Below are positions 1 through 64,000 of a stretch of 64,000 nucleotides of DNA, piece by piece. Where the stretch lies: assembly GCA_030141605.1 (NCBI GenBank), contig JAQGDQ010000010.1, positions 62,001-126,000 on the forward strand. The letters run 5' to 3'. This DNA is from Tubiluchus corallicola (lineage: Eukaryota; Animalia; Priapulida). Each line of letters opens with the position of its first letter. Position 1 is the stretch's first letter. The notes beneath the pieces are model-generated. The model was not told where the DNA came from. It worked only from the letters and a program-made list of their open reading frames with translations, and searched no databases. Position numbers and translations under genes: made by a program.

Positions 1-697
1 TAATCCATGGTAAAACAAACACAATAAATCTTTTAAGCATATTGATAGTTCTGAATTAGGCCTAATTTCTGATAAACTCTCTGATACTCTACCGTCTTAA
101 CTAAGTTTAGGTTGGTCAAAACTTTTAGATAATTTGTACTAAACGCTATTAAATTTTGTTCATTCTTTCGTTTGCTTAACAAATTTATATTAATTTGTTT
201 ATTTATTTACTTATTAATTAATTTATTTATTTTTATATGTTCATTTGTGTAAGCAGCCATTTATTCACTTACTCATTCGAAAGTCGCACCAGTCAGGCAT
301 GGCAATCAATAATGATCACTAATCTTAGTTTAATTTAAAGTTTTTATTTATTTATAGTGGATTTACAAAACTCTCTGCATCTGATACAGGTATCTCCACG
401 GTGCAAGTGCTAAGTCCTTAGTGCCAATAAAAAAATAATGGGCATCACAACGAATATCACACTTCATTTGATGAAACGCTTGGCTCAGTTACAACACTAA
501 TATAATGATTAAAGTTATATACACGAACAGCATAAAGACAACATTTTTAATAACATCTGACAGTAATAATAAAAATACAATTACAAAGTAAGTTGACAGA
601 TTAGTCATAGAACAGTAAATTTCTATTGTACTGCAAAGCGATTTAATAAACTGTTGTAACAAATTGTGGAAAATAAATAACCAATCTTCTATTTCAG

Positions 698-3352
698 ATG
701 CTGAAATTGGCAGTTTTAGCAACTCTGTTAGTGGTTGCTAGTGCAGGAAGCCTGGCTTTCCGCCGAGGATATCCTAGATATGGTCACATAGGCTATGGTG
801 CTTTAGGACTAGGAGGATACCATGGTCGACTGGGCGGGTATGGACTGGGTGGATATGGATTAGGTGGTTACAGTCTGGGCGGTTACGGGTTGGGAGGTTT
901 TGGTTACGGTCACGGCGGTTACGACGGTTACAGACTTCGTAAGTACCACATTTAAAAATCAATGCAAAATTAATTATACCCAAAACTAAGCGAAAATTAA
1001 TGAACCTAAGGGTAAACGAACTAAATGAGTTAAGAACCCTTTACAACTAAATGAGTCACTAAACAGAGTAACTTACTCCAATATGCCCATGTTCATAGTT
1101 TAATTGTATCGTGTTTTTTCATGATCTGTCTTGTTTAATTATGTTTTTGTCAGGGCGCGTATGCGTAAATATAATTTAGTAGTTTCTATTGAAATTTTTA
1201 TAAAAACTAGTATAGCTGGGTGTCTATTTTATTTAATGCTATGTACTTTTTAAATGTATGAAATAATTTTAAAATAAAAAAGAATAATAATTAATTTATA
1301 CCGTCTTTACTGTCCAACGTCTATACTCGTGGCTGCCTATAGTTTTACTGCCTGCTGTGAACAAACTAGTTTAGTAGTACCGTAGCATTAGTTTAATGTA
1401 AATTCAGTATTAGTTTAATTAGTGGAATAGTAGAATGACAGACTTGTAGACTAGGCGATTAGCTAACTAATTACATAACTGTAAATAAAAGGAAACTACT
1501 GAATTACTAGTGTGCCTTCAACGGCAAGTTATTCAACTGTGATTAACACAAAATAACGTTTGCTCCTCCACCTTACCATCTTCTGTTTATATTTCGAATG
1601 ACGATGGTAAAATATTTTAAACCTTGTCGTGCAAATAATGTTCTTAATAGCACTAGTAGTTTTTTTGTATTATTAAGAGATCAATTTAAGGTTGGTTCAC
1701 TTTGGAAGCTACTGTAAAATTTAAATCGCGCATGTTACGTACTCAAATGTCCCTTTTTACCAGTAATTCGTTTATTTGCCGTTGCTTTTTGTTTGCAGAA
1801 AACTATTAGCACATTATAGAAGTAAAAGGGTTAATATGTGCAGCAATCAAAAAGCTTCTTAAAAATAATAGCAAAAAGTGGAAAAACAACTAGCCTGAAC
1901 TTACAAATTGTTCACGCTTTCTTTAAGTTTTTGGAGATGGTGACGATGACGGCGACGATGGCGATGCTGACGAAGGCGATGATGGTGGTGATGCAGAAGA
2001 GGAACAACCAGAGATCCAAGAAACATCACCAGTGATAGAAGAAGAAGAGGAAGACGCCGATGAGGAGGAAGAACGAGAACAAGCGCAAGGGAAATTCTTA
2101 GGGTTCCTTGGTGATGAAAGCCACCATTACGGAGGACTATTTGACGACCACTCCTTGGCAACTCACGTAAGTTTGTTAGTTCACAGAATGCAAGTTGCCT
2201 ATGGTTTGTTTTTGTTCGTTTCTGGGAACAAGTCGACAATCACTTTAATTTGTGCCTTGTGTGACTCCCTTCTCCCCTTCCCCCCGCAAAAAATTAGCTC
2301 AAAAAGACAAAACATAGCTAATTCAAGACACAATTTCTTAAGGTCACTATATCATTATGGTATTAACGATTACTGGCAATCACTGCATTAGCACCACAAC
2401 TGCCATCAGATTAGTAAATTCTTATATTCCGATCAGTACTTACAGACTAATAATGTTTCGAGCAGCTAGTCTAAAACTGACAAACGAAAATTACTTAGGT
2501 TAGTGATGATTTTTCAAATTTTGCTTTGATCGTTGCAAAAAGGCATGTAACAAAAACGTAAAAGGCTGGAAAAACCTCATTCGAACAGAAAAATTGTTAT
2601 TTTTTGTTTCGTTACAGCCTGCAAGAGATGCTGGAGACTTTCCAGAAGGCACAGGATATTTGGGTGAAATCACAGGTGTCTTCCCAGAGCAGTACAAATT
2701 CCTATTTCCAGACTATGGGGCAGAAGAACAAGCACCAGCTAGTGAAGAGGAAGCAGCAGATGAAGAACAAGAAGCTGCTCCAGCAGAAGAAGCTGAGGAA
2801 GAACCAAGTGAAGATGATGGGGATGAAGGTGATGACGGTGATGACCTACCAATTGATTTATTTGCCTTGGCGACTCAAGGTATTGGAGGTGATTATGGGG
2901 CAAGTGAAGAAGAAGCAGCAGATGAAGAACCGGCTCAAGAAGAAGCAGATGAGGAAGATGATGACGAAGAAGAAGCAGATGAAGGTAGCCCAGTAGGGAT
3001 ATACGATAATTTATTGCTTTGGGGAATCAATCAACGACCAGGTTATGGAGGATTCTACAATGGCTTACACCGTGGCTATGGTCTCGGCTTAGGTGGATAC
3101 AGATATGGACACGGTCTCCGGCTGTATGGCTATGGACGCCGTCACCGGCTACGTTATGGCCTGAGGCGCCGGCTAGGTTATGGTCCTCGACATCTTGGGT
3201 ATGGATATGGGCTTGGTCATCGTGGTTATGGATATGGACTTGGTCATCGTGGTTATGGATATGGACTTGGTCATCGTGGTTATGGATTTGGTAGATATGG
3301 ATTAGGATTAAGAGGACAAGGATTAGGCTACAGATATGGTGGCTTTTGGTAA
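698..3352 (+). CDS. Secreted Gly/Tyr-rich and Asp/Glu-rich low-complexity structural protein, about 404 aa, 3 coding exons (698-938, 1928-2166, 2618-3352)
   Basis: ATG directly follows a tttcag acceptor. Signal-peptide-like start MLKLAVLATLLVVASA. GTAAGT donors at 939 and 2167 and AG acceptors at 1927 and 2617 join in phase (1, then 0). The product has GGYGL repeats, D/E blocks and a GYGYGLGHR-repeat tail ending GGFW*. AATAAA at 3525 and 3804. Confidence 0.85.
3198..3290 (+). repeat. Coding 27-nt tandem repeat (GYGYGLGHR, about 3 copies)
   Basis: The unit ggttatggatatggacttggtcatcgt is repeated nearly perfectly. Confidence 0.85.
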
Positions 3353-6300
3353 TCTATTTACTTAAACTCCACATCAGTTAAAGTAATGTTACTCTTTTTC
3401 AGAAAAATAAGCTCTGTCGAAGAAGTAACTACATCAGAAAAACTAGAGTCAGCAAAACCAATTTACAGGATAAAAAGTATAAAGTTAATTTGGAAAAAAT
3501 GTTAAACATGATATTCAGGCTAATAATAAACCCCACACATCTTTATCAGTTAAGTGGAGAACCCAAACAACAGAGAAATGACAGATGTCGAACATCCTGA
3601 AGTGCTCTGTTTCAATTTGTACAAAGTTAAAAGTGTCTGTATTTTGTATAAATATTAAAATGTTATGTTGCAAAACAAGTTATACATTTGTGGGATTTTT
3701 TTTCAGAAACGCTTACAACAAATTTACGTGTAACTTATGTCAAAGGTCAAAGATATGATGCCAAACTGTATGGTACAGTAAGATATTTGTACTGTAAAAT
3801 ACAAATAAAATATAAAAAATGAACTTTTTTAAGCATTAATGGCATCATCACTGTCACCATCATCGTCATCATCATTATCACTGTTATAATCGTCGTGCAA
3901 CTTTTGTTTTCTCACAGTCTGCAACAACACCAATAACAATGATCATAAAAGTAACATCGGTAGCAGCGGCAACAACAAACACCAACAGCAGCAGCAATAA
4001 AGCATACAAGCGACCCACATCGTCTTGCAGCTCAGTTCTTCCATTTTCTTAAGAACAACACAGTCCTTCCAAAACCCTCATACAAACATTTTTAATGTGT
4101 CTGTGCATTTTATAAATCCAGTAAACTGGAATGGGAAAACACCAAGTGTACGTTTTGCAAAAATGGGGAAAAATCCATAAAATGGTGTTTCCATCAGCGA
4201 TTCAGATTTTAAAAAAACAAGCCATCAATAAAGATACACTATATACACCATTATTTCACGTGTATGTATTTATTGTAATTAACGGTGAGGTCAACCCACA
4301 GACACCTACCTCAGAATTATTCCATAGTATAAGCTGCAGTATGGCGCTCCTCAAGTTTTGGTAGCATTTAGTAAAAAATCTGTTTTCAGTTGTGTTGTGT
4401 TGAAATATGTACTAATTTAGTTTGAAAAAAATAGTAACATTTCTTCCTAAAGAACATTTTTCATGACAAACAAAAGACGGCTATTCTAGTTTATTTAAAG
4501 AATTTGCAATAAGTTTACTTCCAGCTATGTAATGTTGCTAAAATACATCACGAATAAAAAATATTCAAGGATCGTGCAGGCTATTTAGAGGATGGCTCCA
4601 TCTGGGTGTGAACGCCATAATTTTATTAGCCTAACGGCCCAACATATCATAATCCGGCCCAACATATGGCCCTACAGACACCATATATAAAGTATAATAG
4701 GCTAACAATTTTTAACAACAATAACTGAAGTGGGGTGATCTGAACAACCAGAGTTCAATACTCATCCTGGGTGGTTTCTTTTGGCCATAATAATTGTTGC
4801 TGTACAAGAAAGGTATATACACATCCTCATGAAGCTAAGGCACCTCTGCCGGTTCAATGGCTCATTTTAGGGGCATAGTATTCATAATGACACAGCCACT
4901 CAAGCCATGAACAATCATGTTGAGTAGTCTTTTCGGCTGTATATTGCATTCCTGCTTGCAGTGTGCAGAATTCGATAAAAATAAACAAACAAATGAATCT
5001 GTTCAGGAATGACCATAAATGATATTAGAAGTATTGATTAAACAAATGCTTTTGAGTACCCTTATAGCTTTTTTTATTACAAAACTTGTGAAATTTTGAA
5101 CAAAATCACACATTCAGCAAAAAAGCTTTAATATAAACTAGAAAAATATTATAAGTGCTACAGTGCTGTGCTGTGATTAAATCACAATTTAAAAACCGAA
5201 ACTTGGACAAAAGACAAAAGGTACCAAAAACCATACATTGATAAAGGATTGCTATAATAAAAACATGTTAAACTCTGCTATCTAGACAGTCTAGTGCTAG
5301 CTATATCCCTTATGCGACACGACACTTCAAAAAATGAGGTTTTAGTTCAAGGTGCAACTAATTGGTGGTATTTACAATAGATTTTACAACGTACATATAG
5401 AATGTACATGTAGCAGGCGCTATGTTTTCATAATTCAAAATTCCAAAGACTGGGAAACTGGAGACTATGCCTAACGTCTTCTGATGAAGAAGTTAATAGA
5501 TTTCACCAAATTTCATTTACGTCACAATAATTGAATTTATTTGTTAATTTTTACAGAGTTCTTAGGACATATGCGTCGAAATTATTTACTTCAATTACTG
5601 AGAAATAGTCAGCTGACAAAGCAGTGTTCATCAGAAATCTACGACATGGAGTCCTCCCCACTTTTACATTGATTAGCAAGAAAAAAGCAGCATTTATACA
5701 AACGTATAGCATTACACGTAAATTCCAGGGTGATCTGGTCTTAGCCCAGTTATTATACACAATCGTTGGTAAGGAACTATTAATAATAATTTCAATTAAG
5801 GGCACTTTAGATAAAATTTTTAACCAAAAGCTTTGTCCCTTAAACAAGAGTGAAACAACCTTGACATATCTTTTGGTCCAGCATGACCAGGTGACAGTTT
5901 TTTAAGAAAAGGCAATGTAACAAGTCGTCTTCTTCTGGGTATAATTTCAGCATTCCAGCAGGTTGGACATTACCAAAGGAAAGAAGAGCAAAAATTATTT
6001 CAACAAACATGTAATTCATTTAAATGCAATACAGGTCAATAGATCTGCATTATTACTGATGTTATATGCAATCGCGGATATTTTTTCATATACCTATGTT
6101 TATACCAGGTTTGCTACTATTACAGAGATAATCGAAATTCAACGAGGGAATTTTTAAGCAGATTCCAAAATTATCATTACATTTGGTACAAAAGCAAGTA
6201 GGCATGCCCCAATAAGAACTTTGCCATGAAGTTAAGTAACACTAGGCTTATCTAGTGATCAGCTAAATGACGCCCGGAAAATACTGTTTCTGAGCAGTTT

Positions 6301-6836
6301 CAGTTGCTACCTTGTGTTATATAATTCTCTCTCTGTCTGAAGATGTATATAAATCCAACATTTACCAGTTCAGGATCTCATTTTAAACGAATGGGCTTAA
6401 TAATTAGGCTAGGTTCGAGCATAATAGTGAAAACAGATAGACCCTCCATCAAGAGTTGGATACTGGTTAATGTATTAATGCACCAAACGACAATAAAGAA
6501 CTACTCACTTTCCTTATGTTTCATGTTTCCTTATTTTTCATGTTCATTCATCTGTTTGCTAATTTGTTTTTTGCTTCTTTGTTTATCTGCATGTTTGTTT
6601 GATTGTCCATTTTTCCTTGTTTTTCAAAATAGATTTACTAACCTTTTTAAAATTAGATTCTTTTTCAAAAGTTTGTCTCAGCTGTCAATTTGTAGGTCAG
6701 TTAGAAGACATTACCTGATTGGTTTGCTATAGTATTGTTTGTCTCATTTACTGTTTCTTTGTTTGTTTTTTTTTTATTTCAATCAATCAACAAATTTTAT
6801 TTAAAAATCTTTTATAAGGTGTGTTTAAGTAACTAG

Positions 6837-8566
6837 ATGCTGAAGATTGTAATTCTGGCAACTCAGTTCGCAGTTGCTAGTGCAGAAAGTTTGGCACGCC
6901 ATCTAGAATATCTCAGATATGGCCGAATTGACTATGACACCTTACGACATCATGAATTAGAAGGATATGAGAATTATCGACTAGGTGGTTTTGGAGGAAG
7001 TGTTTTTAGACTAGGAAGCTATGGGCTTGGTGGTTACGATGGTTACAGATTCTGTAAGTTAACTTAAGTCATTACAATTGATCAAAATAACTTTCATTTC
7101 ATGTATTTTACACTTGATTTGGCAGGTTGGAACACATTTCCTTAGCAAGAAAATTCTGAGTTAGCTATACATTATTGTAAGTTTGGCCAAAAGGTTCAAG
7201 AAAATGGTCTGTTAAATGTTGGACCTCAGTTTGACACAACTTCTGTGGCACTTTTAAGCTCTACCTGATTATATTAAATTCTAAGGAAGGGTCCGATTTC
7301 TGTGACACAATCACTTCTATTAGAAGACCAGAGAAAATTCCTTTAGTTCGGGTTATTCTGATTGTGGTATGGAGTTTGCAAACCCTTCCTGCATTCCAAT
7401 AAGTATAAAAGTATGTTGCAGCCAATTGCTTGCTTAGAGTGAATAAAACATTGACTACAAAAATGGTAAGCTATTCGTCACTGCTTCTAATAATGATGAA
7501 ACAATAATTAATAACAGTGTATTCATTAATCATTAATAGTTGGAATTGAGCATGATAGTGATGATGACAGCGACAATGCACCAGAAAACAAAGGACCAAT
7601 AATTCAGGAAAGCTCATCTTTTGTGGGAGGGAGAAGAAAAAGATGACGAAAAATCAGAGCTTCTGGGACTTAACAGAGAAGAAAAATTTCTAGGCTTCCT
7701 TGGTGACGGAAGCCATCGTTACAGAGGACTCTTTGATGATCATTCGCTAGCATCAAATGTAAGCATTTGGTCTTTGGCAACAAAATGTTTCTGTGTTGTA
7801 TAAAATGTAATTGAAAAAACTAAGCTTTTTAGTTTTCTGTCTAAAATTCAGCGAAAACTAAAATAGCAGAGACAAATTACCAGCTCTAAAGTGTTAAAAA
7901 TATCATTATTGTTACTGCTGGCAGTCGTACTTCTGCCATTTAGAACAAAAATAAGATCAGTACTAAACCACTAAAACGTTAAATTAATATGCTGCCATGC
8001 TCAACATTGTGATACTGAATCACACCTAGCATTTGCTTGGTATAATAATTATTTGTTCTGACACAGTGAACACGCCACATGCAATACACAAAAACAGACA
8101 TGCAATTTAGGTAGAGTTATGCGTCTTTATATCAAACTCTAGATTGATCATTGCGTATTCACCAAGAATAAAATCTGTGTCTTAATATTCAGTGAAAAAG
8201 TTGTTTTTTCAGCCTACATGGTACACTGGAGACATACTTGCAGGTATAAGTAATTTAGGTGAGATCACAGAGGTCTTTCCTATTCAATACAAAATCCTGT
8301 TTCCAAATTATGGAACAGAAGATGAAGGACAAACTAGTGGCGAAGATGAAGAGCATGCAGCCTCAACTGAAGAAACACCTGAAGAGACACCAAGTCTAGA
8401 AGATGATGAAAACACAGATGAGCCAGGAGCAGTTGCTGAGGAAGATCATCAAAATCAAGTGGAAGATAATGCATACAGATTAGGAATATACAATAACCTG
8501 TTACTTTGGAGGCTTAACAGTCGGCCAGGCTATGAAGGATTCGACCCTAGCATAGGTGACTGCTGA
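6837..8566 (+). pseudogene. Diverged tandem copy of the Gly/Tyr-acidic protein gene (exons 6837-7053, 7540-7758, 8213-8566), frameshifted in exon 2 and truncated at the C-terminus
   Basis: Same exon layout and phases, with shared motifs KFLGFLGD.SH.Y.GLFDDHSLA, LGEIT.VFP.QYK.LFP.YG and GIY.NLLLW..N.RPGY.GF. The exon 2 entry frame reads ...IQESSSFVGGRRKR* while the homologous sequence continues in the +1 frame from about 7621. A stop at 8564-8566 removes the Gly/Tyr tail. Confidence 0.75.
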
Positions 8567-11500
8567 GAAGGACGCATATTATCTAAATTTAGATACAATA
8601 CTAGGCAATAGGCATTGCATGTTTGGATACAATTTTAAATATCAATAGGCACGGCAGCCAAATTTTACCTGTGGACGCAATAATTTACTACAGAAAAACA
8701 GTTTCATGCCAGAGACATCTAGCGAATGTTTATGTCGATTTATTCATAGTAAAGATGTGTCTTCTAAAGCTTCTAGCTCCTCTAAATTGCAGACAAGAGA
8801 AAAATGACAGATGGGGCCATTGTCAAACATCTTAAGGTGTTTGCGTACACAGCATTTTTCACTTAGCTAGCTTTGAAAATGCTCAAGAGCCTAAGCAGTT
8901 GTAATGACAATAATGTATTTAATGTTTTTGTTTAGTATAAACTGTATTTGAATTTGACAGAATATATAGCGTTACATGGATATGATTCTGCTGTTCTTTT
9001 TTGACTAACAAGCCGCTCAGTCACTTTCCACTTCTATTAACCTGTGTTCAAGGTTGCATGCACAGCTGGGGGCTGCTCAAGTGAGAAATTGATGACAGCT
9101 TTATGCAACAGTGTGACACGAATTTGTCACCTGTCACGACACACGAGAAAGTCTAAGTGATGCCACTTTGGATTACTGTCAGCTATTTCAAGGCCAGTTG
9201 CCTTTCATTAGAAAACTTGGTACTTGGAGTTGGAGTGTTCAAAAATAAAATTCTTTCTGTGTGCAGATTTTTTCCTTATGTGTCTAAGTTTTTTGGTCGT
9301 TATATATTTTGTAAATCTAATTAAGGTCACAATAGATCATGAACAAAGTTTATGAAAAAATGATAATTTTTTAATTCACGCCTTTACGTGTTCTGTAGTT
9401 TGAGGCAATAATTAAGACATTTAGGTTTGAGAATGAATTAAATCTGAATTTTTGCAAAATTTGTTGAAAAATTTGCAAAGAAATATCTGTAAAGTACGTC
9501 AAATGATAATTCTGCAGAATCTACACAAATTCTGAAATTTCAATTACATGACTGATTAGCTAAAAATGGGGCACCCTCAATAATAGAACCTGGCGAACTC
9601 TATTATCCACTAAAAACTAACGAAACCCAAATGCTAAGATGTTAACGAAAAAAGCACTGAAAATTGCAAGTTCAGCGAGACAAATTGGGATATAAGCCAA
9701 AAAGGTATCCTTACAGTAAATTAGCCAAAGCCACAAAGACAGCTACCAAAAAGATGTGCAACTAATTGTTACTCATTAAATAAGCCATTAGGTTTATTAG
9801 AATCTACTACACAATAATTACTCTCTGTTTCTTTGAAACTTATTCGGAACATCAGCCTGCACAATTTAAATTCACTCTAAAAAATATTCACTATAGATTA
9901 AAGCCATGCTTCTCAAAAAATTTCATATAGGCACTAAGCTGGTACTACCTACAGAGCACGTACAAAGCTTTTAACAACAAGGAAAAAATAACTCTGAATA
10001 AACTGAGTTTGCTTTCAATTGACAATTTTAGTGATAGTGACACTTTTGTATGTTTCACTTTTTTCCCTGAAAATCGGCTGAATAAAACAGCTAAAATATT
10101 AACAAAGTAAATAAAATTAGCAATTTTTGAATAGCATTTGTTGCTGCTTCATACCTCAATGAAAACTCATTTTCAGATCCAAGAAACAGTTTACTTACTA
10201 TAAGCATGTTACTTACTAATTTACTTTAATTTTACTTTTTACCAAAAAATGGCCACCATTACAAACAATCAGAATTTGCAGTTCCAAAAGCAGCCATTAC
10301 TTAATAAAAGCTATACCAATGTACTAAAAGCTTTCTCTAGCTCAGGCTGTTTCAGTATGGCTGGGCTGCATAATAATTATGTTTTACTCAATAATACATA
10401 TATCATTAATATTGTCTGATGTTTTGTATTGTGGTTTCTAAAACAGAAGCCGCAAAGCTAACATTGAGTGACAAAATTTCCACGTTACCCTAGTACAGTA
10501 AGCCAAAGTCCTTGAACAGGCTACATTAGATAGTTTAAAAACTATCCGCAAGGTAGAGCCACCTTCCAGTAAAGCAATGTGGACGCTTAAGCGAGAGTTA
10601 GATACATTTCATCATAGATTTACACTAGTTAGAGACTAGATTCAGACATGATTACTAATATACAATAAAAATACAAATTGTGCACAAATATAATAAGAAC
10701 AGTAATGCTTAAACATGTATTATACTTCTTACATAAGTAGCATGATGCATTGGGGTAACCCTTACGCGATAAGTAACTCATTAGTTATATTTTTTACGAT
10801 ATTTGTAAAATATCAATAAAACACGATAACGATCACGATAATTTTTAAAAATACAATACAGGGCACAAATTTAACAATTTTTTCTAGCAAAAACGGGAAC
10901 TAGCCAAATATATTTGTATTTCATCTGTATTTCTTTCATATTTGTAAAATCACTAAATTATTCAATGCACGAATAAGTGAAGAGGTTCGATCTAGAATGT
11001 GCCAGGGAGATTCTCGTAAAACAGTGGTGTCCTCGTAACACACGCAAGTGAAAAACTTATTGTGATTTGGCATTTGGAATGATTTTAGACAACCACATTA
11101 ATTAAAACCATAATATTACAATTTTATGTAAACGGGGTATTGCTAACTGCATGCCTTGACTCAGAAAAAACACAAGATTTCACTTATATGGAGATGCAGA
11201 AAATATGGCCGGCTTACTTTACAGGCCATAGGGACCAGCGTACAGATGATTCTGAGTTCTGACAGGCAGATTTTACTGGAATTAGCAGGAGGAAATAATT
11301 TTTCAAAAGCACAGACATGTTACACTTTTACCAACACAAATTATCAATAAAAGGCTATAAAATCCTGTCAGCTTTTTGTACAGAAGAGATTTTGCTGGTC
11401 CACCAATGACAAATTGCAACCCTATTGCGCAAGAGGAAGCCATTGTTTCATGTTCTTAGTTATGACTTCTCAATTTTAACTCCAGATTTGTTGATAATCG

Positions 11501-13739
11501 TGAACTTGTGCTTATTTGCACTATTAATTTTAAAGCTGTCAGTTAAATCACACCTAAGTATATATCTAACCTTGTGACTTTACGTTGTACTACCTATAGG
11601 TTAAGATTTAATGACAGCCCATTTTTGGTGCAACCTGCTTTCAAATTCATTTTCATAAATGATCCTTCAAGACATGAGGGCCTTATTATTGGAATTTGCA
11701 CCAATTTCAAAACTTTTAAATCCAATTAAAAGCTAACTTGTTCTTAAAAGCAATTTGTGATTCTTAAAGACTATTTTAATCACTTTTGTAATTTCGTAGT
11801 TTTAACTGTATAAACGTGAATTGAAAACTTACTGAAATGTTTGCAGGCTTCTTAGAGATTTTTTTAGTTTCATAATGCAAGTTTATTGATACTTTAATCT
11901 ACATTAAAAATTCACTGGTTCTAGTGGTGTTATTTTGTGGATGCATTTTGCCGTTTTAATAGTTTAATTTCTTGGTGTATTTTGGACCCACTTTACACAC
12001 CTTATAATTTTATATAAATTTATTATCTTTGTATGTAACATTAGAACTGTAACTACTACAAAGCGTGCTAGAGCATATAGACATGATAGTCCACTATACA
12101 AAATTAAAATAAACTTAATGACATTTTTGTAACAAAATTTTTTGAAAGTTTGTAAAAAATGTCAACAAAAGTTGAACTACTACTGACAAATTTATGATTT
12201 TTTTTGGTTGACAGAAGTTGGAAGACCATGGCATACTTACATCTTTTACAGGATGACAAAAATCAGTAATTTATGTCACATGCCATAAGCAATTAAACTG
12301 TTATTAACAGACAAAACAATAACTTACCAGTTCGTCCCAAAATTAAGCCATCTTTCATTTCAAAGAGTTGATAATCACATTATTGTAATATATTAAGCTG
12401 TAATCTGAAACATAAAAAAACTTTCTTGACACAATATTGCAGAATTAACGAGATACATAAACAGCGAAAATGCTGCACACTGCCAAAAATAAAAAACTGG
12501 ATATAGAAATTGCAATAAACATTGAAAATGTCGTACATTGAAAAATAAAAAACTCACTGTGACATAAAAAGGCTTACAGTTGCTCTTCGAATCACATACA
12601 ACCAATTTCAAGAAATCGTGTATAATAAATTGACAATTTGAACAATTCAATTGTGTTATAAAAAATTTTATCTTGGATTCCACTGATTCAAGAATGCCAT
12701 CAATGTCTATAAAAATTACAATGAAACAGTAGCCAAAGTAGTTAGAAAGCACTTGATAAATTCCTGTCAGTAATGAAATCTATGCCAATAATTTAACAAA
12801 TAATAACAACCACTGCAACTACTATGACAAACAACCGCTAGTTCATCCGATATCTTAACACAGTAGAAATTCTAGCTGAAAGTTCTAGGCTTAGCCTAGC
12901 AGTCATGTAATATGATCTGCTACAAGGCTGACCGTACAAGATTTGTCCAGAAGCCATATTTGTGAATCCCAAAATGCTGCTAGTAGCTCAACAGCTGGCT
13001 GGGTTCAAAAAAAAGTGGCACCGAATAGCAGCCAAGAAAAAATACATAGGAACATGGTAGTGAAAACCATATTCACATGCTGCCCATAATGACGCAATGA
13101 AAAAATGGTAGACATTTGACTAAAAATAATGTCATTCAAAGCAACAAAATGCAATTATTGCCATACTGACTGATAGTACAAATTCCAGACAAAAAGACAG
13201 TATAATGAAATTAAGCAGAAAGGGAAGAAGAGAAAAGAAACACAGAACAGAAAGGGGAAGGAAAGAGAGGAAGAAAAAGGGACAAAAGAAGAGAGAAGGG
13301 AGAAAGGTAGAGAATATTAGAGAAAGTGAGACAGAAAAAGAGGTGGAAAGGGGGGGAAAACGAGAGATGACGATGATGAAGATAAATCTTATTAAAAAAC
13401 CTCTATTTGCTGGCACAACAACATAAGGACAAGTAAGAATTTATTTTACAATCTAAATCACAAATATTTGCAAAGAGCCAATTGACTTTAAAATTTTGCA
13501 ACAAATATTATGAAACTCCAAAAGTTTTCTGTAAGATGAAGTCATCATTAAGTACATTAACAAATGGTTTAAAAGTGTTGTTTTTTAATTAAGACAGCAA
13601 TGTTAAGTTGAGTTAATGTTATTCTTAAAAGACGTACACTTTTGCAAATGTAAGTAAGGCAGTCAACAAGTAAATGCTCACAAATATGGAAGAGGCATAA
13701 AACAAGAATTATCAAGCATGAGTCCTAAACAGAGTAGAA

Positions 13740-13740
<1 letters not shown>

Positions 13741-13835
<95 letters not shown>
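13741..13835. repeat. (GA)n microsatellite
   Basis: Directly visible. Confidence 0.97.
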
Positions 13836-13838
<3 letters not shown>

Positions 13839-14383
13839 TAGATGTGCATGCACGTCAAACTGTATATACATGGACGCCTAATTATCTCAGTGGTAAATAC
13901 AAGAAACACTTGTAAGTGACTCGATAAAACTCCGTGCTCAACAAATTTCACAGGTGCTACAATACTAATACCATTGTTACTTAACTAGTTATGATAGCAG
14001 TATCAAAAATTTTGTTGGTAATTGGAATATTATAATTTGCGGTAGAACAGTGCCTTTTTCTGAAAAAACCAATAACACTAATCATATTTAGAATGTCTAA
14101 ATAGCGGTCTAAAACTAACATAAAACTAAATTAAATTTCATTAATTTTCTGTACGTTGAATATGCTTTTTTGATAATTAAACAGATTGATACTTGAATAA
14201 CTTCTTTGGATATTACGGACACAGAGCCTTACAATTCGCTTACGGAATGTACCTATGAGCTTAGAATAAATTTTTAGGAAACATTCTGAATAAGTAGTTA
14301 ATTTAGAAGCCTGCCCTAGTATGAACAAATCCAAAATTTATCAACGTATAATATTATTCATCAACAAAAAACTGTTTTACCAA

Positions 14384-14496
14384 AACATATTTAACAATAC
14401 CATGCAATACATTACCATTATTAATGTACTGTAAGCTATCTAACATATTTAACAATACCTAGCAATACAGTACTATCATTAATGTACTATAAGGTA
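14384..14496. repeat. Imperfect tandem duplication, 2 copies of about 58 bp
   Basis: aacatatttaacaatacc...attaatgtact.taag begins at 14384 and again at 14442. Confidence 0.8.
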
Positions 14497-16065
14497 CTTT
14501 GACGATATGCATATGACATATATTGTTCAACATTTTACAAAGAGAGTTCCTCAGAACTGAATTCATATTTTCGATATCCATCATGTGTTTCACCCTATAA
14601 AGGCATTCATCAGTACAAAAATACAAGAAGCTGTAAATTTACTAAAACAGAACTGAAAAAAATACCATAGTTGTTGCCAAAAGAAATGCCTTAAAGGTTA
14701 CAAAATGGCAGTAATTTACTCAACCAAAGGAGAATAGCATCATATTTTTTAGTTTTTGCCCATTAAGTTTTAATTCAACATTATTTAATACCAACAAGAA
14801 AAAAAGAAGAGCATTCACTCTAACCAATCCTTTCATAGGGGGACATCATCTACTCTTCAGAAGAGTGCCTAGTAATAAAAATGGCTTTCAGCAGTTTCAA
14901 ATAAATAAAGAAGGCAGACTACTAGACTTTAGCCAAAATAGATACATCACAGTCTGCAATAGCTCAAACTTGTCTATGCATCTTCATACCATTGCACTTG
15001 TGCTCTGCAGTCCTTCTTTTTAGATATTGGACAGAAATCCAACATAGAACGGGCAGGCAGAACGTGCTTAACACAGAAATTTGTAAACAATATAGCAGTT
15101 CACATCGTGCTGTTCTCCTGGCTTTAGCCTGGAAGACACTGATGTCATTGGTATGGTATGGACAACAGTGTAACTCAGAAACAAGTTGTTAAATTTTTCT
15201 GTGAGATATTCACTATACGGTGCTCAGCTTTAGCTCTTAAGCTAATTAACATTGCTGATATTCTTCTTTGCACTGGGTAAAATTTACAGCAATTTGGTGA
15301 GTTTTATACCTTTCTCTTTGATAAACACTTTTTTCAATTCTCTTTTACAGAATAGTGTTTAGTAATTATGTAGCCTCTGAAAGCAACCCTATTAAAACAT
15401 GTGTGAAACATCAAAAACTAAGAAGTCAATGATATTGCACTAGTTGTAATAATAGAACTTTTTAGAAACAAGCTGTTTTTAGTGGTTATATCCCCTCCTA
15501 CACCTCTTCACATGCTTACTGTAATCTATTTCAACATTTTTATATTTTTGAAGTTCACTTTGCTTTTTCTGCTTTGACGAATCAGTTACTACAAGAAAAT
15601 AAATACCTTCATCGAACTACTCCATATTACACCATTTTCTAGGTTATTTTTGGGTGCTCGTTTGCTAAGTAATCCTACAAACAGATTGGCTTCACCGTGA
15701 TGTCGGTCTTGTTCTGGCTGTTATTCATGCAATAAGTTTTAGCCATTTTTAATATTGCGACGTCACAATAGATAAACTTCTTATTATAAATATTTTACAA
15801 TAAAACAGATTCTATGACAATGCTAAATGGCATTCTAAGTAACATATTCATGGAACAGGTTCCAGCAGCAACAATAAATGACGTATGAAGGCAGATGGGT
15901 AGAAAAAAGTTATTACGAGGTGGGTAGTAGCCAAATAAAGGTAATTTAGGTAAACATGGCAATTTAAATTTTTACCATAAAAATACTCAAAGTGTTGCAC
16001 AAGCAGTTGCTGTTGCCTTTTTGTGATTCTTATCAATGATTCAATGCAGTTTATTTAATAGCTTA

Positions 16066-17310
16066 GCTAAATTGCTTACCGATGATGCCAATGTATACTC
16101 AAGCAGTAATGTCCTTCTTGCATCAACAAAATGATCTTGACAAATTTTGCACCTGGACAAGTGATTGGAACAAACGTTTCATCCACAAAAGTAACGAAAT
16201 TTTCGTTTCCGTTTAGCGGTAATTGCACTTTTAGTTAAGTTTCAGCTTTGGCGAAATTGATTTAATTTCGTAGCCAAAATTTCGGATAGTTTTCTGTAAC
16301 ATTTTGCCAAGATTTTGCTAGTAATTATCCAATTTACCTTTTCTTTTCTCCTAGATGTCAAAAACTGCTGAAAAACCTTGCTAAATTAGTTCAAATAAAG
16401 CGAAAATTTCGTTTACGTAACAGTTTGTGATGTGCTTTTCCCGCCAATGCGGCGTATCTTCAGAGCTGATGACTGTGCAGTTTTAGAGTCCCCAAGCCCA
16501 ATCAACCAAAACATTAAACCACATTTGAATTTAGTTGATCAAAATCACATTTAGCTTTATAATTTAAGTAATATAGGAAACAAAATATCTCCAAAATTAA
16601 AATTGTTTATTTTTAATGATTTTTAAACATTAATCATTAAGGATACTTAAATCCAAAAACATTATAACACATTTTCTAAGGTAGGCCACTCCACCAAACT
16701 TGAGATTCTATACTATAAAAGTTCCATGTCCTTTTTGTATTAGAATTTTTTATTGGTAATTTTGTATCACAGCAAATGAAAGCAAACAAATAAAAAACAA
16801 AATTTTTTACTTATTCTAGAATTTTCTTTTTTCGGTTTTAATAGTACTTGGTTTCGCAAAAATGTTTCGGTTTGGTTCATTTTGGTATCAGTTTCCTATG
16901 TTTCATAAATTTCATTTTCGGTTTGTAAACTGAGTTTTGGCAACATCCTTGGTTTTGAAACAAACTTGGCTATCAATGTTTTTTACCACTCTTGATCTCA
17001 GGATTGCACACAGTTAAGTAACACACATTTTTAATGCTCATGGCAAATTCAGTTTGTGATTTGGAAGTCACGACTGATGATCCCTTAATGTTCAAAGAAC
17101 ATGCACTCCTGAATAAAGCAAATGTTCAGTGTTTTAGCAGTTAAATGCTGCTCATATATCTGCCTCAACAAAGAAACAATTTAGTTAAACTCTTCTGTGT
17201 ATTAATCCATCCAATTCTTGGTCGTGCAATTTTGTTTCCTTATCACATTGGTCTAAAGCAATGGATAGAAGCCATTCAGTATAGAGCCACAAGACTCATT
17301 CCTGAATTAT
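16066..17310 (+). mobile_element. Degraded CR1-like LINE reverse transcriptase remnant, split by an insertion at about 16193-16950
   Basis: Fragments translate as KLLTDDANVY (cf. KLFADD), NDLDKFCTWTSDW, DLEVTTDDPLMFKEH..NKAN and IEAIQYRATRLIPEL (cf. LEKVQRRATKLI), in the expected order. Confidence 0.6.
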
Positions 17311-18302
17311 AGCGTCTTTGTGGCACTATTCTCTTTATCAAGTCTTTTATTGTGAATTTTTAAGCACATATGGACCGATGAACAGACTTCCTGCCTATGC
17401 ATTTTATTCTGTTCTACAACTACAAGTACAGGTATCACCAACAACAGTTATACTTACAGACCTGTTAATGGCTTGCGCTGCCTAAACTTCAGAGGCCAAA
17501 TATCAAAATATCAAGTTTAAACAACTTTAACTGAAAATTTGAGAAACAAGTCAAGTACTCAATCATTTTGAAACTTTCCGTGATAGAAACATCAGTCACG
17601 GAACGTACTAAATTCTTAAAAGATTATATGAAAATTCCAATTTTTTCAGAAATTTACCTAACATAATTTCACAACAAAAAGTTTCACTTTCGAGCCTGCT
17701 TCGATCCTGCAATGTTCGAAATCTTCGAAATGCTGTACAACTTTTCCACTAAAACATGTGTTATCGACCACGGGCATATCAATTTTGACACCAAAATCAA
17801 TCAATATGTATCATAATATTTTAATGCATGGAACAGATGCAAAAAGTGTAATTCGCACACATGCAATAATTAGAAATGTTCAAAATCAAATCGAACCAAA
17901 GTAAGTTTATTTTTCTCTAAAATATTTCACGAACGTATACATAATATATAAAAATATACAAACATAATTAGAGTAATGAACGTGTTAATAAAGTATTGAT
18001 AATTTGGCAATAAAATTGGTTAATTTGGGCACTGGTTGACATGGCAGATTAAACAATGATAAAAATTGTCTGTTAAGTAATTGTAGACAATTATAATCTG
18101 AATACATAATTTTCATCAGTAAAATCTCCATTCTGTAAAACTTGATAAGTTCTTTTGTATATGTTATCAAGTTATTTCCATCAAAATTAAATATATAAGT
18201 AAAGCATATTTTAAAAAAAGGAGTCAAAGTGAACAAAATTAACGTTGTTTTGAAAAGACCTAGAGTATGACTTTTAGCAAAACTAAAAACACAATTTCAT
18301 AC

Positions 18303-19190
<888 letters not shown>

Positions 19191-22100
19191 AAACTGTGAG
19201 CTTACTTGATGAGCGTGAATTGTGAGCGTTCAAGAACTAAGTATAACAAAAACAAATGAAAGGCCGTTGTATCCAAACGCTGCTTTACGAATGCGTTTAG
19301 ACCATCATCAGTAACTTCGTCACAACGTTAATTTGCGAGTAGAATATCAGTTAATACAAAAGATTAATCAAGACGTTTTTGCTGAGTGCAAGTGATAATT
19401 AATGAGAGGAAAGCGGGCAACTTTGGTAGACCTACATTTCAAACTTAATGTATTGATTAACTGGCCAAGTAAAAATATTAATGATTATGATTAACTTAAA
19501 ACAAAGTGAATTACTTTGGTAGTCGTATTGTGGATTTCACTCCTCGCTACTGAATTAAGCAACTGGTAACATATAAGTAATTCGATCAACACCTACAAAG
19601 TCCTACATTGCTTGAAAAAATTAACTCAAGTCTCGCATATGCATAAAAAAGCTGGTTGTCAACTTTCATATACAGATCTGTACACTGTACAGTATAAAGA
19701 TTAGGAAACAAAATAATTAATATAGATCTTTAGCAATGTAAAGCTATAAGACATTTTCAGGACGAACTATATTATTTAGGCATACGGCGTTTAGAGACAA
19801 ATTAATTTCTAACGCAGCCGGTCTTTTATATTGTATAATGAGGTAGGCAGTTTAAAAGAAATTAATCAAAACTGGCATTGGCATTGTTTTTCAACATTCC
19901 AAAAGAAAAGTATTTAAGATAATTTAGCAATAACAACAATAATAAATATGCACTCATTCAACCACATGCCTTCTGGAAGTAAATAATTAAACTTAAGACT
20001 AGAGAAAAAGTTATCATTGCTTTGTCAAATAACATCACCAAAATAAAAAAATACCTTATTATTGTATTTTATGGCTAGCATAAAAGCTACAGGCTTATAA
20101 AAATGTTTTTATAAATGTTCTTAAATATAAAATAAATATAAATCAAACGACGAGAATCATTTTTTTATGTAAAAAGGCAGCAAAATACCGAACGATAACT
20201 ACAGAATAACTAACGGTAACTTAGCTATATCAAATTTTATTCTGTTTACATAAATTATTCTATCCTCATTGCACTGAAAAGTAATATAGTACTGTAAGGT
20301 GACATTCAAAATATGCGTTTGCCTACAGTTACCAAATCGTTTAAAATGGTATGTAGACCTGATATGAGCAGTAAACGTGAATGACAGACGAAAAACAGTA
20401 ACAGTAGGTCGAGCTACCCTCTAACTCGTTCGCTCCAGCATTGAATATTTTAGCGACATTTACATAACTTGAAGTAAACTGACCGCAAATTCTTTTAAAT
20501 AAACTAGAACACTATCTTTTTTGTCGGTAGAAATATTCTTTAAGAAACACCAGTATTTTGCTATTTTCCCAAATCAAATTAAAACATATATCAACACAAC
20601 CGTAGTGAAGAAACAATTTTTTTTACCAAATGTTACCAAAGTTTGAGGGCCTCCCAAGCTTGAGAAGCCCTATGCTGTACCTATACTAACCTATAGGATA
20701 ATCCGACCCTTGGTATAAAGGTATATTTCTATAATTCTAATAATAATAAGACAGAAATATAACTGATTTCGTCTGAGTAGACTGTACTGAACTCAACTAA
20801 CTCATCTGAAAATGTTCAACATACAACTTGATTCTTGAGTTCTTTATCTAAATTTGTTTTATCTAAACACAAATTCAAACTAAGTTTAATTAATCTGAGC
20901 TTAGTTCACTTCAATTCAAACTCATTTCATGACAAAAATCTAAACCGAATGAAGATGTGTACAGAGATGCTAGTTACTGATAAAAACAATGAATGAATGA
21001 ATAAATTTAAAAAAAATCTGCATTTTCTGACAGTCTGCCCGATAATAGCGATAAAATAAAACTGCCTGCCCAGAGAAATAGCAATGAAATTAGTAATGGC
21101 TTTCTGTAAAGAGCTACAATTAAATGAGCTCTGTCGTACTGGCTATCTAAGCGACAGAAGTCCTAATGTATTGAGACTTATCCTATTCCATTAGTTGCTA
21201 GTTTCTTGTACAGGAATAATGTTGACGCTAACAATGATTAACGAGAATTCGGGAAGCGTTATTGTAACTCGTATTCCATTTGTTGCCACGAGTGCTAAGC
21301 GTACATTATTATAGCATTATTATTCTCGTGTAAAAATGATTGGTGTGAACTCCATGGCAGATCGGTTAAATGAGAGAACATTCATGAGTGTAATTACGTC
21401 TTTGCTGTAATGCATAGCTTACATGAATAATAGGCCTTTTTAAATAGGCGTGACCTTTGTGAACAAATTGGCACTGTTTTGTCTTCGTTTAAATAAATTC
21501 AGATGAAAGCAGTACTACTTTTAAAGAAGAGCACAGATGTAGATACGTATCACGCATGCCCAGAAGTCAACGTTTCTTGGCTGTTTGTTACGTTACAGAA
21601 TTCTAGAAAATACTAAACGAATTTAGAGGTAATGTATGTTTAACTTAAGGCTATTTTGTTGCTCTCTATTTCTGTTCATAGTTAACTGCTCCGTTAGTTT
21701 AATTTTTATCACTATGTGTCGCGCATATTTATGATAATGTTAAAATATTAGTGTACTTGAAACGAGTTGAACTATCGTAAAGAATGATGATTATTAAAAC
21801 TATAAGAAAGCTGTAGACTGTTCTATATTCCGCAGAAAGAAAGTAAAGATTTTTGTATTGTTAGCGAGAAATAACGCGTCCTGCGGTCAATTCTGTAATT
21901 TGCTGAACCCGCACTATCAAAAAGGTGACTGAAGACAATTTTTTGTATTGGCGTTAACAGTTATTAAATTAGGCATTTCGATTAATTAAGCTGTCTGTAT
22001 ACATTTATTATTTACTTTTGCCATCACCTCGGATGAAGTAAACCACGCGAACACAATTTTTGACTTTATGCCACATATTGAACAGCATCAAAGTTTCTTA

Positions 22101-22580
22101 TTTATATACAATTTTACCAATAATTTTATCGGTGCAACCCCACAGCTCATTTCCAGTAATTATTAACTAACAACAATTAGGCAAATAGTTACGGGGATGT
22201 GTTTTCTTTATTAATGGAACAGAATAACTCCGAGCATATGATACACGTTCGTTCCATCCTATTTGCACGCAATGTCACTAGAGAATTTGCTTGCACAAAC
22301 TCGTCATTAACCGAGCTATCAAGTTTCAAGCCTGGTTTTCCAGACAAACGGGTGTAGGAAGCCAGGTAACGTTCTGGTGTTTTTATGTGAGTGGTGTCTG
22401 CAATGTCGTCAAAAGAGATTAATGATTACCACTTTCCAACTGTGTTTATAATTTGAATAAAATCAGCGTCAGCAAAAGCGAGCCGATTATAAGTAAACGA
22501 GTAAAATTTTATTTTGGATTAAAACTTTTTATTTATTTACTTGCTTGTTTGCTTACTTATTTATACTTGTTTCGTGTTCC

Positions 22581-22746
22581 TCGTTCCTTACTTACCTACC
22601 TGCCTGCCTGCCTGCCTGCCTCTCTACCTGCCTACCTACCTACCTACCTACCTACCTACCTACCTACCTACCAACCTACTTACTTTACTTACTTACCTAC
22701 CTATCTACCTACCTACTTACCTACATACATACATACATACCACCTA

Positions 22747-22777
<31 letters not shown>

Positions 22778-22822
22778 ATCTGCCTGCTTGTTTGCTCGCT
22801 CGCTCGCTTGTTTGCTTACTTA
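22581..22822. repeat. Compound tetranucleotide microsatellite (CCTG/CCTA/CATA/CTTG)
   Basis: Directly visible; accounts for the PACL/PTYL ORFs. Confidence 0.93.
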
Positions 22823-23648
22823 GATGCAATCCAGTCTGCTCACATTGGTCTTGTTCACTGTTATAAACATATTAGGATGGTATTAATTATTAATTAATCT
22901 CTCTAAAATCCTGGTGTGTAGTGGGAGAGTAATGCGGGGTAACGGAGGTACCACATCTTTTAGATCTATGACGCAGTGTTAAAGGTGACCATTAGTTGTA
23001 AGACCTTAACCCACCTATATTTTTACCGCTCCACCTTTGCTAAAATCTACCAAGTACAATTTTACCTCGAATATCAACCGTCGTTAAATTGCTATTGCGT
23101 GTAGATGCAAAGTTTAAATAATTCATGACTAAAAATGCAATTTATTTGACAGAGCACCGGGAAAATGTTTGATCAGGTTTTTGCAAATTAAACACAAACT
23201 GGTCAACCTTGTTGATACAATAACTGTTATTTATTGTTGCAGCTGCCCGCTGGGATTGTGATTAATCAAATCGTCCTTGCAACTAAGGCAACAAAAATAA
23301 ATACCAGGAAGCGTCAACAGGCCTTCCTAATTAACTGCTCGTTACAAAACAACTACATGGCATTGAGTGAAAGGCTTCATTATTACACGACATTCGTGAA
23401 GCCACGTGAGTTTGAACGTATGAGGAAAAGTGGTTTACAAGACGCATATTAAAACTTCGTAATCTCGATTACAATTGGCAGAATTATTTATCGGATTACA
23501 TTTCAAGACAACGATAAGTAGAAGATGAGCACAGACATGGCTAATGTGGCAGTTGTAAGAATCTGTTTTATTTTTTAACGACTCAACAACGTCAACAAGT
23601 CTTAACATAACATAATGTGGAATAGCAGTGCTACGTAGCACCGAAAAT

Positions 23649-32683
<9,035 letters not shown>

Positions 32684-33125
32684 AAGTTATGATCGCTGAA
32701 ATTGCACCATTCAAACAACTGGTTTGAATTCAAGTCAGCAGTATCAAGTGAATGTCCTGCTTTGAATATGTAACAGCGTCATCATATACAAGTCACTGTT
32801 GGTGTTAGGCTAGTTATTCTATACAGCTTATAAAGGCGCGTATCATTTGACTTGATTTAGTCCACGTAATGAAAAGGTGGAACACGAAGAAATCGTGTTG
32901 AATCCAATGTCCTGCACCATCACAGCTTGAAAGCCATGTTTTACATCTAGATGTGTGTGTGACGTTTGTATAGCAAGGTGGTACACCATAAAGGACTAAA
33001 GGAGACAGACAGCTATCACTGGTACATGTATCTACTTAGCTGCCATTTAACACTTTGCTCGTTCACCCATTTACTTTGCATACTAGTGACCCAGCTCTGC
33101 TGAATACCAATGAACGGATGTTGAA

Positions 33126-33243
33126 CATGTAATCATATAAATTACAGACATTTACATTTCTTGAATGTATTTGGAGCAATATATATATATTGCTCCAAAT
33201 ACATTCAAGAAATGTAAATGTCTGTAATTTATATGATTACATG
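33126..33243. repeat. Perfect 118-bp palindrome centred on a (TA)n tract
   Basis: 59-bp arms are reverse complements with no spacer; centre between 33184 and 33185. Confidence 0.95.
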
Positions 33244-33607
33244 ATTATATATATATATATATGCATTTTCTTTTTTGCGCATTTTTAATAGCTTCATATA
33301 CATGCACTTCAAAATGATTTTTGTCATTGCTAGAAATCTGTTAAAAGCCGATTTTACGAACGCTTTCATTTTGTCTGTACAAAGCGGATACAAGCAGAAG
33401 TAATGTTTATATAATCTGTAATTGAATGTGACCTTTTTTGCAAGAGAGAAATTCTTTTCTTATTAGGAGGAGAATACCGTTTTTCTTATTCTTCCCTTGG
33501 TTAGTAATACAGAACAACATTTATTTATAATTTTAATTGCAATATTATCAATTAATGATAGAATGAACCAACAAAACAATTATAGTAGTTGATTTGAACT
33601 TCTAAAG

Positions 33608-34341
33608 CAGTGGTTCCCAAAGTAGGGGTAAATTACCCCCCGGGGGTAATATGGTTTTTTTGGAGGGGTAACTGGCACCCCTCTGAAAATTTTTAAAACT
33701 TCGCTTGGAATGCATTTTACGTAGTTTTCTTCTTGAAGAGACTGCCTCCGGCAGGCAACACTGTGTCATGGGGTCCATCAAATTCCAGCAGCAGAACCTG
33801 GAAGAGTTCTGGATAGGAGAGATGGCCAGTTCACCAGTCCTTGCAGAACGGGCATTGAATATACTCACGTGTTTTTCAACAACGTATGTGTGTGAACAAG
33901 GTTTTTCGTCCATAATGAACATGAAAACAAAGAAAAGAAATAGGTTGGACGTGGAAAGTGATGCACGCGTTGCTTTGAGCCTGACGAAACCCAGGATTGA
34001 GAAACTGGCGTCCGAAAAACAGGCTCATCCGTCCGACTAACTGAGATTTTGTTGTTGTCACTCATTTCTTCTTGTTTTCGTTTGTTCGAGTAATAATTAC
34101 TCGAACGAACCTGCTCACTCAGTAATGAGCAGGTTCAGTAATTGTAATTCTTGTTTTGGCAACAATACAACAACACCTGGAAATTTATTTATGTCACGAG
34201 CAAACATAAATAATTTTGTTTGCTTGTGGCATATACGTGTGTTTACTTTTTGAGTTGGAGAAGTAGTACTAGGTGGGGGGTAATGGACACGACCGGGTTT
34301 CCCGATTTGGGTAACGGTCCGAGAAAGTTTGGGAACCACTG
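33608..34341 (+). mobile_element. Non-autonomous hAT (Charlie/Buster-type) DNA transposon, 734 bp, retaining the transposase C-terminal dimerisation region
   Basis: TIR cagtggttcccaaa (33608) and tttgggaaccactg (ends 34341). Perfect 8-bp TSD TTCTAAAG at 33600-33607 and 34342-34349. Internal ORF ...EFW...LAERALNILTCFSTTYVCEQGFS...KTKKRNRLDVE...QAHPSD*. Confidence 0.95.
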
Positions 34342-36218
34342 TTCTAAAGGTTAATTCTTGAAATCCAAAGATTGTTTGTTCGAATTCTGGACCAGTCTTA
34401 CTTCTTGCAAACTTCAGTTTTACATTTGTTTTAACCAAATTCCTTCAAAATCTTCAATAACTGGACATCCAAATGGAATGACTACCTTATAATTTCGATT
34501 ACCTTAAAGATGACACCAAATGTCTAGAAACCTTTTATACTTTCTGTTTGCAATAATATTACGGCTTTTATTTAGAGATATCAGTCATAAAACCACAATT
34601 TTTACAGTTTAATTTTAGCACAAAACAGCAACTTTATTTCAATTTAAATTAAAACGGAATTGAAATTCAAACATGTTAATATGATGATTGCCAGGCAGAT
34701 ACTGCCTGCAAAGAATGCCAAGAACTTATGAAACTTAGCTGTAAAATTATCAAAAAGGAAATAACATTAATAAAGCCAAATACGGAGAAAAAAACGAATG
34801 AGCTTTGCAAAATTTTCAGTAACTAAACTCAATACTGACTGTGAATTTTCTTAAGTAAGTTACACAATGAAGGACGAATATAACAAAATAAACAGGTATG
34901 CAAACAGGTAATGTAGCAGCCATAAGATATGCTAACACTCAAAAATGCCCTCTAATATGAATCTTACATTTCCTTTCTAATCTAACTTTTAGTTACCTGA
35001 TCTATACATTAAAAAAAAACTATTTGAGTTTCTTTTACACAGATAAGTGAAGCTTTTTAGTGCTTCAAATGAACTTAACACTTACAGCAGCATTCGCTAA
35101 ATTTGTACGAGACAATTATACATCACATCACTAGACTAAATTAAGCTTATGCACATAACTATGACTCTGAAAAATTACTGTTTAAGTTTCTGATATTAAA
35201 TGCTTAAATGCAGGAACTTATAAACTGAAATTATAATTAAACTTTTTAAAGCTTAAAAAATGAAATTTTCAATTATTGCTACAGACTTAACACTATTTTA
35301 CAAAATAAAAGAACTTCCAGGAATATAATACAATGAAATACACATATTACAGAAACTTGATGAAGTTGAACACAGAGTTGATTATCATATCGTTCTAAAC
35401 AGTCTGGTAAAGGATGTTTAGCGTATTCAGTATATGGTGTGGCTATATACACTTATCATCATTTAGCAGTCAAACAGAGATTATTTCAAAATGAAGTATG
35501 ATACAGCATAAAAGTACACATACACATCACATTTTCAATGCAAATAGACAGATTAGTACACGTCAACCAAGATGATGTTGTAATATTAAAAGTAAAAACA
35601 TGTAGTATCCATAAACACAACTAGCTAGCAGCTACGTACATTAAGTTATCAATTCGATCAACAAAGAATCAGATTAATTAACGTTACATCAACTTATATT
35701 TATCCATATGAAATTACATTATAGCCAAGGGTACATTTGGGTTCATTTACACAACTAAGTGTAAATGGGATTATGTACGTAAATGAAAACGTCAGACTTG
35801 CATGTCAAATGTCCTGACAACATATTCATTTTTGTAATGTATGAGCTATCAAATTTAATTATAACACAAGCAGATGTTTAGAAAAAGTCCTCTCAGACGG
35901 CCAACTGTCTGCCATAAAATTGCAATGTGGCTTCAAATGTGTATTTACATTAAATTTCAGTTAGCTATCTCACATTTACCAAAAACAGCAACAAGTGCTG
36001 GCAACTTACCAATATTGAGAGACATTCGCTGTTCTATACCAATGTGTTATTTGGTAATGCATGTAATGTGTTATGCTATCTCACTGATGGCTTTCCTGTA
36101 CACATAACATTCTATACATCACGTAGAAATTGCATTCTAATTAAATACCTGCTCCACCTCTTCCGCAATCAAAACTCTTACTTATCCTGGTATTTTAGCT
36201 CACTTTGATCGCTAAAGT

Positions 36219-39200
36219 TCATAATGTGAATTCAGACTCTGACAATTCCTCAAATAGATTTCGTTTAGAATTTGGAGAGCGTGAGTGTGAACTGGAGTCA
36301 GACATGGCTTGCTCTCTGACATGTTCAAGAGATTCAAAAGTACCCTCATCATCAGAACTACTTCTCCTACGTTCTATAGAAGCTCTTTCAGCATGGTGCT
36401 GTATCTGAGATGCCAACATTTCTAAACCTGCCCATTCTGATGTACGTTCCACTTTTTCTTCCTGTCGATCTGTTGCATTATTTTCAATCAAAACTTCATT
36501 CTTCTGCTCCTCTTCTTGTTGTATGCTTTGCCTTTGTTTCACTTCCTCCTTATGATTTTGATGTTCTATCATATGTTCAATTTCCTTCTTTTTCTCAAAG
36601 ACATGGCCTGTTTCTTCTATTGGTTCCAGATTTTGCCCTTTTTCTTCCTGTTGTTCAGTTTTTTCTATCATGTCCATTTCTTGTTTTAGCTTCAGCTGAG
36701 TTTCTTTTGCATGATGTACTTCCTTTTGTATTTCCTTTTCTTGCTCACCATCTCGTGTGACATCATCACTTTGTTTCACTTTGTCTCGTATCTCCTCTTG
36801 TGCTTCCTTAACTTCCTCCACTTTCTGTTGTCTTTCCAGTTTTTGTATGACTTCTTCCTGCAATTCTTCTGCACACTCCATTTTCATATCTACTTGTTCT
36901 TCTGTTTGTTCAATATATTGCTGTGATTTTTTTGCATGTTCTACTTTAATACTCACTTCCTGCTTTTCTTCAAGTTTTTGCTGCAAAAATTCCTCCTGCC
37001 TACTATTCTCTTCCTGTTTTCTTTCTACCTTCTGTTGTAATTCTACTCCTTGTTCTTTTTCCTCTATTCTTTGTTGTCTCTCATCCTGTGCCTTCTGCAC
37101 CCCTTCAGGTTGATTCTGCTCACCACTCGGCTCTAACGTTTTTTCTGGTGTTTGACACAGAGACTGAGCTGTGTATTTGACTTTTACTGTGGACAGAACA
37201 TCGACATTTTCACATGTTTCTTTTTCTAAGTCAGAGAAATTTGTTTTTTCAGGTGCGTCACTATTTGTTGTTGTAGTAAAAAATTCACTAGGGCTATGAT
37301 CAACTGGAGTTGATACAACTGACACAATCACATCTTCAGTATCAACCAGATCAGTGGTTCCAATAGGACCAACAGGTTTTTCCTTTTGACTACAGTTCAA
37401 GCAAATATAGTCTTCGTCTTCATTTAAATCATCTTCACTCAGTCCTACACAGTTGTAATGGAACCAAAGTTCACAACCTCCATCACATTGCACCCAATCA
37501 ACGGCTTCACCCATTGGTCGATAGCATGGGGTAGCTGCGCATATGTTATCTGGGTCATCGTCTTTATCATCATCTTTTGCAACTGGTTCGGATTTGACCT
37601 TTGCTAAAGCTTTCTCTTTGGTATTTGTCGGTGCCATTTTCATGGTTTTCAATTTCTTTCTTCCCACATCTTTTTTCTGTATTTTCTTCGCTTCATCTTT
37701 CAATTTTCGTTTGCGACCTCTGAGCTCAGAAGGTTCTAACTTGATTTTCTTTTTATTCTTTTCCTTTTCTACTTTTATTTCACTGGATGTTTCCTGGTCC
37801 ACAAACTCCATGTATTTTGGCTCTTCCTTTACCTTGCATGCTTGAAGGATCCTCCATATGTGTTGTGTCTCATCAAGTGAAACTTCTAGCAAATCACCTT
37901 CCATCATTAAGTCTTCAAGTTGAAGTCTTGCAGTTGAGGTCAACTCGAGGACTGGTGTTTCAAATTGACGTGGAACAATTGGTGACTTTCGGCTGTGCTT
38001 ACGAGGAGAAGAAGTAGACAAGGTTTTTGAAGCAGAAGAGTATGCATGCTCACCACCTCCAAATGAAGAAGGCTGGACATTACTTTGTACAGGTCCTGTA
38101 GTGAATGACTTTGTTCTAGGCTGAGATTCCGACTCGGGAAGGTGCATTTCAGATAGCAAAGGCGGAAAACATTCAGATTCCACCACAACTTCACCTGCGA
38201 CCGAGAAACCTATATTTGTATTCTGGTCAGTATCCCCACCAGCGCTGAAGGCATTTGGAGCTACAGTCGTCAGGTGACTCTGTAACTCTGGGTTATTAGC
38301 AGCCTTTTGTAATTCAGCAGTGATGATTTTTTCAGTTTTTTCTCTTGCTGCTTGTTCCACCATTTTTTGGCTAAGAACAGATAACTTAGCAAGAGCAGAT
38401 GCCAGCTCGCCTGTTGCAAGTGCCTGTCGGGCTCTATCTTGCCAACCCATTGCTCGCTCTGTAAGACATTGCAAAGCTTCTCCTTCAGGCAATCTTACTG
38501 GCAATTTCTGCAATGAGACTAGCAGGGACAAAATTGTTTCCAGCCTGGGTCTACGTGATGTTAAACAATGTGGACATAAAAATTTCAGATCTTTAATTGC
38601 CTGCATTGCAGCAGCAGCAGAAGTCTTATTTTTCGGCATTCCGGCTTTGGGCAGTGGCACGCAACTGCTATGAAACCAGTCCTCACAAAGTTCACACTGC
38701 AACATGAAGCCACTTCTTCGTTTTCTGCACACACAGTACTTGGCTTCACCCTTGTCTTCTAGTGCCTTTTTGCAATTCTTTTTTCTGTAGTTTCTCATGC
38801 TCTCTATTTCTGTAGTCTCAGCAGCTTTGTAAGCAGCAACTATTGCTGCTGGATCCCTAGTGTCTTCAACAGAAATATCCAAACTTCCAAAATGTTCAGT
38901 TTTTTCTTTTTCATCTCTCATTCTCCTTTTTTGTCGTTTACTATTAGTATCTACACCAATATCTGCCTTGGGAGAAAGAACATCAAGTAACGAATGTGAA
39001 GAATTCTTTTTTAGAAATGTTCTAGCAGTTCGTTCCCGCCAAGATTTTGCTGCTGCTACTTGACTTTCAATTTGTGGTAACTGATCAAGCCGAACAGGTA
39101 CTGAGCGCCCTTTGCTAACAAGACATTCTAGTACCTCAAGATATGGATAATGTTCGGAATTTTGGAGTAATTCAATCTTCAAAGACCAATCCTTGGCTTT

Positions 39201-41425
39201 TCTAACAGCATCTTTCAGAGTTGATATGTTAGGAAGGTAGACGGGTATGTCCTCAGACTCATGAATAATAGCTTCTATAGTAGTAAGGGCATGTCTTGGT
39301 TTTGCCTGCAAACAAATTTGTGCCTTTTCTTCCCAGCGTTCACTCATCATTAACAATCCTTGCAGTTCTCCAACAGTCTTCTCAATTAAAGGATGTGGCA
39401 TCATATTAACACCCATCTCAATGTACTTTTTTAAGTCATCTACCATAACATTACCTTTATCTGATAAGGTTGACTGTACTTTCTCTAGCCACTGTGCTTG
39501 CTGAACACACTGTTTTAATTGGGGTATCTCACCAAGATTGAGCTCAAAAGATTGCCCAAGTTCTAGCAATTCTTGAAGTTTGTCATGTTCTGGCATTTCA
39601 GTTGCAAGCATGTGCTTTACTTCTGCTTGAAAGTTTTTAACTCTGTTTAAGAAATCTTTAAGAAGATCTGTTTCAGGAATTCTGCATAACAGGACTGTCA
39701 TTTCTTCGTGCAGAAGTTGAAGTTCCTCAAGCGAAAGTTTGTCTAAAGGATGACCGGTTTCATCAACTTGTTTACTGCGTGTTCGTACTTTACGAGAAAT
39801 CAACTGCTGAACTGCATGTGCACATTTTTCTGCATCCGACACTCCAGACTTCAAAGCCATGATCAAGTTATTTTCTGGATACTGATTTTCAACTGCTTCA
39901 TCAAGTAATGCTTTCATTTTGGTAAGTTCAAGCTTATTCTCATTCTTAAGATGTAGGGCAGCTTTTGCTTTTAATATCCATCTATCAAATGGTTCTGATC
40001 GAGCCTTAATTTTACGCAACATTGAGGGCAGCTCATCCAATGTATATCGGTATTTCAATGAATAATTAGTTTTTACACAAGAACACAGTTTATCAACATG
40101 GTGTAAACACACAAGCTTGTCACTTTTACAAGTACATGCTACAGCTGACAGGAAGCATGTAGTCCTGCAGTGAGCACACTGTCTCTCGTCATCTGGCAGA
40201 AGCTCAAAAGCCTCACGCTCGGCTGAGAGTACTCCTTTTTCCAGTAGTTCTTTTCGAAGGCGCTTTTCTATTTCCACCATCTGCAACATATCTTGGAAAG
40301 TAGCAGAAGCGAGCTTTATATTAAGAGTCTCAGCCTCTAAAGCAAGCTTACAAATAAGTTCGTTGTGAGAAAACACATTAAATCTGTGATACAACTGGTA
40401 GCTATCTATAGCCATACGACCCCATTTGATCCAGTCAGCAGGGCATACATTAACTGCTTCAGCACAGTTATATCCTTGATTGAATCCTGCATGATAAGCA
40501 CGAGGAAACGTCACCACGAACTCACCGGCACGCTGATCTGTGCGCACGATTGGAACACCCTTTTTCATGAGGAGGTTTGGATGCATTATGGTCACCAGCT
40601 GATGAAGTAAATCAGGCTGAGACTCAAATAATTCTGGCACCTGATCTAACATTGCTTCTTCAAATATTTCAGCTTGAGGCCCTGGCACTCCGTACCATGT
40701 TTTTGGCTCACCCCAGTGAAGATAATTCACTGAATAGCTCCAATGATCTTCATTGTGCCAACAAAATGCAGCAAAGCACATGCCAACATACAACCAAGGT
40801 ACTTTCATTCCAGAAATATCTGCATTTATGTGTTTTAACACGGAACCATCTAACACAGACAGATTGTTCAAGTTCCAAGGTGAGAAACAGTATTCCACAT
40901 CATCAGGATAAAGATCATGGCAATCTTTTGTCGGAAAACCACTGCCCTTTTCCAATGCACTGATATCAGCCCCATATTCAACAGTTATGCTTTCATTAAT
41001 ATCCCGCGTGAGACGCCAAAATTCCTCCTCAGTTGTCTCACAAGGAACCAAATGCACTGGCATATTGAAGTATTCTGATTTGAATGTATCTGCCATTTCA
41101 CCAAATGATTGAAGGGAGTATGATTTTCCAGCATCAGGAAATCCAACTTCTCTTGGTGTGTCACACTCAGCAAGAATGCATCTGCAAAACATTATTTTTT
41201 TAGTAAAACACTATAATACATTTGTTTCCTTATTAATATGCTAAGTTAATCTACAAAGGTACAATTATCGGTTATGTCCAACAGACATTAATTCTAGACT
41301 AACTGAAAGTTTATGCTTAAATGGTTAACTGGATCAAATATTGCACTAGTGCTTCCTTACTTTTCATCACTCAAATATATATACATTTATATTATGTATT
41401 TATTTATTATGATATTATTTTTATA

Positions 41426-41476
<51 letters not shown>

Positions 41477-42928
41477 TAAATTTAACAACATTTGAATCAA
41501 TAAAAGGGCATTTTACAGTATTGTAAGTCTTGCAAATTTTAGCTTATAAGTTTAAAAACTGCTTATAATTATTCTTTAAGACACTACACTTACCACAACT
41601 GTGTTCTCGTCGGCAGCTTAAATGCTACCAACTTATGCAATATCGCTTTTCTAACCGCTTTTAGGTTTCTGGGAGCTTTTTGAGTATACTTTTGGCAATG
41701 GACATTTTTTGAATTGCAATAATATTCAACAACTTCCATTGACTTACATAATAACTATATAAAACAGATACAGTGAGTTGGATTTTAGGCTTTGAGATCA
41801 CCTTGTATGATCTAATTCATACATCTAATGGATGATATCAAAATTATTCATTTTCAGATAAAATGCAATCCAATGGAATGAAGCCTTTACAACTTCATAA
41901 ATGTGAGATTATGTGGGAAGAAGTATAGAATTTTTAATACTATTTCAGTCTGGCTACTTACACAAAGTAAAAACATAGTTAATAAAAATGGTATTTGTAA
42001 TAAACATATCAAACCTTGCGCATTTCCATTTGTTCATTGGAACAACCTCCAGTGGTGGAACTAGACAGTAAGTATGGTAACAATCATCACAGTTATCACA
42101 AAGTAATAAATGTTTATCATCTTCATGTCCCCGACATGTTTTGCATGCAAATCGATCAGGATGAGATACCGGCAATCGATTATCAAAGCTCGTCAGAAGA
42201 TTAAGATCAAGCTCAGATGGCTCACTACTAAGAATAGCTGCTTTGGGACCGGGGCCAAAGAACTGAAGTCGCTTTAGCTCCCGGTTGGCGGAATAGTCTA
42301 CTTTTACATCATCTTCCAAGTTACGAACAGCACGCTTAACTCTTCGAGCAAACACGGCATCAAGCTTTTTAGTTTCTGGTGATGCAGGTTTCGAATTCTT
42401 TGGAGATGTCGCTTCTCCTTCTGCTGTCATATCGAATGGATATAAGATTTTCTCGTAATGGTGCCGCAAAGTGGTAGCCACACCCCTGGAAGGCGTGTAG
42501 CCCATTCGACTTGCCACACAATGCCACTTCTTCTCAGACGTGATCTTCTCTAAGCCGCCAATTTCTTTTACGCATTTATGGAGTTTATACAAATCCAGGA
42601 CCTTTCCTTCCACTGTGGGAAGAGTCAAGGGCAATCCTTGCAGATCCCAGAATTTGGCAATTTTGTCCAGAAAATTCATCTTAACACGTGAAGTTGCCTC
42701 CAGTTCATTTAGTCTTTGAATTCGTGGAGTAAACCTGAACTTATCCACATCAATAACAAATGGTGGCTGCCAATCAGGAGGCGGAATAATCTTACAAATT
42801 CCACACTGCTCCGCCTCAGGACGAACCTTCTCTAGAAATGCTAGAGGATCTCTCCACTCCTCCTTGTCTGGGTGATACACTGGACATTCTGGCGGTGGTA
42901 TGAAAGGTAGTGCCTCTTCATCAGCCAT
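36219..42928 (-). CDS. KDM5: Lysine-specific H3K4 demethylase KDM5/JARID1/lid, about 1958 aa, only 2 coding exons (42928-42015 and 41181-36219)
   Basis: JmjN (PPECPVYHPDKEEWRDPL), ARID (LDLYKLH...KKW..VA), PHD1 spanning the phase-2 intron (CAR/CIL), JmjC with Fe ligands CWHNEDH and AYHAG, C5HC2 finger, PLU-1 region, PHD2 and PHD3 (WVQCDGGCELWFH). ATG context aacATGg. Confidence 0.96.
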
Positions 42929-42989
42929 GTTAAGTTTCAGATACCACTGTCTCACTTTAAACCATTTATACCTCTAATCAGAATACGTT

Positions 42990-45646
42990 CTATCCCCTGG
43001 CAGACTTGAGTACTTTCTAGAAATAAAATATGAATTAATATTAGTAATTAAAGAAGGCTGAAAGCTTCTTTGGTTCAAGTTTACACATTAAATACTTTAT
43101 TATATTAAATGCAACCTATATTCATGAAAAAGTTATTTCAAGTGTTGCATTAAAAAATAATGCTGCCACAAATATCTGAAATATAAGGATATTAATGTCT
43201 CATTTTTCAACAAAGTTCACATGCTATCAGATAATTAAACATTTTATCATCACAGTATGTAATGTATAATGTGTAATGTATATATGTAATGTAATTATAC
43301 AAAAATGTTATTCTTTCCTAATGTTGCTAAGCTACCTTGAGTACTTAAAATTGACAATGAGCGTAAGAGTTCATTGTTAGAATTAGTAATGGATTTAAAG
43401 AGATTCAATGTACGTTTGGCAATGTATCTTTGTGGGATAGGTGTCGGCAAACCATGCAGTCATAACACACTGACAATTCCTTGAAATTTGACGAACGCAG
43501 TGTGAAATTTGTCTATATTCCATTGCAAGTACACAAACAATGTCAGTTAAATAAAATGTTGATCTACCATAGAAAGACATACAACATGAATATTACAATT
43601 TCAATAAAACATGCTTAGTAGTATCAGATTTCAAAAAAAGCATAAAAGTGAAATAGCAGATGTAATAAAGGCGCTTTTGCAACGTACAAGATCTACTGCT
43701 TGATCATAGAAGACGACATGCCCTAAGTGCCATTTTAATACTATTCTATTAATTTCAGTATGAGGTACATTAGTATGTTTGCTTTTTTCTGAATAGTACA
43801 CATTTAGTCTTTTCTGTATCGAACAGCATGTCATTTTCAATGGCAAACTTGTCGCATATTTTTAATAATCTTTTCAATGCATTTACAGATGAGCAAGCAG
43901 AGTTAAGTAATCTGCATAACTAAATGCACTAAGGAAAAACATAGTCTGTTATTTTTTAGTTTGAGTAACTACTGTGAACAAAATTCCCGAAAGCATGCTG
44001 CCTTGTCTTATGTTGTTGGTTGCTGTAAATTCAAAAGATTTAGAGTCATTCTAATTATTCTACACATATTTAAATGTTAACGTAAGTGTTCAGCATCAGC
44101 ACAAGCACAGTTTCAGCTAATTAACATTGCGTTTCCAGCTTTGAGAACAGAATAATGATATTAATGCGATTGAAAACCTCGGAAAAATAAATTAGGCAGT
44201 CATAGACAGTTTACATATGTTCAAGTAAACAAGGCATAACCATTTAATGCAACTTACTGCCAATTACAAGTAAGTACTTTGCAAGTTACAAAAAATTAAA
44301 AAAAATACCAAAATACTGGGCTCTTAATTTAGTAGTTGCCTATAATTGTTTTCTAGAATGCAAAGTATTTAGTTTACACATTTAGGTAGCAGTAAGTGTT
44401 TTTTAAAACTGCATAATTGAGATTAGACATTCCAAGTCAATTTCACTGAAAACTAGTGGTTTCTTTAGTCTAAACAATATTTAAATAAATGCAAGAGCTA
44501 AATAGGTAGCAGCAAAACTATTATGTTACTGCCAAAGTAAAAAAGTACTAATACTTACATGGCTATTAAAGATACATACAGAAGTATACATGTAAACAAC
44601 ATCATAAATACATATAACAAAGTACCATAGGGCACTAACTTAACTACATCAAATCATGATTGTTGCGATGTGACCAGAACCTATACCTTACCTTGCAAAT
44701 CATACTGCTGTTGTGTAAGCAAATTACATTTATGCAGCTGAAACAAAACTCACAATTTAGTGACAAATTAATGAATTACAAATTTACTTCCTAAGCTCTA
44801 CTGTTAGCAACACTTGTCTTCTTTAATTTGTCATATTACTATACATCCCTAAAAAATCAATTTTAACATTGTATAATAATTAATGACAATACAATGCATA
44901 GAAAGAGTTTGTAAAAAACCAGCTCACCTTCCGAATTGCTTCAATGTGTGCAGATGTGATGGTATTATCTTTTAACCCTTGAGCGTATTCATTTGCAGCT
45001 AAAGCAATTTGCCGTAAGAAAAGCATGTGGTTCAAAAAAACCTGAAAAAGAAAAGCCAAGTTGTTTATCATATTTAAAAGCTTATGCAAATATTTGTATT
45101 GTAGTTAAACCCACCGTTATAAGGTTAGAGTAAGATAGAATGAAAAAAAACGGATAATAGAAAATTTTATCAGTGCATGAAAGATGACTGTTCAATTTTT
45201 CAGTTTTGGCAGAAATTAGATTTGATGTACAATCTTGGCTATCAACTGTGATGGCCATTTTCAAGGTTAAATGGGGTTGAGTTTTTCAGTTGTGTTCAAC
45301 ATTATTACATTGACGATTAATAAATTATAAAAGCTCAAAGGACAATAATATTGTCAAAGGACGATAATATGTGCAAATGAAAATAAATTGCGTAAATAAT
45401 TTCCACCGTACGTAGCAGACACTGTTTAAATATGTTAAAATAGCAACAACGACATTGCTAGTGTTATTAGCCATGATCATATCTAATGAAAATAGGTTTG
45501 GCCGATTCAATCTGCCATCTGCATCACGCAACCTATTAGTACTTGAGTAGACTTACTAGCAGTTCGCAATTAGTTGTCCACTTAGCTTTCCTGCAGTTTT
45601 GTCTCAAAGTTTTGCGTAGTTTTCCCTTAGAAAAAGTTCGCTTCAT
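42990..45646 (-). CDS. CENPW: Centromere protein W (histone fold), 76 aa, 3 coding exons (45646-45557, 45041-44928, 43016-42990)
   Basis: Spliced product MKRTFSKGKLRKTLRQNCRKAKWTTNCELL/VFLNHMLFLRQIALAANEYAQGLKDNTITSAHIEAIRK/KVLKSARG*. Both introns are phase 0 GT-AG. Resembles CENP-W as I recall it (KR..P.G.L..., DLLVHLNCLLF..RLA, I..EH.., KVILKKSRG*). Confidence 0.88.
43400..44080 (-). mobile_element. Degraded non-LTR retrotransposon RT remnant in CENP-W intron 2
   Basis: Minus-strand fragments EFTATNNIRQGSMLSGILFTV (cf. GVRQG..LSP.LF) and AFSYADYLTLLA (cf. YADD). Confidence 0.6.
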
Positions 45647-48345
45647 GATGATTACAATATTAGATACTCAGGGACGTAGTTTATGATACTAAACATTAGC
45701 TGAAATTAATCAGAGAATGCACACACCACAAAAAAATCATAAATTTAACGTGCACATTAAATTCGTGTAATTCAGTCTTGAAGTGCGTGAAGTTAAGACA
45801 GTGGTGCACGTAAATATTCTTTGGTGAGCCAGAGAGCGAGTTGCGTCACTAGATATTTTCCACGACCGCAGCAGCACAGTACCAGTCCAGAAGAGCAAAT
45901 TTACTAAATCACTACTACCAGTGAAGTAAATTTTGAGAATCTAATTGAGTCAGAAGATCCACAGACAGCAAAGTAGTTGCTGGAATATGTTCCAATAGCA
46001 ATGAAAGTAAGATAGAGAAGAGGTGGCGAGCTGGAAATCTAGCCAAAATAATAATGGCTATAAATGGATTACAAGAGTTAAAGCTGATTATATTACTTGT
46101 GTCTCACACAATGACTTTCATTTGTGCCTATCTGACCAGATAAAGTAAACAAACAACACAGCTATGCTGAATGAATCATTGTGAACACCGAGGCACTGAC
46201 GACCACTGCCCAAGCCGAGCTGGGACTAGTGAATACTGAATGTACCATAGAACTGTGATTCTTAAACAGCTAGAAGCCTTCCAGTAGACGAATTTCAAAT
46301 GAGAGGGAAGGAATTTTAGTTAGGGTAGTCAAGAAGAAACGTTTAGGCAAAATAATACGAGTTTTATGATCTAATAAAACAAGTTTTTTATTCTTTCACT
46401 CAATTAGAAAACAAAATTTAATTTCCTAAATATCATTATCTTAATGATTGTCATTTTAATAGCATAATGTGAAAAAATTAGTAAATAACAATTACTCAAA
46501 ATAACGGATGGAGGAGAGGAAACCAAGAAGAATGCAGAGTGGGAGTCTACCTTACCATTGGCCTACAGATTACAGAAATCAAACGTGGAAGCCCTGGCAA
46601 TGCGTCACTGGAGTTATTCAGATTAGATCTGCAAATTGGACTGTATTTGCCAATGTAAGTCAATATCAGAATTTGTTGACATAATACTAATTAAAGATTC
46701 AAGGAATAGTAGATGCATATGGGCATACTCTTGTTTGAGCTCTGACATTGATGCTGCAAATTACTAATTTTCTATTAATGGCTGGTAGGATGGATTACCT
46801 ATTATTGATGTCATTGTTGATTCGAAGAGTCTGAACAGGTTGCCCATAATTATTAAAACAGACTCAATTATAATTAGTTATTGGCACGCAAGTTCGGCGC
46901 AAATGACAAAAATTGACAATGTAATAATACGGACAAAGCTTGGTCAACTTTATCATAATAGCATGGTCAACTAAGTACATTTTTATAAAATAAGTAAGTA
47001 AACAACTAAGCAGAATAAATCTTTATTGTAATCGCAAAGAACACAAACACATGGAAAACATTTCCTAAACTTCTAGAACACCACCGGAGTAAAACAGTAA
47101 AAAGACAGCAAAGTTCAGTAATTAGTTAATAGATTTTAAGACTGTTGTTGTTGTAGCATGGCATTTTTAACTAAAAATAAAATCTGCTTCTATTATACCA
47201 AATAATAAAAGTGATAATTTGACAGCTTTAGTTGCAAAACATTAAACTCACAGTAAAGTGTACTTAAACAATATCCAAAATGTATTAGATGAATGTTAAA
47301 GGTGTCTTATGTTATTTTACCAGCTTTTAAATGTATTGAAAAGGGTCAAAGCTACAAGACCAAGTTGTACTCGGGAAGCTATGTTCCATTTAACTACCTC
47401 CTGCAGTTAAAAGGAAAGTAAGATGTTGAAGACTCTCACCAGGCTTGAGAGACTCCTGCAACAGCTATCAGGAATAAAAATGTACCAGCATGCACACAGT
47501 CTCTTTCTCACAGAGTATTTGTATCACTGCTGAATATAATGGTAATATCATATTTATACCCATAAAATATACATTTACAATCTAATACATTTTGATATTA
47601 CAGCAACATTATATACACATACATATTACGTTACGGTTACGTTACGACAACGTTACGTTATAACGGCATCGTTAATGTTACCATAAACACAAATATCGCA
47701 CTACATTTTTATAAATTTTAAGGAGATTAACAACTAGAAACAAAAACTATTAGACACTATTCATCACATAAGATGCTTTGGTACAGTAGTACATAACTCT
47801 TACAAATATGACAAGATACACTAATGCAAGCAACTTTTGGCAGACTCGTTATGAGACATGCATATTAAACATGCTACTAATATAGGAAAATTATAAAAAA
47901 TTCTGCTCTTAAAATTATTGGAATATCAAAATCAATAGTAAAATGTTATTACTATAACATTCAGATCTATTACAATTTACAAATACCAACATATATGCCA
48001 GCAACACTAGCATTAAACTAACTTCTAATAAATGAAACTAATAGTGTACTAAACACACAATATTTCATCTAATTTCATTGCAAGTACAGGCATCATTTTA
48101 AAAAGATAAGCTATGCATTAATTATTACAATCTGCTTTTGCACCTAAGGTTTTTGACTACAAATAATGATCTAGTCCAACTATTGGTTCTCACAAATGTT
48201 TCGTTTTTTTCACTATTGGCTTGGAAACTTAGAGTTAGACAGGCTTGTCATCGGATCATTCCATGAGATGCACCTTAAATTTCAAAAGAACATGTAATAT
48301 AGACAAAACTACACATAACAGGATTCTATTTATAAAATGAAGATG

Positions 48346-48346
<1 letters not shown>

Positions 48347-48381
<35 letters not shown>

Positions 48382-48640
48382 TTTATTTTGTATATTGTTT
48401 AAATCTATGCAGACAGACAAATAGCTTCATATCCAAAGACGCTTCACAAAAAGTATCTAAAATCGTTAAAAAATTATAAAACTAAGTACATAAAATGCAC
48501 AGATTCATAAAATTTGACAAATAGTTTTATTACCCTGAAAGACTGCATGCCGTTTTAAATAAGTGCGTTTTAATCTGTATTTTAAAAGCACTAATGCTCG
48601 GAAGTCTTAATCACGAATGTAATCAGGTGTCTCACCATGA
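48347..48640 (-). mobile_element. 3' end of an L2/CR1-group LINE with an (ATT)n tail
   Basis: Minus strand reads PDYIRD...SISAFKIQIKTHLF (cf. FK..LKTHLF terminus), then a short UTR, AATAAA and (ATT)n at 48347-48381. Confidence 0.6.
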
Positions 48641-49369
48641 ACCTCCTTAAATACAAGTAGTTGTAGAGCTTCAATCATAACAGTCATTAGGAACTGGACT
48701 ATCACAAAATGGTGCCACAAAACTAAGTTATTAAAAGCACCTACTAGACTATTTAAATTCTGGAAATCCATGACGGCTTGTGTATAGGTATTGTGGAACT
48801 GTAGCACCCTCTATTTTCACTCAATATTATCGATAATATTCAATATAATAAGTCTTTTTTTAGTTCTTTCTTTATACTTGCACGAAACCAGAGCACGTGA
48901 GGGTAGTACTCTTTGCTTCACAGCACAGCATAGTGCGCTCACAGCTCCAGCAAAGTGGTGTTGCGCACAAGTCTGAGATAAGACGCTGTGAGCTGCACTG
49001 CTAATGTCTGCTGCAAGGTAGAGAAAGTGCTGTCGCTCACGCAGTGTTTGTTGTCAGTTGTCATGTGCTTAAAAACCGTGTACCGGGCATATTCTTGAAC
49101 TGCGTCAATTTAGGCCATTCGTAAGTAAAAAATATTTTTTTGTTTAGGATTTTATCAAGTTTACGTATAAATTTTCACATGCTTGTTTGTTTAAAATTAC
49201 AAATGACAACATTAAAGCTACATCTGTTCGTTTCGTTTTACACAGTATTATAACAATGGCTAAAAATTAGTAGGCTAACAAGTAGCACCCCCCTCCCCCA
49301 ATTTTAGCTATGAGCTTTCACTGCTGGAAATATAGATATTAATAGTTAACTACCTGACAACACTAGAAT

Positions 49370-52300
49370 TTATATGCCATACATGACTTTCGTGTTTTTT
49401 CTACTGGCTGCTATAACTTCATCGATGGTATCTTCACGCAACTCTGCAATTTCGGCAGCAGTATGAATGGCCATCCCAGGATGTGACCATCTAGTTAGCT
49501 TATCAACCTGAAGAAAATCGCAGTAATTTATTTAACCGAATCAAAAATTTAACAAACTTGTCTCATCTTATTAGTCTTTTTATTACTTTGTAAAGCGATG
49601 AAACATTTTGGGCAAGGTGGTCAAATAGCAGTTCATTAAGGTGTCCACTTAACAGTACTAAAAATATGTAGTGTAATACCTGTTCGATTACTCCATGGGA
49701 CATAGAATGCTATTAGAAAGATGACAAGATATCAGAAAAAACAGTAAAAAGAGAATGGATTGAAAAGTGAAATTCTGGCAAACGTAATCACTTATAACAG
49801 AAGTCATAGCTGTGAAAGAAATTTTACCCTTGCTGGTAGAAAATACGGCGCATCGGTTTCGATGAGCAATCGATCAAGTGGCAATTCTTTCACGACATGA
49901 CGTACACTGGTGGCACTGTAATATGTCACCACAGGTGTGATCCCAATAAATAGATTTGGAAACGCTTCCATCCATTCCTGAGCTTCATTCCAATCACCGG
50001 TGAAGCAATGGCGATGGATTTTTGTGTCAGTAGGAACAATCTAAGAAGGTAAAAAACAAAAGGCTCTTTACATCTCAGGAAAAAACAAATACACAAGGCA
50101 GAAAAAGATCATAAAGGTCTGTTTAACATTTTACTTTACACCGATTTTTTAGATTCAAACATGAAGCGCAGAAAATAACTAAGAGCCGAGTTCACAAACA
50201 TGAAGCACAGAAAATAACTAAGAGCCGAGTTCACACCTAATATCTAAAGGTAAGCAATGCCAAATCAGGTCACTAAATGAATGGGTGACAACTAAAATAC
50301 TGACTATTTTGATACTGACTATGGATGGTTTCATATTTAGATATATACAAGACCACATGTAGTCAAGTGGAAAACTACCTTTGTTGGTTTTGTAGAGTTT
50401 ATTAGATTACAATAAGACAGGTCTGGTCCTGCCACAACAACCCACATAAAGTAGGTCCTGCAAGCAAAAATTGGTGGGACTTCAGAGCAAGATGTTACAC
50501 TTCAAGGCTATAGTTAATTGTTTACAATTTCTTGATCTCTTGAGAAATTATAATTCTCGTTTCATCTTGACTGTGACTAAAATTCCCAACAGGAAAAGTT
50601 CATGCCCTGTCACTCTTCTATTTGCTTATTTAACTGAATTGTAAATATTACAAAAATCTGTTTGCTTAGCTACTACTTCCACCACCAAATTGGAGTTCTA
50701 CTCACGGTTGAAGCATGCACACTTTATTTAATACTTTCATCATCTTATTATTTGAATTTGTTTCATTGCATTTCTACTGCAATTATTGGTTTTGTTTTGA
50801 CTATCGTGAAAAATACATTTTTTGTCTCATCATGCAGAATAAATACTTTGAATTTTTAGACTGTTAATTATTAGACTACCAAATGCAAAAGACATTTTCA
50901 CCTTGCAATTGTTGTTGGATTTGACCTTGATCACATGACTCACTTTAACGATAGAAATAAAAAATAAGTTAAGCTTCTTAATGTTTAAATTTGGAAAGAA
51001 CCATGCACAACATCTCAAAATGCACAGTAAGGCAGCTGGAAAATTAGTCCTAGCATCTCTCTTACCTCCTTCAAGATTCGCAGACAGTCTTCAGATGCCA
51101 TTCTGCAGTGTATAATAATCGGCAGCTCGTGTTCCAGGGCTACGATAAGTTGACTTCTGAAAACTTTAACTTGAGTTGTCTTATCACAGTTATTTCTAAA
51201 AGACAAATTAAAAGGCAATAAATTATCAGTTCAATACAGAAAATGACACTGATAAAGTGAAACTCGACAGTGTTTTCTTTTAACAAGGCAACAATACTAC
51301 CAACCTTCTATGATGTGATATTTATGTGACAAATAAGTTCCTTAATATTCTACCTAGCTGCTAGAAAAGTATTTACAAATAAAAAGTTATCACAATAACA
51401 GACATGCTATTAACTTTTGTCAGGCCTCATTAACTGGTGCTTAAGAGAATGCACATAAGACAAAGTAGCACCAGGGTGTACTGCAAAAAGTCTTAATACA
51501 GAGTGCTACAAAATGAGATAATAAGATCACAGTCTTAACCATGCAGTGATCATGGTTAAATGCACTTATTTTGTCTGCACTTTCTCCAACTCATTTAGTT
51601 TTCTTGAGCTTACCTGTTTGAATAATCAAGGCCAATTTCACCTAAAGCCACTACGCGAGGATGCTGCAATGCCTCCTTCAATGCCTTTTCTGCCTCAACT
51701 GAGTAATTGGAGGCATGGTGCGGATGACACCCAAATGCTCCCCAAACACTATGGTCCTAAAAATATAAACAAACGAATCATAAACTTGACACCGTTAATT
51801 CTACAAATTTAAATTGTGATTGCTGTCGAAACTTCATTTAAATAAGGTACTAAAAATGACACTTCTGGATAAAAATTTACTGGACTAAAATGTCATCAAG
51901 TTTCTAGACATGCCAAGAAAAAAGGAAAATGTTGTTTCAAGATCGGATTACCTCAGTGAGTACTATTTCTAATTCAGTGCCTTAATCTGATCAAGCCTTC
52001 ATTTAATATTCATTACTAAATAAGTATGCAGAAACAAAATTTGGTTGTGTACTATGGATAGTCTTGCAATTACGATTTTTAAGATCACTGTAATGTAAGA
52101 GATTCATATAGCTAATCTAATGTTCATCCCAATATGGTGCATGTTGGTTGGGATACTTTAGCCTTGAATAAAAATTTGGCAAGTTGTAGCTATGAGTTTG
52201 GCTATTCCAATCTGGTAGCACTTTTGAGTGAGATGGCTCTGATGGCTCTAGCATAGGCAGGCAGTGATCAAAATTTGTAGTTTAATATAATTTGATTGAT

Positions 52301-55300
52301 CAAAATATATTGTGATGTAATTGTATGTGTGCTTTCACAACAAAAACATCCATAAGTCAATAGATAGTCACAAATCTTGAATCTTCACTTCATGAGGATC
52401 ATTTTGATAGCAAGTTTAGTGCTCTATGTTACTTCTAAGCTGGGATAATCCATGTTGAAGTTGAGGTACACGTTGCACACTGAAAACATAACCTTGAAAA
52501 AATCGCTGTTAAAGTTTGCCGTCGTTTTTTGTTGCATTTCTACAAAAACGCTTAGCGACCATACAGAAGTGTGGCTGCTATATAATTTGCAAGGGTACAC
52601 TAATGTTATGTTTAAATCCAATAGATGGTTGTCCCAGATGAAGATTTGGGCTTGGCAATAGAAAAAACACAAACAATGCAATTACTACGAAGAGCTACTA
52701 TCAGAATTCAAAAATACTAGGTTTTTAAAATTCCAGTACTAGCTTTTAGACAAAGAAGTGGGCAAGGGGTTACAAAATTAAATTTCTGAATTTTCTGAAT
52801 GTTTCCTGATGATTTGATACTAGAATATAAATGTCCAACATATTTACAATTTGTTTTTATACAAAAACAAAAAATTGACATTTGGCCCAATTTTAGGTGC
52901 ATCCTACTTTGAAGCATCATAGCGTAGTTTTAACTATGCCCACTTATGGATAGTTTGCAAGGATATATATTTAACAGACTAACATGAGAGCTGTTAGTTT
53001 ACACGATTGTTGTATAGCAAACTTACATCTAAGTGCTGTGCCCACATTTGTCTGTTTTTGAAGGTTAACGGGTCACAGAAGACTGTGACACACCCTTCGT
53101 AATTTTTCGGAAAAGTGGAGCGATTATTATTCTTAAATGTTTGAAAATTTGAGCATCCAATCCTAAAATGAAATGTATGCAGTTAAGATGAGCAATAATA
53201 ATAATAGTATATTATTTATTAAATAAGGTACCCCACATTTGCAACAATGCACACAATTAAGTGTAGCTTTTCGTTTCTTTTTTATACAAAGCTTTCAGTC
53301 AAGACAAGCCACCACTCAAAGACAGCATTAAGCAATACTGTCACATTTTTTACGCTTATTACTTGCTCATTGCAAAATAAGACATTACTATTTGGCAATA
53401 AATTTACAACTTGAAGCAACTAGCAAGCAACTTGAAGTTTTACTGAAAATTGTTTTTGAAATTTCTAAATTTTTAAATACATCTAATAAAACAGATGCAA
53501 TTTATTTAATCAATAATACATAAAAGTAAATCATAAACTGTTTCCTAAACACTAAACAAACCTGTTCATCAAAAAGTCAATATGGCAGTGGCTATCGATA
53601 AATGGTTCCTTGCACTGTAAACTAAACATGTTTGTTACTTGTCCATTAGTAACACTTCCGGTAGAGTAACGCCGTTGACCATATGGTGACCGACTTTCTT
53701 GGTACCCATTATACGCCCTGTTCAAATTAAGACGATGAGGCTTGCCTGATGGTTGGTAGTCACTACGGATGCTCAAATCCAAATGTTCTAAAGGGGCTTC
53801 TGATGATCTGCTACAAAAAGAACTCTTTCTGCTGGTTGTTCCTCTTGGAAACTGAACTGGACTATTGGACGTCACTACATGACAGCTGCGGCTATTCTGC
53901 ATTAATGGAAGATTTCTTCTTTGCAGCTTAACATGGTTTCTATGAGTATTCTTTTCCACTGTTTCCAAGCTGACATTAGATGATGAACAAAATGAACCAT
54001 TTTGATCTTGTCTTGGAGCAGCCAGATAACTGCTAGCAAATTTGGCTGCCTGTGCATTTGATGTCACATTTTGATGAAATGTATCATTCTTTGAAGAGAT
54101 GCTTAACCTTCTCCTTGGAGAGCTTCGGTGCAGACAGTTTTTTTGAGGGCTGGGGTAGAATGAACCATCTGATCGACTTACCGCCACATAATGATTGCTG
54201 GGAGAAATAAATGAACACGCAGTTGGTGTAACGTCTTTAAATTCGTTACTCATTTGTGGAGGGCAACTTCTATAGGGATACCAGTAGTTTGTCTGAGGGG
54301 TATTTTCAAAAAAGTCAAAGCTAGCATTACTCTTCAAGTATGATGGATCATTATAGGAATGTTGTGGTGTGGTTGAGTAAGTGTGAGGCGATGCACCTGG
54401 AGCGATATATGAAGTACAACTGGTAACACTTCCAGGAGTATTTCTTTCCGATTCCGTATTACTACTATTCATAAAATATGATGAATTGTTATTTGGGTCA
54501 CTGGATGATGCTCTACTTGAACTACCAGGTACAACAGGATAACCACCTTCAGAAAACCCAGGTGGCAGCCATCTAGGTGATGGACATAACTGCATGTCAG
54601 TCTGAATAAAATGCTGCCATGCTAATTGAGTAACACTATAGTCAGACTCCTTTCCAGAATTCAGAAAACTTTCTTGAAATTGGTACTCTCTAGACATATT
54701 TTCTAGGTTGTGAGTATAATCGACCCCCATGTCCAGGGTAGAATTCACAGAATTAAGATAGTTGGAGTTTCCTGAAGAGGCTTTTGGATAGGCATCGACC
54801 GACAATTCTTCACTTTCTTCTCCCATTTTTATTAAATACATGTTTTTAAACACTTCATCTGGATTGGGTTGATATGAAGCAGGGAAGCCCGGGGGAGTTT
54901 TGACATTTGTAGGAGCTGTATCTCCAAATGCCGGATTACTAACTACTGTCACTTGATCTAAGTCAGACTTGACTGTACGATGCATAGGACCATCAGGAAG
55001 AGGAATTTGCTTTATGTCTACTTCAGTTGGGAAAACAGCAGTAATATAATTGCTTGCATCAGCAGGGCTGCCAACTTGATGAGCAGATACTTGACTGTTT
55101 ATCACACCAGTGTTACTGATTGCATTAACACTGCTATGGTTATTGGTATTTTTTTGAGCAGCTGTTTGTTCAACACTTATCACTACAGTGTCACTAAATG
55201 TTTTAGAACCACTATTTTTATTGAAATGTTCACCTCTTTGGTCATTGTTCACTGTGTACTGTTCGTCAATAACAAGATCAGACTGTTGATTATGTGAGTG

Positions 55301-56518
55301 CATGTTGATTACTGCCTCATCAGGGCTCCTTTTTAGAGGTTTACTATCATTGAGGTTTGTATCCTTTCGATATACACCATTTGCAGATTTACTGGAAGTA
55401 TGCTTGTTCTTACCAACATCTGGCAAGGGTATACTAAGAGGGTCTTGAACAAAGTCGTGATGTGCATACATTGCTTTGTTCAACAACCTGTCCCTTTCTT
55501 TTGTAACAAATGTGCGGGCAATATCAGACTTTTTCCTTGCTTTATCACTGTTGAACTTGGAACACTCCAAATTCAAACCTTCTGCAGATGTTTTGTGAAA
55601 ATCAGAACGATATTTCAGTATCTGTGCCTTTACATCAATACCAGGAGGAGATGCACAAAAAAGGGCAGGCTTGTAGACATGTTTTGCCAGGACGTCACTT
55701 TGTGCATTTTCACTCTCTTCCAACTTTTCTGGCGACTGCTGCTGGGAAACAAGCTCAGTGTCTGTTTCGCTATCCGCTTCTGCATCTATCTCATAAGGTA
55801 CAAGAGGTGGCTGCTTATCCACTCTATCACTATTATTAACCACCTCGTTCCTAGAAAAACTATTTTTCCGCTGTACTACGCAAACTGATTCGACACTGTT
55901 GCTCCTACTGCTCATTGCAGCAGGCTTCCCATTCACTGTGCCACTATCACCACATCTGACATTAGAAAGCAAAGAAGGTGTGAAAGCATTAGCTACAGAC
56001 AATGACTGTTTACTTTCTTTGTGACTGCCAATTTCAAAAGAATCACCTATTAAGTCTAAATTTCTTAGCAAGTTGCTCTTGCTTTGAAAACGAGATACAC
56101 GTTGTGGCTGCGAGTGTTGCTTTTTAGTTTTCTGGCTAGTCTGCTGCCGACAATCTTCATCCCAATCTTCTTCAGCATCTTTATCGACAGGAACCTTATG
56201 AGGTAGACGATGAATATCTTGATCATTTTTATTTGCTACAATGTCTGCAGATTGGTTTTCACAGTCCAAGTCTAAATGGGAGTTTGCACTTATTGATTTC
56301 TCAGTGGCAGCTGCTGCCATGTCATACCTAAGTTTTTTAGATGAAACAACGTCTAAGTGTACATTATTCTTAGTGTCATTCAAACTAGCAAATTCTTCAG
56401 AACGTTTGCGACTTTGGCTCGACCGCTTCTGATGGTGTAGCTTTACCAATGCTGGTTTTGTTGTCATAGATTTGCAGTTAATTACATTGTGAGTTTTGTG
56501 TTCCAGACGCTTTATCAT
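49370..56518 (-). CDS. TATDN2: TatD-family nuclease TATDN2 with a long low-complexity N-terminus, about 1238 aa, 6 coding exons (56518-53562, 53162-53027, 51756-51614, 51195-51066, 50040-49828, 49507-49370)
   Basis: Phase-consistent GT-AG splicing gives FIDSHCHIDF, FPKNYEGCVTVFCDP, VWGAFGCHPH, ALGEIGLDYS, PIIIHCR, KIHRHCFTG, LLIETDAPYFLP and SHPGMAIHT. The FCDP and WGAFGCHPH motifs plus the long N-terminal extension point to TATDN2 rather than TATDN1 or TATDN3. Confidence 0.92.
50156..50233. repeat. Tandem duplication, 2 copies of 39 bp, intronic
   Basis: caaacatgaagc(g/a)cagaaaataactaagagccgagttca occurs twice with one mismatch. Confidence 0.9.
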
Positions 56519-57105
56519 ATTTATTAAATCTCAATGCTTATTATGAGGTTTTGTTAACATTTGCGCATCTGAAAAGGTAATATGGAAATTGTTAAAAGGT
56601 GTAACCTGCTGTTTGCTTAAAAATATGACCTGAGTGCAGTTAATTTATCCAGTCTCAAAATTTAAATAAAATAACTTACAATTGTATAGATAGAACATTT
56701 GCAATCAGGTTTGAATTTACCATTTAGTTATTATAGATATGTTCATAAATATTTAATAGAATTGTAAACCTAAGTACGAAGCTCGGCTGTAAATGCAAGT
56801 AGACAACTATAGGAGTGGAAAACAAAATTTAATGAGGCAGCTATTGCAAACAAATGATTATGTAGAACAGGCACTAAAGCTTGCACTAAGAATACACTTA
56901 GATCTGTCAGAAAGTTAAACTACAAGTTCTGTCATGTTTGCATTACATAACATTTTACAACAATATCTTTTCACAAAATTAAAGAAGTGATTAAGCTATT
57001 GATCCAGTGAATTCATAGCCATTAGTATATAAATGTTAATGCACAAGAAAACCCTACATAAAAATAAAGCTTAAAAAATTTGTCTTGAAATTTTATACCA
57101 CTTAC

Positions 57106-57200
57106 ATACTGCCTTTTTGCATGCAGGACTTCAGTCGGCAGCCACGCTGTATAAAACATGTAAATTTAAGTGCGATGACCACCATTAGACGCAGCCATTT
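57106..57200 (-). other. Probable 5' UTR exon of TATDN2 containing upstream ATGs
   Basis: GTAAGT donor at 57105-57100, ttttcag acceptor at 56569 (50 nt before the main ATG), and an AAAATGGC motif near 57195. Confidence 0.5.
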
Positions 57201-57547
57201 TCACGACAGGTCATTTGAAAGAAGTTTAGATAACACTGCGTGAAGTTTGAAAAAATGATCATAGATTTCGTAGCACATACGTCAGTAGCTAAAATTTCAA
57301 ATTACCGTATCTTGTCAATAAGATTAAGAATACGCTTTTAGTTAGCGAGTGATGCACCCTGGAGGGTGAGTCAGCGACATTTTACAAATTATTGAAAACA
57401 TTTTAAATAACTAAAAATTTTCTTTTCTAGTTAAATAAATCTTTCTAGCAGGTAAGCGAAAAGCTAAGTAATATAAATTTGCATGGAAAGTTTTTTTGGG
57501 ACATAATTTACCATTACCTTTTCTTTCCGATTTACGTTGTGCGTAGA

Positions 57548-57595
57548 TGACGTCATGTTTTGGCGCCATCGGAACAGTATGGCGGGAGATTTAAA
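57548..57595 (+). promoter_or_regulatory. Promoter motif cluster: CRE, E2F-like site and CDE/CHR-like tandem element
   Basis: TGACGTCA at 57548-57555, TTTTGGCGCCA at 57558-57568, and GGCGG-GAGA-TTTAAA at 57581-57595, about 350 bp upstream of the inferred TATDN2 first exon. Confidence 0.5.
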
Positions 57596-60500
57596 ATAAA
57601 GACAAAAAAAATTCCTTTCAACGTGAGTATGATATATATGCATAAAATTGCTATAAAGTAATATAATTTTTAAGGCAATTTTTCTGAAACCTACTTCAGG
57701 TACCCCTTTTCTTGTCCTGTAAAGTTCAAATGATAATTAAATCACAAATAATTTATTACTGTCTGTAAATATGAAAAGTGACTCAGATTTTACATTAAAT
57801 TAAAATGCAAGCCATTTACATCAAATCAGTACTTCAGAAATCAGTGAATGTCTCCATTTCAAAGACAATATGTATATATATATATTGCTTGCAAATTTCC
57901 TAGCTAAATGGCACCTGCCACAATTCAAATCAGACCTGACACTATTTGGCATTTCCTTAGGCAATGGCCTTGGAGAATCCAGCCAGATAACATTAATGAA
58001 GAAAAGACAGCTCACATTACTATTGGACATATTAAAACCAATTAAACTTACTAATGATAAAATTAACAATTTACGTTAATAACCTAGATGGCAAAAAGAA
58101 GCCAGCAATGCTATTTACTTTGTCAGCTTAATTGATATTGATAGGTCTATTATAACTAGTATATGAGTGATTTATAAATTTGGATTTATATGCACTAGGT
58201 CTACAGAGTGAGACTATAGTGATCTTCCATAAAACTAGATGTTTTTATAATCAAAACAATTACTGTCAGATTAAGATTTCAAATATTTTAATAATGCTAA
58301 ACCTAATAGCACTCGTTACTAGTTAGTTCTGATTTCTGATAATCTTTATTACTCTATTAGATATTGAAGAAACGTTTAAGAATCGGGTAAATTTTTCTCA
58401 ATTGGATACCGATTCCGATTCCTGAAATATGCTCAATTCTTCCGATTTTCAATACCCATACCAAGTTTTCCTAATCAAATTGCGATAGCAGGAATGTCTG
58501 GCTTGAGTGGCTTCACGCCTAACCATCATAGTGTTACAAACCACCTAAACGAATTAAATGAGCATCTCAGTTTTAAAACACTTTTTTGTGGCGGACCAGC
58601 ACTGTGGATATTGCAGAGTCGCAGAACCACTCTTTGCAGACCCTGCAGATTTGCAGACCTATAAAATAAGCAGATCCGCAAATCTCTACACAGGTACCAT
58701 TACTAATGCTAGAACAGCTAAAGTTTGCATAGCAGTAGATTTCATAATTAGGGCATATTAGTTATTTTTTCTAAATAATAACATAAAATAACAAATGCAA
58801 AAAGGTAGGCATGTGCAGAACACCTCAATACACTTTGTGTCAGTATAGTATTACAGTATTTCACAACTATATTGAATCTATTACGAGCCCTAATACTAGT
58901 AATACATGTCCCCAGTGTGGAAGGCTAGTAGCCACATCACGACGCTGTTGCAATTTTTCAGTATCATCTTTAAGACTTTTAAGTTTTGCTGCCTATGATG
59001 CCTTAATTAATGTCACGTACAATACTAAGGGTTAGACTAACCTGCATAACCAAATTTTATATATTTGTGCAAAAATTCATTAATTTTTCAACAAACTTTT
59101 AACCACGTTTCCATAACACAAGCAAAAAATTGCACATTACGTAAACAGCAGCTATTGGTGGATTTCGGCAGACTTGCACGTGATTTTTTCTCGAGAACCA
59201 TGGATAATATATTACAAGCCATGTCAAATTGTGGAGCTATGGTCCATCTCTAAAATTTAATGCAGTTCGAACTTTCGAATGTAGTTACTCCACGTCAAAA
59301 ACTCACAATTACTCTCAGCAGCTCTGCTTTCAGTGTCTTAAAGAAAATATTATTTATGTTTATTTATTCAGTTTTATTCTACAATAGCATGAAAATTCAA
59401 CTGATATTAGTATTTAATTTTGGCGATGTACTATAGAAAAAGCATAATGTGCAATTTTACACATCACACTTTGTTCTTTACAGTCTTCTTTCATAATTCA
59501 AAAAAATTCAAGGAACGAATTGTTCAATAGTTTCAAAAGGAAAAAAATATGATGATAAATGCTGGCGGTACAGAGTGTAAACCAACACGATGTTCGAAAA
59601 TCCATAAAACTGCATTTGAATTCGATTCACATTCAAAATCTAGAAAACCAATTTTATTCATGTTCGAAACTCGCAAATTCGATTCAAAATCACTTCCTGA
59701 TGCTTGGGGTTATATACTTTTTCCCTGAAATTTTTTGTGAGAGAAAAAAATTTTCCCTGACAAAAATTTTCAAAAGATCTTTTCCGAATTGTCATTTCCC
59801 AGAAAGTTTTCACCAGTACCATCGTTTCATAGAAACTAACATTCATGGAAAGTGTTTTAAATCCTTTTTAAAGCTCAGTTAGATTGCAACTAAGAAGTAG
59901 TTTGTTCTAACAACACTATTGTTTAATAAGCTGATAAAATTATGACGAAAATATCTGGTAAACTTATAAAAGCGAGAAAGTAGATTTGTAACAGCAAATT
60001 AGGTAGCGAATCACTTTGATCTTTGTATATTTGTGATTAATCATGGCATGCAATTGGCTTCCAAAGTTAAGCAATGCAAAGCCTGGCAATTAATTTGTTG
60101 GGAAACCACTTAATTAGGAATGTCATTCTTGTGCAATTGCTTTAACCATGATCCCAATTATGTAGTTCGGTTCTTGGTCTTTAGGGAAGATGTACATGCA
60201 TCAGAATGCGACTATGACTCTCCCGGTTCAGTCCTCCACCTCATAGGGCTATTTTGGCTAAAGAACCTGCGAAAAATCATCTAAAGGATCATAATTTGTT
60301 GGACAAATGTTGACCCCCAAGATATTCACAAACCTGTATAGTTCTAAAGTTTTGGTGTTTTCATTTTTTATAACAATTATTGTTATTAAACTTTGTTTCA
60401 AATCCTATGAAAATCAGTTGTATTTAAAGCAACTATATGCAGTAAATGCCAAAATACACATTGCTTTGAGAAAGCAATTTCAATCGAAAAGTTTTAAAAC

Positions 60501-60618
60501 AAAATACTTTTCCAAAACAAAATTAAAAAAACGAATTCAATCGACCCTTTTGAACATGCATCACTTTAAATTAATCTTATTTTTGATAGTCATTAATCAA
60601 AGGATTATAGATAAGTAA

Positions 60619-61120
60619 ATGATGGCATATTGTAACTGTGGATTTCGATTTGAGTCTGTTGAACACTTTCTGTTGCACTGGCCATTGTATCAACAAACTA
60701 GGGTTGTTATGTTTGATAAATTAAATGAAATACTTCTGCCTGAAAACCTTAATATAGCTGCCTTAGGAACTAATGATCTGTTGAAGTTGTTATTGTTTGG
60801 AAAAGATGAATTTAATTATGTTGGTAACTGTAGAATATTCCAATGTATACATGACTTTATATTACGTACTAAGTGCTTCCAGTAGTTTCTATGTGATATG
60901 AAATGCATCAGCTTTAATATTTGTACATTAATATTTTCTAACTGTCATTTTGTACTAATGTCTAATGTAATCTTGTAGTAAAACTTGTCAGCTTATGTAG
61001 TTATAGTCTATGCTTACTGTAAATGTTTTTGTAAATAGTGTGTATAGACTGTTGTGGTGATGACCCTAAATCATGCTGTTCAAACTGTCTGATCCAATCC
61101 TATAATAAATTATTCTTAAA
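60619..61120 (+). mobile_element. 5'-truncated non-LTR retrotransposon 3' end (C-terminal Cys/His finger region and UTR)
   Basis: CNCG...ESVEHFLLHWPLY...R...LLLFG...N.RIF..IHDFI.RTKCF* is a typical LINE ORF2 terminus, followed by an AT-rich UTR with AATAAA near 61104. Confidence 0.7.
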
Positions 61121-61131
61121 TTAAATGATGG

Positions 61132-61187
61132 CAGAAAGAGAGAGGTGGAAAGAAAGTGATGAGAGAGAGAGAGAGAGAGAGAGAGAA

Positions 61188-61223
<36 letters not shown>

Positions 61224-61600
61224 GTGGGGGGAGAGAGAGGGAAAGGAGGGAAATAGAGAAAGAGTTACTGAAGAAGGCAAGAATGAATGAGAGGAGAGAG
61301 AGAAGGGGAAAAGTGATAAGGACCTATTGGGGAAAACATGTAGACAATGAGACAGACTGGGAGAGAGAGGCAGAAAGAAACAGAAATAATTAAGAGGACG
61401 AAGATGTGAGAGAAATGTAGAGAGATGGAGGAAAAAAGATAGATGAAGAAGAAGAGAGAGACAGAGGGAGAGAGGAGAGAGAGGGGGAGAGGAGTGAGAG
61501 AGAGGGAGAGAGCAGACAGGGAAAGACAGGAAGAGAGGGAGCTAGAAGATGGGAGGTGTATCGAAATTAGGTAAAGATGGGAAAGCAAACAGAGAACGAG
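61132..61600. repeat. (GA)n and purine-rich low-complexity tract
   Basis: Directly visible; similar tracts at 13205-13380 and 30095-30262. Confidence 0.9.
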
Positions 61601-64000
61601 AATCGAAGGCTTTATCCTACTAAAAGCAGATTTAGCATTTGAGAAAGTAAGTGTGATTTTTTTGCTGTTAAATAATTTTAATGTTTTTTTCTATGACACG
61701 ACTTATCCAGGAAAAATTTTCTTTCAAAATTTTTTGTGGGAAGTTATTATTTTTTCTGAAAAATCGTTCTTCTGTGAAAAAAACCGCTTTTACTAGGAAT
61801 CGGACCTAAACCGCATGCTCACTTTGCTCAGTAGCACACGCCCGCTCTGTGCAGTGTACACATGTGGCTTTTAAATCTATGGTTAACATAAAATTTTGTG
61901 TTCAGTATTCAACTTTTTACATTTTGCGCCAGTTTATCGGCTGTAGCATGGCTGCAGTGCATCAAGTGTAGTGTATTCTGCGCAAAGTCTGTAGAAACTA
62001 GCAAGGCTTCTGAATTTTTAGCTATAAAGGCGAGAGGTTGTCAGCTACTGAACTATATAGATATACTGCAAAAAGATTTAGCGAATACAACTCTGCATTT
62101 GAGCGCTGATACATCACCAAGCTTCAACAGGTGGCGTGCTCTATGTTTTAGAACGCAAACGACGATGTAGAGTCACTATAATTATATAGAGTAGAGTGTA
62201 GAGTAATACAGTTTGTAGTTAAGATGAGAGATAAGAGTAGTACAGTGAGTTGATAAGATTGCAAAGATATTTTTCTTTGTAAATAAATTGTTTAAGTTTA
62301 ATATTTGTAGAAACATATTTTTCTAAGTTACTTAGTTAGTTTTAGATTAGGGAATAAATTAAAGGTCATTAAAATTCCAGAAATATTTTTGTTGGAAAGA
62401 CATGAATGCTTTGCTCATAACAGTGATTGCAAGTGCAATTCCGGTTGTTTTGATAACTGACTTAATAATGAGTATGATAAAAGGTTGAAATGGGCATATA
62501 CATTACCCATGTAGTTTTCAGACTTGTGACTAAAAAAAACTCACGCCACTATGAGACAATCTGATTAGCTCCTTCAGGACCACACCATTAAAAATAGGTC
62601 TTATAAGACCTATGATTTTTTGCTGCTGTATGAACACAGACATGACTAAATTATTACAAATTAGGTACTTTTTTATTCAGGAGAATCTTGGTCATACTAT
62701 TTGTTTAAACATTTATAAGAGTGATTTAATTAGGTAAAATTAAGAAAAACACACCCTCTTCAAGCACTCCAACTTAGCCTATTGAGTAGCTTATTCTGGT
62801 GTACATTTGTGTTATTAGTACACACTAATTTATTGATCACCTGCTTGGTACAAGCCAAAGCCAGGTACAAAAAAAAACTGTTTCTGCCTTACCTTATGAG
62901 CTCAAAAGATATAAGTAGAGTGGGAGCAATTTTTTTTTAAAGCTTTGTGAATGTATGTATAAAGCTGAATCATGAAATAATTTAAAATCAGTTGAAATCA
63001 AAGTTTGTTTCTTTGTTTCCCACTGGTTAGCAGTAATGTTTTAAATTTTTTCAATGCACATTTTTTCACACTTTGTTTTTTAGTTTCACATTACTAAATT
63101 ATCGTATAATTATCGATTATTGTATAGTCTCTTTTTTGTATAAATGAATGTGTATGTTCTGATGATTCTGGTATAAGTGGCAACACTACTCGGCCATTAA
63201 TACACCGATTTGGCATAACTTCGATACTTTTTAGCCTCGAATACAATGAGCGTCATACAAAATGGCAACCTTGGCGGAGAGTTAGCCGTGGAAAAACACG
63301 GCCACATCCTGCATTCCCCGAAAGAACGATGTTATAATAATTATTGTGTTTTACATTTTAAATTTAAAAAATACGCTTTTGTATGACTCTGTCAAGTAAG
63401 TATATGAACGTACAAAAAAATTATATAATTCCTGGCCAGGTGCACAATAAAAAAATGTTATCCGGGTGATTAGGCGTAAACAGAAGTATTTTTATTGTCG
63501 GCCTAAGCTGTACACTGTTCTGCTGCTATTCCAGAAAAAAACCACCAATCTGCCAAGGACAAATTAAGGTCGTTTTATCTTTTAACAGCAATTTCTCCTT
63601 AAAATAGAGTAGACTTCAGACCAAAATGTATCAGAGTGTTGTGTCTGGACAGTTGAAATTTTCTGCATTGGCCGATTTCACACAAGTGATGCAGTGCCTT
63701 GTTATAGTGCAAACACTGTAGCTACTGCTGAAAGCTTTTTTTCATCAAAAATCGATTTTTAATTTGTATAAGGTCAGCAAATGTATTTTGTATATAATTT
63801 TGCATGAAAATCCATTGTGCATGGAGTAGAAACCTTTAAAAATTATCAAATGTAACATAATCTCTACTTAGTGAGAGTAGTTTTTCGTCAACCTATGCAA
63901 AATGCAGCAAACGCTTACAGTCCTGAAGGATTTAATCTGATACTTAATGGTATTAGCCTAAGTATAAGTATTTCTAACTACGTAATAAATTATGCAACTG

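Follow-up and report, generated by a model that had tools for sequence, protein, structure and literature searches.

A CENP-W-like gene and KDM5 as a candidate dicistronic pair in the priapulan Tubiluchus corallicola

A small CENP-W-like gene and a KDM5 gene lie in tandem on the minus strand of a 64,000-nt stretch of the Tubiluchus corallicola genome (GenBank assembly GCA_030141605.1, contig JAQGDQ010000010.1, positions 62,001 to 126,000; hereafter the window, to which all positions refer), with 61 nt between the stop codon of the one and the start codon of the other (42929–42989). This arrangement raises the question of whether one mRNA carries both ORFs, as a first-pass annotation had proposed. 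That proposal remains the best reading and draws indirect support from the CpG profile, a partly LINE-like intron 2, and the retrocopy-like structure of KDM5; no sequence, however, connects one gene to the other. We put at roughly 0.55 the probability that they form a lineage-restricted dicistronic pair, expressed as a single unit under the CENP-W promoter.

Structure and family of the CENP-W-like gene

The CENP-W-like gene comprises 76 codons in three exons, with both introns in phase 0. Specifically, the coding part of exon 1 (45557–45646, 30 codons, donor GTAAGT) encodes a basic N-terminus; exon 2 (44928–45041, 38 codons, donor GTGAGC) encodes the histone-fold helices; and the predicted coding part of exon 3 (42990–43016) supplies eight codons and the stop codon TAG (42992–42990). 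Intron 1 (45042–45556) is a 515-nt GT-AG intron, and from splice signals we infer a 1911-nt intron 2 (43017–44927) and an exon shared with KDM5. The intron 2 acceptor reads ...TATTTTATTTCTAG, with exon 3 starting at 43016, and its score of 3.4 is the joint best among the 19 AGs in 43300–42929. Re-derivation left every exon, intron, and stop coordinate of the first-pass annotation unchanged.

Sequence support comes from run X2, which we guess to be RNA and which derives from a relative whose KDM5 is about 92% alike; among the introns of this gene, its reads support intron 1. X2 contig 9 reaches approximately position 45745, spans exon 1, and is spliced to exon 2 with a 515-nt skip (joint 45042/45558, cut one base off), bearing out the predicted joint 45557/45041. 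Among the 18 of 31 differences between contig and genome that are listed, all six in coding sequence are silent (five of five in exon 1), and 12, together with two insertions, fall in the leader. The silent coding differences and the splicing of intron 1 in the relative indicate that the gene looks live. X2 contig depths are 39 for CENP-W and 35–70 for the listed KDM5 pieces, values that do not serve to rank the genes.

CENP-W is the likely family of the 76-aa peptide, judged from its exon layout, which resembles that of zebrafish cug2, and from its histone-fold matches. The peptide has the size and layout of CENP-W (approximately 75–90 aa, basic N-terminus, three exons, conserved first intron), and its C-terminal LKSxRG end presumably resembles that of CENP-W. 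A single histone fold is indicated for exon 2 by two sub-threshold Pfam matches, CBFD_NFYB_HMF (E 0.037) and Histone (E 0.093), and by Atlas (histone-fold features; recognition 3181), where all 10 best named matches belong to the histone clan, with scores all below 0.9 that make them leads, and where a CENP-W cluster stands at rank 14 of 30 (score 0.79). Queried singly, neither exon 1 nor exon 2 matched the CENP-W profile PF15510, single exons found no CENP-W homologue in the PDB or by word search, and exon 1 found none in Atlas. The sole match of single exons among 1.84 billion representatives, a repetitive fish coiled-coil protein, is a summed-repeat artefact. The likeness to vertebrate CENP-W/CUG2 (PF15510) is closest in gene structure: zebrafish cug2 has three exons and 75 residues (PMC3171718), a basic N-terminus, and a first intron that, on our reading of the exon-1 donor morpholino and a stop at residue 31, is in phase 0 after approximately 28 codons (PMC3171718). 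In both genes this intron lies just before a valine, with 47 residues downstream in zebrafish and 46 here. The vertebrate genes, unlike the gene in the window, neighbour TRMT11 and RSPO3 rather than KDM5.

KDM5 and its probable origin by retroposition

The KDM5 gene encodes a protein of 1958 aa with 52–56% identity to invertebrate KDM5. Coding exon 1 (42015–42928) encodes JmjN, ARID, and PHD1; coding exon 2 (36219–41181) encodes JmjC, the C5HC2 finger, PLU-1, PHD2, PHD3, and an acidic tail; and a candidate poly(A) signal ATTAAA for the KDM5 transcript, and for a shared one, lies at 35854–35859. The full KDM5/JARID1/Lid architecture, JmjN-ARID-PHD-JmjC-C5HC2-PLU-1 and two further PHD fingers, is present, with all domains above Pfam cut-offs; features that set this gene apart are a single intron at a non-ancestral place and a long acidic low-complexity tail. 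In a FastTree tree of 35 rows, a sample without L009, L006, and other loci and proteins, the nearest row is Priapulus. Among the 120 best of 1400 KDM5 matches, most start a few residues ahead of the same JmjN motif and none has a CENP-W-like N-terminal extension, indicating that the ATG at 42928, in the context AAC ATG G, is the right start, as had been annotated. The same 120 include no fused CENP-W-KDM5 gene model.

The single intron (41182–42014), 833 nt long, interrupts codon 305 in phase 2, has weak splice sites, and lies 13 nt off a position common to the related loci L042 and L069. One intron in 1958 codons, compared with 22 coding pieces at L042, amounts to the loss of ancestral introns expected of a retrogene, and genes neighbouring KDM5 in the window have kept many introns. 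An alignment break falls at residues 49–54 in 54 of 80 related KDM5 loci. Intron-poor KDM5 genes also occur at L010, L022, and L023, so that a retrocopy origin is not proven; by its structure, KDM5 is nevertheless likely to be a processed copy that borrowed a host promoter.

One transcription unit or two

The CpG profile favours a single promoter for both ORFs, at the CENP-W 5′ end. In particular, a promoter-like region there (45350–45950), the putative shared promoter, has a CpG o/e of 0.95, the 98th percentile of 448 windows across 35–58 kb and similar to the 0.91 upstream of the neighbouring TATDN2 gene, compared with 0.35 around the KDM5 ATG, 0.38 in intron 2, and approximately 0.4 in the gene bodies of the region. 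DNA methylation is predicted for Priapulus (PMC8821070). The contrast between the CENP-W 5′ end and the KDM5 ATG amounts to 19 versus 7 CpGs (binomial p 0.019) and gives p 0.033 in 900-nt windows, in both cases for windows picked after seeing the profile. Approximately 40% of intron 2 (about 44080–43300) looks like a decayed LINE fragment, carrying in translation what we take to be reverse-transcriptase motifs, with no Pfam match in this part. These CpG and LINE features, together with the single non-ancestral intron of KDM5, lend indirect support to one mRNA. No X1 or X2 contig bridges exon 2 and exon 3, or exon 3 and KDM5, and contigs cannot show absence; positions 42796–43265 are uncovered, a gap that proves nothing. 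Run X1, of unknown kind, has no splice joint at any gene intron, includes a contig that spans the final intron of TATDN2, and reaches a depth of 90 over 35890–38566 only; it is used neither for nor against.

The spacer has the geometry described in the first-pass annotation: 61 nt, out of frame by 1, with a TAG in the KDM5 frame (42976–42974) and a two-codon micro-ORF, ATG GTT TAA, at 42965–42957. The frame difference and this TAG rule out stop-codon readthrough from CENP-W into KDM5. The annotation had also noted that the spacer lacks AATAAA. The hexamer is indeed absent, but this is expected by chance, since it occurs in 8% of shuffles and in 4.5% of 831 local non-coding 61-mers, and the spacer contains TATAAA at 42970–42965, with a CA 16 nt downstream followed by a GU-rich run. 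This combination would be usable as a variant poly(A) site or a TATA box. One of the top-four poly(A) hexamers is present in 17–28% of control 61-mers, so that the TATAAA is at chance level and uninformative in either direction.

A somewhat unlikely alternative is that the two are separate, overlapping genes, with KDM5 driven by a separate promoter within intron 2, or by a spacer TATA box, and sharing the exon at 43016, and with CENP-W either ending at the spacer TATAAA or reading through with KDM5 as a long 3′ UTR. The TATAAA with its CA and GU-rich run would suit such an arrangement, although the hexamer is at chance level; as a TATA box it would leave KDM5 a leader of approximately 10 nt, given the usual spacing from TATA box to start site. 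The 1.9-kb intron could host a promoter, has a further good acceptor at 43176, and precedes a KDM5 exon 1 whose 3′ two-thirds have a raised CpG o/e (0.67 versus 0.42 in exon 2, p 0.017) that could mark a KDM5 promoter nearby; against this, the intron is partly LINE-like, and the 490 nt before the KDM5 ATG contain no CpG-rich patch and no CRE, YY1, E2F, or E-box motif, in which they differ from two other promoter-like regions. CHR-type hexamers occur in all three. Also in favour of separate genes, an upstream ORF of 76 codons that has a good start would lower KDM5 output, and in Drosophila a monocistronic form is additionally produced at 114 of 159 dicistronic loci and exon-sharing genes are common (PMC4528330).

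Resolution of a precursor by SL trans-splicing, which the first-pass annotation had offered as another route, finds no support here and is improbable. A cut in or near the spacer, with a leader joined to KDM5 at 43016 or at a spacer AG, would suit the very short gap between the ORFs and the AG at 42948–42947, which coincides with the CA of the putative poly(A) site; but the spacer AGs have poor pyrimidine tracts and score −3.0 to −6.1, compared with 3.4 for the acceptor at 43017, the relative's CENP-W contig follows the genome collinearly up to its own 5′ end and carries no foreign leader, Rfam gives no match of note in 41–50 kb, and a literature search on priapulan trans-splicing returned nothing about priapulans by title or abstract. 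A three-gene operon including TATDN2 is unlikely, as TATDN2 has its stop at 49371 and AATAAA at 48531 and 48387, 2.7 kb before CENP-W. Very improbable is alternative splicing of exon 2 to the AG at 42974 or 42947, which would join in an open frame to KDM5 and yield a histone-fold-KDM5 chimera or a KDM5 start, with a precedent in Su(var)3-9/eIF2gamma (PMC4528330), since both acceptors are poor (−3.0, −3.6), KDM5 owns a well-placed ATG, and no such extension occurs in 120 homologues.

The pairing is probably lineage-restricted, to judge from KDM5 loci sampled in other animals. In 80 related loci, none of them known to be priapulan, no CENP-W-like ORF was detected (best E 2.3), and CENP-W lies upstream of KDM5 in 0 of the 49 other loci that include the KDM5 start, 35 of which extend more than 300 nt upstream and 12 more than 2.7 kb. 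In simulation, the search recovered spliced copies at 30% identity in 20 of 20 trials and exon 2 alone in 8 of 20, indicating that split genomic copies could be missed. For a comparison of gene order we sought Priapulus TATDN2, which was absent among 47 matches.

Proposed expression and comparison with known systems

If one mRNA carries both ORFs, the CENP-W promoter would drive a transcript ending after KDM5, and splicing of intron 2 to 43016 would place the last eight codons of CENP-W, the spacer, and the first 305 codons of KDM5 in one exon. Most ribosomes would initiate at the CENP-W AUG, which has A at both −3 and +4. Some would bypass this start, as well as three AUGs preceded by a pyrimidine at −3, and be caught at the KDM5 AUG, whose context (A at −3, G at +4) is the best of seven AUGs in the predicted leader; alternatively, ribosomes might translate a six-codon out-of-frame mini-ORF ending 132 nt before KDM5 and then reinitiate. 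Reinitiation after all 76 codons would probably be minor; reinitiation declines with uORF length (PMC10275272). The A at −3 of the CENP-W start counts against leaky scanning to KDM5, as do the AUGs between the two starts, which are not depleted (3 seen versus 4.5 expected, p 0.25). The spacer TATAAA may yield a short CENP-W-only isoform.

The likely origin is a processed KDM5 copy that inserted in the CENP-W 3′ UTR, captured its promoter, and later acquired one intron. The pairing would then be an insertion accident and not a centromere circuit by design; centromere assembly and H3K4 demethylation may be linked in their regulation, a possibility that has no support here. A broader and rather doubtful proposal is that, across the lineage (likely priapulans), CENP-W survives only as a translated uORF of a retroposed KDM5, its promoter driving KDM5 and leaky scanning setting the dose. 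If so, CENP-W would be concealed by annotation within the KDM5 leader and would appear lost. If the dicistronic reading itself holds, a large chromatin-enzyme gene would have survived retroposition because it captured the promoter of a small gene, and a dicistronic animal mRNA would join two genes that are both deeply conserved; the best-catalogued pairs of this kind are those of insects. Gene callers can miss a short kinetochore gene at such loci, a point to weigh when CENP-W is said to be lost.

As a class, dicistronic pairs are well known; a CENP-W/KDM5 pair was not found in print. FlyBase 6.04 holds 159 Drosophila pairs (PMC4528330), which likewise comprise two unrelated conserved ORFs with the small one first, which may also make monocistronic forms, and whose polycistronic-only loci have gaps of −34 to 319 nt, a range that includes the 61 nt found here; they rest on cDNA, RNA-seq, and TSS data, whereas the joined mRNA here is predicted. 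Green-algal bicistronic loci translated by leaky scanning (PMC11892635) share with this locus a short ORF1, a stronger ORF2 context, and weak internal AUGs. Those loci are conserved and have weak ORF1 starts and few internal AUGs, whereas at this locus the ORF1 start carries A at −3, AUGs are undepleted, and conservation was not seen. The insect pair Su(var)3-9/eIF-2gamma (PMC4528330) offers a parallel in origin, a chromatin-modifier gene that seemingly relocated into a housekeeping gene, whose promoter it uses; there the two products share a start codon and 80 residues and are resolved by alternative splicing, whereas the CENP-W-like and KDM5 ORFs are separate and follow one another in tandem.

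The CENP-W-like/KDM5 tandem and its surroundings

The CENP-W-like gene is a minus-strand ORF of 76 codons, with coding exons at 45646–45557, 45041–44928, and 43016–42990 separated by GT-AG, phase-0 introns, and its stop codon lies 61 nt upstream of the KDM5 ATG at 42928 in the window sequence. KDM5, on the same strand, is complete, comprising two exons and encoding 1958 aa. All coordinates in the first-pass annotation were recovered from the window sequence. A 288-nt contig from run X2 (guessed to be RNA, from a relative ~92% alike in KDM5) joins exon 1 to exon 2, skipping exactly 515 nt, and thus confirms this splice in the relative. The contig has 31 differences from the window, 18 of them listed: 6 listed differences are in the coding part, all 6 silent (expected share for random coding changes ~22%, mutation bias ignored), and the leader has the other 12, plus two insertions. 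At its loose 5′ end the contig resembles the genome at ~45745–45716 and therefore carries no foreign leader there; nothing points to the SL trans-splicing that had been suggested to resolve a joint precursor. The contig ends 42 nt short of the exon 2 end. For intron 2, the predicted acceptor at 43017 is joint best among 19 AGs by an approximate score built from seven local introns, and an alternative good acceptor at 43176 would yield a different, hydrophobic C-terminal tail.

Sequence comparison indicates that the ATG at 42928 is the true KDM5 start, because in most of 120 homologues the first residue sits only a few positions ahead of the shared JmjN motif, and no homologue (0/120) has a histone-fold extension ahead of KDM5. 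A 35-row FastTree tree groups the protein with Priapulus caudatus at 100% local support, with long branches; across the conserved core, BLAST scores of Priapulus and insects are only 1–2 bits apart. By this single gene, the source animal is likely a priapulan or related to priapulans. The KDM5 C-terminus (36222–37200, minus strand) forms a long Glu/Gln/Lys-rich low-complexity tail beyond PHD3, followed by a short stretch also alignable to Priapulus. In the P. caudatus KDM5 model (XP_014675758.1), the first ~445 residues occur twice, which seems to reflect either an assembly duplication or the fusion of two tandem copies, one partial and one fuller.

Upstream lies a TATDN2-like gene (49371–56530, minus strand) with a C-terminal TatD domain (Pfam) in several small exons, preceded by a single low-complexity exon of ~990 codons with no Pfam match; a spliced relative is 93–96% identical. 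A CpG-rich, promoter-like patch upstream of it (~57000–57700) contains CRE, E2F, and YY1-like motifs. A short interspersed repeat in its 3′ region (48774–49268), also present in the X2 relative, is matched by >1000 divergent contigs from a second sequencing run, X1, and several divergent X1 contigs match a second, low-copy repeat (45923–46066) ~200–300 nt upstream of the predicted CENP-W-like start site. Elsewhere, the plus strand carries a cluster of small Gly/Tyr-rich proteins that look secreted and in some cases contain acidic runs of Glu/Asp (677–955, 1927–3352, 6837–8563; no good Pfam match), reminiscent of cuticle proteins; a multi-exon DEG/ENaC (amiloride-sensitive channel) gene (23600–29100; Pfam ASC); and, downstream of KDM5, a hAT transposase dimerisation-domain fragment (33687–34037).

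Identity and conservation of the CENP-W-like gene

The small histone-fold gene is likely CENP-W, judging from its predicted protein. Exon 2 gives Pfam histone-fold matches with E values of 0.037 and 0.093, both falling short of the cut-off; in the Atlas, its 10 best named matches all belong to the histone clan and a CENP-W cluster ranks 14 of 30, with all scores <0.9. The C-terminal end of the peptide resembles that of vertebrate CENP-W. The assignment is no firmer than likely because searches of PF15510, the PDB, and protein collections with single exons found no CENP-W match. Zebrafish cug2/CENP-W has 75 residues, three exons, and a conserved N-terminal localisation signal (PMC3171718); the description of its exon-1 morpholino, together with a stop at residue 31, points to a first intron in phase 0 after ~28 codons, before a valine, which would leave 47 residues after that intron, versus 46 in the CENP-W-like gene.

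Metagenome contigs supplied 80 related KDM5 loci, and a CENP-W-like ORF was found in none of them (best E 2.3); the KDM5 start is within 49 of the loci, 35 of these with >300 nt and 12 with >2.7 kb upstream. With simulated copies at 30% identity, the search found 20/20 spliced copies and 8/20 with exon 2 alone. The neighbours of vertebrate CENP-W are TRMT11 and RSPO3 (PMC3171718). Because these 80 loci yielded no such ORF and vertebrate CENP-W lies elsewhere, the pairing looks lineage-restricted. A title and abstract search, with subscription journals mostly outside its reach, found no paper on a CENP-W/KDM5 pair, and nothing supports the coupling of kinetochore or centromere to H3K4 demethylation that the first-pass annotation had proposed.

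One transcription unit or two

The tandem is real and tight, and it probably (~0.55) yields a dicistronic mRNA carrying the CENP-W-like ORF and KDM5; no X1 or X2 contig spans the junction, so the signs are indirect. Those in favour of one unit are the CpG profile, the LINE-like part of intron 2, and the structure of KDM5. Within the window, CpG is scarce in gene bodies (o/e ~0.4), as expected under gene-body methylation. DNA methylation is predicted in Priapulus (PMC8821070). CpG o/e is 0.95 at the CENP-W-like 5′ end (98th percentile of 448 windows) and 0.91 upstream of TATDN2, for which the start site is inferred, versus 0.35 around the KDM5 ATG (p 0.019 relative to the CENP-W-like 5′ end, for windows picked after viewing the profile).

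The main rival, a separate KDM5 promoter with overlapping genes, is less likely. In its 3′ part, KDM5 exon 1 is CpG-richer than exon 2 (0.67 vs 0.42, p 0.017), which counts against one unit and fits the rival, as does a TATAAA in the spacer; CA and then a GU-rich stretch come after this hexamer, which could serve as a poly(A) site or a TATA box. The first-pass annotation, which described the spacer as having no AATAAA, overlooked this hexamer; its presence is at chance level, since a top-4 hexamer occurs in 17–28% of control 61-mers.

The single KDM5 intron, in codon 305, is 13 nt off the position common to two related loci (L042 and L069), of which L042 has 22 coding pieces, and the window KDM5 has no counterpart of the alignment break at residues 49–54 in 54/80 related loci. 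TATDN2 and the CENP-W-like gene, unlike KDM5, retain their introns. The KDM5 structure is the one expected of a processed copy inserted in another gene's 3′ UTR, and such a copy would need a borrowed promoter; retrocopy with promoter capture is a reading added here, beyond the first-pass annotation. Intron-poor KDM5 also in three related loci (L010, L022, and L023) counts against one unit.

Within intron 2, ~780 of 1911 nt translate into broken reverse-transcriptase-like motifs; the LINE-like part has no Pfam match. This apparently decayed fragment (44080–43300) is on the same, minus, strand, and there is an AATAAA at 43101, shortly upstream of the exon-3 acceptor.

Predicted translation of KDM5 from a probable dicistronic mRNA

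The predicted leader of the dicistronic mRNA has six AUGs ahead of the KDM5 AUG. Two weak AUGs lie 5′ of the CENP-W-like ORF, one of which reads GTG in the relative; the CENP-W-like AUG has A at −3 and A at +4; and the remaining three, all with a pyrimidine at −3, comprise one in frame, one opening a six-codon out-of-frame ORF that stops 132 nt before KDM5, and one opening a two-codon ORF that stops 28 nt before. At the KDM5 AUG, −3 is A and +4 is G. AUGs between the two starts show no depletion (3 observed vs 4.5 expected, p 0.25). Readthrough of the CENP-W-like stop into KDM5 is excluded by frame, and a histone-fold/KDM5 chimera through in-frame acceptors at 42974 and 42947 is possible, but their scores are poor.

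Leaky scanning past the CENP-W-like start is favoured because reinitiation drops with uORF length, typical uORFs having 10–30 codons (PMC10275272). Specifically, ribosomes would leak past the CENP-W-like start and then reach the KDM5 AUG, and reinitiation following the six-codon mini-ORF may assist. Leaky scanning is likewise described for algal bicistrons (PMC11892635). The pair would add to a known class of dicistronic gene pairs.

What the first reader, a model, noticed from the sequence alone, without database searches (positions are those of the whole stretch)
36219..42928. KDM5 is almost intronless (one intron, 4.96-kb coding exon) among intron-rich neighbours: possible retrogene that captured the CENP-W promoter
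Seen: about 5.9 kb of CDS with a single intron (42014-41182), whereas the adjacent DEG/ENaC gene has 8 introns in 1.5 kb of CDS and the TatD domain has 5. The ORF and catalytic H-x-E...H residues are intact. Established: vertebrate KDM5 genes have more than 20 exons. Inference: a processed or partly processed KDM5 copy inserted just past the CENP-W stop, which would explain the bicistronic layout. Extensive intron loss in place is the alternative.
Basis: partly seen in the sequence, partly recalled or inferred. Interest (0 to 1): 0.7.

Follow-up and report, generated by a model that had tools for sequence, protein, structure and literature searches.

The report
Likely KDM5 retrogene behind CENP-W
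In this invertebrate genome an intact histone-demethylase gene (KDM5) has one intron where its neighbours have many and starts 61 bases after a small centromere-protein-like gene; it is likely an old mRNA-derived copy of a second, intron-bearing KDM5 and may share that small gene's transcript, which no RNA here shows yet.

Summary
Observation confirmed: a 1,958-aa KDM5 with all domains and H447/E449/H535 intact, one 833-nt intron, beside DEG/ENaC (8 introns), TatD (5) and a CENP-W-like gene (2) whose stop lies 61 nt before the KDM5 ATG. The retrogene reading gained support. None of 10 intron sites traced in other animals' KDM5 is used, and the single intron lies 13 nt from the nearest. Assembled contigs show short pieces of a second KDM5-like locus at single-copy depth, one ending in a GTAAGT donor, with more standard sequence. 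The window's protein evolves about 2-3 times faster, yet an 8-10% divergent relative shows purifying selection. Limits: the second locus is seen only as 55- and 63-nt pieces, no poly(A) or target-site duplication survives, no genome is held, and intron-poor KDM5 arises in insects and an acoel. Promoter capture is untested: no RNA contig bridges CENP-W to KDM5. Best reading (0.6): old functional retrocopy in the CENP-W 3' end that gained one intron. Known kind of event, not found in print for KDM5.

The parts
42015..42928 (-). KDM5 coding exon A (ATG, JmjN, ARID, most of PHD1), 914 nt
41182..42014 (-). Single KDM5 intron, 833 nt, GT..AG, phase 2 in codon R305; holds a (TA)n tract; single-copy; 13 nt from the nearest traced ancestral site
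   Evidence: its 3' part is also present in relative run X5 (41156-41366)
36219..41181 (-). KDM5 coding exon B, 4,963 nt (end of PHD1, JmjC with H447/E449/H535, C5HC2 finger, PLU-1, PHD2, PHD3, E/Q/K-rich tail, stop)
35854..36218 (-). Probable KDM5 3' UTR ending near an ATTAAA at 35859
   Evidence: X3 contig 35890-38566 stops 31 nt before it (run kind not on record)
45557..45646 (-). CENP-W-like coding exon 1 (30 aa)
   Evidence: spliced to exon 2 in run X6 (joint 45042-45558)
44928..45041 (-). CENP-W-like exon 2 (38 aa, histone-fold-like)
   Evidence: Pfam CBFD_NFYB_HMF E 0.037; Atlas histone-fold clusters, CENP-W cluster 0.79
42990..43016 (-). CENP-W-like last coding exon (8 aa + stop), continuous with the KDM5 5' end
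   Evidence: splice to it not seen in RNA
42929..42989 (-). 61-nt spacer: no AATAAA/ATTAAA, one TATAAA at 42970, a 2-codon uORF; KDM5 frame open for 15 codons upstream, with AG sites ending at 42974 and 42947 in frame with KDM5
41059..41121 (-). Stretch matched by a different single-copy-depth contig (54 of 63 nt, depth 178.4, 753-nt record): trace of a second KDM5-like locus
   Evidence: table 8
40925..40979 (-). Stretch matched by a second KDM5-like locus in X3 whose downstream flank is a GTAAGT donor with an in-frame stop and whose upstream flank reads as standard KDM5; X1 depth excess fits the same piece at depth about 171
   Evidence: (tables 2, 7)
43298..44040 (.). Multi-copy repeat relic in CENP-W intron 2 (LINE-like by my recall; no Pfam hit)
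23682..32683 (+). Downstream neighbour DEG/ENaC, 9 exons, tail to tail with KDM5
49370..56568 (-). Upstream neighbour TATDN2-like gene: 3.0-kb exon plus 5 introns in the TatD domain

Best explanation
The gene is an intact, one-intron KDM5 that is likely an old retrocopy: a spliced KDM5 mRNA was probably reverse-transcribed and inserted just behind the stop of a CENP-W-like gene, likely gained one new intron later, and would be transcribed at least partly from that gene's promoter. Shown: gene structure, intact domains and catalytic residues, the 61-nt junction, absence of introns at all traced sites, fragments of a second intron-bearing KDM5-like locus, faster protein evolution, purifying selection. 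Inferred: that the second locus is the parent; that insertion was by retroposition; that the intron is a gain; that CENP-W and KDM5 share an mRNA. With five ATGs ahead of it on that mRNA, KDM5 would need reinitiation or leaky scanning, or more likely also its own shorter transcript, with the weak TATAAA serving as the CENP-W poly(A) signal that is often read through. The protein is predicted to be an H3K4me2/3 demethylase by homology, with a PHD1 reader that has drifted more than the catalytic core.
For: (1) 0 of 10 intron sites traced in other animals' KDM5 are used: oyster ~205, ~236, 309; amphioxus ~258, 461; human 348, 400, 461; insects and sea urchin ~619; fish and insects ~773; bowfin ~978. 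The single intron is 13 nt from the nearest. (2) Second locus: 54 of 63 nt in a contig at depth 178.4, against 173.5-187.4 for the window's own contigs; chance expectation 8e-7. In X3 a 55-nt match is followed by GTAAGT (P about 0.002 for the five loose letters) and a stop, and preceded by codons that match up to 8 of 10 residues of other KDM5s (window copy: at most 5 of 10, 188 homologs). The two pieces lie 79 nt apart in the window, yet no joint links them although the 753-nt contig runs at least 237 nt past its match, which implies a second interruption near the human 348|349 site. Both copies have Thr at a column where 0 of 188 and 4 of 272 homologs do, hinting that they are sister copies. 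(3) Derived protein: lowest identity to 9 references in 11 of 13 regions, PHD1 0.47 against 0.73-0.79; terminal branch 0.63 against 0.13-0.37 for other protostomes. (4) Functional: 19 of 40 listed X6 differences synonymous against 11.0 expected, P 0.003; X6 holds KDM5 exon B pieces and spliced CENP-W exons 1-2. (5) The published ancient neighbours CCDC77 and IQSEC (PMC7530604 Table S1) were not detected upstream. (6) No canonical poly(A) signal between the CENP-W stop and the KDM5 ATG.
Against: No A-tract of 8 or more in 3.2 kb downstream and no direct repeat over 11 nt around the gene; expected for an old copy but no support. The second locus is two short pieces; only the 63-nt piece is listed for X1, the 55-nt one is inferred there from bin depth; by identity alone the 55-nt piece could be chance (0.17 expected); its donor at 390|391 matches no site I traced elsewhere; it could be a relic or two different loci. 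Long-exon KDM5 occurs without retroposition being needed: insect open frames end only at ~619, and an acoel has a ~1,423-codon exon. The KDM5=CCDC77 pair is recorded for only 2 of 5 non-vertebrates (by column order amphioxus and sea urchin, my reading), so its absence says little for a protostome. KDM5 belongs to the human chr 1/3/7-12/X paralogon (PMC3826523) and TATDN2 lies on 3p25 (recalled), so this may be the ancestral KDM5 chromosome. The long branch could be lineage-wide; I had no close relatives to control for it. No RNA bridges CENP-W and KDM5.
Confidence: 0.6

Rival explanations
1. In-place intron loss: this is the old KDM5 locus (or a DNA-level duplicate) that came to lie behind CENP-W, and its introns were erased by recombination with cDNA of the long transcript; 3'-biased loss would spare the two CENP-W introns at the 5' end. 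The second locus is a duplicate that kept introns.
For: Possible shared ancestral linkage group with TATDN2 (plus recall); no poly(A) or target-site duplication; intron-poor KDM5 in insects and an acoel; tree places the protein beside arthropods, without support.
Against: Neighbours keep 8, 5 and 2 introns; not one of 10 traced sites survives, including three in the first 800 nt; the intron-poor copy is the derived one.
Confidence: 0.2
2. Retrogene replacement: the window copy arose by retroposition and is now the only working KDM5; the second locus is a decaying remnant of the parent.
For: Same intron evidence as the best explanation; only two short pieces of the second locus were seen, and no X6 contig matched them.
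Against: The 10 codons read from the second locus are closer to standard KDM5 than the window's, which suggests it is still under selection; the read tool drops human-like contigs, so holes prove nothing.
Confidence: 0.12
3. Close neighbours only: KDM5, whatever its origin, has its own promoter in CENP-W intron 2 or exon 3, CENP-W is polyadenylated at the TATAAA, and the second-locus pieces come from another organism or an unrelated fragment.
For: TATAAA at 42970 could be a poly(A) or TATA element; five upstream ATGs make translation from a shared mRNA inefficient; the second-locus 10-mer is most like chelicerate KDM5.
Against: The second-locus contig has host single-copy depth in X1 and a like piece is in X3; 61 nt leaves little room for both a 3' end and a promoter.
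Confidence: 0.08

Closest known systems
KDM5/JARID1/Lid H3K4 demethylases (human KDM5A-D; PDB 5fwj, 5ceh)
   Same: Full domain order and catalytic triad; E 1.8e-173 to KDM5C; about 60% identity to mollusc, nemertean and arthropod KDM5.
   Different: One intron instead of many; 41 of 478 otherwise invariant columns changed, six of them in PHD1; E/Q/K-rich tail of about 380 aa; starts 61 nt behind another ORF.
Functional retrogenes that borrow a host promoter; intronless mammalian KDM4D/KDM4E; retrogene replacement (Maeso et al. 2012, title seen in a reference list)
   Same: Loss of all traced parental introns, intron-bearing paralogue elsewhere, faster evolution, intact ORF. KDM4D/E and promoter borrowing are recalled, not checked here.
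   Different: A 5.9-kb multi-domain CDS in a protostome; sits in the terminal exon of a histone-fold gene; has apparently gained an intron; no KDM5 case found in my searches.
Bicistronic animal mRNAs with a small conserved upstream ORF (SNURF-SNRPN, Drosophila dicistronic genes; recalled)
   Same: Short conserved ORF (76 aa) directly ahead of a long ORF on the same strand, out of frame, with no canonical poly(A) signal between.
   Different: No transcript joining the two was seen; the upstream ORF is a histone-fold, CENP-W-like protein.
Ancient KDM5=CCDC77 and KDM5=IQSEC gene pairs (PMC7530604 Table S1)
   Same: Same gene family.
   Different: Neither partner detected in 21 kb upstream; neighbours are CENP-W-like, TATDN2-like and DEG/ENaC.

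Membership tests
KDM5/JARID1 | JmjN-ARID-PHD1-JmjC-C5HC2-PLU1-PHD2(-PHD3) order | tested here: met
KDM5/JARID1 | Fe(II)-binding H-x-E...H | tested here: met
   H447, E449, H535, aligned to 5fwj
KDM5/JARID1 | H3K4me2/3 demethylase activity | not testable with these tools
   homology only
Retrogene | Lacks the introns of the family | tested here: met
   0 of 10 sites traced in other animals; also lacks the 390|391 intron of the second locus
Retrogene | Intron-bearing parent in the same genome | tested here: inconclusive
   63- and 55-nt pieces at single-copy depth, one ending in a donor; whole locus not readable, no genome held
Retrogene | Poly(A) remnant and target-site duplication (young copies) | tested here: not met
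   these marks decay in old copies, so this lowers certainty rather than excluding the origin
Retrogene | Inserted at a new site, absent there in outgroups | tested here: inconclusive
   CCDC77/IQSEC not detected but no animal loci could be fetched; possible shared linkage group with TATDN2
Retrogene | Intact, expressed, under selection | tested here: met
   open frame; exon B pieces in X6, an RNA run by guess whose CENP-W contig is spliced; 19 of 40 synonymous, P 0.003
Bicistronic mRNA | One mature mRNA carries both ORFs | tested here: inconclusive
   no contig bridges CENP-W exon 2, exon 3 and KDM5; only short contigs were available
Bicistronic mRNA | Both proteins translated from it | not testable with these tools
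   needs ribosome profiling or reporters
CENP-W (upstream gene) | Small histone-fold protein matching PF15510 | tested here: inconclusive
   exon pieces only: CBFD_NFYB_HMF E 0.037 and Histone E 0.093, no PF15510 hit; Atlas CENP-W cluster 0.79 at rank 14, same 76-aa length; exon 1 no hit; exon sizes 114 and 27 nt match human CENPW by recall

The most novel reading that the evidence does not exclude
A retroposed KDM5 is expressed from one mRNA with the inner-kinetochore subunit CENP-W, tying an H3K4 demethylase with a remodelled PHD1 to centromere-protein expression in dividing cells; and an alternative acceptor (ending at 42974 or 42947) splices CENP-W exon 2 in frame to KDM5, making a histone-fold-KDM5 fusion that could bring demethylase activity to centromeric chromatin.
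Probability: 0.08. Interest if true: 0.8.

Novelty: new member of a known kind. Interest (0 to 1): 0.45.

Why it matters
If right, it is a rare invertebrate case of a large chromatin enzyme duplicated through RNA and kept, next to a conservative parent, which allows a test of how a KDM5 duplicate diverges (reader domain before catalytic core). A shared CENP-W/KDM5 mRNA would add a bicistronic unit linking kinetochore supply to H3K4 demethylation. Such a layout could also hide one of the two genes from annotation; an annelid survey found kdm5 in only 1 of 3 species (PMC12153100), which deserves a recheck, though nothing here ties this genome to annelids. The kind of event (retrogene borrowing a host transcript) is well known, so interest is moderate.

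Tried and rejected
Whole-genome search for a second KDM5: no genome held; read-laying was the substitute. Relatives' loci: the collections are prokaryotic or viral, so synteny could not be compared. Close homologs: none above about 63% in three searches; phylum unresolved (searches put the protein beside arthropods or unplaced; some motifs are mollusc-like; named TatD hits are mostly chelicerate). No RNA holder listed; gaps in X6 and X3 over 40252-43000 and over CENP-W exon 3 prove nothing because human-like contigs are filtered. X3 depth of 90 on the KDM5 3' end against 2-19 on other listed pieces looks like 3'-biased RNA, but the run kind is not on record and contig depth cannot rank genes; not used as evidence. 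Small X1 depth excesses at PHD3 (~37391-37430) and 38820-39171 may be more pieces of the second locus; too short to use. Intron as a recent transposon: rejected, flat single-copy depth over 41636-42691. Intron moved to the ancestral site by another donor: rejected, the frame hits a stop two codons into the intron. Stop read-through fusion CENP-W-KDM5: rejected, frames differ (88 nt from exon start to ATG). Repeat relic as a reverse transcriptase: no Pfam hit. PDB search with CENP-W exon 2: nothing. Bacterial promoter scan: irrelevant. Two ML trees timed out and one FastTree run too. Earlier findings on this genome or look-alikes: none. No complex or structure prediction was run.
Full report
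Observation. The window is from a protostome animal; the phylum is unresolved. On the minus strand, exon A (42928-42015) and exon B (41181-36219) join across an 833-nt GT..AG intron into a 1,958-aa ORF without internal stops. Pfam finds the full KDM5 domain set, the best solved relative is human KDM5C at E 1.8e-173, and H447, E449 and H535 are in place. Neighbours are intron-rich: DEG/ENaC has 8 introns, the TatD domain 5 (three junctions confirmed by P0390, 195 of 207 identical), and a 76-aa histone-fold gene 2. One intron against about 24 expected gives P 7e-10, or 3.5e-5 at 3 introns per kb. The TatD gene also has a 3.0-kb exon, but outside any Pfam domain.

The upstream gene. Its exons are 45646-45557, 45041-44928 and 43016-42990, and the KDM5 ATG follows 61 nt after its stop. 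Run X6, a relative about 8-10% divergent, splices exon 1 to exon 2. The CENP-W name rests on weak histone-fold hits and on recalled exon sizes; it is likely, not proven. The spacer has no AATAAA or ATTAAA, one TATAAA at 42970 and a two-codon uORF; five ATGs precede the KDM5 ATG on the predicted joint mRNA. The KDM5 frame is open for 15 codons upstream, and AG sites ending at 42974 and 42947 would put CENP-W exon 2 in frame with KDM5; that can easily be chance. No contig bridges exon 2 to exon 3 or to KDM5.

Intron positions. No animal genomes can be fetched here, so I traced splice sites indirectly. Human KDM5C variants c.1243-2A>G (PMC9778367, passages) and c.1583+5G>A with p.E468Gfs (PMC5813334, passages) give introns after c.1242, c.1401 and c.1583; through the 5fwj alignment these fall at window residues 348, 400 and 461. 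Isoform indels in 9 protein pairs gave oyster sites at ~205, ~236 and 309, amphioxus sites at ~258 and 461 and a bowfin site at ~978. Ends of unspliced frames among 386 of 389 proteins with hits gave ~619 (several insect-type frames and a sea urchin) and ~773. All 10 distinct sites are uninterrupted in the window, and the window's intron (CDS nt 914, phase 2) is 13 nt from the nearest, the oyster site at nt 927. It is therefore likely a gain; part of it is present in relative run X5, so it predates that split.

A second KDM5. Laying contigs at 80% likeness showed, in DNA run X1, a 753-nt contig at depth 178.4 that matches 41059-41121 at 54 of 63 letters; the window's own contigs have depth 173.5 and 187.4. 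Chance expectation is 8e-7. In run X3, loose ends at 40925 and 40979 bound a 55-nt match: upstream it reads TQAVDEDVTV, standard KDM5, and downstream it breaks into GTAAGT with an in-frame stop. X1's depth excess in the bin ending 40931 equals 7 letters at depth 171, as the same piece would give; this is arithmetic, not a listed row. The two pieces are 79 nt apart in the window, yet table 5 (6 joints, none hidden) has no joint between them, which implies another interruption near residue 348, the human site. The second locus scores a mean 4.5 and best 8 of 10 identities to 188 homologs, the window copy 2.8 and 5. Both have Thr where 0 of 188 and 4 of 272 homologs do. Against: the pieces are short, the 55-nt piece alone is not beyond chance by identity (0.17 expected), X1 may be the source of the window, and the donor at 390|391 matches no site traced elsewhere.

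Rate and selection. The window protein has the lowest identity to 9 reference KDM5s in 11 of 13 regions compared with 6 controls, most of all in PHD1 (0.47 against 0.73-0.79) and JmjN (0.60 against 0.71-0.85), little in JmjC (0.79 against 0.79-0.84); 26 of 268 and 15 of 210 invariant columns are changed. In a fast ML tree of 23 hand-picked rows its branch is 0.63 against 0.13-0.37 for other protostomes. A lineage-wide rate cannot be excluded. Of the 40 difference rows shown for X6 (of 486 over all runs, all in the low-complexity tail), 19 are synonymous against 11.0 expected, P 0.003.

Location. An earlier scan note pointed to a KDM5-CCDC77 pair; I confirmed the rows KDM5A=CCDC77 and KDM5=IQSEC in Table S1 of PMC7530604 (abstract, passages and supplement rows). 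CENPW and TATDN2 do not occur by name in that file. No coiled-coil-like frame outside microsatellite repeats lies upstream and 0 of 69 upstream frames hit Pfam. The pair is recorded for 2 of 5 non-vertebrates, by my reading both deuterostomes, so this is weak for a protostome. On the other side, KDM5 is in the paralogon of human chromosomes 1, 3, 7/12 and X (PMC3826523, passages), and TATDN2 is on 3p25 by recall, so the window may lie on the ancestral KDM5 chromosome. No poly(A) remnant or target-site duplication was found. Intron-poor KDM5 also exists in insects and in an acoel.

Mechanism. Most likely (0.6) a KDM5 mRNA was retroposed into the 3' end of the CENP-W-like gene, became expressed by read-through past a weak poly(A) signal, gained an intron and diverged while the parent stayed conservative. 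Retro-origin overall, including replacement of the parent, is about 0.7; in-place loss about 0.2. I put a shared mRNA at about even odds, on layout alone.

Literature. Searches for KDM5 + CENP-W + bicistronic and KDM5 + retrogene + annelid gave 0 papers. One search gave one, PMC2579438 (passages), which discusses a retro-origin for KDM1, not KDM5. Listings showed no such case. PMC12153100 (passages; supplements unreadable) reports kdm5 in only 1 of 3 annelids. KDM4D/E, SNURF-SNRPN and Drosophila dicistronic genes are recalled. The library lacks most subscription papers.

Verdict. Real feature, retrogene origin likely, promoter capture open; new member of a known kind; interest 0.45.

Noticed in passing
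window 600-8600 (+): Cluster of secreted-looking Gly/Tyr-rich and acidic (Glu/Asp) repeat proteins, apparently tandem paralogues, resembling cuticle, cement or biomineral proteins.
   Followed up: no
window 33600-34440: hAT transposon relic (Dimer_Tnp_hAT E 1.3e-6) with very high copy depth in X1, between the DEG/ENaC and KDM5 3' ends.
   Followed up: partly
window 48770-49270: Second very high-copy repeat just behind the TatD stop.
   Followed up: no
window 43298-44040: Low-copy repeat relic in CENP-W intron 2 with a short tandem tail; LINE-like by recall, no Pfam hit.
   Followed up: partly
window 53562-56568 (-): TATDN2-like gene has a 3.0-kb exon encoding about 990 aa with no Pfam domain ahead of the TatD domain.
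   Followed up: partly
window 36222-37380 (-): KDM5 carries an E/Q/K-rich low-complexity tail of about 380 aa after PHD3, with degenerate internal repeats, still under purifying selection.
   Followed up: partly
P0250, P0388, P0387: An acoel KDM5 appears as two genomic frames of 1,432 and 283 aa, so about one intron: an independent intron-poor KDM5.
   Followed up: partly
window 45684-46884: X3 contigs at depth 9-24 upstream of CENP-W exon 1 with no recognisable ORF; possible divergent non-coding transcript or background.
   Followed up: no
PMC12153100: kdm5 reported absent from two of three annelid annotations; worth rechecking for hidden or fused gene models.
   Followed up: no
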